A stretch of 64,000 bases of DNA from Lingula anatina (taxonomy: Eukaryota; Animalia; Brachiopoda), in contig CM120642.1 in NCBI GenBank assembly GCA_051362555.1, positions 868,001-932,000 on the forward strand, written 5' to 3'. This document shows, one piece after another, positions 1 through 64,000 of the stretch. The translations under genes and the position numbers were made by a program. Each line of letters begins with the position of its first letter. Position 1 is the first letter of the stretch. Below the pieces are notes generated by a model. The model had not been told where the DNA came from. It was given only the letters and a program-made list of their open reading frames with translations, and ran no database searches.

Positions 1-1237
1 GTATGAAAAATTTCCCATTTTTGTATGGATATTGCTTTACCTGGTATATTGAATACCTCATAAAATTAGATTTTTGTTTTCTGTAAGAATTCTGAAGTGA
101 ATTTACATTTTTGGATCGTTGGCAAATAGCATATTTTTCTATTAGATAAATATAAGCTTCCTCTGATCAGGAGAATTTTAATTACTGCGGAATCTGGACT
201 AACCTAGCCTGAGATGGCATGCTTATCCTGGTAAGATAAATCCTGGTCTCATGAGGCCATGCCGTCAGTACGAGCATAGGCCCTTTTTTGTCGTCTTTCG
301 GAAGTAGGCATATATTATTTCCTGCAATGTTATTTTGTGTTGATGTTGAAGAAATAATAACTTTTCTCAATGCTTGTTCCCGAATCAAAAGTTTTCAGCC
401 CTTCTGTGATGAAGGTGAGGGTGACAAGTATGGAGGGGGTGGACTGGTTAATGGACGTCCCGCCGGATAGCACGATAGACAGGATAAAGGTATCGGGTTC
501 TCTTAATTAAGTTAAAAGAAATGACATGATTTTCATTGAAACTGAAAGTAAAAAGCGAATGTTATGTAGTTCTTTCAAGTGCAACTTACGTTCTACATTT
601 TAATGTTTCTTCTTTTCAAATCAGAGTACTCAAATTTGCTATGATCCAGCTACTAGTAAGCTCTTTGAAGATGCATACATTCATGAGTAGTGTTATCATC
701 ATTGCATTATTTTCAGATAATTTTAAATAAAATTATGAACGTGGAGTCTGAAGATATTTTGACCAAGGATTCAGCTGATGCCATCGTACTGGAACTCTTT
801 ATCTTGCTTGCACACTCCCATAAATTGCTGCTCCCTCACTTACTGTAAAAGAAAACAGAAACAGTATCAAGAAGAAACACACAGTTGCAGAGCAGCTCAC
901 ATTCATTTGTGGTGTGCCTAAATTGCACAGTACAGCACAACACAGCAGAATACACTTGAAAAAATGAGGCCAGTTGCAATTAAACAAAGGAAATGGTCAA
1001 CTCCAACAAAATAGGTTGACATGAAAGAGAAATATATTACTAGGAAATCAGTGTTGTTGATCGATGCAACTTAACAATATTTTACTAACAGCTGGACTTT
1101 TTTAAGTGTATTGTGAAATGTTGTGCTGTATTGCACAATTTAGCCCCCCCCCCCCTCATTTGTGTGTTTCGTTCTTGACATTTGCCATGGTAGAAAATGA
1201 AGCAGTTCTATTTAAATTTAGTTTGTGTAACTTTCAG

Positions 1238-3456
1238 ATTATGGCTAGCAGTCATTTCTACACTCCAGCTGCTGGGATGAAGGCATCTACATATCACAAG
1301 TTAATCCTGGTGAGATCTTTGTATAGGTTACCAGTTAATATAACTTTCAGATCATGGCTAGCAGTCATTTCTACACTCCAGCTGCTGGGATGAAGGCTTC
1401 TACATATCACAAGTTAATCCTGGTGAGATCTTTGTATAGGTTACCAGTTAATATAACTTTCAGATCATGGCTAGCAGTCATTTCTACACTCCAGCTGCTG
1501 GGATGAAGGCATCTACATATCACAAGTTAATCCTGGTGAGATCTTTGTATAGGTTACCAGTTAATATAACTTTCAGATCATGGCTAGCAGTCATTTCTAC
1601 ACTCCAGCTGCTGGGATGAAGGCATCTACATATCACAAGTTAATCCTGGTGAGATCTTTGTATAGGTTACCAGTTAATATAACTTTCAGATCATGGCTAG
1701 CAGTCATTTCTACACTCCAGCTGCTGGGATGAAGGCATCCACATATCACAAGTTAATCCTGGTGAGATCTTTGTATAGGTTACCAGTTAATATAACTTTC
1801 AGATCATGGCTAGCAGTCATTTCTACACTCCAGCTGCTGGGATGAAGGCATCTACATATCACAAGTTAATCCTGGTGAGATCTTTGTATAGGTTACCAGT
1901 TAATATAACTTTCAGATCATGGCTAGCAGTCATTTCTACACTCCAGCTGCTGGGATGAAGGCATCTACATATCACAAGTTAATCCTGGTGAGATCTTTGT
2001 ATAGGTTACCAGTTAATATAACTTTCAGATCATGGCTAGCAGTCATTTCTACACTCCAGCTGCTGGGATGAAGGCATCCACATATCACAAGTTAATCCTG
2101 GTGAGATCTTTGTATAGGTTACCAGTTAATATAACTTTCAGATCATGGCTAGCAGTCATTTCTACACTCCAGCTGCTGGGATGAAGGCATCCACATATCA
2201 CAAGTTAATCCTGGTGAGATCTTTGTATAGGTTACCAGTTAATATAACTTTCAGATCATGGCTAGCAGTCATTTCTACACTCCAGCTGCTGGGATGAAGG
2301 CATCCACATATCACAAGTTAATCCTGGTGAGATCTTTGTATAGGTTACCAGTTAATATAACTTTCAGATCATGGCTAGCAGTCATTTCTACACTCCAGCT
2401 GCTGGGATGAAGGCATCCACATATCACAAGTTAATCCTGGTGAGATCTTTGTATAGGTTACCAGTTAATATAACTTTCAGATCATGGCTAGCAGTCATTT
2501 CTACACTCCAGCTGCTGGGATGAAGGCATCTACATATCACAAGTTAATCCTGGTGAGATCTTTGTATAGGTTACCAGTTAATATAACTTTCAGATCATGG
2601 CTAGCAGTCATTTCTACACTCCAGCTGCTGGGATGAAGGCATCCACATATCACAAGTTAATCCTGGTGAGATCTTTGTATAGGTTACCAGTTAATATAAC
2701 TTTCAGATCATGGCTAGCAGTCATTTCTACACTCCAGCTGCTGGGATGAAGGCATCCACATATCACAAGTTAATCCTGGTGAGATCTTTGTATAGGTTAC
2801 CAGTTAATATAACTTTCAGATCATGGCTAGCAGTCATTTCTACACTCCAGCTGCTGGGATGAAGGCATCCACATATCACAAGTTAATCCTGGTGAGATCT
2901 TTGTATAGGTTACCAGTTAATATAACTTTCAGATCATGGCTAGCAGTCATTTCTACACTCCAGCTGCTGGGATGAAGGCATCTACATATCACAAGTTAAT
3001 CCTGGTGAGATCTTTGTATAGGTTACCAGTTAATATAACTTTCAGATCATGGCTAGCAGTCATTTCTACACTCCAGCTGCTGGGATGAAGGCATCCACAT
3101 ATCACAAGTTAATCCTGGTGAGATCTTTGTATAGGTTACCAGTTAATATAACTTTCAGATCATGGCTAGCAGTCATTTCTACACTCCAGCTGCTGGGATG
3201 AAGGCTTCCACATATCACAAGTTAATCCTGGTGAGATCTTTGTATAGGTTACCAGTTAATATAACTTTCAGATCATGGCTAGCAGTCATTTCTACACTCC
3301 AGCTGCTGGGATGAAGGCTTCCACATATCACAAGTTAATCCTGGTGAGATCTTTGTATAGGTTACCAGTTAATATAACTTTCAGATCATGGCTAGCAGTC
3401 ATTTCTACACTCCAGCTGTTGGGATGAAGGCATCCACATATCACAAGTTAATCCTG
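1238..3456 (+). repeat. 113-bp tandem array (19 full units plus a terminal copy) made of a UBAC1 exon 5' fragment and a GT-AG spacer
   Basis: Unit = ATCATGGCTAGC...AAGTTAATCCTG (72 nt, IMASSHFYTPAAGMKASTYHKLIL) + GTGAGATCTTTGTATAGGTTACCAGTTAATATAACTTTCAG (41 nt). Copies start at 1238+113n up to 3385, and the last copy continues into the complete UBAC1 exon. Confidence 0.97.
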
Positions 3457-5488
3457 GTCAGGTCTCAACAAACACTAAATGATGACAACACGGCGGCTCA
3501 GGAAGGACTTCAGGACGGAGGTAGACTTTGTTACTGGTATAGGGTACATGGTATTCCCACATGCTGTTGAAATGTATAGCCCCATTCAGAACAAAGGGGA
3601 CAAATTAGTCCAAGGGTCAAATATGGCAAACTCACTTGAATACTTCCCACGGATTAAATCTATTCACTGTGTATCAGCGGATTAGACAGCAAACTTTGTA
3701 GTGGGTCGCCATATTTGACCCTCGGACTTGTTAGTCTCCTATTCTGAATAAGGCCTATGAGGCAGTAGGGTGCACTTGGTATATGCTGTTGAAATACAAG
3801 TATTAAGAAAAAGTAAACTTGGGAATATTTGGCACGGTATGCTGACCAGACTGACAGTATGCTGCAATAGTTGTAATATGCTAAATGGCATTGTGTACGT
3901 GCATGATGCCATTTAAAATGTTAGTGACATTGCATCTGTTTTCAAAATGCCCAAAGTGAGTTTTTTCCCAAAAAGTTTGGAAAATACTTCTTCTTCCGAG
4001 AAATATACTAGTATAATGTAAGGTAACTTTCACTGTAGATGAGCTGCTGCTGGTCAAGAAGAGGCTTCAGCCACCTGTATTTGAAGAGCAGTCAAAGGTA
4101 GACACAGAAATATATCATAAATATACCTACAACTGTACAAGGTGATAATATTCAATACTCTCCATCAATATGGGCATTTTTACAATCCTGGGCTCCTTTT
4201 TTTCCCACCAAGGGTCAAAAATAGAAGTCATTATTGTGTTGATATTTGTACTTTTCTTGAAAGTATAGACCTGAAGGGTATAAGAAATGACAATCCCGAG
4301 ATAAAACCTTGTGTATGTATAAAGATATGATTATTTGAATTTTGAAAATCATTTTTTTAATTTTCATAAGCTAAACCTTGAAGTGTGTGACTTTTATGAT
4401 AATTTAAGGCATTGATCTCCAAGAAACCACTTAGTTTTACTCAGAGAGTATTGCTCTGTTATGTATTTGGAAAAAAAATGGATGAAAATATCCAAAATTT
4501 GACGAATCAATGATATTTTGTAATTTTCCTGTTTCAGTATTAAATGTGACTCCATGAAGTTTTTTATTCTGAGATATTCTGAGGACTTCTGTACTTCACT
4601 TTACCTTGCATTAGTTCTTTATGTTATGCTTCATGATTGTGTAAAATATTATTTTGCAGGGACATGTGTGCTAATTGCAGTGTCATGTTAAAATAAATGT
4701 CCTTTCCGAAACATCCCTGTTTCGGAAAGGACATTTTTTTTAACATTTATGATATTGTTTTATTTTATTGTAGTATTTGAGTTTATAAGTCTATTGTAGT
4801 ATTTGAGTTTATAAGTCTATGAATAACTGGGCAAAATAGGTGGAAGCTGAACTAAAATTGAAGTCTTTTTATTACATTTTGTGCTTGTTTTGTCTATTCT
4901 GTACTAGTAATTTGGTACTGGAATTTTATTTTATTAAATATTGATTCTGAGATATATTCCAGGTATTCTTTACGCCATTACACCTTATTCCAGTTTCTTT
5001 TGTTACAGTTCATAGCTGTATAAAATATTATTTGACAATGTCAGATTTACCAACAGTAAAGACATGTTTAAAAATATGTCCTTTTAGACATGTCCTTGTT
5101 TCAGAATGGACATTACTTTAACATTTATGAAATTGCCTTAAGATCTCATAGTATGTTGGTTTATAAGGTACAGCAATCATTGGACAAAATATGAGTTAAC
5201 TAGATTAAAACTGAACTGTTTTTATTACATTAATTGGTCATTTTGGATAGTTTTTGATTCTTTTTTGAAATGTTACTCCATTAGTATTTGATCATGATAT
5301 AAAACAGAGTCTTCTACACTCCATTATACCCTATTCTACTTCCTTTTGTTACAGCTTATAGCTGTATAAAATATTATTTGACAAGGTCAGGTTTAAATTT
5401 AGTAATTACATTTTTAAATATGTCCTTTTAGGCATGTCCTGTGTTTCGGAATGGACATTTATTTAACATTTACGAAATTGCTTAAATG

Positions 5489-5577
<89 letters not shown>

Positions 5578-8500
5578 TATCATGATGTATGTATATATTA
5601 TAAATAATCACAGGAAGTTAATTATAACCTGTGTCTGCCTGCAAGCGCCTCTGTAAACCGTGCCAGTGAACTGACTCTCGCAACTTTAACGTGTAGCCTC
5701 ATAACTATTTTCAAATACTTTTATGTACATCATAAGCAATATTTCAAGTAAGCTATATTATTCAAAATTATATTCTACATAAATTTGATGTGCTTCTCAT
5801 CATCCTCTTCCTCATGAATAATAAACAGATGAGCAGACCAAAGAGTAAACAACTGTTTTAGACAATGTGTTAAAAATGTCCTTTCCAATACAAAGCATCC
5901 AAATTGCCTATATTTCTATTTATACTGATATAATCTTTTCAATTAATTGTTAATTTAACTTTGAAATACATGAACTTTGGGAAAATATGCAATGGAAGTT
6001 CTAGTAGATCCAAAGAAAAGATGCTGACTCGCAAAAATTTTTTTTTTTGTTGAAGATATATATAGAAATGTAAAAAGATGCCATTGAAGAAATGTTTTTC
6101 TATTATTTTTATGTCATATGCATGATGCTCTAACAGTAATTTGCTCATGTCAAGTGAAACATACAGCATTAAAGACAAAATTTTCTCTATTTATAACATT
6201 GGCAATGTAAAGGTACTTTGTTTCGGAATGGACAATTTTTAACAAGCATCTCAAAAAAGGCCACAGTTAAATGGGTTTCTGTGCACTGGGGTTTTCTTAT
6301 ATAAAAATAAATGTCACATGTCCTGGGCTTTAGAGAAATATATATTGTTACAGGCTAGGTGTCAACATGTTCTTTTTATGTAAGAGAAACCCAATGTTTC
6401 GGAATGGACAAATTTAACGGAAAAACACGGTAGGGTTATTTTGCACTCCATGTCAAGCTCCAGAATCATCGTGCAGATTTCATTATTTGATACAAACAAT
6501 ACCAATACATCCAAATAATGATTAGGATGATTAATTATACTGTATGTTTTATGACATGTTTTCTGAAAGTAATTTATTTTTGTTTCGGAATGGACATTTC
6601 GTTTAACGGAAATACCAGCATGCCATTAAAAGACTTTTTTTCTAGGATACACCTCTCTCCTGTTAATATTTAAACTTTTTTGCTTCCACCATACTACTGA
6701 GCGTTTTATAATCCAAAAAAATGCCATGTCAAACACTGTTCTATTTTATTTCAGATTGCTTTTTATTTCATATGACTAAAACGGGAAAATTTTTTGGTCA
6801 TTTTTCGGGCTTTGCTTTAGCATAACTTTGGACTCGGTGGTGATATTTGGTTTCTATTTTCAGTGTTTATCTTCACTTACACCATTCTCTAACATAGTGA
6901 TAAAAGAATTATTTGATGATATGTATGTAATTTGTTAATTAGCAATATGTGGGAAAATCTGAAAAGTGCCCAGGATTGTAAAAATGCCCATATTTGGATG
7001 ATTCAAATGAAAGTGTGCTTTGATATACAGTAAATTGCCATCATCTCAGACAGAGAAATAATAGTGCATGATGTCATACAAGAATAGAAAAGTTAGAGAA
7101 TCTGCATGAAACGTTGTTTACTCCAGTATCCTCAATATATAAATTTTATGGTTATTTTTGAGACTACAGGATAACTGGATTTGTTTTATAAATGAGTAGT
7201 CCTCATAACATTTCCTTGAAGTTATTTCCAGAAGGGTCATAACATAAAGTGGGATGGCAATAAAAATGTGTATTTCTCTTCTAGAAGGCAGACCAGAGAC
7301 ACCGAGCTCCTACAAAAGAAGAGATCTGCGCGGCCACAGTAGCTGTCCCCATCAAGAACGCGGAGGCCGCGGCACCAGAGGAGGAGGAAGTGGTGGATGT
7401 AAGTGCCTCAAGTTGGTAATATAACTGATCTCATAACCAGACTGGGTATTAACACTGAATGCACTCCAGGCTGAAGGGAAAGCTAGATATTACAGGCCCT
7501 GCTTGGATATTGTAAACTCATCTATTTTTTACTGAGACACAAGATGTGCCCACATGTACATATTTTATCTGGTTCCCTTTGTCCAAATTTTATTTTTTAT
7601 TTATTTATTTTTTTAACAACTGGACCATTTGCACTGATGAATACATTCTTTCATCAAATTTCAAGCCTGGAACTCTTGTCGACACTGTTTATTGCTCACA
7701 ATTGTTTTTACTTTCAGTTTCACTCTGAAATGCGCAAGATATTGATTTCATTGATAGAAGCTGGACAGCGACTTCTCTGCCTGAATCCAAAAGCTGCCAA
7801 AATCTTCAGGGAAGCACAAGGTACATGTAATGATAGAAATAAAAAGGATGATTTATTGTGGTGATGTGTGAAAGCACAATATATATTGAAGGGGAAATAA
7901 AAATGGTGAAATTTTATGTATTTTGCTTGTGAAAATATTCACATATTTAAATCCATATATTTTGACTTCTTGGCATTTTCATGATGAAAGAACATGCTTG
8001 TGTTACTCCAGATTTAATGGACCAGCAGAATGACCCTGTAGTTCACGTAGAGCCAGGAACACTGAAGCAGCTGACAGAAATGGGGTTCCCAGAGAACAGA
8101 GCTACCAAAGCACTGATACTGAACAAGTTAGTATGGAAAAAAACGGCCTAGCAATGATATATATATTCAATTTTCACCACGGCACAGACTCCATGAGACC
8201 ATATTTAAGTCTCTGTGTTCACAAAATTTCCACATAGACTAATTGAGGCCGTTGACAAAGTTTTCACAAAGACGTTCATACTTAAGCCTGTTTTAGGAAG
8301 GTCATGGGTAAGTTGATGTTAACAAAATAAGTTTCAACTTCAGTTTGTTTCCCCTACCCCTACTTTGAAAGCCATTGTGTAATCCTTTAGTTTCTGAAAG
8401 CAGATCAAAGAGTGGTAATTGCATATATAGTAATTTCTCATCAAATGTGGCAACAACATAAAATACTTTCCACCCTGTGAATTTTGCCTGCCCCTGTTTC

Positions 8501-10876
8501 AGTATGTCCCCAGTCCAAGCCATGGAATGGTTACTAGAACATGATAGTGATGTAGACATTGACGAGCCATTGCCAGAAATGAAAGCTGCTCAGAAAAAGG
8601 TCCAGAAGGTTGGTTTCTCATAATTCTACTTCAGAGATTTTACCTCTGTATCAGCTAGTCATTTACGTGGTAATATAGATATATATATATAATTGCTTTG
8701 AAGTTTGGATTGATCAGTTGACCAAAATTTGTTTTGTGTGAAAGAATATTTCAGGTAACTCCTAACATTTTTGGCATGCACTTATGCATATCTATGCCAA
8801 CACACACGCATGTACACTCATACAAACCTACACATACACAGGGACACACTTGTTTAATCAAGAATAAATTGATCCTGTCGTTTACCATCAGTCCAGTTCT
8901 GATTCCTCCTGTGACAACCACTGAATTGTCCTCTGAAAAACTAAAAAATCTGAATATACACATGGTATATTTCTACAGGATACAGAAGCCACCAGCAAAG
9001 AGAAAACAGACTTCATGAAGCCTGCCAAGGTCTCAGAGATTCTAGACACATTCAAAGCTTATAAGAGAAGAGAGTTCAAGGCAAATCCAAGGGTGAGTTG
9101 ACCTATTTCTTACAGGATAAGGGATGGAAGTCTTTTTGCTTTATCGTGAAATCTGGATATTTGACTGTTGTATTTAGGATTTTCAAAGGTTCACTATCAC
9201 TTTCATCTTTGAGGGATAGATAGATCCAACATGGGTTATTACTTACAGTGGGCTATTTTTTATCAATATTTGTATGAAAAAATAGGTTGTAGATGGGGAC
9301 TTGATGATTACTTAAAGTAAGCAATTTTCATCAATATTTTTGTCAAAGATTTAGGTTTTAAATGGGCAGATATATAGTTAATTTCTGACTTGGTATTAAC
9401 AGAAATCTTTTAATGAATGGAAAACATGAATATTTTTCCCAAGTTTCAAAAAAGAAAAAAAAATCCTGTTGTTTGAAGCAATGCACTTGTGCCAAGTTCA
9501 TGTGAATTGTAGAATTGAAAAATAATTAATTTTTCACAGATTTTGTCATGTTAAGGATATCATAGTGTGGATTTTCAGACCAAACTTTTCTATAAAAAAC
9601 ATTTTCTTACATTCATGAACCATTGCTTACAACTGGAAAATCTCAGAAGCTTTGAAGGATAAAACTATAAGTTTGAGACATTTAAGAATGTGTGGAGAAA
9701 ACATTTTTCATAAAGTTTGAAGAAATCAGTAAACCTCATGTATTCACAAGGATAATGTCTAGTCCTTAAAAGATGTGTGTGTGTGTGTGAGTGTGTGTGT
9801 TATATGTAAGTAAAACTTGGATATGACATATTTCAGGCATTGAGAAATCTCATGGAGATGGGTTTTCCTGAGACAGAAGTTGTGGATGCTCTGCGAGTGT
9901 GTCAGAATAATCAGGATGCAGCAGTAAGTTTATCATCATGAACATAAATGATAATAATAATGGTGATGATGATGATGAACTTGAATGTTAAGTATATACA
10001 GTTTAACACTGCAATCACTTTCTCTCCAATGGTGCTTTTCATGAAAATTTTGATAGAAAAAAATGAAGTTTGCTATTTTGACTTAACTGCTTACTGGTAG
10101 CTCATTATTTGGATACTGATAGTCTTAGTCAACATTTTTAAGCGTAAAGATGAAATCTATATACAGTCAAATTTAAATCCAAAACAACTGCTATATTTTA
10201 TACTAGGCTCAAGAGAATTGTTAATGAATTTGATTCAAAGTGAATAATTGTTTTATTCTTTCAGAGTTCTTATTTTAAAATCTCTAACATGGATGGTATA
10301 TTTTTCTTTTTTTGATGAAACTTAATTTCTTAGTTAAAAAATCATAATATTTTACTTCAAATTTTGTTTAGTGTGAGTGGTTGCTAGGAGACAGACGGCC
10401 ACAGGCTGAAGATTTAGAAGTTGGTTTGAACCCCGAAAGTTCTGTGTACAAGGCTATCATGGCTAACCCTGTGGTACAACTGGGGTTAAATAACCCCAGA
10501 AGTATATTAGGTAAAGGGCATTAAGCCATTTTTGATAACTTTTTCTGACATTTTTTCATATCAATTGTCTTGTATCATGTTTATTTTCTCTCTCTCTCTT
10601 TCTCCCTCCCTCCCTCTCTCTCTCTCTCTCAGTTTGATATATTTTAATTAAGCTGACTTTTTACTTTTTTCCATCTATTATCATGTTAAAATCACACCAT
10701 TTCTCTATTTGATTTCAGCATTTCTCAACATGTTAGAGAATCCTGCCAGCACCAATCATTGGCTGAATGATGCTGACACAGGACCCATGTTAATCCAGAT
10801 AACACGGATATACCACGCAGAGAAACACTCTGGGAACGGCGCGCAAGCCCCTGCTGCAAGCGGTCCTGGTAGCTGA
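3385..10876 (+). CDS. UBAC1: Ubiquitin-associated domain-containing protein 1 (UBAC1/KPC2; UBL-UBA-UBA-STI1), spliced, 5'-partial
   Basis: Exons with AG/GT boundaries and matching phases: 3385-3520, 4039-4097, 7285-7398, 7718-7820, 8012-8126, 8503-8608, 8979-9092, 9837-9923, 10372-10510, 10719-10876 (TGA). Total 1131 nt. The translation contains YHKLIL...DELLLVKKR (UBL), [59 protein letters not shown] (UBA1), [33 protein letters not shown] (UBA2) and NPVVQLGLNNPR...WLNDADTGPMLIQITRIY, all closely matching human UBAC1 as I recall it. The start-codon exon was not found in the window. Confidence 0.95.
3576..3758. mobile_element. Foldback MITE-like element in a UBAC1 intron
   Basis: Imperfect terminal inverted repeats of about 60 bp: ATAGCCCCATTCAGAA...GTCCAAGGGTCAAATATGGC versus GCCATATTTGACCCTCGGAC...TTCTGAATAAGGCCTAT. 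Confidence 0.7.
4172..6989. mobile_element. ~2.8-kb non-autonomous TIR DNA transposon in a UBAC1 intron
   Basis: Perfect inverted repeat AATATGGGCATTTTTACAATCCTGGGC (4167-4193) / GCCCAGGATTGTAAAAATGCCCATATT (6968-6994). Flanks fit a TA or ATAT target duplication. The interior carries the repeated motif TGTTTCGGAATGGACA and degenerate ~370-bp subrepeats, with no long ORF. Confidence 0.8.
5492..5574. repeat. Compound (TA)n(GA)n microsatellite
   Basis: Directly visible. Confidence 0.95.
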
Positions 10877-11449
10877 CTATATGTATAAGCTATGGGTGAC
10901 TGTGTTGACTCATTTTATTAAAAAAACAACAACAAAAAAAAAGGCTATTGACTTGTGTTTAACACAAATGTTCTTTTCTTATAGTCTGGTTATACTGTTT
11001 TATTAAAGCTAGACTTTCAAATGGACAGAATTGTTATAAGAAGATTTAGTTGAAATTAGATTTCATTACTTCATGCAGAAGTAATTTCAAGGATTCAGCT
11101 GGCTGACTCCAAAGCAGACCTTACATGCTTACTTGATAAATACTTTGTTATCAACTAGAAAAATATTTACAAGAGCATGATGTTTTACCTTGTCCTGAAT
11201 GTTCTCTGTTGCCATGCCCATGTGTGCTACTCAAAAATTGTCTGAATCCCATTGGAATCATCTAAGATATCCCTAAGTCTCGTGAGGTTTTGTGAGATTT
11301 GGAGAATGGGTTCAGAAATAATGGCAGAATAGCAAGTGTGGTGTAGCATTGTATTAAAGATTATCTCATCTATCAAGGATATTTTTGTTTTTGTATTTCT
11401 CTTAAATTCTGTAAAATTACAGTTTAGAGCACTTCAGTGCATATTCACC

Positions 11450-11690
11450 ATGTAAACATTGAGAGAGCGCAGACCTCTGCCAAGGCAGCTCAGTTCTCAG
11501 TATTATTTTAATATATTAAAATTAATCAGTATTTATGGAAAAACCACCAAATTCGACTTGATTATAAATTTGGCCATTTTGACCTATCTAGAAAAATTTA
11601 TCAAAATCCGTGCTTAACTTTTTGTGTGAGACGATTAACTAACCAACCACCAATAACAAAATACACGAACTCCTAGGCAGTGGTAATTAA
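11450..11690 (+). mobile_element. Short Helentron-associated (HINE/DINE-like) non-autonomous element
   Basis: Sub-terminal inverted repeats ACCTCTGCCAAGG (~11473) and CCTAGGCAGTGGT (~11672), 11/13 match, with a short (AACC)-type microsatellite before the 3' copy. The family assignment is inferred from architecture only. Confidence 0.5.
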
Positions 11691-12010
11691 CTGTACTACT
11701 GTCAAATAACACATTACTACTTAGATAAAAAAATTACAATATTTGTCTCAAACTTAAGTAAACTTTTTACTTGGCATAAGACGAGAGAAAATAGTGTTCT
11801 TTTAAAATGAAGAGAAGGTGGTGCGCACTTTTGAGTTGGAAACCCAAAGAGTGAAACGCTAAAAGTAAACACACTAGGAAATTTCATTAATTGCTTTTGC
11901 CAAAATTTCAAAAAGGTTCAAACAGTTGTGGTTGTGGAAAATTTCCTAGTTTTAGTATTACAAGACTTGCTATTAATATATATTAATGTTGAACTCGTAA
12001 ACTCATATAG

Positions 12011-12261
12011 AGACTATTCCCAGACCCTATCGTACTAACTTTGGATCGAACTATCTCCAAGGGGATTCTCGCTTAATTGCAATTAACTTAAGCGGCTAAG
12101 ATGTCTGTCACGCCTACTGAAGCTGATAGGGGTAATTAACTATCGTGTAGCAGCTTTACTAGGCGTCCTAGACGCCTAAGCCACTTAAGCTGAAAGCAAT
12201 TTAGCGAGAAAACCCATGGAGATGGACCGATCCTGTTAGATCGATCTAGGGATGGGAACCC
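12011..12261. mobile_element. Foldback MITE family A, copy 1
   Basis: Self-complementary ~250 bp (TTCCCA...GGATCG...CTCGCTTAATTGC / GCAATTTAGCGAG...CGATC...TGGGAA). Related to 14455-14700, 18691-18904 (inverted) and 57589-57820. Confidence 0.8.
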
Positions 12262-14454
12262 AGTCATAAAGTGAAAATTTGGGTGATATTCCAAAGTCAC
12301 TTTCAACCTTGTATAAAACAAACAGCAACAACATCGTCTCGCGATTCAATTGCAGGTTTTTTGATTTATTTTCTTTTGGTCGCATAATTTCTATACGCCC
12401 AGATAATTTTTGATGTGATGATTAATGTGACAGCGTCTAGGGTACGCGGTGGTAATTTTTGGCGATTATACTTGGGAAACATATTTTGTCCATGAAGCAA
12501 TGTCTCCTCCTGTTGTCCGATGTGAAATCAATGTAGCCAGCATGAGGTGTTAACGGACGCAGACAAGAGTCACTGGACGAGATGCTTGATATTCTTTTTA
12601 ACTGTAAGACCCTCTGTATGTGCGCCAATATAAAGGAACCAAATTTATATTTTTAATGAGATTGGTGTGGTCCACAAATTGTGATAACAAATTGGTGCGT
12701 GTCATGCTGAAGTATTTCCATACGATAATTTATTGCAGTCATACAGACAAAATGTCTTATATACTCAGAATAACAATTAGTAAGATTTACAGGGTTTATC
12801 ACGTACATCGTCAACGTCGCTGCACAGTAAGTCAAAAGCATTATAATGGGCCTTTGAAAATCCATGAAACTCTCAATGTTGACGCTTGACAAAGTCCTCG
12901 TGAGAAAATTGACAAAAACCAAATTAAAAAAGTTTTTCGCGTTTATTTTTACCTGCTTACTTCAGTTAAACGCTTCGAATAAAACTGCTGTGTTTTATGG
13001 GTTTGCTGAATTAAATACCGGCACGTGTGAGAACAAGATCGACAAGAAATTTTATTTTCTAATAACAATCATTGTAATGGCGTGTAAACAACTATTTTTT
13101 TACAGATAATTGACTCCAATTAACGATACTTGACTAACATGGATATATAGCTCTGTAAAATGCTAGCATTTTAAAAATGTACATATGGATTATATCTCTT
13201 TATAGAGATTTTCACTTTGTACTTTTACATCAATTAAAAATTGAAATATAAAAATAGGGGAGAATATTGCTCACTTAAATGTAATTCTAGACAAATATAT
13301 GCACAGATTTGGTTTACACGAAACCGCGATTACAGTAACGAGTGCAAAAAGCGGTTTCCCCCCGCACAATGCTTTCTATATAAAATTACTTATACAGGAT
13401 AACAAAGGCGAGGTGATGCGAGGTATTGTGTGTATTTGGAAAGGTATATGTTTTGTAAGTGGATAAGTCCTTTACCTCAAATAGGTCACACATTGTACCT
13501 GGGACACAGGTAACTTCTGTACAGGTAAACAGTCGCCCTGCCCCAGACCTGATGCCGTGAGCTGCGTCCTCGCTGATGTACAAGTGTGACTTTAATTTAT
13601 TGGGCAGGGAACACAGGTGTAAAGTTATCGGAAGATCAACCTAGAGAGGCGTGGCACAGCCGGGTGAGATCCTCCACTAGTACAGCACCTGTATTCGGAA
13701 AGAAAACTTTCATACTAGTCAAATATTTATAAGAACATCCTCGGAAGGTTGGAATTCGTCCTTTTAAACACATAAGTGTTATTTGGACCTCGTCACATCA
13801 AGCACATTTGGTCATATTGGAGAGAAGGACGGATTTTAAATCACCCTGGGGACATTGGATGTAAGGTACACTAAGACGCAGTCAACCAGATTACAGCACA
13901 AGAGTCCCGTTAGACAGGGCATGGACCTAATCTCTCATTAGGTCCATGGACAGGGTGGCGTCTTACCTGTAACACGTAAGTGAATGGTCAATAGCAAGTA
14001 TTAATAGAAACTAACTGAAACAACTGATTTTCTTCTCCAACAGCGTAAAAGATAACAATGTCTACTTGAGCAAGGTCAGTGCTCTAATTTTGAAGGTATC
14101 ATTTCTTCTACTTTACCCTCAAAAAATGATAGCTTGGGCGTGCGAAAAGAAACCCCTGTCTGTCCTCCGGCAGAACTTCAGAGTAGCTTTACCAAAAAGA
14201 AATGATAGCTTATGTTTTAAACGAAAAGAAAGTATGTTCAGATGGAAGACCTCTGCATGTGTCGTCCGGCAGACGATCAGAATAGGTCAATGATTCAGAA
14301 AAAAGATTGGTAAAATTGGCTTTAACTATCTTAACTGGGTCTTCCATCATATGATAAACACTTCATCTAAATTGAACTGATTCTATTCTAGTGAAGAAGC
14401 GAGGCGTTACCTCATTTTCAGGGTCCTAGACCCAGGCGCAGACTTGAAATCTTA

Positions 14455-14700
14455 GGGCTCGTTCCCATTGGAACTATCGGTCTATGAAGATGAGACCCTG
14501 GCTGACTGCAATTCATTCAACAGATCAACACGCTTTCTCTTGTTTACAACGTACTCCTACAATCACCAGCCTTTCTGTATTCTACCCAACACCAGGGCTA
14601 GGCATGTTAAGCTGGTAAACTGATTGCATTTAATCAGTGAGAGTTCCTGCGGAGTTGGATCGATCTATCTATACCGATAGTTTCAATGGGAATGAACCCT
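14455..14700. mobile_element. Foldback MITE family A-related copy
   Basis: Termini TTCCCATTGGAACTATCGGT / ACCGATAGTTTCAATGGGAA. Shares GGAGTTGGATCGATCTA with the other copies. Confidence 0.65.
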
Positions 14701-15157
14701 TACTTATACAATTATAAGAGTTCTAACCAAGCACAAAAAAAGTATAAAATATATTGGTGTAAATAGGGGCCGATAAGTGCACATTTTACGCCAGCTTTTA
14801 CATCTGTTAATGATTGTTGAACATCATGAATAGGTTTATACGATTTACCATTCATTCTTACTGATAGACTGCATGCAGCATGGAGAGAATGACGAGTTTT
14901 GGAAGTCTGTCAGCTTTAAAAAACCTGAGATTAATCAGAAAGGGAAGAGTAAGGAGAATTCAGTCGACCAACACTGATCATATTATATATATATATTGTA
15001 TCTGTCAAACCAGATAGTATCGTTTTCATATTATCATATGCGGTGACCTGTCCGTTTGGAGAAAAGCAACGAGTTCACTTGTTTGCATGATCGCAGTTCA
15101 CTGCTTTCTTCAGACAGATTGTCAACAAAGTATAGTCATAATACTTTTTGCTCAGGT

Positions 15158-15229
<72 letters not shown>

Positions 15230-16249
15230 TTGTCTATGTGTACCAACCGAGGACATCAGCACAACACCATACAACCGAGGACATCTTATTCCTTGGTTAA
15301 ATCAAAATAAAAACATTCAATTTAGGGTAAAATCTATTTGAGTATGAATGTTATAAATTAATTTTTTATAAAAACTAATTTTTTGCTGACAAGAATTTTA
15401 CATTCTAACCGAGGACACACACGGACACACACACGGACAGACACTACACATTACAACAGAGGACATGCATGCATCTACATGTAATAATGATTGTACTTTT
15501 AATGCAAAGCAAATTTTATATAGCGTTACTTTGCAGCAATTCACATTTTTATGAAATTCTTTCATATTTAAGGTAAATTCCAAAATAACACCAGAGGTGA
15601 TGATTAAATGAACAGTTATACAATATTTAATGCTGGGCTTTGCCACTTTTTTAGAATTGAAGATTATGAGATAAAACATCAATTAATTTAGGAAAAGAAA
15701 GGATACTGATGAAATAAAATAAAAGACCAAAGAAATTCGTTTTCAAACATTTTATTTTCATAATGCTTATTTTCTATTTAGCACTCTTTTATTATCATGA
15801 ATTTTGTATTTTGATAACACAAAGTGTCGTCCATTGGATACAGACTTGAACAGTACACAATCTTACAATTGAGGACATCATGCCAGCAGCACCCAAAATT
15901 GTGCTTTCTTCCAATTTGATGCAATATTATATAATGCTTAACAGCATAATGATCATCAATTTTTTATAATAAAATATTAGTATCATGAATATTCAGAAAA
16001 TGTGACTAGCAAAGGTTTTCAGGTTCATGGAACTCCAAAGTCATACTTTGAAAATGCTAAATGTATACAAGAGAGCACTGTACTGAAATGGGTTTCTTTC
16101 CATTTTTAACTTTTTTACATAAAATAATACAGTTTACTGCCATTTCACATGATCAACTAAGAAAATTGTTGAGATGGCAAAAATATCAATATAACAAGTT
16201 TAAATGTCCAATTTCCTCCATTCCGAACATTGTGAATGATTGAATCTGA

Positions 16250-18258
16250 CAAACTACAATGATACGAGTTCATTTCCATTTTGGCACTTTTTTTACACAA
16301 TACAAGATAACAGGTTTACCACCATTTTTATATAATCAACTAGCAATATTGTCAAGACGCAGAAATTGTCAAACAACCCATTTTACATATCTAGTAAATT
16401 CAATAATGAGACTGTTTACATGCCTGACAATCAAATCTGAGGAAAACCACTTATATACAAATAAAAGCTGAAGTCCCTCAAAACTCAACCAATCAATCTT
16501 ATTTTTAAATTTGATTTGTATATAGATAACATTGATCACTCTTGTGAGTTTAATGACAACAGGCCTATCGGTTCTCCCTGAAATGTGCTTACAGTGTTAC
16601 TAATATGCTTTTACTAATAATCATCAGTTCTGTGAGTTTCATGAAAACAGGCTTTAAGTTATTGGTTCTCCCTGAAATGTGCTTACAGTGTTACATATAT
16701 GCTGAAAAAAAAAAAAAAAAAAAACAGCATAACATTTGAAAGAAAAGGGCCTGGTCATGCTGATTTTCAATCTTGATCATTCTTTTTAATTTACTAATAA
16801 TCATCAGTTCTGTGAGTTTCATGAAAACAGGCTTATTGGTTCTCCTTGAAATATGTTAACAGTGTTGCATGTACACTGAAAAAAGGAGAAAAAATGCAAA
16901 ACTTTTGAAAATAATCACCCCATTTCCTCCATTTTGAGACACTGTATTACACAGTAAATGATAACATGTTTACCGTCATATTTATATAATCAACTAGCAA
17001 TGTTGTAAAGATGCAGACAATTTCAGAAAAACACTAACATATTTACATATCTAGTTAATTCAATAACGAAACTGTCAACATGCCTGACAATCAAATCTGA
17101 GGAAAACCACTTATATACAAATAAAAGCTGAAGTCCCTCAGAACTCAACCAATCTATCTTATTTTTAAATTTGATTTGTATATAGATAACATTGATCACT
17201 CTTGTGAGTTTAATGACAACAGGCCTATCGGTTCTCCCAGAAATGTGCTTACAGTGTTACTTATATGCTGAAAAAAAAACAGCATAACATTTGAAAGAAA
17301 AGGGCCTGGTCATGCTGATTTTCAATCTTGACCATTCTTTTACTCATAATAATCAGTTCTGTGTGTTTCATGAAAACAGGCTTTAAGTTATTGGTTCTTC
17401 CTGAAATGTGCTTACAGTGTTACTTATATGCTTAAAAAAAACAGCATAACATTTGAAAGAAAAGGGCCTAGTCATGCTGATTTTCAATGTTGACCATTCT
17501 TTTACTAATAATCATCAGTTCTGTGAGTTTCATGAAAACAGGCTTATTGGTTCTCCTTGAAATGTGCTTACAGTGTTACATATATGCTGAAAAAAACCAG
17601 CATAACATTTGAAAGAAAAGGGCCTGGTCATGCTGATTTTCAATCTTGATCATTCTTTTTAATTTACTAATAATCATCAGTTCTCTGAGTTTCATGAAAA
17701 CAGGCCTATTGGTTCTCCTTGAAGTGTGTTTACAGTGTTGCATGTACACTGAAAAAAGGAGAAAAAAATGCAAAACTTTTGAAAATAATCACCCCATTTC
17801 CTCCATTTTGAGACACTGTATTACACAGTACATGATAACATGTTTACCGTCATATTTATTTAATCAACTAGCAATGTTGTAAAGATGCAGAAAATTTCAG
17901 ACAAACACTAACATATTTACATATCTAGTTAGTTCAATAACGAAACTGTCAACATGCCTGACAATCAAATCTGAGGAAAACCACTTATATACAAATAAAA
18001 GCTGAAGTCCCTCAAAACTCAACCAATCAATCTTATTTTTAAACTTGATTTGTATATAGATAACATTGATTACTCCTGTGAGTTTCATGAAAACAGGCTT
18101 ATTGGTTCTCCCTGAAATGTGCTTACAGTGTTACTTATATGCTGAAAAAAAACAAAAACAGCATAACATTTGAAAGAAAAGGGCCTGGTCATGCTGATTT
18201 TCAATCTTGACCATTCTTTTACTTATAATCATCAGTTCTGTGAGTTTTATGAAAAGCC
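16250..18258 (+). repeat. Degenerate tandem array of ~160-175-bp satellite-like units with higher-order (~660-890 bp) periodicity
   Basis: Recurrent block CAGCATAACATTTGAAAGAAAAGGGCCTGGTCATGCTGATTTTCAATCTTGA (~16725, 17280, 17442, 17598, 18159) and recurrent block TGCCTGACAATCAAATCTGAGGAAAACCAC (~16421, 17081, 17955). Confidence 0.9.
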
Positions 18259-18690
18259 TACTCTGAAGTATCGAATGAAAGTACTGATGGAATAAAAGTA
18301 CTGGGTGGAAAAAATCTCAAAATTTAATAAAAGTACTGATGGAATAAAAGTACTGGGTGGAAAAAATCTCGAAATTTAATAAAAGTACTGGATGGAATAA
18401 AAGTACTAGGTGGAAAAAAACTTTACACCGCTCCCCCCCCCCCAAAAAAAAAAAAAAAAAAAATGAAATAAATAAATAAAAGTAAAGAAGAAGAAGAGAA
18501 AGAAACAAGGCAGCAAAGCTGTCAAATGTACAGACAAAAACCAGAAAATAAAAACGCAGGAAATAGGATACTGTCAATTCTGATGAACTAATGTATTATG
18601 CTAACTGTAAATGCATAGCCAAAATCAAATTCTTATTCTGCATAACATTGGATTAGGATGAAAGTAAAATGTGTATCAAGCATTAGACTA

Positions 18691-18904
18691 AGTTCCCATA
18701 CCTAGATCAATCTAACAGGATCAATCCAACTCCAAGGGGTTTCTCACTAAATTGCTTTCAGTTTGAGAGTCTTAGGATTCTGGCATGCCAGTTTCAGTAG
18801 GCGTGACAGACAACTAAGCCACTTACATTGATTGCAATTTAGCGAGAATTCCCATGGAGATAGATCGATCCACAGTTAGCGTGATAGGGTCTGGAAATAG
18901 TCCC
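18691..18904. mobile_element. Foldback MITE family A, inverted copy
   Basis: The reverse complement aligns with 12011-12261 (CCAGACCCTATC...TGTCTGTCACGCCTACTGAA). Confidence 0.8.
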
Positions 18905-19004
18905 TAAGGTGTCAGGCTGATAAGAGTTAAACTTTGGAAATGCCAGAATGAGGTACAGTGAAAATTAAACACAAAAAAAAATTGCTTAAACTCATTAAAA
19001 AAAA

Positions 19005-19080
<76 letters not shown>

Positions 19081-20464
19081 TATTAATTTTTTTTTTTTTT
19101 TTGCTGTATGTCAATCCTAAGAATCATTCTTGTAACTTAACAAAATACAGAAAATGTTACAAAGTAAGAGTACAGGGCTCCTGGCAGATGGGAGTGATAA
19201 GTCACGACTTGAAAATGACAGTATAGCACTCTATAAACCTGCATTGCCTCCAAAACAGAAAACAATCACACTGGTTTTCAAACACAAGCTGCACTTCTGT
19301 CTTATGAAACTTTTCAGTAAGTTTCAGTATCGTAAGTAACATGGTTTTCCCTTAACCGCTATCCTGGCAGCAGTGTCCAAAATAGGGTTTTCATCAACTT
19401 TCATGCAATAAACCATAATACTTAACAGCATAATGACCATCAAATTTTTTATAAAAAAATAAAAGTATCATGAATATTCAGAAAATGTGATTTGGGAAGG
19501 TCTTCAAGGCCATGGAAGTTCAGAGTCACACTTTCAAAATGCCAAAATGTAAACAAGAGATAACTGTACTGAAATGATTTTCTTTCCATTTTCAACACCT
19601 TTTTTAAAACAAAATGATCAATAAACTGTCATTTTTAAATGTTCAACTAGGAAAATTGTTGACATAGGAAAACTATCAATAGAACAATTTTCAATGTCCA
19701 ATTTGCTCCATTTGCAGATGCTGAACATAGTGAATGATTAAATCTGACAAACTGCAATGATGAGTTCCTTTCCATTTATGATACTTTATTACACAATGCA
19801 CAATATTATAACAGGTTTACCGTCATTTTTATATAATCAACAATATTGTTAAGAAGCAGAAAATGTCAAAACAACACTTTTACATATCTTATTAGTTCCA
19901 TAATGAGACTGTTAACATGCCTAAGAATTAAATCTGAAGAAATGACAATTATATACAAAAATACAGAAAATGCACAGCACTTCTGGTGGATGGGAGTAAA
20001 AAATCACATCTTGAAGATGCTAGTGTTTGAAAAATAATTTAAAAAAAAAATAAAAAAAAAAAAAAACGTAAAAAATTCCAATAAAGCTGCTATTCAAACT
20101 TTTAATCTAGCTGTATTAACTTGATATTAATAACCCCACCAAGTTTGAGAAAAATAAAGCACTGTTATTCATCTATAGCATGTTGGCATAACACATTCTT
20201 TTTGTTGTAAATTTATTTGCAATGTTTAACACCATTTATCTGCACAATTATCACCAAATCCTAATTTTGTGACACAGTTAAGAGAGCTAAACCTATGGGA
20301 CTTTACAGGGAAATCTCAACGAGTGTTTTATGTAATCTCATTTAATGGCCAATTGAAAATTAATGAGTAGGCAAGTGACTTTATAGACCTTAATTTAATT
20401 AGTGATCACCCAAGGGACAATTTTATAGACTGCCATCCATACAGTACCATCATATAGCACAAAG

Positions 20465-20885
20465 GTGTTGCATACATGCTGAAAAAAGTGAAAAACAGCA
20501 TTACTTCCCTAAAAATGACCCAATCACGCTGATTTTCAAACTTGACCTGCGTATTATGAATATTCATCAGTTCTGTAAGTTTGAAACCAAAAGGTAAAAT
20601 GGTTTTCCACTTATCGTGTTATCGGTGCTGCATATATGCTGAAAAAAGTGAAAAAACAGCATAAATTCCCTATAAGTGACCCGATCATGCTGATTTTCGA
20701 ACTTGACCTGCGTATTACGAATATTCATCAGTTCTGTAAGTTTCAAGCCAAAAGAAAAAACAGTTTTCCACTTATCGTGTTATCGGTAAAAGTGCACGGC
20801 GACGGCGACGACGGCGACAGCGACGGCGACGACAGACGCAGATGACGGCTACATGTACAGACACATCTGTGTCTGTACATAAAAA
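20465..20885 (+). mobile_element. 3' part of a Helentron-associated (HINE-like) element with internal tandem repeats
   Basis: Two ~161-bp tandem units (ATGCTGAAAAAAGTGAAAAA...CTTATCGTGTTATCGGT), then a (GGCGAC/GAC)n microsatellite, then the terminal hairpin ATGTACAGACACA-TC-TGTGTCTGTACAT and an A-run. Confidence 0.7.
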
Positions 20886-22076
20886 GCTAGCTATTGATCA
20901 TTGTAAAAAAAAAAAAAAAAAATTCACCAGGTAAAATTCACTCAGTATTAAAATTTATCTTAAAAACGGGATGAGTTAAATTTCATAATTGTCAGGGGCC
21001 GAAGACCCAGATATATCGCACCTAAGCCGCCTCCGAGAGCCATACGGTTCATACTAGTAAATTTATTCTCAGATATAAGGTTCGTTTTGCATACCTGTAA
21101 ACTCCTAAGGGTTTATCTTACATAGAAATGTGATTTAACATCGTTTAAATCATAAATCGGCATGAAATAATTGACGTTTGAAAACAGACACAACTTCTTT
21201 GCTGCACTTGAAATGACCTCCTTAGCTATAAATATGATCCTATCACCTTGCGACATTGCATCATTCGATCGATATACATGAGTAGTTGTCACTGCTGAAG
21301 GGAAAGCACGTCTATTTATAGAAACTGAAATCAGGTGAGGCATGTACTGTTGTGTTCAGAGAGCGACTTCCGCTTGACCTACTTTCCAGTGCTGTTTGTG
21401 GAACAGTAGGTAATGAGTTGAGATCTCGATTTTCTTCTCATTATACTTCAATTTAAGAAAATAAAAAGCGTGACTTGTACTTGTGTAATTTCCCACCGGT
21501 ACAATAGGTATTTAATAAACATACCGGGTGGAAGATTTTTGAAAAATTAATAAGCGTAGGCTACTGGGTGAAAATGGAGCGTACCGGCGGGAAGAAATTT
21601 GGAAAATTAATTAACGTACCGGTACGTTTATTTGATACTTCAGAGTAGGAGAGCTTAATTTGATAAAAAAAGACCTTTAGTTTAAAAATATGAACTTACT
21701 GAATATAAAGACATCTGAGATATAACATTAGTTTCAGTTTAGTCTGCCCTTTACAGCACAACCGAGGACGCGGAATTTGGTCCGCCCTTTACAGCACAAC
21801 CGAGGACGCGTGTGTATAGCCCGATTTCAGACAAAAAGTTGGACAGTATTTCTGATACACTCGTGGCGGGAATTTGGCCCGCGCTATACAGCATAACCGA
21901 GGACTGGCTCAGAATAGCGTCAAATTTCACCACCTAACTTGAAATGGGCCCCTTTATGCATTCCACTGCTTATGTCAACCGAGGACGTCCTCGGTTGGAG
22001 GTGTGTCCTCGGTTAGTGGGTTTCGGGCGGGTGTGTGTCCTCGGTTAGAATGCGTGCACAAGAGCACACACACACA

Positions 22077-22117
<41 letters not shown>

Positions 22118-22168
22118 ACACACACATGCACACACACACACACACACACACACAGGTACACACACATG

Positions 22169-22199
<31 letters not shown>

Positions 22200-22529
22200 C
22201 TCTTAACAGGTATTAACCGCGAGCGGCATTCCACCCCTCTATTAAGTTACATCAACAGTATACCATTACATCTTATTTCTACTGCAGTGCCCAAGGATTC
22301 ACACAGGTTCAGATTCCTTATTGTTAAACACCTTCACACAAATGAGTTTAAGGTACAGTCATTGACAGCACAACTATCAAATTACACGAATAAATAAAGA
22401 AATAAACATTTAAATAAAGAAATAAATATTTAAATGAACACCGTAATTACATTAATAGTCACATATGGATAAACCTGAGTAATGGAGGATAACTGAAATG
22501 ACCTCAAACTATGCTAAAACTGCTTGCTA

Positions 22530-23914
22530 CACACACTGGACAAAAGAAGTGTCACCCCTACTGAGCCAATACTATGGGGGAGATAAATGACTGTGGAATG
22601 ATATGCTCCTGGTATCATTTTATTAACATCAAATTTCACAAAAAATCACAAAATGAGAACAAAATATACATTCTACCAAAATATGCAGTTTCAAGTCCAA
22701 AATTAGTACTTAGTGGCATAGCCACGTGACCTAATAATAGGTGCCAGTCTCCGAAGCAAGGTTTCATATAATTGTCTGATGCGTTCAGGGCTTATGCTGG
22801 CCCAAGCATGAAAAACTGAATACAACAGAGTTTCTCTGCTGGTTAGACGGGCATTTGTAAAAAGTTTTGACATATCATTCCACACATTTTCTATTATGTT
22901 TGCATCCGGACTCTGGGCAGGCCACATCAGCCTGCGAATGCCCTGTTGGTCAAACCAATCATCAACTGCTCTGGGCCTGTGACAAGGAGCATTGTCATCC
23001 TGGTGAACAAATGGATAATTCCTGTCACCAAACATGTTAGTAATAGATGGTAGCAAGCCTGACTCCAAAACATCGATATATTTCTAGTGATTCATGTTTC
23101 CATTAACCACTATCAATTCGCCCAAGCCATGGATGCTGATGCAGCCCCACACCATGATGAATATGCTGCTCCGGGTTCTAAAATTCAGTGCATGTGGTTC
23201 AAATGCTTTACCAGCAGTTTGCCAGCATAGTACCCGTCTGTCATCAGAGGTCAGACCAAAGCGACACTCATCAGAAAAATATATAGGACCAATTGTAATG
23301 AACTGTCCAGTTCCAGATCCTGTTGACCCTAGTTTACTCTACGTTGCCTGTTTTGTAACGATATAAGAGGTTTCAGTCTTGCTACCCTGCTGTACACTCT
23401 CTGAGCGCGTAACCGACGCCTTGCAATTTTCACAGACACATTCTTATGTGTGAAATTGTTCCACTGTGTTGTCAACTGACAAGCAGTGTCGAACTTAGAC
23501 AACCTGGACATCAAAATCAGTCGTCGGTCTTCACGGCCAGTATTTTTTCTTGGACGACCAATCAGAGGCAATTTGTCTCTTGATCCAGTGTTTCTATACC
23601 GAGACCAGACCCTCTGCATGGTTTTGACTGAACAATTCAATTGTATCGATATTCTGACATTGCTTATATTGCGCCTCTTCAGGTTAATAACTTGCACCTA
23701 TAACCGTTAGATAATTGCCTGTATCTTGCCATATTGGAGGAAGACAGGAATAACATTTGCTGTACATGTACAAGACCAACAATACAATTCAATGGTATAG
23801 CGGTTTTATACTAATTAGTCACATTATAAGTAGACCAGGCATTATAAGTACCCAAGATCTGCCTACTTTTATTACTCTGAGTTAGGGGGTGACACCTCTT
23901 TTGTCCAGTGTGTG
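22530..23914 (-). mobile_element. Tc1-family DNA transposon, full length but decayed
   Basis: 29-bp TIRs CACACACTGGACAAAAGAAGTGTCACCCC / GGGGTGACACCTCTTTTGTCCAGTGTGTG with one mismatch, TA on both sides, 1385 bp. Confidence 0.95.
22703..23732 (-). pseudogene. Tc1 transposase pseudogene (DD34E)
   Basis: Fragments across frames: HTH plus GRPRK (23329-23697), FSDECRF, and QDDNAPCH...WPAQSPDANIIENVW with 34 residues between D and E, ending in GYATKY. Frameshifts or stops occur after the ATG at 23732 and near 23329 and 23085. Confidence 0.93.
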
Positions 23915-24875
23915 TAGGTACAGAAAATATACAGTCGGTCTTTAAAGTTGATTTCTTTAAATAAATGTTTTGCGATCTTATTTATGGACCTCCCCTTTTT
24001 GTGCCCTATTCTCTCTCAGCATTGTGTGTGAGATAAACCACCAAAGACAGTAGCAAAAAGAAACGATTTAGTACAACGGGTACAACTGTGTCATCTTTAC
24101 CACAACATGTATCATGCACGTTACTGTCAAATACAAAACTTTTAGACGTAGATATATCCGTTGTGAAAAAAAAAATTAATAACCGAGATAATCTTACAGA
24201 ATATCTTATTTTTGTTTTTCAAGTGTTTTCGTTAAAAATGTGTGTTTATACTGCTGAATGCGATATGTAGATGTGTTCCGGTTATGTGAATTTCCTGTTT
24301 GATTTTATAACATCAGTCAAAATACATGAATGTACTTAAATACATCTCATCTTCCACTGAATCTTAACTGCCTGTCACTGCACAATAGACTAAGTGGGGC
24401 GACATCATTAATTTATCACCAAAATAGGGAGATTCTAAATTTTTATGGTAGCAGTCCATTCTTATGCAAAACATTATCTTTATTATCAACGGTGTAGAGG
24501 GAAATGCAGGTGAAAAAAAATAGGATATCGCCAAAGAACTGCTTTGTATGACTTATATGTTTTGTAAAATAATTATAATAAGTCTCGTATTTGGCTCAAG
24601 ATTTAAAATGAGCCCAGATTACATATGATGCAGACAACATAGTCCAGACATAATACCATTTAATCAGCGGCAGAAATAACCTCTGTTTGCAAATTGTTAG
24701 AAAAAGATAAAAACCTTAAAACTACATGTGCTTCTCTGTGTCACAGGTAAAAAGTATGTCTAAAAGATGTATAATGTGGCATGGTTTAAAGATGGAAACT
24801 GAATGGTGTAAATAACATACATACGTTATCTATTTTTATTTGTATAAAGCGTGTTACAGTGTATGTGTCACTTCA

Positions 24876-25098
24876 AAGGGGCGGATCCAGGATTATTTGA
24901 AGGGGAGGGGGGGGGTCCGCAGATGCGAAGCCGACCCTTTCCCCCTCCCGTGGCGTGCGGGTCGGGGCCCGCTAAAGCGGGCCCGAAATTTTTTGTTTCT
25001 TTAGAGGGCAAACGGTGCCATTTGGTACGGTTTATAACTATGATACAGCTAGTCAAAATTCTAATTCCAACCTGACCCCCTCTCTAAATCCGCCACTG
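24876..25098. mobile_element. GC-rich MITE (AGGGGCGGATCC...AAATCCGCCACTG family)
   Basis: Inverted termini similar to those of the 36445-36610 element. Confidence 0.6.
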
Positions 25099-27265
25099 GA
25101 AGTCGTTAGTAATATAGTGATTTTCGTCTCTGTTATCATCATTATCATCACGTCTTCCTCACAAATTGCTCTTCAATTCGATTTTAACGCGTTTATCGTT
25201 AGAGATATTGGACGTAACTGCATCCGAAGCTGTTTGGCGTGGAGCACCTTGCAAGGAAGTGATAACATCTTCATCAGCGGACGGAGGGTAGAAATAACAT
25301 TGATTAAATCTCGTCCTCCACGCCGTGCACGGGATAAATGGGCATTCTTCCGCAAGAGATCGACTTTTGACACTATCAAAATGTTAATGTTATTGCCTCA
25401 CTTAAATATAGCTTGTTTTTATCTTACAAAATCTCTCTCTCTCTCGTTTTTTTACAAACAAAATCAGTACCCCGGGACCATAACATAAATATATAAATAT
25501 ATATACAGGTATCTGATATCTCGTAGCATTTTTTATTGTCGGTGTAGATTCAGTCATATCAAAGCTATTGACTTAATGACCACCAAGTTTTAATTACTTG
25601 CGACATGCTCTGAACGCCAAGGACAAACTGAACAAGAATTAAAAGAAAATTAAATACATAAGTAAAACAACATTACAGAACCCTTGTTTAGATGTAACAG
25701 GTGGACTCAAGACAAGCCCCATTGAGAGCTGAACTAGTTTTTGAGCATTGCTACTACATTGTAGAAACTGTGAGCACAGTGAGGCATAAGAAAGTGAAAA
25801 TCGATGAGCTCCATGTACTGTGTAAAATAGAAAGCTTTCCCAGACTGAGTTGCATAAGCATGGCAAATGTCTCGAGAAAATTGAATTAGTGGTCAATTTT
25901 TCACGACAATTTGAAGTCAGTAGAATAATTAAATTCGCCTTATTTGTTCCTCTTAATACTTTAGACCAATCCACAGTGCCTTATTGCAAAACAGATCAAT
26001 TTTACCTGAAATGGTTTATCCTTTTAAGATCAAAAGCTACAGAACACTCATGTCAGTATTACCTTAATACCACTTGCTACTTCATATTTCATTCCTACCC
26101 CCCCCTCCCCAAGAAAAAAAAAAGAATTAATGACTCACAAAATCGAAGCTATTAAGATTGTGTATTACGATACTTCAATGTAAATGAACGGTTTTAATTT
26201 AGCGATTTGATATGAATGTGGACGCACAGACGTCAGAGCATAGAATTCAGCAAGTAAAAAGACGGAAGCCAAGCCAGCACGGACGATCAATTTGCATAGA
26301 ATTACACCACAGCAGAGTGGAGTGAAACTTAAGGCTGGTTTATTGATGTTTTTACTCTCACTGCCTTACTTTACTGTATCGATGAACTGTGTTTTCACAA
26401 CCGCCTGAAATCGATCAGAGGACGGGTGCATTTATCCACCAACAGTGGCCCCATCATACATCCACTGCCCCAAACATGAACGGAATAACCACTTTAATGA
26501 TTATGCCGTTTCAGGGCTAACCAGGATGTGACAGTAACGGGGTACCAGCATAGTTAACACTGCGACGCGCTCGGCTCGACTGGACCGGGACCTCTCGTCT
26601 TGGGGCGGATTTGTCGTTTCTGATGCGTAAATAAAAGTCAAAGGAATCGGCTGGGGTAAGTTTCATTAAGTTGCCGAGTTGCGTTCGTTTTTTATCAAGT
26701 GGGCTTCAACGAAGTAGGAGTTTAGATGTACACTGAGACAACAGAGTGTAATGGTATGTACACCTTTTGTGTGGAACATGAAGTAAAGTTTTAGGTCATC
26801 GTTTAACGTGTGACTTAATTATGTGTTGTATTTAAAGGTAAAGACAGCGTATAGAGAAACTATGGGAAGGAGATGAATGTCAATTTTGGTTCCTGTCCGC
26901 ACTTGGTTGAAGACACGTTTGTTTGTGTGACTAAACTATAGTTTTATATTTGATTTTAACACCTGGTCTAGAAGGCCCGCTCGTTATTTCCATCCATCCT
27001 CGAAAGCGTTACTGTTTTTAATTTAATCATTCTTTGAATTGTGGTTCAGGTTAAACGTTTTTAAGAATATGGAGGGGGAGGCGTAGATGTTTTGCGAGCT
27101 ATTTTATTTGGCATTCATCGTGTGTGTGTGTGCGCGCGCGCGCGTGCATGATGAGAAAGAGAGAGAGGCGGGGTATGTTATCTTCACATCTTAGCAGCAG
27201 CCCTGCTCTATTGATCAAATGTAAGTCTGCATAACATGTCCAGAGTTATCATAACACATAGGGAA

Positions 27266-28665
27266 GCCCCTCGTCAGTCTCTGGGGCAGGTGTACTAGTT
27301 CGCTAGACTTTTAGTGGTAAAAATTTAGCCATATCAGGGTCCCCGTGAAGGTAATTTTCTCCCTTAGGATGAGATACACCCTGGGATTCCAAGATTATAT
27401 GACTGGAGACTATCAAGATGTCTTTACCGCTCGTTACTAATAACAGCAACCCAGGGTGGATGAAATATGGCGTGAATTGTGGTGAAATTTTGATCCGCGC
27501 AAAGAACTTTGTGGTGACATTGATGAATAATATGATGTGACGTGTTATCTTCAGATCAACGGAGATGAACTCGTGGAGAGATAGAGTGGAAAACAGAACA
27601 CAAAAAATACTCGTGGGATGCTGTTACACACGGCAACATGTACTTGGCTACAACGTGTCGTTAGTTTTGTATAAAAGAGACGAGATTCCCTGACGACCGG
27701 TGTCCGCTTACCGTAACTAGATAATAACCAAATGTCAGAGGCACAAAACCACCATACAGCTAGGTCATCTATCAAATTTCAATAATAAAAGGAATATGTG
27801 TACTAAACCCCCGCTAAAAATACCACCAGAATCCTTTTTGTGAATGTTTTTAAACAGAAAAGTTTACGCTTTGTGAGGTGCAATGTCATTATCTTATGAA
27901 AAGAAGAAATTCGTGGTATAGAAGAAAATAAGAGATAATATATTGTCGGAGGTTGAGAGCTGCAGGGTATGAGAGGAATAGTAGTCCGCTAGAAACAGTA
28001 GTCCTATCCCTATTACTTTGTACAGGTGACTTTCGTCCCAAAGACTAACCCCAATACTAACCCCAATACTCCAACCAAGAAGTTATAATGAGATCTCATT
28101 ATAACTTCTTGCTCCAACTAACCTTAACTAGTACTAATCATTTGGGGCCTCGGACTTCCATGCCTAGGACACAAACAGATAAATATCATCCTGAAATGAC
28201 ACGCACCACCAGTGTTTAATTTATTTAAAATTTGCTGTTAATTAATTAAGTTTACAGGTAGCAGGCCAGGTTTTGGGAGGTGTGGGGTTGAGGGAAGGGG
28301 ATGGAGGGTTGACACACATTTCTGGCACCTCTGTTGGCCCGTTGAATGTGACAGTAAATATTTGACCCGTGGCACTATTTCCAATAATCTTAATTCCTCG
28401 AGGGCAACTAGGGACAAAACAGACAAAACAGACAACCCCCTCGTCAATCTCTGGGGCAAGTGTACTAGTCTGCTAAACTTATTGTATTTAGAATTTGGCG
28501 GTATCAGGGTCCCCGGTGAAGGTAATTTTCACCCGCAGGGTGACATACGCCCGCAGGGTGACATACGCCCTGACTGGAGACTATCACGATACCGCTATCG
28601 CTGCTAATAACAGCTACCCAGAGTGGATGAAAAATGTCGTAAATTGGGGTGATATTTTGATTCGT
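27266..28665 (+). repeat. Pair of diverged ~230-bp direct repeats (about 27266-27496 and 28437-28665)
   Basis: Shared blocks CCCCTCGTCA.TCTCTGGGGCA.GTGTACTAGT, TATCAGGGTCCCCG..GAAGGTAATTTTC, TGACTGGAGACTATCA and CTAATAACAGC.ACCCAG.GTGGATGAAA. Confidence 0.85.
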
Positions 28666-31600
28666 CTTATAAAGTTTGGCGTGCTGACACACACATGTAA
28701 AACACAATCTAATGTTCATTAACAGCAGTAAACATATAATGATTGATCCACACCTAAACATATTAGACAACTATCTTATTATTATTATTTATGTGTCACT
28801 GATGATGCCCGTATCCCAAAACAATGCTTTCAGGATAGCTCTGACAGTGAGAGAAGTATATGAAACATGTGGGTCGTTATAGTCATATACAAGATTACAT
28901 TCATTTTGTTATAATAGGACTAAAATAATCATGGTAGACAAATTAGCACAGTGACGGGAAAACTTTTCAGGTCATCACAGGGTCCGGGTCAGATTCTTGC
29001 CGGATTCATAGATCCACGGGGGGTGGGGGGGGGGGGGGAGTGGAGGGGGTGCACAGTGGGTCATGTACCTCCACCTTAGTCTTAGATGTCATGAATCCCT
29101 TCCTTCCTCCTGTACAACTGTACACTAAGGAAACAAAGTTAAACAAAATTCCCATCCTGGCGCCCTACTTACACATATTGTGAGCGAAACGAAATCCCGG
29201 ATCCTGTCTATAGCAGTACATGTCACACGTACGGGGATAGTCTTGACTGATACCGTATGTACAGCTATGATTTCCTAGCCCCGTGGACATGGAGTTGTTA
29301 TTTATATATAGATATGCTTGGTCTTTTAACATTTGCTGAAAGTCATTGGAAGCAGCAAAAACAATAAAATACAGCGAACACAGCGGATGATACTGGTATA
29401 TACATATGGTAGGCAAAACAGTGACTTATTATTATTGCTGTCAAACTGTAACTGCTGGCAGATTGTAAAGGAGATCATATGCAGGGGACTTTGGGGTGAA
29501 GTGACACGCGAAAACAGCGACGCTGACTCTTTGACAGAGTGGAGAATTTTACCACTTTTTAACATAACCACACGTTCTGTACAGTCGTGATTTGCCTGTT
29601 GTTCACTAGGAAAAGAAACCACGGAGACAGCTTACATTCTAATATATAATGACATACAACACTGTGGTATGAGATAACATCATGTAGAAGTCTGGCAGAA
29701 ACTAGTGGGGGCTAACGCTGTCAACTTATAAACCTTTGATAGTCCACATGGACAATAATGGCAGAAAAGAGACAGTCGATTTTAATATGTTCACTCGTGG
29801 ATTAGCAGAGGGTCGACCGTCATTTTGGGCCGTGGACGACTACATTTCATCAACAAAAGGACCTCGTGTAAGTAATGCAGAGAGAAAGATGTGTCACGAG
29901 TGGGAAGTGTCTACAGTGGCGGGCCCAAGGCAAGGTGACCCCCCCCCCCCCCCCTTATAGCTTAGGATGCCCCCCCTTAGGTAAGGAGCCCCCCCCCCCC
30001 CCCCCCCATTTCTTAATAGTGTTGCAAGCGAAGGCGATTTTTCCATCCTTGTACACTGCATAATATATAATAAGCTGGCTTCATCTATTAGGTCCTTAAT
30101 TGTACTCTCCTCATCGTTAAACCATTGGATATTGGACGCCGCATCAAAATAGTTTTGCTTAGAGAAAGTTACTGTAAGTGCTCGAAACCCAGGGAATTAA
30201 TTGACGGTTTTCAATCACACCCGCCAGATCGGAAATTAACGTTTATTATGATGTATATAAAAAAGCGATGTCCCGATAAAATTCTATATGACTATAGCAA
30301 CGCATTAGAAACTTGCATGCCATTCCATCGTGTAACATAGCTCAGTGCTTGTCTAAAATTTGATAAAATTAGAAATATGATAATGTAATTACACAGTCAG
30401 CCATGTAGTCTCTGTACAATGTCATATGGTAGACCTGCAGCTCTGGTGAAGATGATGTCTTGATGAAGACTATAAAAAGTTTATGTAAACTACTGAGCCA
30501 CATAAAAAAGTCCCATATGTTTTTTTTTTTCATAGTCAAACTCAACTGATGATTATCTGAACAGGAAACTGATGTTCCTATTACCAGCTGGCTCTGTTCG
30601 GTGCTATCAAACCGCGTCTTGTCACCTTAGAACTGCAGTAACATAAGATTTCCGAGAACTTATACCAGGCGTGGGTTCTAGGAATACGCCAATAACTTGA
30701 TCAAATTAAAATAAACAAATACAGAGAATGCCACGACAACACAGAAGAGGTCTTCTGCAGTTACCATTCTCTTCATCGAACATCATCGTAACATGATATC
30801 AGATTCGTGACTAAGATTGCTAACTGTAATAAAAGATGCTCAGTCTTTTCACTGTACATTGCACACTGCAGTTAGGAAGGAAATAACCACGCTGCAGTAG
30901 TGTTTGGCGTCACAGAAGGAAAAGTGGACAGCCCTCTGGATATTTCTTTCCTCATAGAGGTGAAATTTCAAGAGCGGGCTATCGCTGTATCGCCTGGCTA
31001 TATCCCTATCTATGGTTTTCTCATGGACACGGTTAGTTGTGTGTTTATTTGCGTGCACACTCGCGCGTGTTCGTGTGTGCGAGTGCTTGCGTATATGTGT
31101 ACGCCCACCATTGAGTGAGCGTGTGTTACATGCTCTTTTGGGTGGTTACGTAAGGGTCATTGTTTACAAAAGTGTTTGTTTATGAACATTTGTTTGTGTG
31201 CGTGCAGTCCTTGGCTGTTTTTTCCGGATCGACAATTTATTACAGCTGTTAAAATATCATTTATACTACCTGTCTCAACCTCCGTTGGCTTAGTCATTAC
31301 ACTGTAGAGAAATTGCCGTTTTTTTTTCTTTAAACAAGATAAGGAAATTTGCGATCTAGACTAGATTATACAAATAATGTACCACAAAGATATTTTTATC
31401 GTGATAAAATATATTAAATTGGACTTGCTGTGACGTATCTTCCTTTCCCGCTGTTGATTAGGTTTTTATTTATTGGTCGAAAGTGAGTGACTCTCAGTCT
31501 TGTAACTCAAATCTATCTGTAGTCGCTGGTCTTGTAATAGAATTTTGCATCGATCTGCAGGGGATGGTCCCTTCCATTATTGGCCTCGCGTATTCAATGT

Positions 31601-33538
31601 CGGGCGAACCTTTATAACCAACGTAATAGCAGCAGCATCCTATTACTAGCTAATACAATTACAATATACTATCAAATATAAAATACATTGTTCGTTTATC
31701 CCAAATGGCAGGGTTTATTAATAAAGGTGTCTGTTGCTGTGGTAATTTAAGCTGTTTATTAACCTAAATTTCCTCTTATTTGATTATATAAATTGACGGG
31801 CCAGCTGCGCGGTGATCTACGGGGTAAACAGATGTTCAAAGATTTCAATTTCTAAAATTAATTGATTAAATGAAAAATATACCACACGTATTTGATAATG
31901 TCCTTAAAATAAGCTTATGTCTAAATGTATATGTTACACTTATCTTCCCTATTCAGACCTTTTCAATGATAAAAACCATCAAATAAAATTAAAGTACTTG
32001 ATGCCGAAATTCCTTTGAAATGTCACGAAGACTGGCGGTCTAAATAAATCATGATTCGTTAAGAGCGGACTTATTTAATTAGAAATGGTACAAAACCTCC
32101 AGTCCAAGCACAGGGACGGGGCGAGCAATGATTGCAATGGTCAGGAAAGCAATGGGTAGGAGAAATTGATTTTATCTGGAGAAAAATAAGATTTGGTTCG
32201 AAAATCCAGTATAGGATTCCTTCCGAAAAACGTGTCATGATAGCGTTTACATCTGTACCAAGGTGTTGATACCTGTTGTCCCCAAAGCATAGCAAATGGC
32301 AGGCTTGGTCTAAGCACATATTTTTATGATCAAAATGGGATTTAAAATTTTCTTATGAGGTTACTACATATTAATCGCAGCCGTCTGCTTTAACTGTAAG
32401 GAGAGGGGAGCGTCCCCTGCCTACATGTACATCTGATCTGATGCCGTTATTTAGATTAGGAAGAAGAACGTTTAAATTGTAAAGACTTCAGAGTCGCAGA
32501 ATGAGCGATGGACTTTTATACGGATATTAATATATATTATACCATCACGAGGGAGGTGACCAAACTGCATCTTCTTACATGTACATGTTCAAAAATCAGA
32601 AGCTTAGTTATATAACCTATCTATTGGTAGCAATTTTCTTAGCGAGAAACCCTGCTGAAATTTTCAAGAATATTTGTTTTTCGTTTCAATTGATGTCCAG
32701 CACGGATGGTACACTTCATATAGTAATCCTTAAGTTAAGACCAGATCATGTTGCCAGGGGTGGATGACGTCAGCTGTGCTGTGTTCAGCATGCAGCATGG
32801 TGCCGCGTGCAGCACGTGTAGAGTTGCTGAATTTGCATATGTACACAACAATAGAGATTGTCAGTTCAGAAGGGAGTGGACTAAATAGCCCACCCTATAG
32901 AGCCAGATACCAATATTAAGCCAGGGTTGATATTAAATGGACTGCAGAATGCGCTGAACGGAGGGGGATTGGCGATACCGGGGTGCAATCAGGGTCGCGT
33001 GCAGCTACTGGACGACCTCCGACATCATACCTCTGTATTCACAGTAGGCTTAAGTCACTGTATTGATACAAAAGATCAGGCTAGCACGGAGCAGTCGATA
33101 CTCGGACCTGTGACCCACGGGAGAGAAAACTGTCCAGATGCTGTTTAATCAATGCCGTTTGTTAACTAGTGGATATCACAATTGATTGAATGAGCCAATG
33201 AAGGTTGGGCGACAGTCCTTGAAAAACTGCTTGGAAAACTGTGGAGTAAGTATGTTATCTTATTATGAGGCTTTTGTGGCTTTGCATGTGACGGTATAAT
33301 GAAAACTGGCTGATTTACTGCTTTTTCGTTTTTATCGCATTTAATGATCGTTACATCCAACCTTAGGGTTGGAGTCATCGACAAAGCGGTAGGGAATATC
33401 TTCATATTGCGGACCATTGAGAGATAGCACTGCTTAGACTTCCTAACCTAACCTCTATTTTGTAAAGGCTGAAAAATACCCCCTAAATAAGAAGCGTTGA
33501 TAAGCTGTACCCGCTACCAGCTCACAGAGATATTTTTC

Positions 33539-33776
33539 TCACTAGATATTCACAGATATTTCTCTGGCTATTCACTAGATATTCACAGATATTTCTCTGG
33601 CTATTCACTAGATATTCACATATATTTCTCTGGCTATTCACTAGATATTCACAGATATTTCTCTGGCTATTCACTAGATATTCACAGATATTTCTCTGGC
33701 TATTCACTAGATATTCACAGATATTTCTCTGGCTATTCACTAGATATTCACGTATATTTCTCTGGCTATTCACTAG
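33539..33776. repeat. 33-bp minisatellite, about 7 copies
   Basis: Unit TCACTAGATATTCACAGATATTTCTCTGGCTAT. It accounts for the repetitive ORFs on both strands. Confidence 0.95.
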
Positions 33777-36036
33777 CTCAGAACATTTCTGCACTGTAAA
33801 GAATTATTACACAACATTGACGTCATCTCTCAGCTGGCCCCTGGCAGAGAGAAGTAAAAACAAAGACATTTAATCGAGGCAGTTCTACTGCACCCATCCG
33901 TAGTGATACCAGTGAACGTCTGTAGTTAGATATTAGGACAGTTGAAAAATTGCTTAGTGTATCGTATCAAAGACCTAGACAATTATCCGATAATTTAAGT
34001 TAAGTAGGTTATATTTTCAAGAAGTTATTCTGTTTAAGAGCGTTTCTGATATCATTTTTATATCTGATATATTTGTATACAGGGGACTGTTTTAAAGTAT
34101 TATACACATAATGTTAAAGTTACACTGTTCACGGTTAGTGCAGATGTCCTATCGATATTCTTCACCAAATACAGCAAATATGTATGGAGAAAAAATAAGC
34201 AAACTTTATCTTGATTTGACTAATCAACTAATCAAGTGTCAAGCGTTCTGACCGGACTGGGTAGTCTCTCAATTCATAATTTAATTAACAAAAGAGAATA
34301 ATGTGGAGGAAATGAGGAAAACGAACAGTCCTTGCGGGTGAGCGTAAATCAAGAGGCAATTTTGAACAGGAAATGAAAGTAATCAAGCTTTTCGATGAGT
34401 ATGTGTGAAGGTAAAGGCGTGTTTGTGTGTGTGCGTGCACGCGGGAATGTCATTGTGTGCATTTGCGGACACGTGTCAAAAACTGAGGTTATATTATCCG
34501 ATTAAAGAAGACTTGAAATTCTGACAGCAGTGGATAGCACATGACGGGGTGTTATTAAGACAGGTACAGCTGCATCTAATGGGGATCTCAATGGCCAAAA
34601 TTTGGCGCCGAACTCAGATAATCATAAACTTATTTGCCACGACAGCGGGTGTTTTAGTATGCCATTTTCACAATGCCATTTGTACGCCTTATGAAAAGTA
34701 ATGTTTAGGCAAAATAAGGTTTTTTTTCTTTGTTGAGATTAATGCGGTTATCAGTGATGAATTACCATAATGTAAAATGTCTGAAGCTTTCAATTTGCAT
34801 AAGTCGTAATTGAAAATAAAATTCGAAATCATTAACGCATGCTCATTTTTCAATTATGGGTTTTAAACTTGCCGAGAGAAAATGAAAAGTAACAGAAAGT
34901 TGAAAAACCGTGCTTTGATCGCGTGGGAAAGATAATAAATTAATTGTCAATTTTCCCAGTGAAATTGAATGCCGGGCACCGTAATTTTTTTCTGTCCTTA
35001 TAGGTCCAGTAAAAACAAATATTCTTATCTCTCAGTGCCCCAGAGGGGGGGGGGGCATTTGAAAACCTGGCATGTGCAAACTGCTCTCTTTGCAAACACA
35101 GTAGGGTGTCTCTGTCTCCTTTGCATCTAAATTTAAAAAAAACGAAACACATTGAAGTTAATTCATATATTACCAAACGCCCAGATTAGTGATTTGGGCG
35201 GATAAAGTGTTCATGTCCACATTTTGAAAACATTCAATCCGCCTCTAAAGAGCAACTTGGAGGATGTCTCATGCCAAGATGGCCGCCGTCACGCATACGG
35301 TGATTTAGAAATGGGTAATGATCACGAAAACAATACCCCGCCCCCCCCCCCCCCCCTCTTTTTCTTTTCTGAAGAGTAACGGTATAAAGTATCTCCGCGT
35401 TGGTCTACAGCATGATGGTGCATATGCGCATGCTCAGTAATATCATCTCATCCGAGTTTGTTTGATTACATCATTTAGTCGGGTTTCTTTGTATCAATCT
35501 AGATTGTCATCACTGCAATATAAGAAGGCACAGTCGCTTATGTCTTATCTGACATGTCTAATTCCATTTCTAATTTGATCCGGGAGATATTTCAGATCGA
35601 TTGAGCAAGCATCTAGCACCTACGGATTCTGTGTCCTCTAAAATCGAAAGTCGGTGGTTAAATTGAGCCTACTTTCCCGCCAATCAATAAAACGCAAAGA
35701 GGTATCTTAAAAGACGGAACGACGAGAGTAATTATTACGATATTATAGCGCTATTGGGTCTGGGGACGGCCAGACTTGCTTATATTGGGGGCCCCTAAGG
35801 ACGCCGGTTCGATCCGCTGAAATCGCCCCCTTCACTGATGACTTATCAATTGTCCACAGACAGTACAGGGTCTCTAGGAAATATAATCAAATTACTGCAC
35901 CGTAAGTTGAGAGGAGCGTTTACACAAAAGGCACTAATGCTGGAATTTGAAAATATCTGAAATTAAGAATTTGTTAAATTTGCCCGTGCGTCGCCTGATT
36001 GGTTGTCATTCAGAATGCGTTGGGGTAAATGTCTTG

Positions 36037-36073
<37 letters not shown>

Positions 36074-36444
36074 GTAATTGTGTAATAAAAATATCCATAT
36101 ACTTCCCATAACAATTACAAAAACTAAATTCGAATTCTTTTCTTTTTATAAATGTTTTTTGCTACAAACTGGGATAATTCAAAGTAGTCCTCTAAAATAA
36201 AATAAATATGATGGACTGAACACAGTTTATTTATAGAAAACAGGTGTTCTATTTCATTTCTCAACAACCGATTTGTCTTCAGTTAAAGGAGACAAAAATG
36301 TTTGTTGTGAAGGTTACGACCAACATCGGTCTGAAGTGTCTTCGTGGAAACAGTCCCTGGCGGTGACTTAGGGAATCAGTGGTCTATTCCTTGGTGTCTG
36401 AGCTCGGTCAGGGTTCTGGTCGGGCAGACGGCTATCGATATTCA

Positions 36445-36610
36445 CAGGGGCGGATCCAGATATATATTCTGACAGTCTTCCAAATTATGTTTGTTGATCT
36501 ATCCTCCATTTTTGACCGTCTTCCGACAGTAAAAATAAGATACCCGTCAATGTAAACTTGAAAATCTGAGTCTTCAGGAAGACCTAGAAGACGGTCTAAA
36601 TCCGCCCCTG
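36445..36610. mobile_element. 166-bp MITE with 5-bp target-site duplication
   Basis: ATTCA|CAGGGGCGGAT...ATCCGCCCCTG|ATTCA. Confidence 0.85.
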
Positions 36611-38504
36611 ATTCAGATTGAAACAAGGCAGTTCCCAGTGGTCCTGAATGCCAACCAATATCAATACACTCAGAAGACCAATTATCCAGAACCAGCTTGA
36701 AAACTGCGTCTCTTGACAGCCCACGATGTCAGTTTAATTGCGAACATTCTCGACAAGACGCTTTGCAGTGAAGGTATTAGCGTAAAAATATGAAAATATG
36801 TTTCAGATATATATCACGGTTATTCATACTGGTATTTATGTGCATGTGTTAGTCAAAGTTCAAGAAAAACATGTTATTAGTGAAGGACAGATATGCCAAA
36901 TGAGTATTTTATTCGACAAAGGATATTAAATTCAGAGAGTAGGGTCGGTTACAGGTATTGACTTGTGAATATTAGCCGCCTCCAGCATTGACTGTAGACA
37001 GCCCTGCGTCCAATGTAGACAGCCTTTCATACACTGGAAATTAACTTGGCAATAATCTCCTGAATTAGCCTGGAGCTTATAGCCGTCTAAAGTGGTGAAG
37101 TTCAAGTCATTTCTTGCGTAATGCCCTCGAGAATGTGAGGTCTAATAATAAAATAAGTATAATTATTTCACCGTTTTCACTTGAAAGTGAAAATTACCGA
37201 AGGTCTGTGTTTTGTTAGGGCTATTTATTTATGATTTTCCCCAATACTTTTTTTCACATTTGATAATCAGAAGTACTTAAACGTTCAATTTTAGTTAAGC
37301 TTATATATTCAGGCACATTTCTTTTTATCTTCCGAATACAAAAAAATGTTTTGCCAAAAGTCTGTGTTTTTGTGTCTACGAAGTTTTAGATTAACCACAT
37401 TACTCAAATTAGCTATTAGTCGATATTAATATTCATAGAAAAAAGATAAAATCTACACCATCCCATTGTTATAATAACTAAGCATACTGGGAGTTGTCTT
37501 CGTCTTATCTTTCTCAGGAACCTCGGCATCCTTGGCGTAGTTTTCCAATAATAACATTGCCTTTCTTATTTATCAAAGGCAGATAAAACTGTCTGCTATA
37601 CCTCGCGTTTGCTCTGTTCTGTAATTTTGACCAAAAAAAGAAGAAAAGAAAATATATTCCCCACAATCCTCCTGTATCACAAAACGCCTCGTGACACAGG
37701 GCATGTAACCTTCAACATTACGTACACGAAAAACCAATCAGTCTCAACCTGAGAGAAATAATATTGCATTCTCTGAAAGCAGTGGTCTGTAAACTCGGCT
37801 CTATTTCTGGGTGACTCTGAGGTAATGGTGCGATAACATCGACTGAGTGTATGGGTTAAGATCACACTTTCATCGCCACAGACGGTGATTACCTTGAATA
37901 ATATTCCAATGAATTGTTTGAACTACTCGGTCATGTCAACCTAATGGCTTCAGCATCTCGGGGTTCTCCAAGGCTTGGGTGCCGCCCAGGGTCTTATTGG
38001 CTTGGTGTCACCAGTATAGTATACTATATCTGAATATAGATGATGGTGTACATATATTCGTGAAGGAAGGGGGGGGGGGTGCAGAACCACGTGCTATAAA
38101 AATAAAAAGGGACATACACTTTGTGGTCGATACCTCGGGTCTGTCGCTGTTTAAAGATCCTGCGTAGAGTACAAGCAGATACATTTTATATTTCAATTGG
38201 GTGGGAATCCATGTATTTACTCTTACTCTTTGCCAAAACTTTTTGTGTCAGATATGAAGATATGTTATCCTCTTATCCGACATTCAATAGATTTGACCGT
38301 CGACTCCACGATGCTTTGTTGCTGTTTTGTTAATCATATATCTGAAATATTTTTTTTTATCGAATAGATTGATAAAATGAAAAAAGGGATACTATTATGG
38401 AATATTATGTGAAATAACGCATATCTTCATACTGATTCAGCATAATAAAAATATTTTAGATAAAGTGTGCCACCCGAACTTTCTTGCAGAATTGGAAGTA
38501 GCCG

Positions 38505-38597
38505 GTGGGGTAAGGGTGGGGTAAGGGTGGGTGGGGGTGGGGTAAGGGTAGGGTAAGGGTAGGGTGGGGGTGGATTGGGAGAAGGAGGAGGGGGGGT
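38505..38597 (+). repeat. G-rich degenerate (GGGTAA/GGGTA/GGGT) tract, G-quadruplex-prone
   Basis: About 12 G-runs of 3 or more in under 100 bp. Resembles telomere-like repeats carried inside some MITEs. Confidence 0.8.
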
Positions 38598-41500
38598 CTG
38601 GCAGTACAAATGCCGTCTGTGAATGTAACGTCGCTGTCCCGTTTGGAAACCTTCCACACTGGCCATTTAAACAACCGCTGTCTTCAAGGACAGTTAACGC
38701 TGACAAGTGTATAGCTAATTTCCCCCCTTTTAACAGAATAGGATACAGCCCTCCCACACCCTTATTTCAACTAGCTTAACATTTATACAGGCTAGAACCA
38801 AGCACAGAGGAAATGACGATACTTGACTCCCCCTGTCTACTCTTCCCTGGTTGATTCAAATAAAAACTATTCATTCCGGCTATTAAAGAAAACACTTCTT
38901 CATTTCCTCTACCATTTGGCGCAGTTTAGAGTCAGCTGAGAATTGGAAATTGTGTTTGTGCGGAGCTCGATGATTAATAGAAAGTCAGCGGGATGATACA
39001 TGTGCCCATTGTCATCTGGGTACAATTCCTGTTTTTTTCTCAGTTGTTGAAAAAATTTGGTCGATATTCTTACCATAAAATTGGTTATTTCAGTTCATTC
39101 CTGCCATTTCCAGACGCCTACGCTAGTGAACTTGTTTAAACCTAGTAAATAGCACAGAGATAGACAAACTACGAACATTCAGCGTGTTACTGGAGTTATG
39201 GAAAGGTACAGACGCGCGCGTGCGTACACATACACACGCATGCACACATACACTGTATCATAATCAGAGAAGCATGCAAGCCTCAACAGTCAGTTTTCCC
39301 ATATCTTCTATTTTTTTTTAAAAATGTCACTGGTAATAGACGGCCTGAAAAATAGCAATCATTAATCTCAAGGGTTTCTGTTATTCATAGAGGCAATTCA
39401 GCTTTCAGTAAATGGAAATCCTTCGAGTTCCTCAATCGTGTCATTTAATTAAATCGGTTTGCGTATTAAAACGTTCACATCCGTAACCATAAACCATCAC
39501 GATTTCCACAGTCATGGAGTAATCTATAGATATTATCCTCAGTTCAATAAACTGAACATCTTCTAAATCAATAAATGAATAATGAATATGCAAACACAAC
39601 AAATTCGAATTCGGAAATTGCTGATTAAGCTACATAAAATAATCTACTTTACTGGACTGATCATGCGAACTTTTAAGTCAAAAATTTAAAAATACTCGGC
39701 GTTACAATTTAAGCGTGCTTAGGAATGATAAGCGACTGTAAATTAAGGGCAGACTAGTCGATTTTCACGGGCATTAGGGAAATTTCATAAACGCCGTATC
39801 TGCAAACAGTGAAACGTTGCGTCACTGTGGACACGTTAACTTCCAGATAATTGTATTATAAATGCATAACAAAATTGGGTCTCAAGTATAGAATTGAATT
39901 TAGAAGACTGTGCTGAACAGAGCAGAGGATGACGCCACTTTTGTGGAAATATACTAGCCAGTTACTCGCACACTGTCCATATTTCTTTTTTTCCTGTTCT
40001 TTTAACTGTTTTGCTAAAAATGAAAATTGGTCATTTCGGGACAATAACCACTGCACCGCATTTTGTACGAGAGTAGAGTTAGAATTAAATATTTTTAATG
40101 AATACTTTTAGGTAAAACAGATATTTTGTTTAAACAAGTTTATGTTTCCTACCATCTGTTCGAATTAATGTATCGATCAACGTGCAGCAATTAAGCTTGG
40201 GCAGATACAGTGAAATCGAGAAGTCGTAGGAGGAGGGGGGAGGGGAGAGAAAATCGAATTGTGATTTATTGGCTTAGAGATCGTGGTATCTGTCAGCCAA
40301 AGCCGTTATCCCAAATGTCAAATGTACGACTTACAACAGTTAATTGTATAGCATTTTCCATGAACTGTATTTATAGCGAACAAAGGGTATTAAAAAGACA
40401 AATCAAATTTCGTTTAAAGCAGGAAGGTTCAGTATTTTATAAGCCAACGTAATCAGCGCTTTTATGCAGCCAACGGACTTTCAAACAAATGTCATGTTCT
40501 GATTGAGTTTTGGGGTCTTCTCCACACGTTAGAGCTGTAATGAGTTTTCTTCGAAATGTCTTTTTAGTTTGCTTGCACTCGTTCTAACGTCCCCAGTCGG
40601 ATAGTTAAACTACATTGATTATTCCTGTTTGCCTTTCGTGAACTGAAACGTAACTTAGTTACCTCACATTACGATTAATTACTGAGAGTTTTCTTGGGTT
40701 CTTTAGATATTTGTGAGGCAATTTCGTATATTTGGTTCATTTGCTGCATTACAATGACGCGCAGCAGTCAATTTTTACGAGATATTTCTTTACTCCCACT
40801 TGCTGTGGCTTACTAAGACATCTTTACTTTTTTACAATCTTGTTTTTTTTGTTGTTGTTGTTGTTTTAATATTTAGTTAACATTTTTAAAGTCCAAGTTA
40901 GAGTATTTGAGCCTTCTTTAAAATTTAATCTAAATCTTAAAATATAGGTAAATTGCTTTGCCAGTGGTCACAAATAATCTTAAATACGCCGAAAATAAGA
41001 CTGTTCAGCAGAAGCTTTTTCCTTTTCCTTTTGATAGATCTTTAAATTGATGTCTTATATCTAAAAAAACGGTCAAAATATTTTCCTTAAACCTGGACTA
41101 GCTCTGAAACTTGAGGGAAATCACTCGGATGCAAAAGGGAGAACGACAAACGCCATTTTATGCATATTCATCATGACACTTTAAATAGAGCAGAAGAAAT
41201 GTATGTTCTACACAGAATATCCTTTAAAGGCACACAATGAAAGCTAGAATTTTATAAATCAAAAATTAATTTTTCTGGAAATTTCAACAATTTCCCCTTA
41301 ATCACTTAGTTATAATCAATAAGATTAAATTCTATTTTCTCATATTTGACTTCTACGTTTGTAATTTTTATGTCACTCTTGCAGTGGACACGGAGGCTGA
41401 TGAACTTCACTCTGACTGTACTCGGAACTCAAAATCGAATTTAAAGATCGTAATTTTCTCGACACCTTTGAGTAGGATACACCTTGTCCTCAGTCAAGAT

Positions 41501-42555
41501 GATTAAGGGGGAAAATTGCTTTATTTATAAAGGTCAAACGAGCGATGCTATTGATTGTGACGGGCAACATATCCCTTTGCCTCGCTATACTAAAAGCTTT
41601 GACCAGTGAAGAGCCTATTGCCTATAGCACCGTAGGTAGTATATTTAGAAAACCAATAATTTTGACTGTTTTACCGCAAATTCGCCTGAGCATTCTATGG
41701 ATGATTTCTTGAAATAATATTTGACTATAACGGCGACCTCTTGTGGCTTTATTCGGTATCAACACACTTTTATGATTATGATAGCCACCAAGTCATAATG
41801 CGACGAGCTGGAATTGCCTGTTGTTTTTCGTGTCGATCAGCTTAAGTGTTCACCGTGAGTGTCAGCAAGCAGACAGCACAGTAGGTGTCCCGTACACTGG
41901 CGTAGAGGAGCTAGAGGTGTCTCTAGTCTGGTCTGAGAAACTGTCAGCATTTCAGCGGTTGTTGAAAGTATGAGTCATTCTCAGTTAGTGTAAGCTCTAT
42001 TGTGGGCTGGAATTGGATTGTGCAATCAATTTTTGCCATTACGTGTAACGGTGCTTCTGAAAATTAGAAATCACTGTTTTTTATATTTTACAGGGTGATA
42101 AGAACCTTTTCTAGAGGAGCGGTCAATACTTTGGATGTATACACTGCGAAGACATTGTTGCAAGCGAAACGGCATGCACGAGCGTTAACGACTCCGCTGT
42201 TGAATATTTGTTACATTCTTTGTGACGTCACTGGACGGACAGAGTAACTTATTCGTGACGTCACAATAAGACACTCAGCTATGGGCACGTGAGCATTTAT
42301 TTCACAGAACACTCAAACATTCCAAGGAAATCCAGTTGATGTATCGACGACCGATTCTCTATTTTCCCAAAGGATTTTAAACTCTATCTAGCTATTGTCA
42401 GTTCCTTGTTGTGGTACGCAACAGCAACTCGAAACAGACATCATCAACCATGTCGTCATAAACAGCGACGTCATTGTTATTACGTCAGGTGACGTCTTGG
42501 ATACCACAGAAGACAAAACTAGGCTTCTCTCTCCCGTGATCGCCGCTCTGCCACC

Positions 42556-43814
42556 ATGAAATGCGGCCGACTATATTGGGGGTGGATCATCCTCGTGGCT
42601 TCGATGGTCATACGGACATGGGTCCACGGCATTGTGGGATCCTATGGCTCGTTTTTAGTGGTCTTCAGTCATCATTTCTCCTCAACGAAGATGCTGTTAC
42701 TAGGTGAGTGGGGTTTTTAGCAAAACAAGGCGTGTTTTCTGTGGCGATAAAAAACTTTAACGATATATTTAAGCTCACCTTTCCTTGTTATATTTGATGT
42801 GTCTGCTTTACTAAATACGTAGAAAAACAATGGTGACGTTTACTAGGAACTTGTTGACATATTTCTGTACACTCATTTACAAAAAGTGAAACATAGAGAA
42901 ATTGGTTTGTATTCGGTGCATTTGCTCATTACATTACAATCATTACAATGACGCACGGCAGTCAATTTGTACGAAGTATTTCTTTACTCCCATTTGCTAT
43001 AAACAAAATGTTTAAGGCAATAATCATATCTTAAGACGGAGGTTATCATGTCAGTTATTCGGTGATGTGCCAAGGTAAGCAACATGTTCTTCAACCTATA
43101 ACGGATCAACTCATCAGTTTTGAAACTAAACACTCATTTTTAACGAATGGAATAAGCACGCTTTTTTTCTTGCACGCGAAACGGACAGTTTCGTCCACTA
43201 TCCTACAAGAAAACAACACAAAAAGACTAAGGATATGATTAAAAACAAAGTTTTATATTTACTCCAGGGTGGATAGGAGCCACAACCTACGGCCTCGTGA
43301 ACGCGGGAACACCAATTCTACTGCTTCTCTACCGCCGTATCGGAGGCATGAGGACTGCTTTTATCGGGGTCTTCGTGGCGTCCCTGGGGCTGGCGCTCTC
43401 AGGGGTCGTAGACAACCCTGTGGCTATCTTCTTCACCTACGGTGTGATGACAGGCATGGGGATGTTGCTGATAAACATTCCGCCATTTTTCTTGCTGGAT
43501 ATGTACTTCCCGTTGGACAATAAGTATCATGTGCTCACCACTAGTATGCTGATGTGTACTTTACCCTTAGGTAAGATCTGATTGGTATAGATGTGCATAT
43601 AATTTTTAACAAAACTATTCTTTGTTACCCTTTATTTGTGATGTCCGTGAAAATCTTACCCATCAGTCCCAAAGGCGGCAAGTATTCGGAGCACAGAGTT
43701 CTGCAGCCAGTGGGCCTCTTCTGGTGTCCTGGCCAGTAGGTATTGGGAGATGCGTTGATGTGGGACATTGACTCTTTTTTTATCTGCCATGGAAACTGTT
43801 TGTGATGAGGAAAG

Positions 43815-43847
<33 letters not shown>

Positions 43848-44461
43848 TTAAGTGCATTTGGTGTAACGTGCAGGATTGCGTATGTACTCCTCGTTTATTG
43901 AACCATGCTCTTCTACACTGTGTCAACAAACCTCGTTGAGCTGCAGCATGTATTATTTAGATGTAAAACTAGTTTTTCGATTATATAACTGTTAATTAAT
44001 TAAAACTGCATGTTCTAATTGTTTCTTTAATAGCACTGAGGCTGATGAGCAGTACACGTAGGACAATTTTTTAGAAATAAACATTTTAATTTTATAGTAA
44101 TAAGAACCCTAAAAACATCGCGAAAGCCATTTACATCATTTGACCATCTTAAAACATCTAGAAAGGCATAAAAATATTAAAGCTAGGCAGTCTCTCACGG
44201 ATACTGCTTGGACAATCAATACTTTTCATCACGTAACATGAGATCGTTTTCCCGTTGCAGGTTCACTGGTTTTCAACCCGATTACAAGCCGCCTTATATC
44301 TGATATTGGCTGGAAGAATACTTTTGCCTTCTACGGGGTGGCCATATTTGTTCTTGGGTGTATATCAGCAGCTACATTTAGAGTTAAAAGAGAGGATGAT
44401 ATCGCACCGGAAGATAATGAAAAGACGTCCTTAACGGGTACGCTATCTTTATTATTGATAA

Positions 44462-44502
<41 letters not shown>

Positions 44503-46403
44503 AGCAACTGATAGGGAAATGCAGTTTCATTTTTTGATTTTACATAATTTCCCAAAACATGAATCGATATAATATAACATTCTGAATTCAAAATTTAGTT
44601 TCATTCGCCTTGGTAATTTTCAGCTCATTGCATTAGCTTACTTACTTATACAGTAATTTTGTTTGGTGTGACGGCATTTGTGTTTGGTGTGTTGAGACTA
44701 TTTCTATACAGTTAACTTACTTACTTCTATACCTTCGTGGCATATCACACGCAAAGAAAAAACTATACCGTTATGATTTCAGAAATGATGTTGTAATATC
44801 AAATTAATCGGATAGTTGAGGAATACAAGGGCTTATTATTAAGGATAATATGATTTATTTTCAGACGCGGAAGATGGTATAATTAAACCAAAGGAAGAGC
44901 CAGAAATCAGCAAAAAAGTACTTATTTTCCTTAGTATAATTTGGTTTTTTTGCAAACTTGCCAAAGCGACTGCTTATTTTGGACCATTGTTTATTATGGT
45001 AAGTTAGTTTTATGAACGTATAACACTCTATTTTGAAAAAAAATGTCCTTTTTGCTTTCACGTTTTTAATTTGTAAATGTAACACTTTAAAAATATAAAA
45101 ATACAAGTTTTCCCCTGGTTTCGTATTTTTATTTGACCATAGTATCAACTGTTTAACTATTTTGTCTTACAATACCATTCTGTCTGTTTTCTAGGTAAAG
45201 CACTTAGAAACTTTAGGCTACACACGTGACCAAGGTGCTGTTGCCATGACAATCATTTCAAGCTCTGAACTTTTTGGTCGTTTGGTAACTTGCGTGTTCG
45301 GAGATAAATACGCCAAAGGAAAATTCATTTACTTGTACGCCATATGTACGTTCCTGCTAGCGATAGAGAACTTTGGAGCAATATTTGCTACCACCTATAA
45401 TCAAGTTGTAATGTTTGGAGTAGGTAAGTCAACGGACCATTTCCTCTTCATGACTACTCTCTCTCTTTTTTTTTTTTACAACCCCGTCCTCCGACTACAT
45501 CTTCCGAACCGGAAAACTAAGTCAACATTTTTCCATTCGAAGAAATCGTCCGATCCTGTTGCTGAAATACTTGTATTAATGGTTAATGTCAGTGTATTTC
45601 TAAAACAATCACTCCAAGTCTGAAGTTGCACGTCTCTAGGAAATATCATTTCTTACAAATCGTTTAAATTTCACCAATTTCATTACATTATTCTATTAAC
45701 TAGCCGCAGGTCTAACAGGAGGTCCGGTAGTGGCCGGGGTGTTCACCACGTGTGCAGAGGTCCTAGATGGCCCCTTCGTCCACGAGCTGTTCACTATATG
45801 TCGGGTAGGACTGGGAAGTGGGATGATCTTAAGTGCCTTGATAGCAGGTGAGTGAGGGGGATTAGTGACCATGTTCTTGAAATGTATTTTAGAACGTATT
45901 TTAGAGTCTTTTTATATCTATCAAAGGCTAATTTTAGTATTACAAATGTTATATCCAACTTTTACTTAGAATAAGTGTAAAGAAATAAAGTATAATTAAA
46001 GGAAAATTCAGTGATTAAAAATTGCTAAACGGAGAAGTGTGTTATTGTGTGTGTGTGTATGTGTGTGTGTGTGAGTGTGTGTGAGTGTGTGTGTGAGAGA
46101 GAGAGAGAGAGGGGGGGGGGGGGGGTGGATTATTGGCCCTAATGTTAACTCATTCATTTTCTTTCTCTAGGTGCGATATACGACACGTACGGGTCCTATC
46201 ACTACGTGTTCGCGGCTAACGTGGGTATATTTCTGCTCAGCAGTTTACTCTACTCCAGTATAGCTCTGTTTAGGAACTTCTTCATTAGAAAACAGAGTAA
46301 TAAGTTACTGGAGCAGGCCATGCACAAAATGAACTATGGCGGCCAGGATGTGTCTGAGCCTCCCTTGCCTGGGAAAGAGGAGGAAGCAAAAGAAGACTGG
46401 TAA
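42556..46403 (+). CDS. Monocarboxylate transporter family (SLC16/MCT-like) MFS transporter, about 455 aa
   Basis: The ATG is in GCCACCATG context. Exons: 42556-42703, 43268-43570, 44261-44437, 44865-44998, 45195-45423, 45704 (or 45710)-45847, 46171-46403 (1368 nt, phases consistent). Motifs WGWIILVAS, GWIG, TYGVMTGMG, YF, IGWKNTF and GAIYDTYGSYHYVF are typical of SLC16, with multiple hydrophobic segments. Confidence 0.9.
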
Positions 46404-49400
46404 CGGGACGCAGCAATATTGTTCATTTAACTACAGTGACCTACACGGGGGCTGACATTTGACCTGATAATGCTTTAATTTCATGGAATAAAAATATTTG
46501 GATGTTATATGAATTAAGACTAGAGGTTGTCGTAGGATGCTTTTTGTGATTTTTTACTAAGTGAAATGTGGAAAAAGAAAAAAGGTTATTTTATGATAAA
46601 TGCTCAGAGTAGCACTTTTTTTAGGGCACTTCTGATGAATTGAGACAGATATCAATATAAAAGGTATCGTGATGTGCAATAACTGAAATGTTCGATATTA
46701 GATGTATGTGTGTTCTTTTCCTTTTTCGTTTTGCTTCTTTGTCATTGGTTAATATCTCTACCTAGATATTTTTGATATTGCTCAAACTAGGCAAAATAAG
46801 AGGTTAATAACATCCAATAGTCTCTGTTTTATGAAAAGGCTGGTGTTAAAATGCTATTTATGAACACAGCTACTTATCCAGGACCAGAATTTTAATTTGA
46901 TATCTTGAAATCCTTAGTACTTGATTTAGAAATGCTTTAACACTAGTACACAGGGACTAACATTTAAATCGCTTTCAGCAATTGTGTTCTTGATATTTTT
47001 TTAAGTTTAAAAACTTTCCTGCAGTTGGAAGAACAATAGTGTCATTTCTAGGTATGAGATGTGTTTGTGTGAGTGCGTGTTTCTATGTTTATGTGTGTGT
47101 GTCTGCGAGAGAGAGAGAGAGAAAGAGACAGAGAGAGGAAGAGAAAGGTGTCCTCTCATTGTTCAACAGTTTAAATCAGTGGCTGCCAGTGTAAGCTATC
47201 ACTTTTTTTCAAATACAGAGTATGGCCACTTGCTGTCACAACTCGCGTATGATATTCAGTAAGTTAAATATATTTCAAGATCTGTGCTTCTTTTTTTTTT
47301 AATTTGTCGTGAGCTTTAACATTACAGGTTTAAATTGATATTGTGGCAAGAAATTGTTCTTTGTACTTAAAAGAGCAATTATCTTTCAAGTCATGTATTA
47401 AAGGTTCAACAAACATCCGCGATACTTATTGACTCATTCGAAGTTAAAGTTTGAAATGTTTTGTTCAGTACCCATTTCGTTCTTAAAGAGTGGTTGTTTT
47501 TACCCTTTTTCTCCTAATTTAAGATTTTCTAGTATTTTTGATCGTTTGTGATCCATTATTAATGTTTTGATGAGTTAAAATTGGAACAAACTTGGTTTAT
47601 ACATTTTAAGTATCGCAGTACAAACTTTTTAACAAATATTGCTGTTATGTTAGGTGGAGTTCACTATACTTGATTCATTAAATTTTTCCAAAGGGAGGGA
47701 AAATCATTCATATATAGACAGAATGCGTCATACGCCTTTCCTTATTCTATTGGTTTAGTTTATTTAGAAATCGCAGTTGAAAGTTTTGTTTGTTTTAAAT
47801 CTTACAACACGTAACATTTTTTATTCAGATACGACTATATGTGATAAATGAATAAAATTCATTTTTGCTAATTAACTTGTGTTATGTCTGTACTCTGTGT
47901 AAATGTGTTAGTAATGACAGTTACTGTCTATCCCCGTACTCATTATAAATCACTGTATTAACATGACAATAAACAGGTGAACGAACTACATCTGTCGCAA
48001 CCAATGACCTTCCAGTAGTGTGGAGTGGGCACAGTATTAGGTCTTGGTGTATTCTACAATTAACGGGGTTTAGGACACGTGTAAAATTGATAAAATAATC
48101 TGTTGCAGTCAAGAGCTTGTGCACAGAAATGTTGAATCTTATCGATCAATATATAAAATTATATACGGCCTTTCTTGTGAGAATGATTTCAACAGAATCT
48201 TCTACCTCAAAATGCGCCACACCTGACAGGCTGTTGTCATTTGCATAACAATAAATTGCTCGTCGCAGCGCGAGCTGTCCTTCAGAGTAGTCAGTTGACA
48301 GCTGGACCCTGTAAGATGAGGACGCAGGACGGGTGTGGTGAAGTTGAAAGGCCAAGCGTGTAACTCGGCGTGGAAGGAAACTCGTCTTGTAAGTAACATT
48401 ATTACCACAAACATTTAGAAGCGAAAAGAAGTTAAGCCCAAAGTGCATAACTCAATATGTGCTGTGTAAAGAAGGGTCATTCCTGATAAAGGTGACTCCC
48501 TAGTCGCATAAGTGACACACGCATTGTGAATAATATGTTTAACTGTTCGACCACATTCTTTAATTCTGTTGCTTTCTTTCCATTACGGAGTGCACTATAG
48601 TTTAAAACGGCAACAAAAATGGTGTAAGGCAGATTCACACTTTGGTGCCCAGATGCCGCCATTTCAATACCCCAGACCCACCGTGTATAAACCGGCCACC
48701 AGAACCAATTTGTATTCCTTAAAATCCTTAACTATTCAAAAGGAGGGTTCTTTTTCTGAAAAACTGGACCTTTTACCATGAAACTGTCGTGTACCTAAAT
48801 AAAAAAAATTTACCAGAGGAGATCTTTTGCCGGCAGAAAAGGGGGTCTTTTAAGACCCACGACCCCCCTGGCTACGGGCCTGCTATTTGGAGCTTGATGT
48901 ATCAGCTAACTTCTCAGGCACCTTCATTAAAAAATGGTTGCACAAAGTTGACAGATTGCCATCCTATGTTCCCTATTTCGACAGCTGCCATATTCAAGGT
49001 ACCGATCCTCCCCCTCCCCCCCGGCGGTGTACTACTTCCCCTATATTATGTTCGATTTTTTCGTTTTGTTGAGCCTCCGTGCAATGTTTTCAACACCACA
49101 AATCTGTAAGTTTTTTTTCTAAGTTCACATTCTGTTGCTCTGGGATATTGCATGATATCATCTTTTTACCTAATTTTTTATATTTCAGGACAATCTTCTT
49201 TGCCGAGATCCTACAAAATGCACGTGCTCCTGATGGAAGCTTGTCTGGTTTTCTGCCTGTATTTTGGAACCGGATACAGATACATGCACACGCTATATGG
49301 TGAAAATTGTACATGTATTTATTGATTTATCATTATTTTTCTTTCAAATTTTACCTTAGAACAAGGTCGGATTTAACAGATTTTATGCAAAACTGGTTCA

Positions 49401-50879
49401 TTTCTGTTTTTATTAATAGCTGCTATACATTAGTTATGCAAATCTCAATTTCTGAAGTGCTTGCATATCACAACTTTTAAACGTGAAGATAAAAGTACAT
49501 TTTTCACCATATCACTTGTTGACAGCTGAGTAAGATTGCTTGTTTACGTTGTGCTAGTCAATTTTGTTATTTTCATAATTGTCAATGTTATGAGGTGACA
49601 CGTGTGAACACGAATAATTTTGCTTGAATAAATGCGTTTCTTTCGGTAGTTTCTTTATTTCATCTAAAAGATCCAATTGCAAAAAGTAGTATTAATATGA
49701 ATTGTATATTCAGAACCTGCTATATACTCTATCTGAACTTTTGCTTTTTTAATTAAAATGTTTACTAATTAAAATCTTGTACAAGATGACAATAGCACTC
49801 GATGTCTCCAAGATGACTGCCCAGTTTATTCTTCCCGTTCATATTAAAAACTTGACATCTCCCCTTGGTTTATTCTTCACAACACAATAAATGCTATAAC
49901 CGCACAACCCTTTTTTCTTTTATGTAAATCGGAACCATTTTATAAACTGTTTTCTGAAAAAAAACCCTAATGTTATTCAAATCCCTTTTGCAGAGTGAGA
50001 AAGTTTATTCCTAGATTTTGACGCTAAACAACTATTTCAACTCGTGTACGTGTCATCTCCCCCACATGCGAAACCTAAAATCAAAAATAGAATGGGATGG
50101 AGCATAATTTTTCAAATCTACGAATGCACACTGTTCTGTTTTCGGAGAATCTTATTTTTTTTTCCATTATTCGAGTACACAAAACTTTGTCTGACTTGAC
50201 CTATATTGCTTTCTCAATATTATTGAATTTTAATTATATGTTAAATGTAAGAATCTGATAAAAGAAATAGAATACTTTTAAAAAATGTCCTACATTCCAC
50301 AGTCTCCATTGATTCATTAAAATCTTTCTCCTTCTTTCAAGTGTTCAAACCTTGAACAGCCCACATTTCTGAAAAATTCAATATATATCACAGTTATGAA
50401 GAGCAATATCTTGTGTATTATCCTTGACCTCGAGCCTAAACCATTCAAGTTTGTTAAATAGTTTGCGAGTGGACATTGTGATTAAGTTAAAGTTAATGTT
50501 GAAAAATCAGGTTTAGCTTGTCTGACCAAATCTATATATATATTTTTTTTCTTTTTTTTTGTAAAATACTAATCGGCTACATTTAAGGTGCATACACAAA
50601 ACGCTTGTATTTAGTTATCATATTAATGCCTTGTTTTAAAATACATGTTCATTTGCAGAATTTTATATAGCATTTTTCTATCATCTTTTTTTTTTCATTA
50701 TGTTCACCATGTATTTCTGTGATTGTAGTTTTGGCATAATAAAAACGTATTATAAATGAATTTTAGTTTGTCATGAGTAAAAATTATAGATCTACGACTG
50801 CATTGCTGTGTGTTTATTTGGGGTATGACAGCTTGGACACGTCCATGTAATGGGATAACAGGGTGAATGAATCCATTCT

Positions 50880-51200
50880 GGGAAAGTCCATTCCATTCAA
50901 GGGGTGACAGGTGGGGAGAGTCCATTGCCCTTAAGGGGTGGCAGGTGGGAAGAGTCCATTCCCTTAAAGGAGTGGCAGGTGGGAAGAGTTCATTCCCATC
51001 AAGGGGTGACAGGTGGGGAAAGTCCATTCCCACCAAGGGGTGACAGGTGGGGAGAGTCCATTCCCATCGAGGGGTGACAGGTGGGACGAGTTTATTCCTT
51101 TTCAGGGGTGACCAGGGAGACGAGTCCATTCTATTCGGGGATGACAGGTGGGATGAGTTCAATCGATTTGAGGGGTGACAGGTGGGTCAAGTCCATTTGA
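50880..51200. repeat. ~37-bp G-rich minisatellite, about 9 degenerate copies
   Basis: Unit approximately AGGGGTGACAGGTGGGGAGAGTCCATTCCCATCA. Confidence 0.9.
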
Positions 51201-54200
51201 GGGATGGGTTCAATCCATTTCGCATCAGTGGCTGTATAACTGATGAAAAACAAAGCAGTTTATTAAAATTTAATTTCTTACATATTTTTCAAAACAATCA
51301 CTCCATAGGTAAGATTATACAAGTAGAATTTACTTTGGACAAAAGAGAAAACATGCAAGGAATCAAACAAGTACACGTATAAAGGCAGTGGCATTTAGCA
51401 TATACAATAACAAAGACGATATAATCAGATTAAAAATGAACAAGCAACCCCCCCCCCCCCCCACAAAAAAGTATTCTATTAAAAATGTGGAGTAACAAAG
51501 CAAATTAAGGAATTACTCAAAACCTTAATGCTAGCAAGGGTTTAAAAAGCGATTCAACCTTTAAAAGACAGAGAATCCATCAATAAACAATTCAATTCAA
51601 ACTGTAACCAATATAGCAAAAATGTACAGAATGGAGTATGTGAAATGAAAAATTAATCATACAAACAAAAGATGGAATCGGAAATATTTGTTAGTTTTTT
51701 AAAGTAATGCCAAACTTTATGTAGTGAATGGGAACCAAAATTGTGCGTTTATTCTTATATAACCATAGCTGTTTTCATTTTCAATGTGTGCATAAATATC
51801 TTGCCACTTCTAATCTTCTGTTACTATCAAAACTAAAGTGATCATATAAAGATTAAAGTCGCCAAATAAACATTAATGTGAGATAGCAAAAACCCAATAG
51901 ATGGATATTGAGAAATCTAAGGAAAATGATATCCGGGAGGATAGTCGAATTATTTCCCAAGGCTATCAAAAACTCATCTGCAGAGCAAAGTTTGGAATAC
52001 AAACAAAATATCAAAAGACAAGATTGTAAAATTACGTCATCTATAAATGAGGGCAGGTAATTTTCAGCTGTAGAATTTTCATTTTATTTACTAAAAAATG
52101 CAAAGGATTCATCACGGCTATTTTAACATTCTCCGTTATACGAATTTTTGAGGCCACATCTTTAGTGCTATGAATCGTATCAGTAAAGTTGAATAAAATA
52201 CTTTACTTGGTTTTTACATTTTGATTAAAATACCACAAAGAAGGATTTGATGCTAAAAAGAAGTTTGTGAAGTTGCAAAAGTAAAGAAGGTCGTTATTTT
52301 AAATTGGCCTGCATTTCATTATAGAATCAGTCCAGTGAGTGGGAAGAAAGTAAATGCCTATTCTACATCAAGGCTTGTTTCCATTTAGGTTTACAAAATA
52401 TAATGTATGACAAAACGGTATATTGTAAGCAAAATAAGTGTTATTCGTGAACTTGGCCTGTGTCTTGGGACCATATGATCCACACCAGTAAGTTTGGGGA
52501 CAACTCAAATGATTATCTAAATTATACAATGAAAGGTGCACCGCGGCGACAAAAGAAGACGCAGTTGATGGCAATATATACAGACAGTAATTGCTACAGT
52601 CGCACATCTATTGTAATTAATAATGTATGCAACATGTACATTTATTATCTCTATATTTGCTCCTTGAAAAGTATGTCAAATATATTGCACGTAATTTGGA
52701 TGCAACTTAAAAGTTTAGCCATTCCTTTAAATAATAATGAAAAAACAAAACAGAAATGTGGTTCTTCTTGTTCGTATGAAGAACACACGGCATTCTGGAG
52801 ACGGCGGACAGTCTTAGTGTGAAATACCCATCTCTTCATCATTGTGTAGTGTGCAACTGAGACCACCATTTCCGCTGCATGTTTTCAATCCCACAGCATT
52901 GCAACGCTTATTCAAAACAATATATTTGATATTTTGACCGACAAAATCAAGTATTATGCACAATTGTCGTAACTTTTGGTTCATTCTACTGCGCAACTTG
53001 TATTTAATGACGGAGGTTATCAAAGAAATAGAAATACTTACAAAGACGCGGTTTTTCTGCTACGCCCAAAAAATCCCGACCTGCAACTGCACCACACCTA
53101 TCCTTGAGTCTTCACGCAGCAGTGTCCAGCTGTCAAGTGAGTATTCTGGAAAACAGCTCGCACTGCGTCGAGCTTGTTATTGTTATGTAAATCGCAACAG
53201 GTGTGGCGTAACTTCAGGTGAACAACCTCCGTTAACTACCTTACTATGTCGATGTCGACTATTACCCCGTTCAGTTATCCATACTCCAGTGTTTGAAGTT
53301 GTCTTGCCCTTGTTTAGTTGGATAGTTTTATTAATAGTAACTCAGTCCGATTTGTGCTAATTTACTTTTATTTTATTTTACTGTAGGCCTTTAGTTGTTG
53401 AGTGAGATATAGTCATCTATGTTTTTTTTTGCCTCCGCATCAAAGCCTCGTTTCGACTCGGTGGTTATATCAACCGCATGATAAATAGACTGATACGATA
53501 ATATTTATGAGTAGTAAAACGTTTTAAACTTGTACCAGGAAAGATATATCAAAGACCCCAACCAAAACAATGGCGAAGATACAGGTTGAAGTACAGTATA
53601 TTAAGACAGGGTGTTTCGTCTAGTTTGCGATATTTCTAGTGCGGTTTGAGTCTCGGGTTTCCACCAAACCAGATATGTACATTGAATCCTCAGACGGTTT
53701 TTAGAATCATTTATTCGTATTAAAAAGGGATCTGAGGGAAATATTTCAAGCACTCGTCCACATGAGTAATGTTTGATACCCAAGTTTTTTTTTTACGCGT
53801 GAAGCATAAGCGTTGCTGATAGGGCTAAATTTAGAAAATTGTTAATTTTGACACACACACTTCTTTTTTTCTTTTCTTTTCTTAATGTCAAAAAGTTTCA
53901 CTTGGATGGATATTGAAATTAAACTACGCAATGGCAGGCGCTTCTTTGATATGAAATCCCATGAAATACAGACGCAGTGCTGGAGAAGTCAACCACCAAG
54001 CCACGCTAGTCACCTCGGGTCTTCACGGCACAGATTCATATCAGACATCAAGGCAGACAAAGGTGGCCATTTTTCTAATTATCTACTTTGTTTTCACCTT
54101 CCTAGCATAATGGGGTAAATTAATGAGATTCGACCCCTTTACTGCCTATACTACATGTAGATAACCACGTGAGACCATCAAACACGAGTGAAACTAGTTA

Positions 54201-54269
54201 TTTTAAATTCCGCACTGAATTCAGGACGTCGCAGTCTCATGAATTTTAATCGGGTCTGTGTAGGATAGC

Positions 54270-57200
54270 ATGGAGAGGAGAAAACTAGGGTGGGTGATCC
54301 TCATTTGTGGCGTTGTTAGCTTTGAGATAGCCGTGCTTTTACAATCATATAGACAAGAGGAGGAACAAGTGCCCAAGATGGCGATTGCATTTCAAGGTAA
54401 AACTAGTATTTAATCAAGCTTTGAGTTCAGTTTATCCTTAACTGATGATCACTGAGTTTTGTCTATGCTTGTACTCCCTGACATAAAGAGGACATTACGG
54501 GTGCGTGGTGAAGTCGGAGACTGGAGAAAATAAGTCACAAATATTGGTCTCATACCGCTCAAAAAGCATATGTACCGGGTAGGTCTTTCAACTTTGGAAA
54601 AGCATTAATAATGATATCTATGCGCTAGCTAGGACTCTTACTAGCATGATTGTATTTTGATATTTACTAGAATGTTAGCCCATGTAATATCGAAGTTTGT
54701 AGATACAAATACCAGAGTATAGGTATCCTTGATGTCGTATAAAAACCTAAGTAATACGGTTATAGTCCAAGAGACATTTTACTGAACTTTGACGGAAAAA
54801 TATGGAATCATCAAATTGTCAAATTTGGCATATGAAAATATCTTCGTCCTTACAGTTAAAAATATTCTTCAGGTCATGGACCAGTCGGGGTAACAGGGGC
54901 CTCTCTGTAACATGGAATCCTAGACTGGTGTAAAAAATGTGAATCACAGTTTCATTGTCACTTGTCACGAAATGTTTGACTCGGTAATAACAGACTCCTT
55001 GATAGTGAGAGAGCGCATGCGGTGGCTGTCTCCCCTATCTACTGGCTTCAACAAAAAGACATTTGTAAACCAAATATGTAGTGCTGATTTAGGGAGGTAA
55101 TTAAGCGTCTTTAATATGACACCTAGTCGATTGCTATCTTCACTAAGTGTGGGGCACGAGGATGAAATATCCAAAATATAAAATGGAAAATGGTCCAAGA
55201 GGACAATTTTACTTTGACTTTGATGTTCAGGGGCAGAGAGATACAGATGTATAATTTGATCTCGTTTCGCTTGCTGTACAATTTTTACTTTTTGTGTGTG
55301 TGCGGAGGGGGGGGGGGGGGGGCAGCAGGTGGTATTTAAGCAGTTGGGCCCTCCCGCGGCATGCGCGCCCGTGTGTGTAATTAAAAGAGAGATAGAGAGA
55401 GAGAATATTGGCAGATGCCCTACTCGCACAAAAACTATATTTCTCAAAATCATGCACGTAGTTAACAGTGCATCTATGCAATATGCTAGACCACTATGTT
55501 TTCAATTTGCATGTAGTCTTAACCTCTTTGCGTTATTAATGTGCATGTGATTTAGACCTCTCCCTCTTTTCTGTTTTTCTTTTTTTAGAATTCACATACT
55601 TTTTCTATACATGCTGTATTTCATTTTAGTCACTGCTTCCACTGCTGATATCTCTTGATTCCTTTTCTTAATATTCATGATGTCATATAACTGATACCCA
55701 TTAAAAAACGGTGGCTCAAAACGTGGTCATTCTTATCAAGACGAAACGTAATTAAATCGTGATGAACACTACGCGAGAGCTTCAAAGAATAATGATTAAT
55801 GATTTTGTGTTAATTTCAGCATTTTTTCTTCAACATCAAGGTCCACCCTATCCAAAATCATTTAGACAACTAAAACCTATAAATATTTTTTTATTTTAAG
55901 TTTACCATTTTGATTTCTCCAAGAATCACCTACATTAACAGACGCAAAACACTTAGAACACAATATATCGTAATTAAGTTAACGGTTATAGACATGGAAC
56001 ATGCTGATTAAGGGAAAGGTGCAAAAACTTCCAGGAATATTAAATATTTCCTATGTAATTGTCTTTCACACATGGCGTGCCTTTATCTTTTGTTTTTCCC
56101 CAGACACAGACCTGATATCACATCAACGAAACAGTTCCTTCATGTCTCGTTATTCCCCGACAGATGGAGTGATCATTCTGACCTATGTCCGCAGCGGGTC
56201 GAGCCTTGTAGGTCAACTTTTCAACCAGAATCCCAATGCCGTGTATTTCTACGAGCCTCTTCGTTGGATAAAGGAGTCTCTAGAACAGCCGTCCATCTAT
56301 ACATATTCTAATAATACTCAAAGGTAGGAAACAGCATCGCAAGGTGCCCTCACATAACGTTTGCTCTGTAACATTTTGATGAACGTCATTAGTTGCCAGT
56401 CCAGAGGTAACCACAGCTACTCTATATGTTTTCACATTGTTAACTATACTTTCAGTACACTTGTTTAAAACGAAAGTTTCTCCGAAGTGTTCTGTTCGAC
56501 AAAGTTGTATTAAATCATTTCCAGCCAGGATTTTCCTGCCAATAACTCACATTTCCAGGGGTAACGGCATTTTCACACAAGAAGCAATTCATGCACTTAC
56601 ATGTAGAATGCGTTCAGAATTCTGGCCTGGATTTCTCTTAGCCCATCCGACCTTAACATTGCAACAAATTGAATTTACCTGGGGATTTCAAACCTCTCCC
56701 CATGCTGTACTTAATCCAGTGCCGTTATATGTGTTCCATGTTCTCTTTTTCAGAAAAATATCGGGGACCCATTCTCAGAGAGAAAAAGATTTCATTTATG
56801 CTGACGTCATAAAGAAACTGATCACGTGTGAGGTGCATGACGTACCGAGCACTGTAACATTGCTTAAAAAATACAACGTTTACAATTTGTTAACTTTAAA
56901 CCAACAGAAAGCTTTAAAAGATTATGAAAACTGCGCTTATATTCGCGTACGGGGAAAACAACCAAACTGCATGACCAAGATGAAAAATGTTTGTGACAAC
57001 TCCACTTTGAAAGTGATGAAATTAGTGCGATTGTCCATGAAGGCAGTGGAACCAATTTTGACCCAGCTTCCCAATGTCAAGGTCATCCATCTTCTCCGTG
57101 ACCCAAGGGCATCCTTATTGTCGAAAAAGAAAGCCGCTCTTTTTAAGTGCAATCTGGATTGTGAAGTCGATCAGCGTTGCAACAAACAATTATTGCCTGA

Positions 57201-57555
57201 TATTACACATGGAAAGGTTTTGGAGGCAAAATATCCAGGGCGTATTATGCAAATTAAATATGAGGATGTTGCAGCTAAACCTTTATACTGGAGCACAAAA
57301 ATATATAATTTTATTGGACAAAAACTACCACCTGTTGTAGAACACTGGATTCAGAGAGCGACGTCTTCCTCTGAAGAAAATGGAACTTACGGAACAAAAA
57401 GACAAAACTCTTCAAAAACAGCGCATAAGTGGGAGACAGAGATAGGTTTCGAAATGGCAGGAAAAGTTGATGCTGTATGTAAAACCGTTTTAGATCTTCT
57501 GGGATATGAACCATATTTAGATATTTATAATAAAAATAAAAGAAGTAATGTGTAA
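54270..57555 (+). CDS. Carbohydrate sulfotransferase (Gal/GlcNAc-6-O-sulfotransferase family, CHST1/3-like), about 382 aa
   Basis: Exons 54270-54396 (MERRKLGWVILICGVVSFEIAVLL, type II signal-anchor), 56104-56323 (5'-PSB TYVRSGSSLVGQLFNQ...FYEPL) and 56754-57555 (3'-PB KVIHLLRDPRAS, KYEDVA, C-terminal LLGY). Phases are consistent, 1149 nt. Confidence 0.92.
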
Positions 57556-57588
57556 TACAATAGAAAGTGTGTATTAAGTGTACGTCTC

Positions 57589-57820
57589 ATAGGGTGCATT
57601 CCCAGAGATTTAGATCGATCCAGAGATTTAGATTTAGATCGACCTAACTCCCTGGGGGTTCACGCTAAATTGCAGTCAGCCGAGCGTGCACGACAGTTAA
57701 ATACCCCCTTACAGCTTTTAGTAGGCAGGACAGACGCTTAAGCCGGCTAAGCTGACAGTAATCTGGTGAGACTCCCCACAGAGATAGATCGATCTAAATA
57801 TCGATGGGAATGGGGTCATA
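57589..57820. mobile_element. Foldback MITE family A-related copy just 3' of the sulfotransferase stop codon
   Basis: CATTCCCA...TTTAGATCGATC / GATCGATCTAAA...TGGGAATG termini. Shares CGCTAAATTGC and GAGATAGATCGATC with the other copies. Confidence 0.7.
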
Positions 57821-59327
57821 TTTGAAATGTGACTTTTAAAGCATGTGGGTTATTTTACACTATTGAAACGAGTACCGATTCCTTTTGGATAACTTTCGTT
57901 ACAGACCAACTACAATATTTCATTTCTCAAATATTTTTCAAAAGCCAAATACAATGAAATATTTTTAACAGAAATTGCCATTTCTCGAAATCTTAATCCT
58001 ATATTCGTAATTTTGCACTACCATGGTTTTCAAAAAATAATTTGGCTGAAACAATTGAATCGTGTCATTCTTGAAGAATGTCACAGGACTCTTAATTTAG
58101 ATGTTGCATATGATTATTTTCATTATCTTTAAAACAAATATAAACCTGTTATTTATAGCGAATGGAGAGATTTGACTTATGATTTAAATAGGCAGTTTTT
58201 AGTCTCTCTTTTTATATGGCTTTCCCTAATGCGAAATCATCCATTTACTTTAATTGGCATGTCCAAAACATATCATCTAAATCAGTCATGTATTTCTACA
58301 TAAATAATTCGGCTATTTGTAGATAAAGTAAACTAAGAGGCTTTTATACTTTTTTATAATTTCTTTATTACTATATCAACCGTCCACATCTACACTTTTT
58401 TTAATCTTTTACACTAAACAGTGGCAAATGTGTATATTTATCGTAAAAAACACAACGTTGTATTGGTCTACATGTTATGGCTACGTGAACAATCACAATA
58501 AATTCATTTGTGTATTACTAATTCACGATAGTTTGATGACAAAAAAAATCTGGAAGAGTGAATTAAGCATATCCAAGGACGACCACAGACTATACCCAAG
58601 ACGGATTGTGACACCAGATAGACGTGTCATGAAGAAGACATGACGTCATATGAAGAATTAATTTAAACTTAGCCCAAAAAATCGTATTACAAAACCACCA
58701 ACGATTAAAACTTAATACTACTACATATATTATTTTTAAAAAATTAGAACCCAAGCAGTTTGTATCTGTAGATACGTCCCCAAAACCAATGTACTTTACG
58801 GACCTAACGAACTATCGGTTATTAAGTGTATAGGATGTTTTACAACAAGCAATTACTGTACATTCGCCACTGATTTCAAGTGATAATTCGCAATTCAAAT
58901 TCTTTACATGTAAATACAAAGTGATGTTATACAAAAATATGGAGTAGTTTGACTATAATTAAAAAAACGCTCAATTATTATTTCTGTTTACGAACCACCA
59001 AACGTATTTAACCGTGATGATTTATATTTAAAGTGCACAATTATAGCTTAATATTAGCCATAAGGTATTAGCAATACCCGGTGTCTTCAAGAACTAAAAT
59101 ATTAACACCAAAAACTGCCTCCAACTCTTCAGATATTTTGGTGAACATACCGATCACATACGATTTAACTTGGGTACAGTCATTTTGTTTGCATAATATT
59201 ACAAATCAATGTATTTTCATGAGAACATTAAATAACTACAAATAAGATTCATTTAGCTGCCCAGCTATGAGCTAAGTTTTTTTAGAACTTGTTTTGTCAA
59301 GTTGAAAACAGTCAAAGTGGTTATTGG

Positions 59328-62300
59328 TTACGGTAAAACGAGCACCCCGTCTGGCAAGGTATCGATCCCAGGGATAGACTGTTGGGGTGGTGGATCAACG
59401 ACGGCGTTAGGGTCACAAGTACCATCACAGGGGACCACTTGGTTATCCAGGCACTGCTGAGTTTGCTTATTACAGGGAGTTCCGCTGCAGCAGATATAAG
59501 TGTCTTTAGGATAGATGGCGTCAGCACAGCAGATGTGGGTATCTTTGTTGTACACGGTGTTGGCGCAGCATCCAGCCACGGCCGAGTTCTTTGGAATCCT
59601 ATACCCTCCACAACAGGTGGTTGTTGCTGGGTCGAAAGGTTGGTTATTGCAGCAGCTCCCTTTGTTTACCACCGTTGATCCACAGCACTCTTGGGTTGCA
59701 GAGTTGTATGGGTTGCCTGCACAACATTGATCATATTGTTGTTTCCAATAGATATTTCCACCACAACATATTTGACTGACTGGGTTGTATGGTTGGTTGT
59801 TGCATAAAGTACAAGTGCCTTTTTGAACAATATTGCCCAGGCAACATTCGTGCGTATTAGAATTGTAAGGGGAATTAACACAACATTGATCATATTGTAC
59901 CTTCCAATAGACAGTGCTGCCACAACATATTTGAGTGGCTGGGTTGTATGGTTGGTTATTACATAAATAACAACTGCCTTTTGGAACAATATTGCCTTGG
60001 CAACATTCGTGCGTATTAGAATTGTAAGGGGAATTAACACAACATTGATCATATTGTACCTTCCAATAGACATTGCTGCCACAACATATTTGAGTGGCTG
60101 GGTTGTATGGTTGGTTGTTACATAGATGGCAATTGCCTTTTAGAACAATATTACCCAGGCAACATTCGTGCGTATTAGAATTGTAAGGGGAATTAACACA
60201 ACATTGATCATATTGTACCTTCCAATAGACAGTGCTGCCACAACATATTTGAGTGGCTGGGTTGTATGGTTGGTTATTACATAAATAACAACTGCCTTTT
60301 GGAACAATATTGCCTTGGCAACATTCGTGCGTATTAGAATTGTAAGGGGAATTAACACAACATTGATCATATTGTACCTTCCAATAGACATTGCTGCCAC
60401 AACATATTTGAGTGGCTGGGTTGTATGGTTGGTTGTTACATAAATTACAACTGCCTTTTAGTACAATATTACCCAGGCAACATTCGTACGTATTAGAACT
60501 GTAAGGGGAATTAACACAACATTGGTCATATTGTTGTTTCCAATAGAGAGCTCCACCACAACATATCTGACTGGCTGGGCTGTATGGTTGGTTGTTACAA
60601 CATGATCCTCTGTTTACAACTGTGTTCTGACAACACTCCTGGGTTGACAGAGAATAAGGATTACCAGCACAGCACCCCTGATAGGCAGTGTTGATGTGAG
60701 TGCTTCCACAACATTGACTGCCGGCCAACCTTCCGTAGAGTGTGTTCCCACAGCAAATGGCTATAGATGGATTGTACTGTAAATTGCCGCAGAAATTACA
60801 GGAACCTTTTGGTACAACGCTGCCATGACAACATTCTTCGCTTCCCAGGTTGAATGACCTATCATTGCAGCAACCCGATGTGGCCTGGTTGATTGGGCTG
60901 TTACCACAACAAACTACGTTGTACGATTTAAGGTAAAGGGTCCCTCCACAGCAAACGTATACAGACGGGTTATATGCCTGGCCGTTGCAGCAGGCTTGAG
61001 AACCTTTATTGATTACAGTACTGCCACAACACTCTTGGGTACTCAGAATAAAAGGGTTGTTTGCACAGCATCCTTGGAAGTTGGGGTTTATGATTTGATT
61101 ATTACAGCAAGTTCCTTTTGTGACAATGGATGTGCCGCAGCATTCTTGAGTCTGGGGGTTGTAGGACTGACCGTTACAACAATCTAGCCATGACGGAATC
61201 AAGGAACCACCGCAACACTTATTGGTCATTGAATTGTAGACCTGGCCGTTACAACATGCCGTACCCTGGCCGTTGGTGATGACTGTGCTGCCACAACAGG
61301 ATTGGTATATCAGACTAAATGGCTGATTGTTACAACATCCTCTGCTTGTCGATCCTTTGGGAATGATCTCGGTCCCACAGCAGTCTTGTGTGAGAGGATT
61401 ATACACCACACCATTACAGCGATAGAAGTTGATGGAAATTGGCCTGATTTGACCGTTGACACAAACGTGCGTTGAAAGATCGTACCCGAAGTCGCCGCAA
61501 CAGGCATCAATTCCTGAAGCCTTCGAGTACAAGTTTTTGTTACTGCAACAGAGATGAGTCGTAGGATCATAGGCCGCGTCGTTGCACAGGTGCTGAGGTT
61601 GGATGGGGATAATCTGGCCGTTGACGCACGTATGGGTATCTGTGTTGTAAAATATGGCGCCTCCGCAACATCCAAGATTGGAGGCTCTTGGTTGCAAGGT
61701 GTTTCCACAGCACAGCTGGGTGCCTGGGTCGTACTGGACACCACCACAAATGGGAGGAGTTCCGCCCAGGAGGATTGGGAAGCCATTGGCACAGTATTTG
61801 AGCATCACGTTATAAACAGTCTGTCCACAGCAACTGAGATACGGCTCCAGGGAGAACAACTGTCCGCCGCAGCACATCTGGTTTGCAGGGGAGTACGCAT
61901 GTCCATTGCAGTAACTAGGTACCGGGCCCTGGCCAATAACGTAGATCATGTCAACGACGCATATTTGTGTTAGTATATCATAAACAGATTGTCCGCAACA
62001 GGCTTTGGTGAGGTATGGATAGCCCGACTGAGCGTGAAGGGTGTTGCCACAGCAGATTTGGTACCTTGGGTTATACGACACACCGTTGCAGCTTGGAAGG
62101 TACCCTATAATGGCGACGACGACTCCATTTTGACAGGTATGTGTGCGAGAATCGTAGAACACGTCGGCACAGCATCTAAGTGTAGCAGTGATGGGCCTGG
62201 CTTCGTTCCCACAGCACAGGTGCGTGTCCGGGTTGTACTGCTGGCTTCCACAGTACTGTGGTATCGGGACAACGACACCATTACTGCACATGTCCTGGCG

Positions 62301-62794
62301 CACGTCGTACTCTACGTCACCGCAGCATTCAATGTACTGCTGTCTGGGCCTGGTTCCACTGGCACAACATATATAAAAAGCTGGGTCATACACGACACCA
62401 TTACATCTGACGTAGTTGCCTCCATGGGTGCCGATCTGACCATCAGAACAGTACTGGAGATCGGTATTGTACACTGTTGGCCCGCAGCATGCAGCATATG
62501 GCGACTTGTTGTAGAGGTAGTTTTCGCAGCAAATCTTCTCGTTTGGATCGTACTTAACGTTTCCGCACGACGGCTGTGGGGTGGTCCCTATGGGATACAC
62601 CTTCCCGCCAACACATATGTGTGTGCTGGTGTCGTACATCTGGTTGCCGCAGCAGGCACGGTTCTGGCCGTAGTTGTAAACATTGCCGCTGCAGCACATT
62701 TGCTGCTGCGTGTTACACGGGCTGGAGCCGCAACATGTGTAGGATGGACTGGTCAAAGGCTGGTTGCCACAACAGTCCTCTCCATCGTGACAGC
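59328..62794 (-). CDS. Galaxin-like cysteine-rich (di-Cys repeat) secreted/matrix protein, main exon (over 1150 aa)
   Basis: A 3.4-kb open frame made of C-x-G-x2-Y-[DN]-P-x4-CC-G repeats typical of galaxin/usherin-like Cys-rich repeats. The frame extends upstream to a TTTTAG acceptor at 62795 (phase 1). Confidence 0.88.
59680..60600 (-). repeat. Coding tandem repeat, 159-bp (53-aa) unit, with alternating A/B variants
   Basis: CNNQPYNPATQICCGS[N/T]VYWKVQYDQCCVNSPYNSNTHECC[Q/L]GNIV repeated four times almost identically, flanked by more diverged copies. Confidence 0.93.
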
Positions 62795-63018
62795 CTAAAA
62801 CAATAAAGAGATCGATACATGGATTAATAACTATTCTTGCAGAGTTATTTTAGCTTTTGCCATTTTTTTTTTCAAAATGGACGTTTTATAAACAAGATTT
62901 CTATATCTATATTGACGCATGCAGATGTTTCGGTGTTTTCGGTGTTTTTTTTTCGGAGCAGTTCATAAGTCCACCGCGCATTAAACCCAGCACACACACA
63001 ACATCATTATAACGGTAC

Positions 63019-63123
63019 CATGACGGTTATAACCGAAAAGGTTTGCTGGGGAGACGCTCGTACTGATCTTCGTCATGGACGCCAAAACAGACACCATTAT
63101 CAAGGGAAATTTCGAGGGGAATT
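63019..63123 (-). CDS. Putative upstream exon of the galaxin-like gene (signal-peptide-like)
   Basis: TCTTGTAG acceptor, FPSKFPLIMVSVLASMTKISTSVSPANLFGYNRH, and a phase-1 donor G|GTACCG that matches the downstream exon phase. The donor is weak and the start codon is uncertain. Confidence 0.5.
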
Positions 63124-64000
63124 CTACAAGACCAAAACTTGCGCTCGTGAGAGGACGATATGTGTTTATTTGCCCAGAGGTTTTCAATAAGTCATGCGTT
63201 GGTGGTAAAAGTAAACAACGTTTGAGTAACGGTGCGCTTTTCAGGCCTTTGTCTATAATCTGTTGTCTGAATTATCAATTAAAAACCATTGCTTCATTAT
63301 TTAAGATTTTGTTTAAATGAAGCCCATCCCCATGAGGTTTCCCAATTTTGAATGACCCCAAGTACATTTTAATCTTTAATGTGAAATGGGTAACGCATGC
63401 TCTTTGACATGTTGTTTATGACACCTTCTTTAACTGCTTTATCTATCTATTCACTTTTTATTATGTACACCGTCGAGCGAAAAATAGTAACATTAATCGC
63501 TTTAAAGTCTGCAAGTTGTGTTTGCAGTGATAAAACTGATGGATGTCTTCCTCAAAGTAATAAAGTTACTCCTTTGAAAATTGTTTTAATATTATAATAT
63601 AATTATACCTGAATTCTGCAAAAGGGATAAAAATGAGCTTTTCGTTCACGCAACGTACTACATCAATGTGTGACGTTAATTGATATAAACATAATTATAC
63701 TCGTTAAAGGTACTAAGACAGGTGACGACGCCCGTTATCGTTACCGTAATTTACGTCATTTCAGATGGTAACATTTCCGGCTTGAAATGAAAAAGGAGCC
63801 ATTTTGCGTCTGTCGGCAACAAGCAATCTGTTCAGTGTTTCTTTCTATTTTATTTTTTAAGAATCATTGCAAATGAAATTGTTAAATATAAGCAATAACT
63901 TTTGGACAAGTTTGTAATTCCTTCCTTTGCGAACGGTTGCAACGAGTAAAATGCAGTAGCTTTAAATCTGATTGGGTTCAGCAAGTGGGGGGAGTGCCTC

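What the first reader, a model, noticed from the sequence alone, without database searches (positions are those of the whole stretch)
1238..3520. Twenty-copy array of in-frame exon cassettes inside UBAC1 (72-nt exon plus 41-nt GT-AG spacer)
Seen: each 113-bp unit has an acceptor (TAACTTTCAG), exactly 24 codons of the UBAC1 UBL-domain exon (phase 0-0), a good donor (CTG|GTGAGA) and a branch-like TTAAT in the spacer. Only the last copy lacks that donor (CTG GTCAGG) and reads on into the full exon. Unspliced read-through frameshifts to a stop (113 is not a multiple of 3), but joining any donor to any later acceptor keeps the frame. Inference: the locus could produce UBAC1 isoforms with a variable number of extra 24-aa segments in the UBL domain, which is the domain implicated in KPC1/proteasome interaction. 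Alternatively it could act as a splice decoy or NMD rheostat, or as a circRNA source. It may also be a snapshot of exon/intron birth by tandem duplication.
Basis: partly seen in the sequence, partly recalled or inferred. Interest (0 to 1): 0.85.

Follow-up and report, generated by a model that had tools for sequence, protein, structure and literature searches.

The report
Repeated splice acceptor in brachiopod UBAC1
A 113-base piece spanning an intron-exon border of a brachiopod UBAC1 gene is copied 20 times in a row, and the RNA reads found run straight through the copies without the proposed splicing, so this is likely a tolerated, variable-length repeat of a kind already known from lancelets and humans, not a source of new protein forms.

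Summary
The array is real: 20 copies, period exactly 113 bp, over the intron 1/exon 2 border of UBAC1 in the brachiopod Lingula anatina. Spacer DNA occurs in two DNA runs from different studies, at roughly 30 versus 4 spacers per diploid genome (rough depth estimate), so copy number likely varies. The proposed ladder of 72-nt cassettes was not seen. In two raw RNA runs 12 reads cross from the copy end into the 41-nt spacer unspliced, and no donor-to-acceptor joint is listed (threshold 3 reads per run). In two transcript assemblies, depth in the copy is fully explained by spacer plus normal exon tail. The 'donor' derives from exon sequence (first 9 spacer bases still read Val-Arg-Ser). Spacer-keeping RNA has a stop 51 codons in. 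Normal 416-residue mRNA most likely uses the last acceptor (inferred; not phased). This matches amphioxus 'mirage' minisatellites and human CBS 844ins68; the scan noted similar arrays in other genomes. Open points: the share of transcripts keeping the array (3-21% if donors carry 19 spacers, far more if few), synonymous-only variation among copies, and a public gene model that skips exons 2-3.

The parts
370..489 (+). UBAC1 coding exon 1 (40 codons from the first in-frame ATG), donor at 489/490
   Evidence: its last 20 residues are the N-terminus of P0001; aligns with homologue N-termini
490..1237 (+). Unique part of intron 1 (748 nt) ending in the original acceptor before copy 1
   Evidence: not covered by any read lay
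1228..3465 (+). Tandem array, 113-bp unit = 10 nt intron end + 72 nt exon start + 9 nt exon-like continuation + 22 nt of unclear source
1238..1309 (+). Copy 1 of the 72-nt exon start (private third-position T at 1240)
1310..1350 (+). First of 19 identical 41-nt GT..AG spacers; found unspliced in RNA
   Evidence: reads were laid on the last spacer, 3344-3384
3344..3384 (+). Last spacer; supplies the acceptor of the functional exon
3385..3520 (+). Copy 20 = complete exon 2 (136 nt), the only copy that leads to an open frame without new splicing
   Evidence: joint to exon 3 in 5, 8 and 7 reads of X10, X13, X16 and in contigs of X4, X5
4039..4097 (+). Exon 3 (59 nt), end of the UBL domain
7285..10877 (+). 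Exons 4-11 with two UBA domains, intact frame to the stop

Best explanation
This is a tandem repeat of the UBAC1 intron 1/exon 2 border whose copy number likely differs between animals, whose 41-nt spacers stay unspliced in the RNA reads found, and whose last copy likely supplies the acceptor for most normal mRNA. Origin (inferred): a piece running from the intron end to about base 81 of exon 2, probably from another allele of the exon, was duplicated with 22 nt of filler or diverged intron, then expanded and shuffled by unequal crossover or slippage. Processing: shown, sense RNA crosses the internal donor unspliced and exon 2 joins exon 3 normally; inferred, the internal donor is not used because donor and next branch site are too close (20-28 nt) and compete for the same stretch, so only copy 20 is defined as an exon together with the true donor at 3520. 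A minority of transcripts (inferred) keep part or all of the array, either by using an upstream acceptor or by slow removal of intron 1; they carry a stop 51 codons in and would be NMD targets.
For: Period, identity and frame. Unspliced joint 3456->3344 in 4 reads of X10 and 8 of 12 reads of X11, all on the sense strand; no 3456->3385 joint listed. Depth in the copy equals spacer plus tail: X4 134 versus 104+43, X5 19 versus 13+10. Two exon-tail alleles at equal depth in X4 (20.8 and 21.9). Spacer-to-flank depth 14-18 in X1 and 1.7-2.3 in X3; no spacer reads in X13 (about 9 expected at the X10 ratio) or X16 (about 4 expected). First 9 spacer bases are exon-like, and the A at 3462 is a standing exon allele in X13 (15 of 15) and X16 (7 of 7). 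Same anatomy as amphioxus BflGb6 mirage (PMC3087553, passages) and CBS 844ins68, where the distal acceptor is used (PMC2630376, PMC7490669, passages). Fly minimum donor-to-branch distance about 35 nt (PMC5762160, passage).
Against: Which acceptor exon 1 joins was not observed; no read or pair could be phased from exon 1 to the exon tail. Copy number in the RNA donors is unknown: with 19 spacers the array-keeping share is 3-21%, with about 2 spacers it is 25% to all transcripts. The internal donor matches the U1 consensus (recalled motif) as well as the gene's real donors (6 pairs plus 1 wobble, against 5-7), and a two-unit skip would give a 154-nt intron, so short length alone does not explain its silence. 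All 3 variable sites among copies 1-19 are synonymous (chance about 0.01). Raw-read depth is thin (6%, 6%, 6% and 25% of the runs read; the 12 reads are probably about 6 fragments). The tool warns that contig depth is no copy number.
Confidence: 0.68

Rival explanations
1. Leaky poison allele: upstream acceptors capture a large share of transcripts, the spacers stay in, the early stop triggers decay, and UBAC1 output falls as copy number rises.
For: Spacer-to-tail ratios 2.4, 1.3, 0.6 and 4 in X4, X5, X10, X11. In X4 the spacer has depth 104-114 while intron 2 (3528-3575) has none, so this RNA is not genomic DNA or fully unspliced precursor. Spacer acceptors resemble the original one (same last 10 nt, 10 versus 11 pyrimidines in -20..-4).
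Against: The array is present in 6 of the 8 runs laid plus the window, across 3 study codes, and the gene frame is intact; fly KPC2 nulls are male-sterile (PMC7802972, passages), so a strong loss allele should not be common (inference). Both tail alleles are equally deep in X4. Retained intron 1 explains the same reads and was not excluded.
Confidence: 0.15
2. The array weakens exon 2 recognition so that exons 2 and 3 (195 nt, in frame) are skipped together, giving a UBAC1 without most of its UBL domain.
For: The public model P0001 (XP_013418623.1) joins exon 1 directly to exon 4 and lacks the UBL Pfam hit; it equals the window's exon-skipped frame at 328 of 331 residues.
Against: A gap or collapse over the array in that other assembly would give the same model. 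Exon 2-3 joints are seen in X10, X13, X16 and in X4, X5 contigs. The exon 1-4 joint was not within either stretch laid, so it is untested.
Confidence: 0.08
3. One reading: internal donors are used in some tissue or stage and add in-frame 24-residue blocks to the UBL domain (or form circles).
For: Frame-neutral 72-nt units with a consensus-quality donor; only synonymous variants among copies and none in 19 spacers (joint chance about 0.0025 under random mutation). In the model of homologue P0015 the block is half a helix, a second helix and a strand (residues 41-64), so extra blocks could loop out (inference).
Against: No such joint listed in 6 of 6 RNA sets; copy-to-tail depth 0.8-3.2 where a full ladder predicts 20. 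The synonymous pattern is also expected if variants are exon alleles exchanged with the array: the T at 3435 occurs both in array copies and in a tail-linked functional copy in X4 (126.4 = 58.8+45.7+21.9). None of 24 homologues repeats the block. Worst case under the listing threshold is 4 unlisted reads against 12 (25%).
Confidence: 0.07
4. The array is an assembly artefact.
For: Near-identical units; X1 may be the sample behind the window; exact number 20 was not checked with long reads.
Against: The unit-to-unit junction is in raw reads of X10 and X11 and in contigs of X3, X4, X5; copies carry patterned variants.
Confidence: 0.02

Closest known systems
Amphioxus 'mirage' minisatellites (globin BflGb6; also Adh3, BflGb9, troponin C, PGBD5); PMC3087553 and PMC3902484, passages read
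   Same: Tandem copies of an intron 3' end plus the 5' part of exon 2; unit of similar size (150-160 bp in BflGb6); copy number differs between haplotypes; boundary copies differ from inner ones; regular splicing continues despite AG/GT signals in the units.
   Different: Brachiopod host; 20 almost identical copies; each unit is frame-neutral and ends in a consensus-quality donor; 22 nt of the unit have no local source; spacer-keeping RNA is readily seen here, whereas the papers report no aberrant mRNA.
Human CBS c.844_845ins68; PMC2630376 and PMC7490669, passages read
   Same: Duplication of an intron end plus exon start, with a few divergent bases; the distal acceptor is favoured and normal mRNA results.
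   Different: One extra copy, not 19; distal use is shown there and only inferred here.
Human F7 intron 7 37-bp VNTR (and CBS 31-bp VNTR); PMC1557585, abstract read
   Same: A variable minisatellite that reiterates a splice site whose extra copies are functional in principle but silent.
   Different: It repeats a donor and the most upstream site is used; here an acceptor is repeated and the last is the productive one.
Intron gain by tandem duplication in potato RdRp; PMC4974935, abstract and Results and Discussion read
   Same: Duplication across an intron/exon border; would-be new intron starts with about 10 formerly exonic bases holding a cryptic donor and ends with the parental acceptor.
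   Different: There 106 RNA reads show the new intron spliced; here the 41-nt would-be intron is seen only unspliced.

Membership tests
Mirage minisatellite | Head-to-tail repeats that span an exon-intron boundary | tested here: met
   10 nt intron end + 81 nt exon start in each unit
Mirage minisatellite | Length differs between haplotypes or individuals | tested here: met
   rough depth ratios 14-18 (X1) versus 1.7-2.3 (X3); contig depth is only a rough guide
Mirage minisatellite | Homogenised inner units, divergent boundary units | tested here: met
   inner copies differ at 0-1 sites; private variants in copy 1 (base 3) and copy 20 (base 35)
Mirage minisatellite | Regular splicing is not disturbed | tested here: inconclusive
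   exon 2-3 joints present, but spacer-keeping RNA is present too and the acceptor used by exon 1 was not phased
Mirage minisatellite | Somatic instability (reported for Adh3) | not testable with these tools
   needs single-animal long reads from several tissues
Intron gain by tandem duplication (Rogers model and potato variant) | Source of the new intron identified in the duplicated segment | tested here: inconclusive
   19 of 41 spacer bases trace to exon continuation and intron end; middle 22 nt match the intron-1 end at 10 of 22, as do 7% of random intron positions
Intron gain by tandem duplication (Rogers model and potato variant) | New intron is removed from mature RNA | tested here: not met
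   12 unspliced reads, no spliced joint listed; depth accounting leaves -12 and -4 for it
Intron gain by tandem duplication (Rogers model and potato variant) | Phylogeny showing absence in relatives | not tested
   no related genome held; 24 homologous proteins lack the repeat
Tandem cassette or mutually exclusive exon array | Junction reads for the duplicated exons | tested here: not met
   detection floor 3 reads per run
Tandem cassette or mutually exclusive exon array | Copies encode different peptides | tested here: not met
   copies 1-19 encode one identical peptide
UBAC1/KPC2 gene | N-terminal UBL and two UBA domains | tested here: met
   two UBA hits above cut-off; UBL_UBAC1 weak on exon 2 alone (E 0.029); alignment; identity to named record

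The most novel reading that the evidence does not exclude
The array is a natural dial on UBAC1: alleles with about 1, 3 or 20 competing acceptors send a copy-number-dependent share of transcripts into a 2.3-kb poison exon or into exon 2-3 skipping, while the frame-neutral 72-nt units with a good donor sit one step from becoming real cassette exons, so the population holds an allelic series that tests how acceptor number and a 41-nt spacing decide between silence, poison and exon birth.
Probability: 0.15. Interest if true: 0.55.

Novelty: new member of a known kind. Interest (0 to 1): 0.22.

Why it matters
As it stands it extends splice-border minisatellites to a brachiopod and gives a clean negative: frame-neutral units with good-looking splice signals are not enough to make cassette exons when the spacer is 41 nt. 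It also flags a public gene model that probably lacks its UBL domain at exactly this place. If copy number turned out to set UBAC1 dose or exon skipping, it would be a ready-made allelic series for acceptor competition and for the early steps of intron gain.

Tried and rejected
Whole genome: none held, so no genome-wide intron lengths, no search for the 22-nt filler beyond the window. Filler source inside the window: no match of 11 nt or more outside the array; 10 of 22 to the intron-1 end is not significant. Homologue search with exon 2 among longer proteins: 3 candidates, none scored (weak evidence). PDB with exon 2: nothing. Search of 1.84 billion representatives with exon 2: 3 hits; P0037 had 12 matched stretches but is a different repeat protein without a UBL hit, rejected; P0038 and P0039 are ordinary single-UBL homologues. 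RNA folding of two units: z -0.61, no special stability, although the lowest-energy fold pairs the donor region; not used as evidence. Run finder listed no RNA holder among indexed runs; I read X4 and X5 as RNA from their content. Genomic contamination as source of spacer reads: rejected for X10 and X11 (one strand only) and X4 (no intron 2), not for X5 (too shallow). Earlier findings by place: none.

Full report
Observation. The array is as described. Twenty copies start 113 bp apart without exception; Tandem Repeats Finder gives 1228-3465, 19.8 copies, 99% matches. Copies 1-19 encode the same 24 residues and are followed by an identical 41-nt GT..AG spacer; copy 20 continues to a donor at 3520. 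Variation among copies 1-19 is limited to bases 3, 48 and 51 of the 72, all third codon positions; copy 20 has one further change (3419, Ala to Val). Reading on from any of copies 1-19 without splicing reaches a stop after 51 codons.

Gene and organism. Exon 10372-10509 is 100% identical to P0001, named Lingula anatina UBAC1, XP_013418623.1. Exon 1 is in the window (370-489). Exon 1, copy 20 and nine further exons give an open frame of 416 residues, with two UBA hits above cut-off and a weak UBL hit on exon 2 alone. Exons 1-3 align end to end with the UBL region of 24 homologues, none of which repeats the block. In a model of homologue P0015 (mean pLDDT 67; 80-88 over residues 11-90) the block corresponds to residues 41-64: half of a helix, a second helix and a strand. 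P0001 itself joins exon 1 to exon 4, skipping exons 2 and 3 (195 nt, in frame), and differs from the window at 3 of 331 residues, so it comes from another haplotype; whether that skip is real or follows from an assembly gap could not be tested.

Anatomy of the unit. The spacer is a composite. Its first 9 bases match the continuation of exon 2 at 7 of 9 and still encode Val-Arg-Ser; 47 of 3628 other GT-starting 9-mers in the window match as well. One of the two differences (A at 3462) is a standing exon allele in runs X13 (15 of 15 reads) and X16 (7 of 7). Its last 10 bases are the end of intron 1. The middle 22 bases have no match of 11 or more elsewhere in the window and match the intron-1 end at 10 of 22 in register, which 7% of random intron positions also reach. 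So the duplicated piece is intron end plus about 81 exon bases, and the 'donor' is exon sequence that happens to start with GT. It is a good donor on paper: 6 matches and 1 wobble to the U1 consensus (recalled motif), against 5-7 matches for the ten real donors. No such figures for Lingula were available.

Is it real and variable? Of 20 runs listed I laid 8. In DNA contigs of X1 the spacer has depth 1469 against 83-104 for single-copy flank; in X3, from another study, 159 against 69-93. That is roughly 28-35 and 3-5 spacers per diploid genome. The tool warns that contig depth is no copy number and that X1 may be the window's own sample, so these are rough, but the sevenfold gap and the unit-to-unit junction in raw reads of X10 and X11 show a real array and likely a variable one. 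X13 and X16 have no spacer reads (about 9 and 4 expected at the lowest ratio seen elsewhere; as read pairs P0 0.012 and 0.155): those animals lack the array or remove it cleanly. X16 differs from the window at 8 third-position sites in exons 2-3 and may be a distant population.

What the RNA shows. With one unit as reference, a spliced cassette would appear as a joint 3456 to 3385 and an unspliced spacer as 3456 to 3344. Only the second is listed: 4 reads (4 starts) in X10 and 8 of 12 reads (6 starts) in X11, all from the sense strand. Joints need 3 reads to be listed, only 6-25% of each raw run was read, and the 12 reads are probably about 6 fragments; the worst case is 4 hidden reads against 12. 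X4 and X5 are marked 'DNA?' but behave as transcript assemblies (exon 2 runs into exon 3, no intron depth). There the depth inside the copy (134 and 19) is fully accounted for by what leaves into the spacer (104 and 13) and into the exon tail (43 and 10), leaving -12 and -4 for a ladder; contigs can drop rare paths, so this excludes a major form, not a rare one. Exon 2 to exon 3 splicing is normal (5, 8 and 7 reads in X10, X13, X16). In X4 two tail alleles are equally deep (20.8, 21.9), and the spacer RNA comes without intron 2, so it is neither genomic DNA nor wholly unspliced precursor. Per exon-2 transcript there are 2.4, 1.3, 0.6 and 4 spacers in X4, X5, X10, X11: 13%, 7%, 3% and 21% of transcripts if donors carry 19 spacers, but 25% to all if they carry about 2.

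Against my reading. All three variable sites in copies 1-19 are synonymous and the spacers have none; by chance 0.01, or 0.0025 with the spacer included. This would fit translation of the copies. It also fits exchange with functional exon alleles, which differ mostly at third positions: the T at 3435 sits in array copies and in a tail-linked copy in X4, and the spacer has no partner in single-copy alleles. The donor's silence is not fully explained by length, since a skip to the next-but-one acceptor would span 154 nt; overlap of donor and branch region is my inference.

Mechanism. Shown: array, unspliced spacers in sense RNA, normal exon 2-3 joint, early stop on read-through. Inferred: origin by duplication across the border, expansion by unequal exchange, use of the last acceptor for most mRNA, decay of array-keeping RNA. 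I put this at 0.68; a strongly leaky poison allele at 0.15; array-driven skipping of exons 2-3 at 0.08; a real cassette ladder at 0.07; artefact at 0.02.

Comparison. The term 'mirage' came to me from earlier findings of this scan, and I checked it in print: amphioxus BflGb6 has tandem copies of an intron 3' end plus the 5' part of exon 2, 6 and 3 units on two haplotypes, with regular splicing (PMC3087553, 8 passages; its supplementary alignment was not opened); PMC3902484 (5 passages) lists further cases. Human CBS 844ins68 duplicates 52 intron and 16 exon bases and the distal site is used (PMC7490669 and PMC2630376, passages). F7 intron 7 repeats a donor (PMC1557585, abstract). Potato RdRp is the case where such a duplication did become an intron, with 106 junction reads (PMC4974935, abstract and one section). 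Lingula heterozygosity is 1.6% (PMC4595640, passage); fly KPC2 nulls are viable but male-sterile (PMC7802972, passages). A search for at least three of Lingula, UBAC1, minisatellite, brachiopod found 0 papers; searches showed no brachiopod case in their listings. The library lacks most subscription papers.

Verdict. A new member of a known kind: a real, probably polymorphic splice-acceptor minisatellite whose frame-neutral units are not seen acting as cassettes. Interest 0.22; 0.55 if copy number proves to tune UBAC1 output (probability 0.15).

Noticed in passing
P0001 (XP_013418623.1) against window 370-7398: The public Lingula UBAC1 model starts at the ATG at 430 and skips exons 2-3, losing most of the UBL domain; either a real in-frame skip or a model broken by the array.
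   Followed up: partly
window 3419: The T in copy 20 (Ala to Val, the only non-synonymous change in the copies) is read as C in all reads of X10, X11, X13, X16 and all contigs listed: a private allele or an assembly error.
   Followed up: partly
window 3385-4097, run X16: Eight third-position differences in 195 exon bases, well above the published 1.6% heterozygosity: possibly a distant population or cryptic species under the same label.
   Followed up: no
window 3535 onward, run X3: One X3 haplotype leaves the window's intron 2 sequence at 3535, showing deeply diverged intron alleles at this locus.
   Followed up: no
window 911-1150 and 3595-3740: Two short elements with inverted arms (53 nt, 79%; 33 nt, 85%) flank the array; the second is highly repeated in the genome by read depth. 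MITE-like; no link to the array shown.
   Followed up: no
window 4167-6994: 33-nt inverted arms (94%) enclose 2.8 kb of intron 3 with six copies of a 21-nt motif and 345-379 bp internal repeats: likely a non-autonomous DNA transposon.
   Followed up: no
window 22703-23697 (-): Broken Tc1/mariner-like transposase remnant with a DDE_3 hit.
   Followed up: no
window 59328-62849 (-): Single 1173-codon frame with 12 galaxin-like Cys-rich stretches and an internal 159-bp tandem repeat; a possible shell or matrix protein.
   Followed up: no
window 56383-57555 (+) and 43243-45623 (+): A sulfotransferase frame (Pfam above cut-off) and exons of an MFS-type transporter (weak hit).
   Followed up: no
window 17203-17757, 33539-33776, 50879-51197: Further tandem arrays of 162, 33 and 34 bp, not checked for splice borders.
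   Followed up: no
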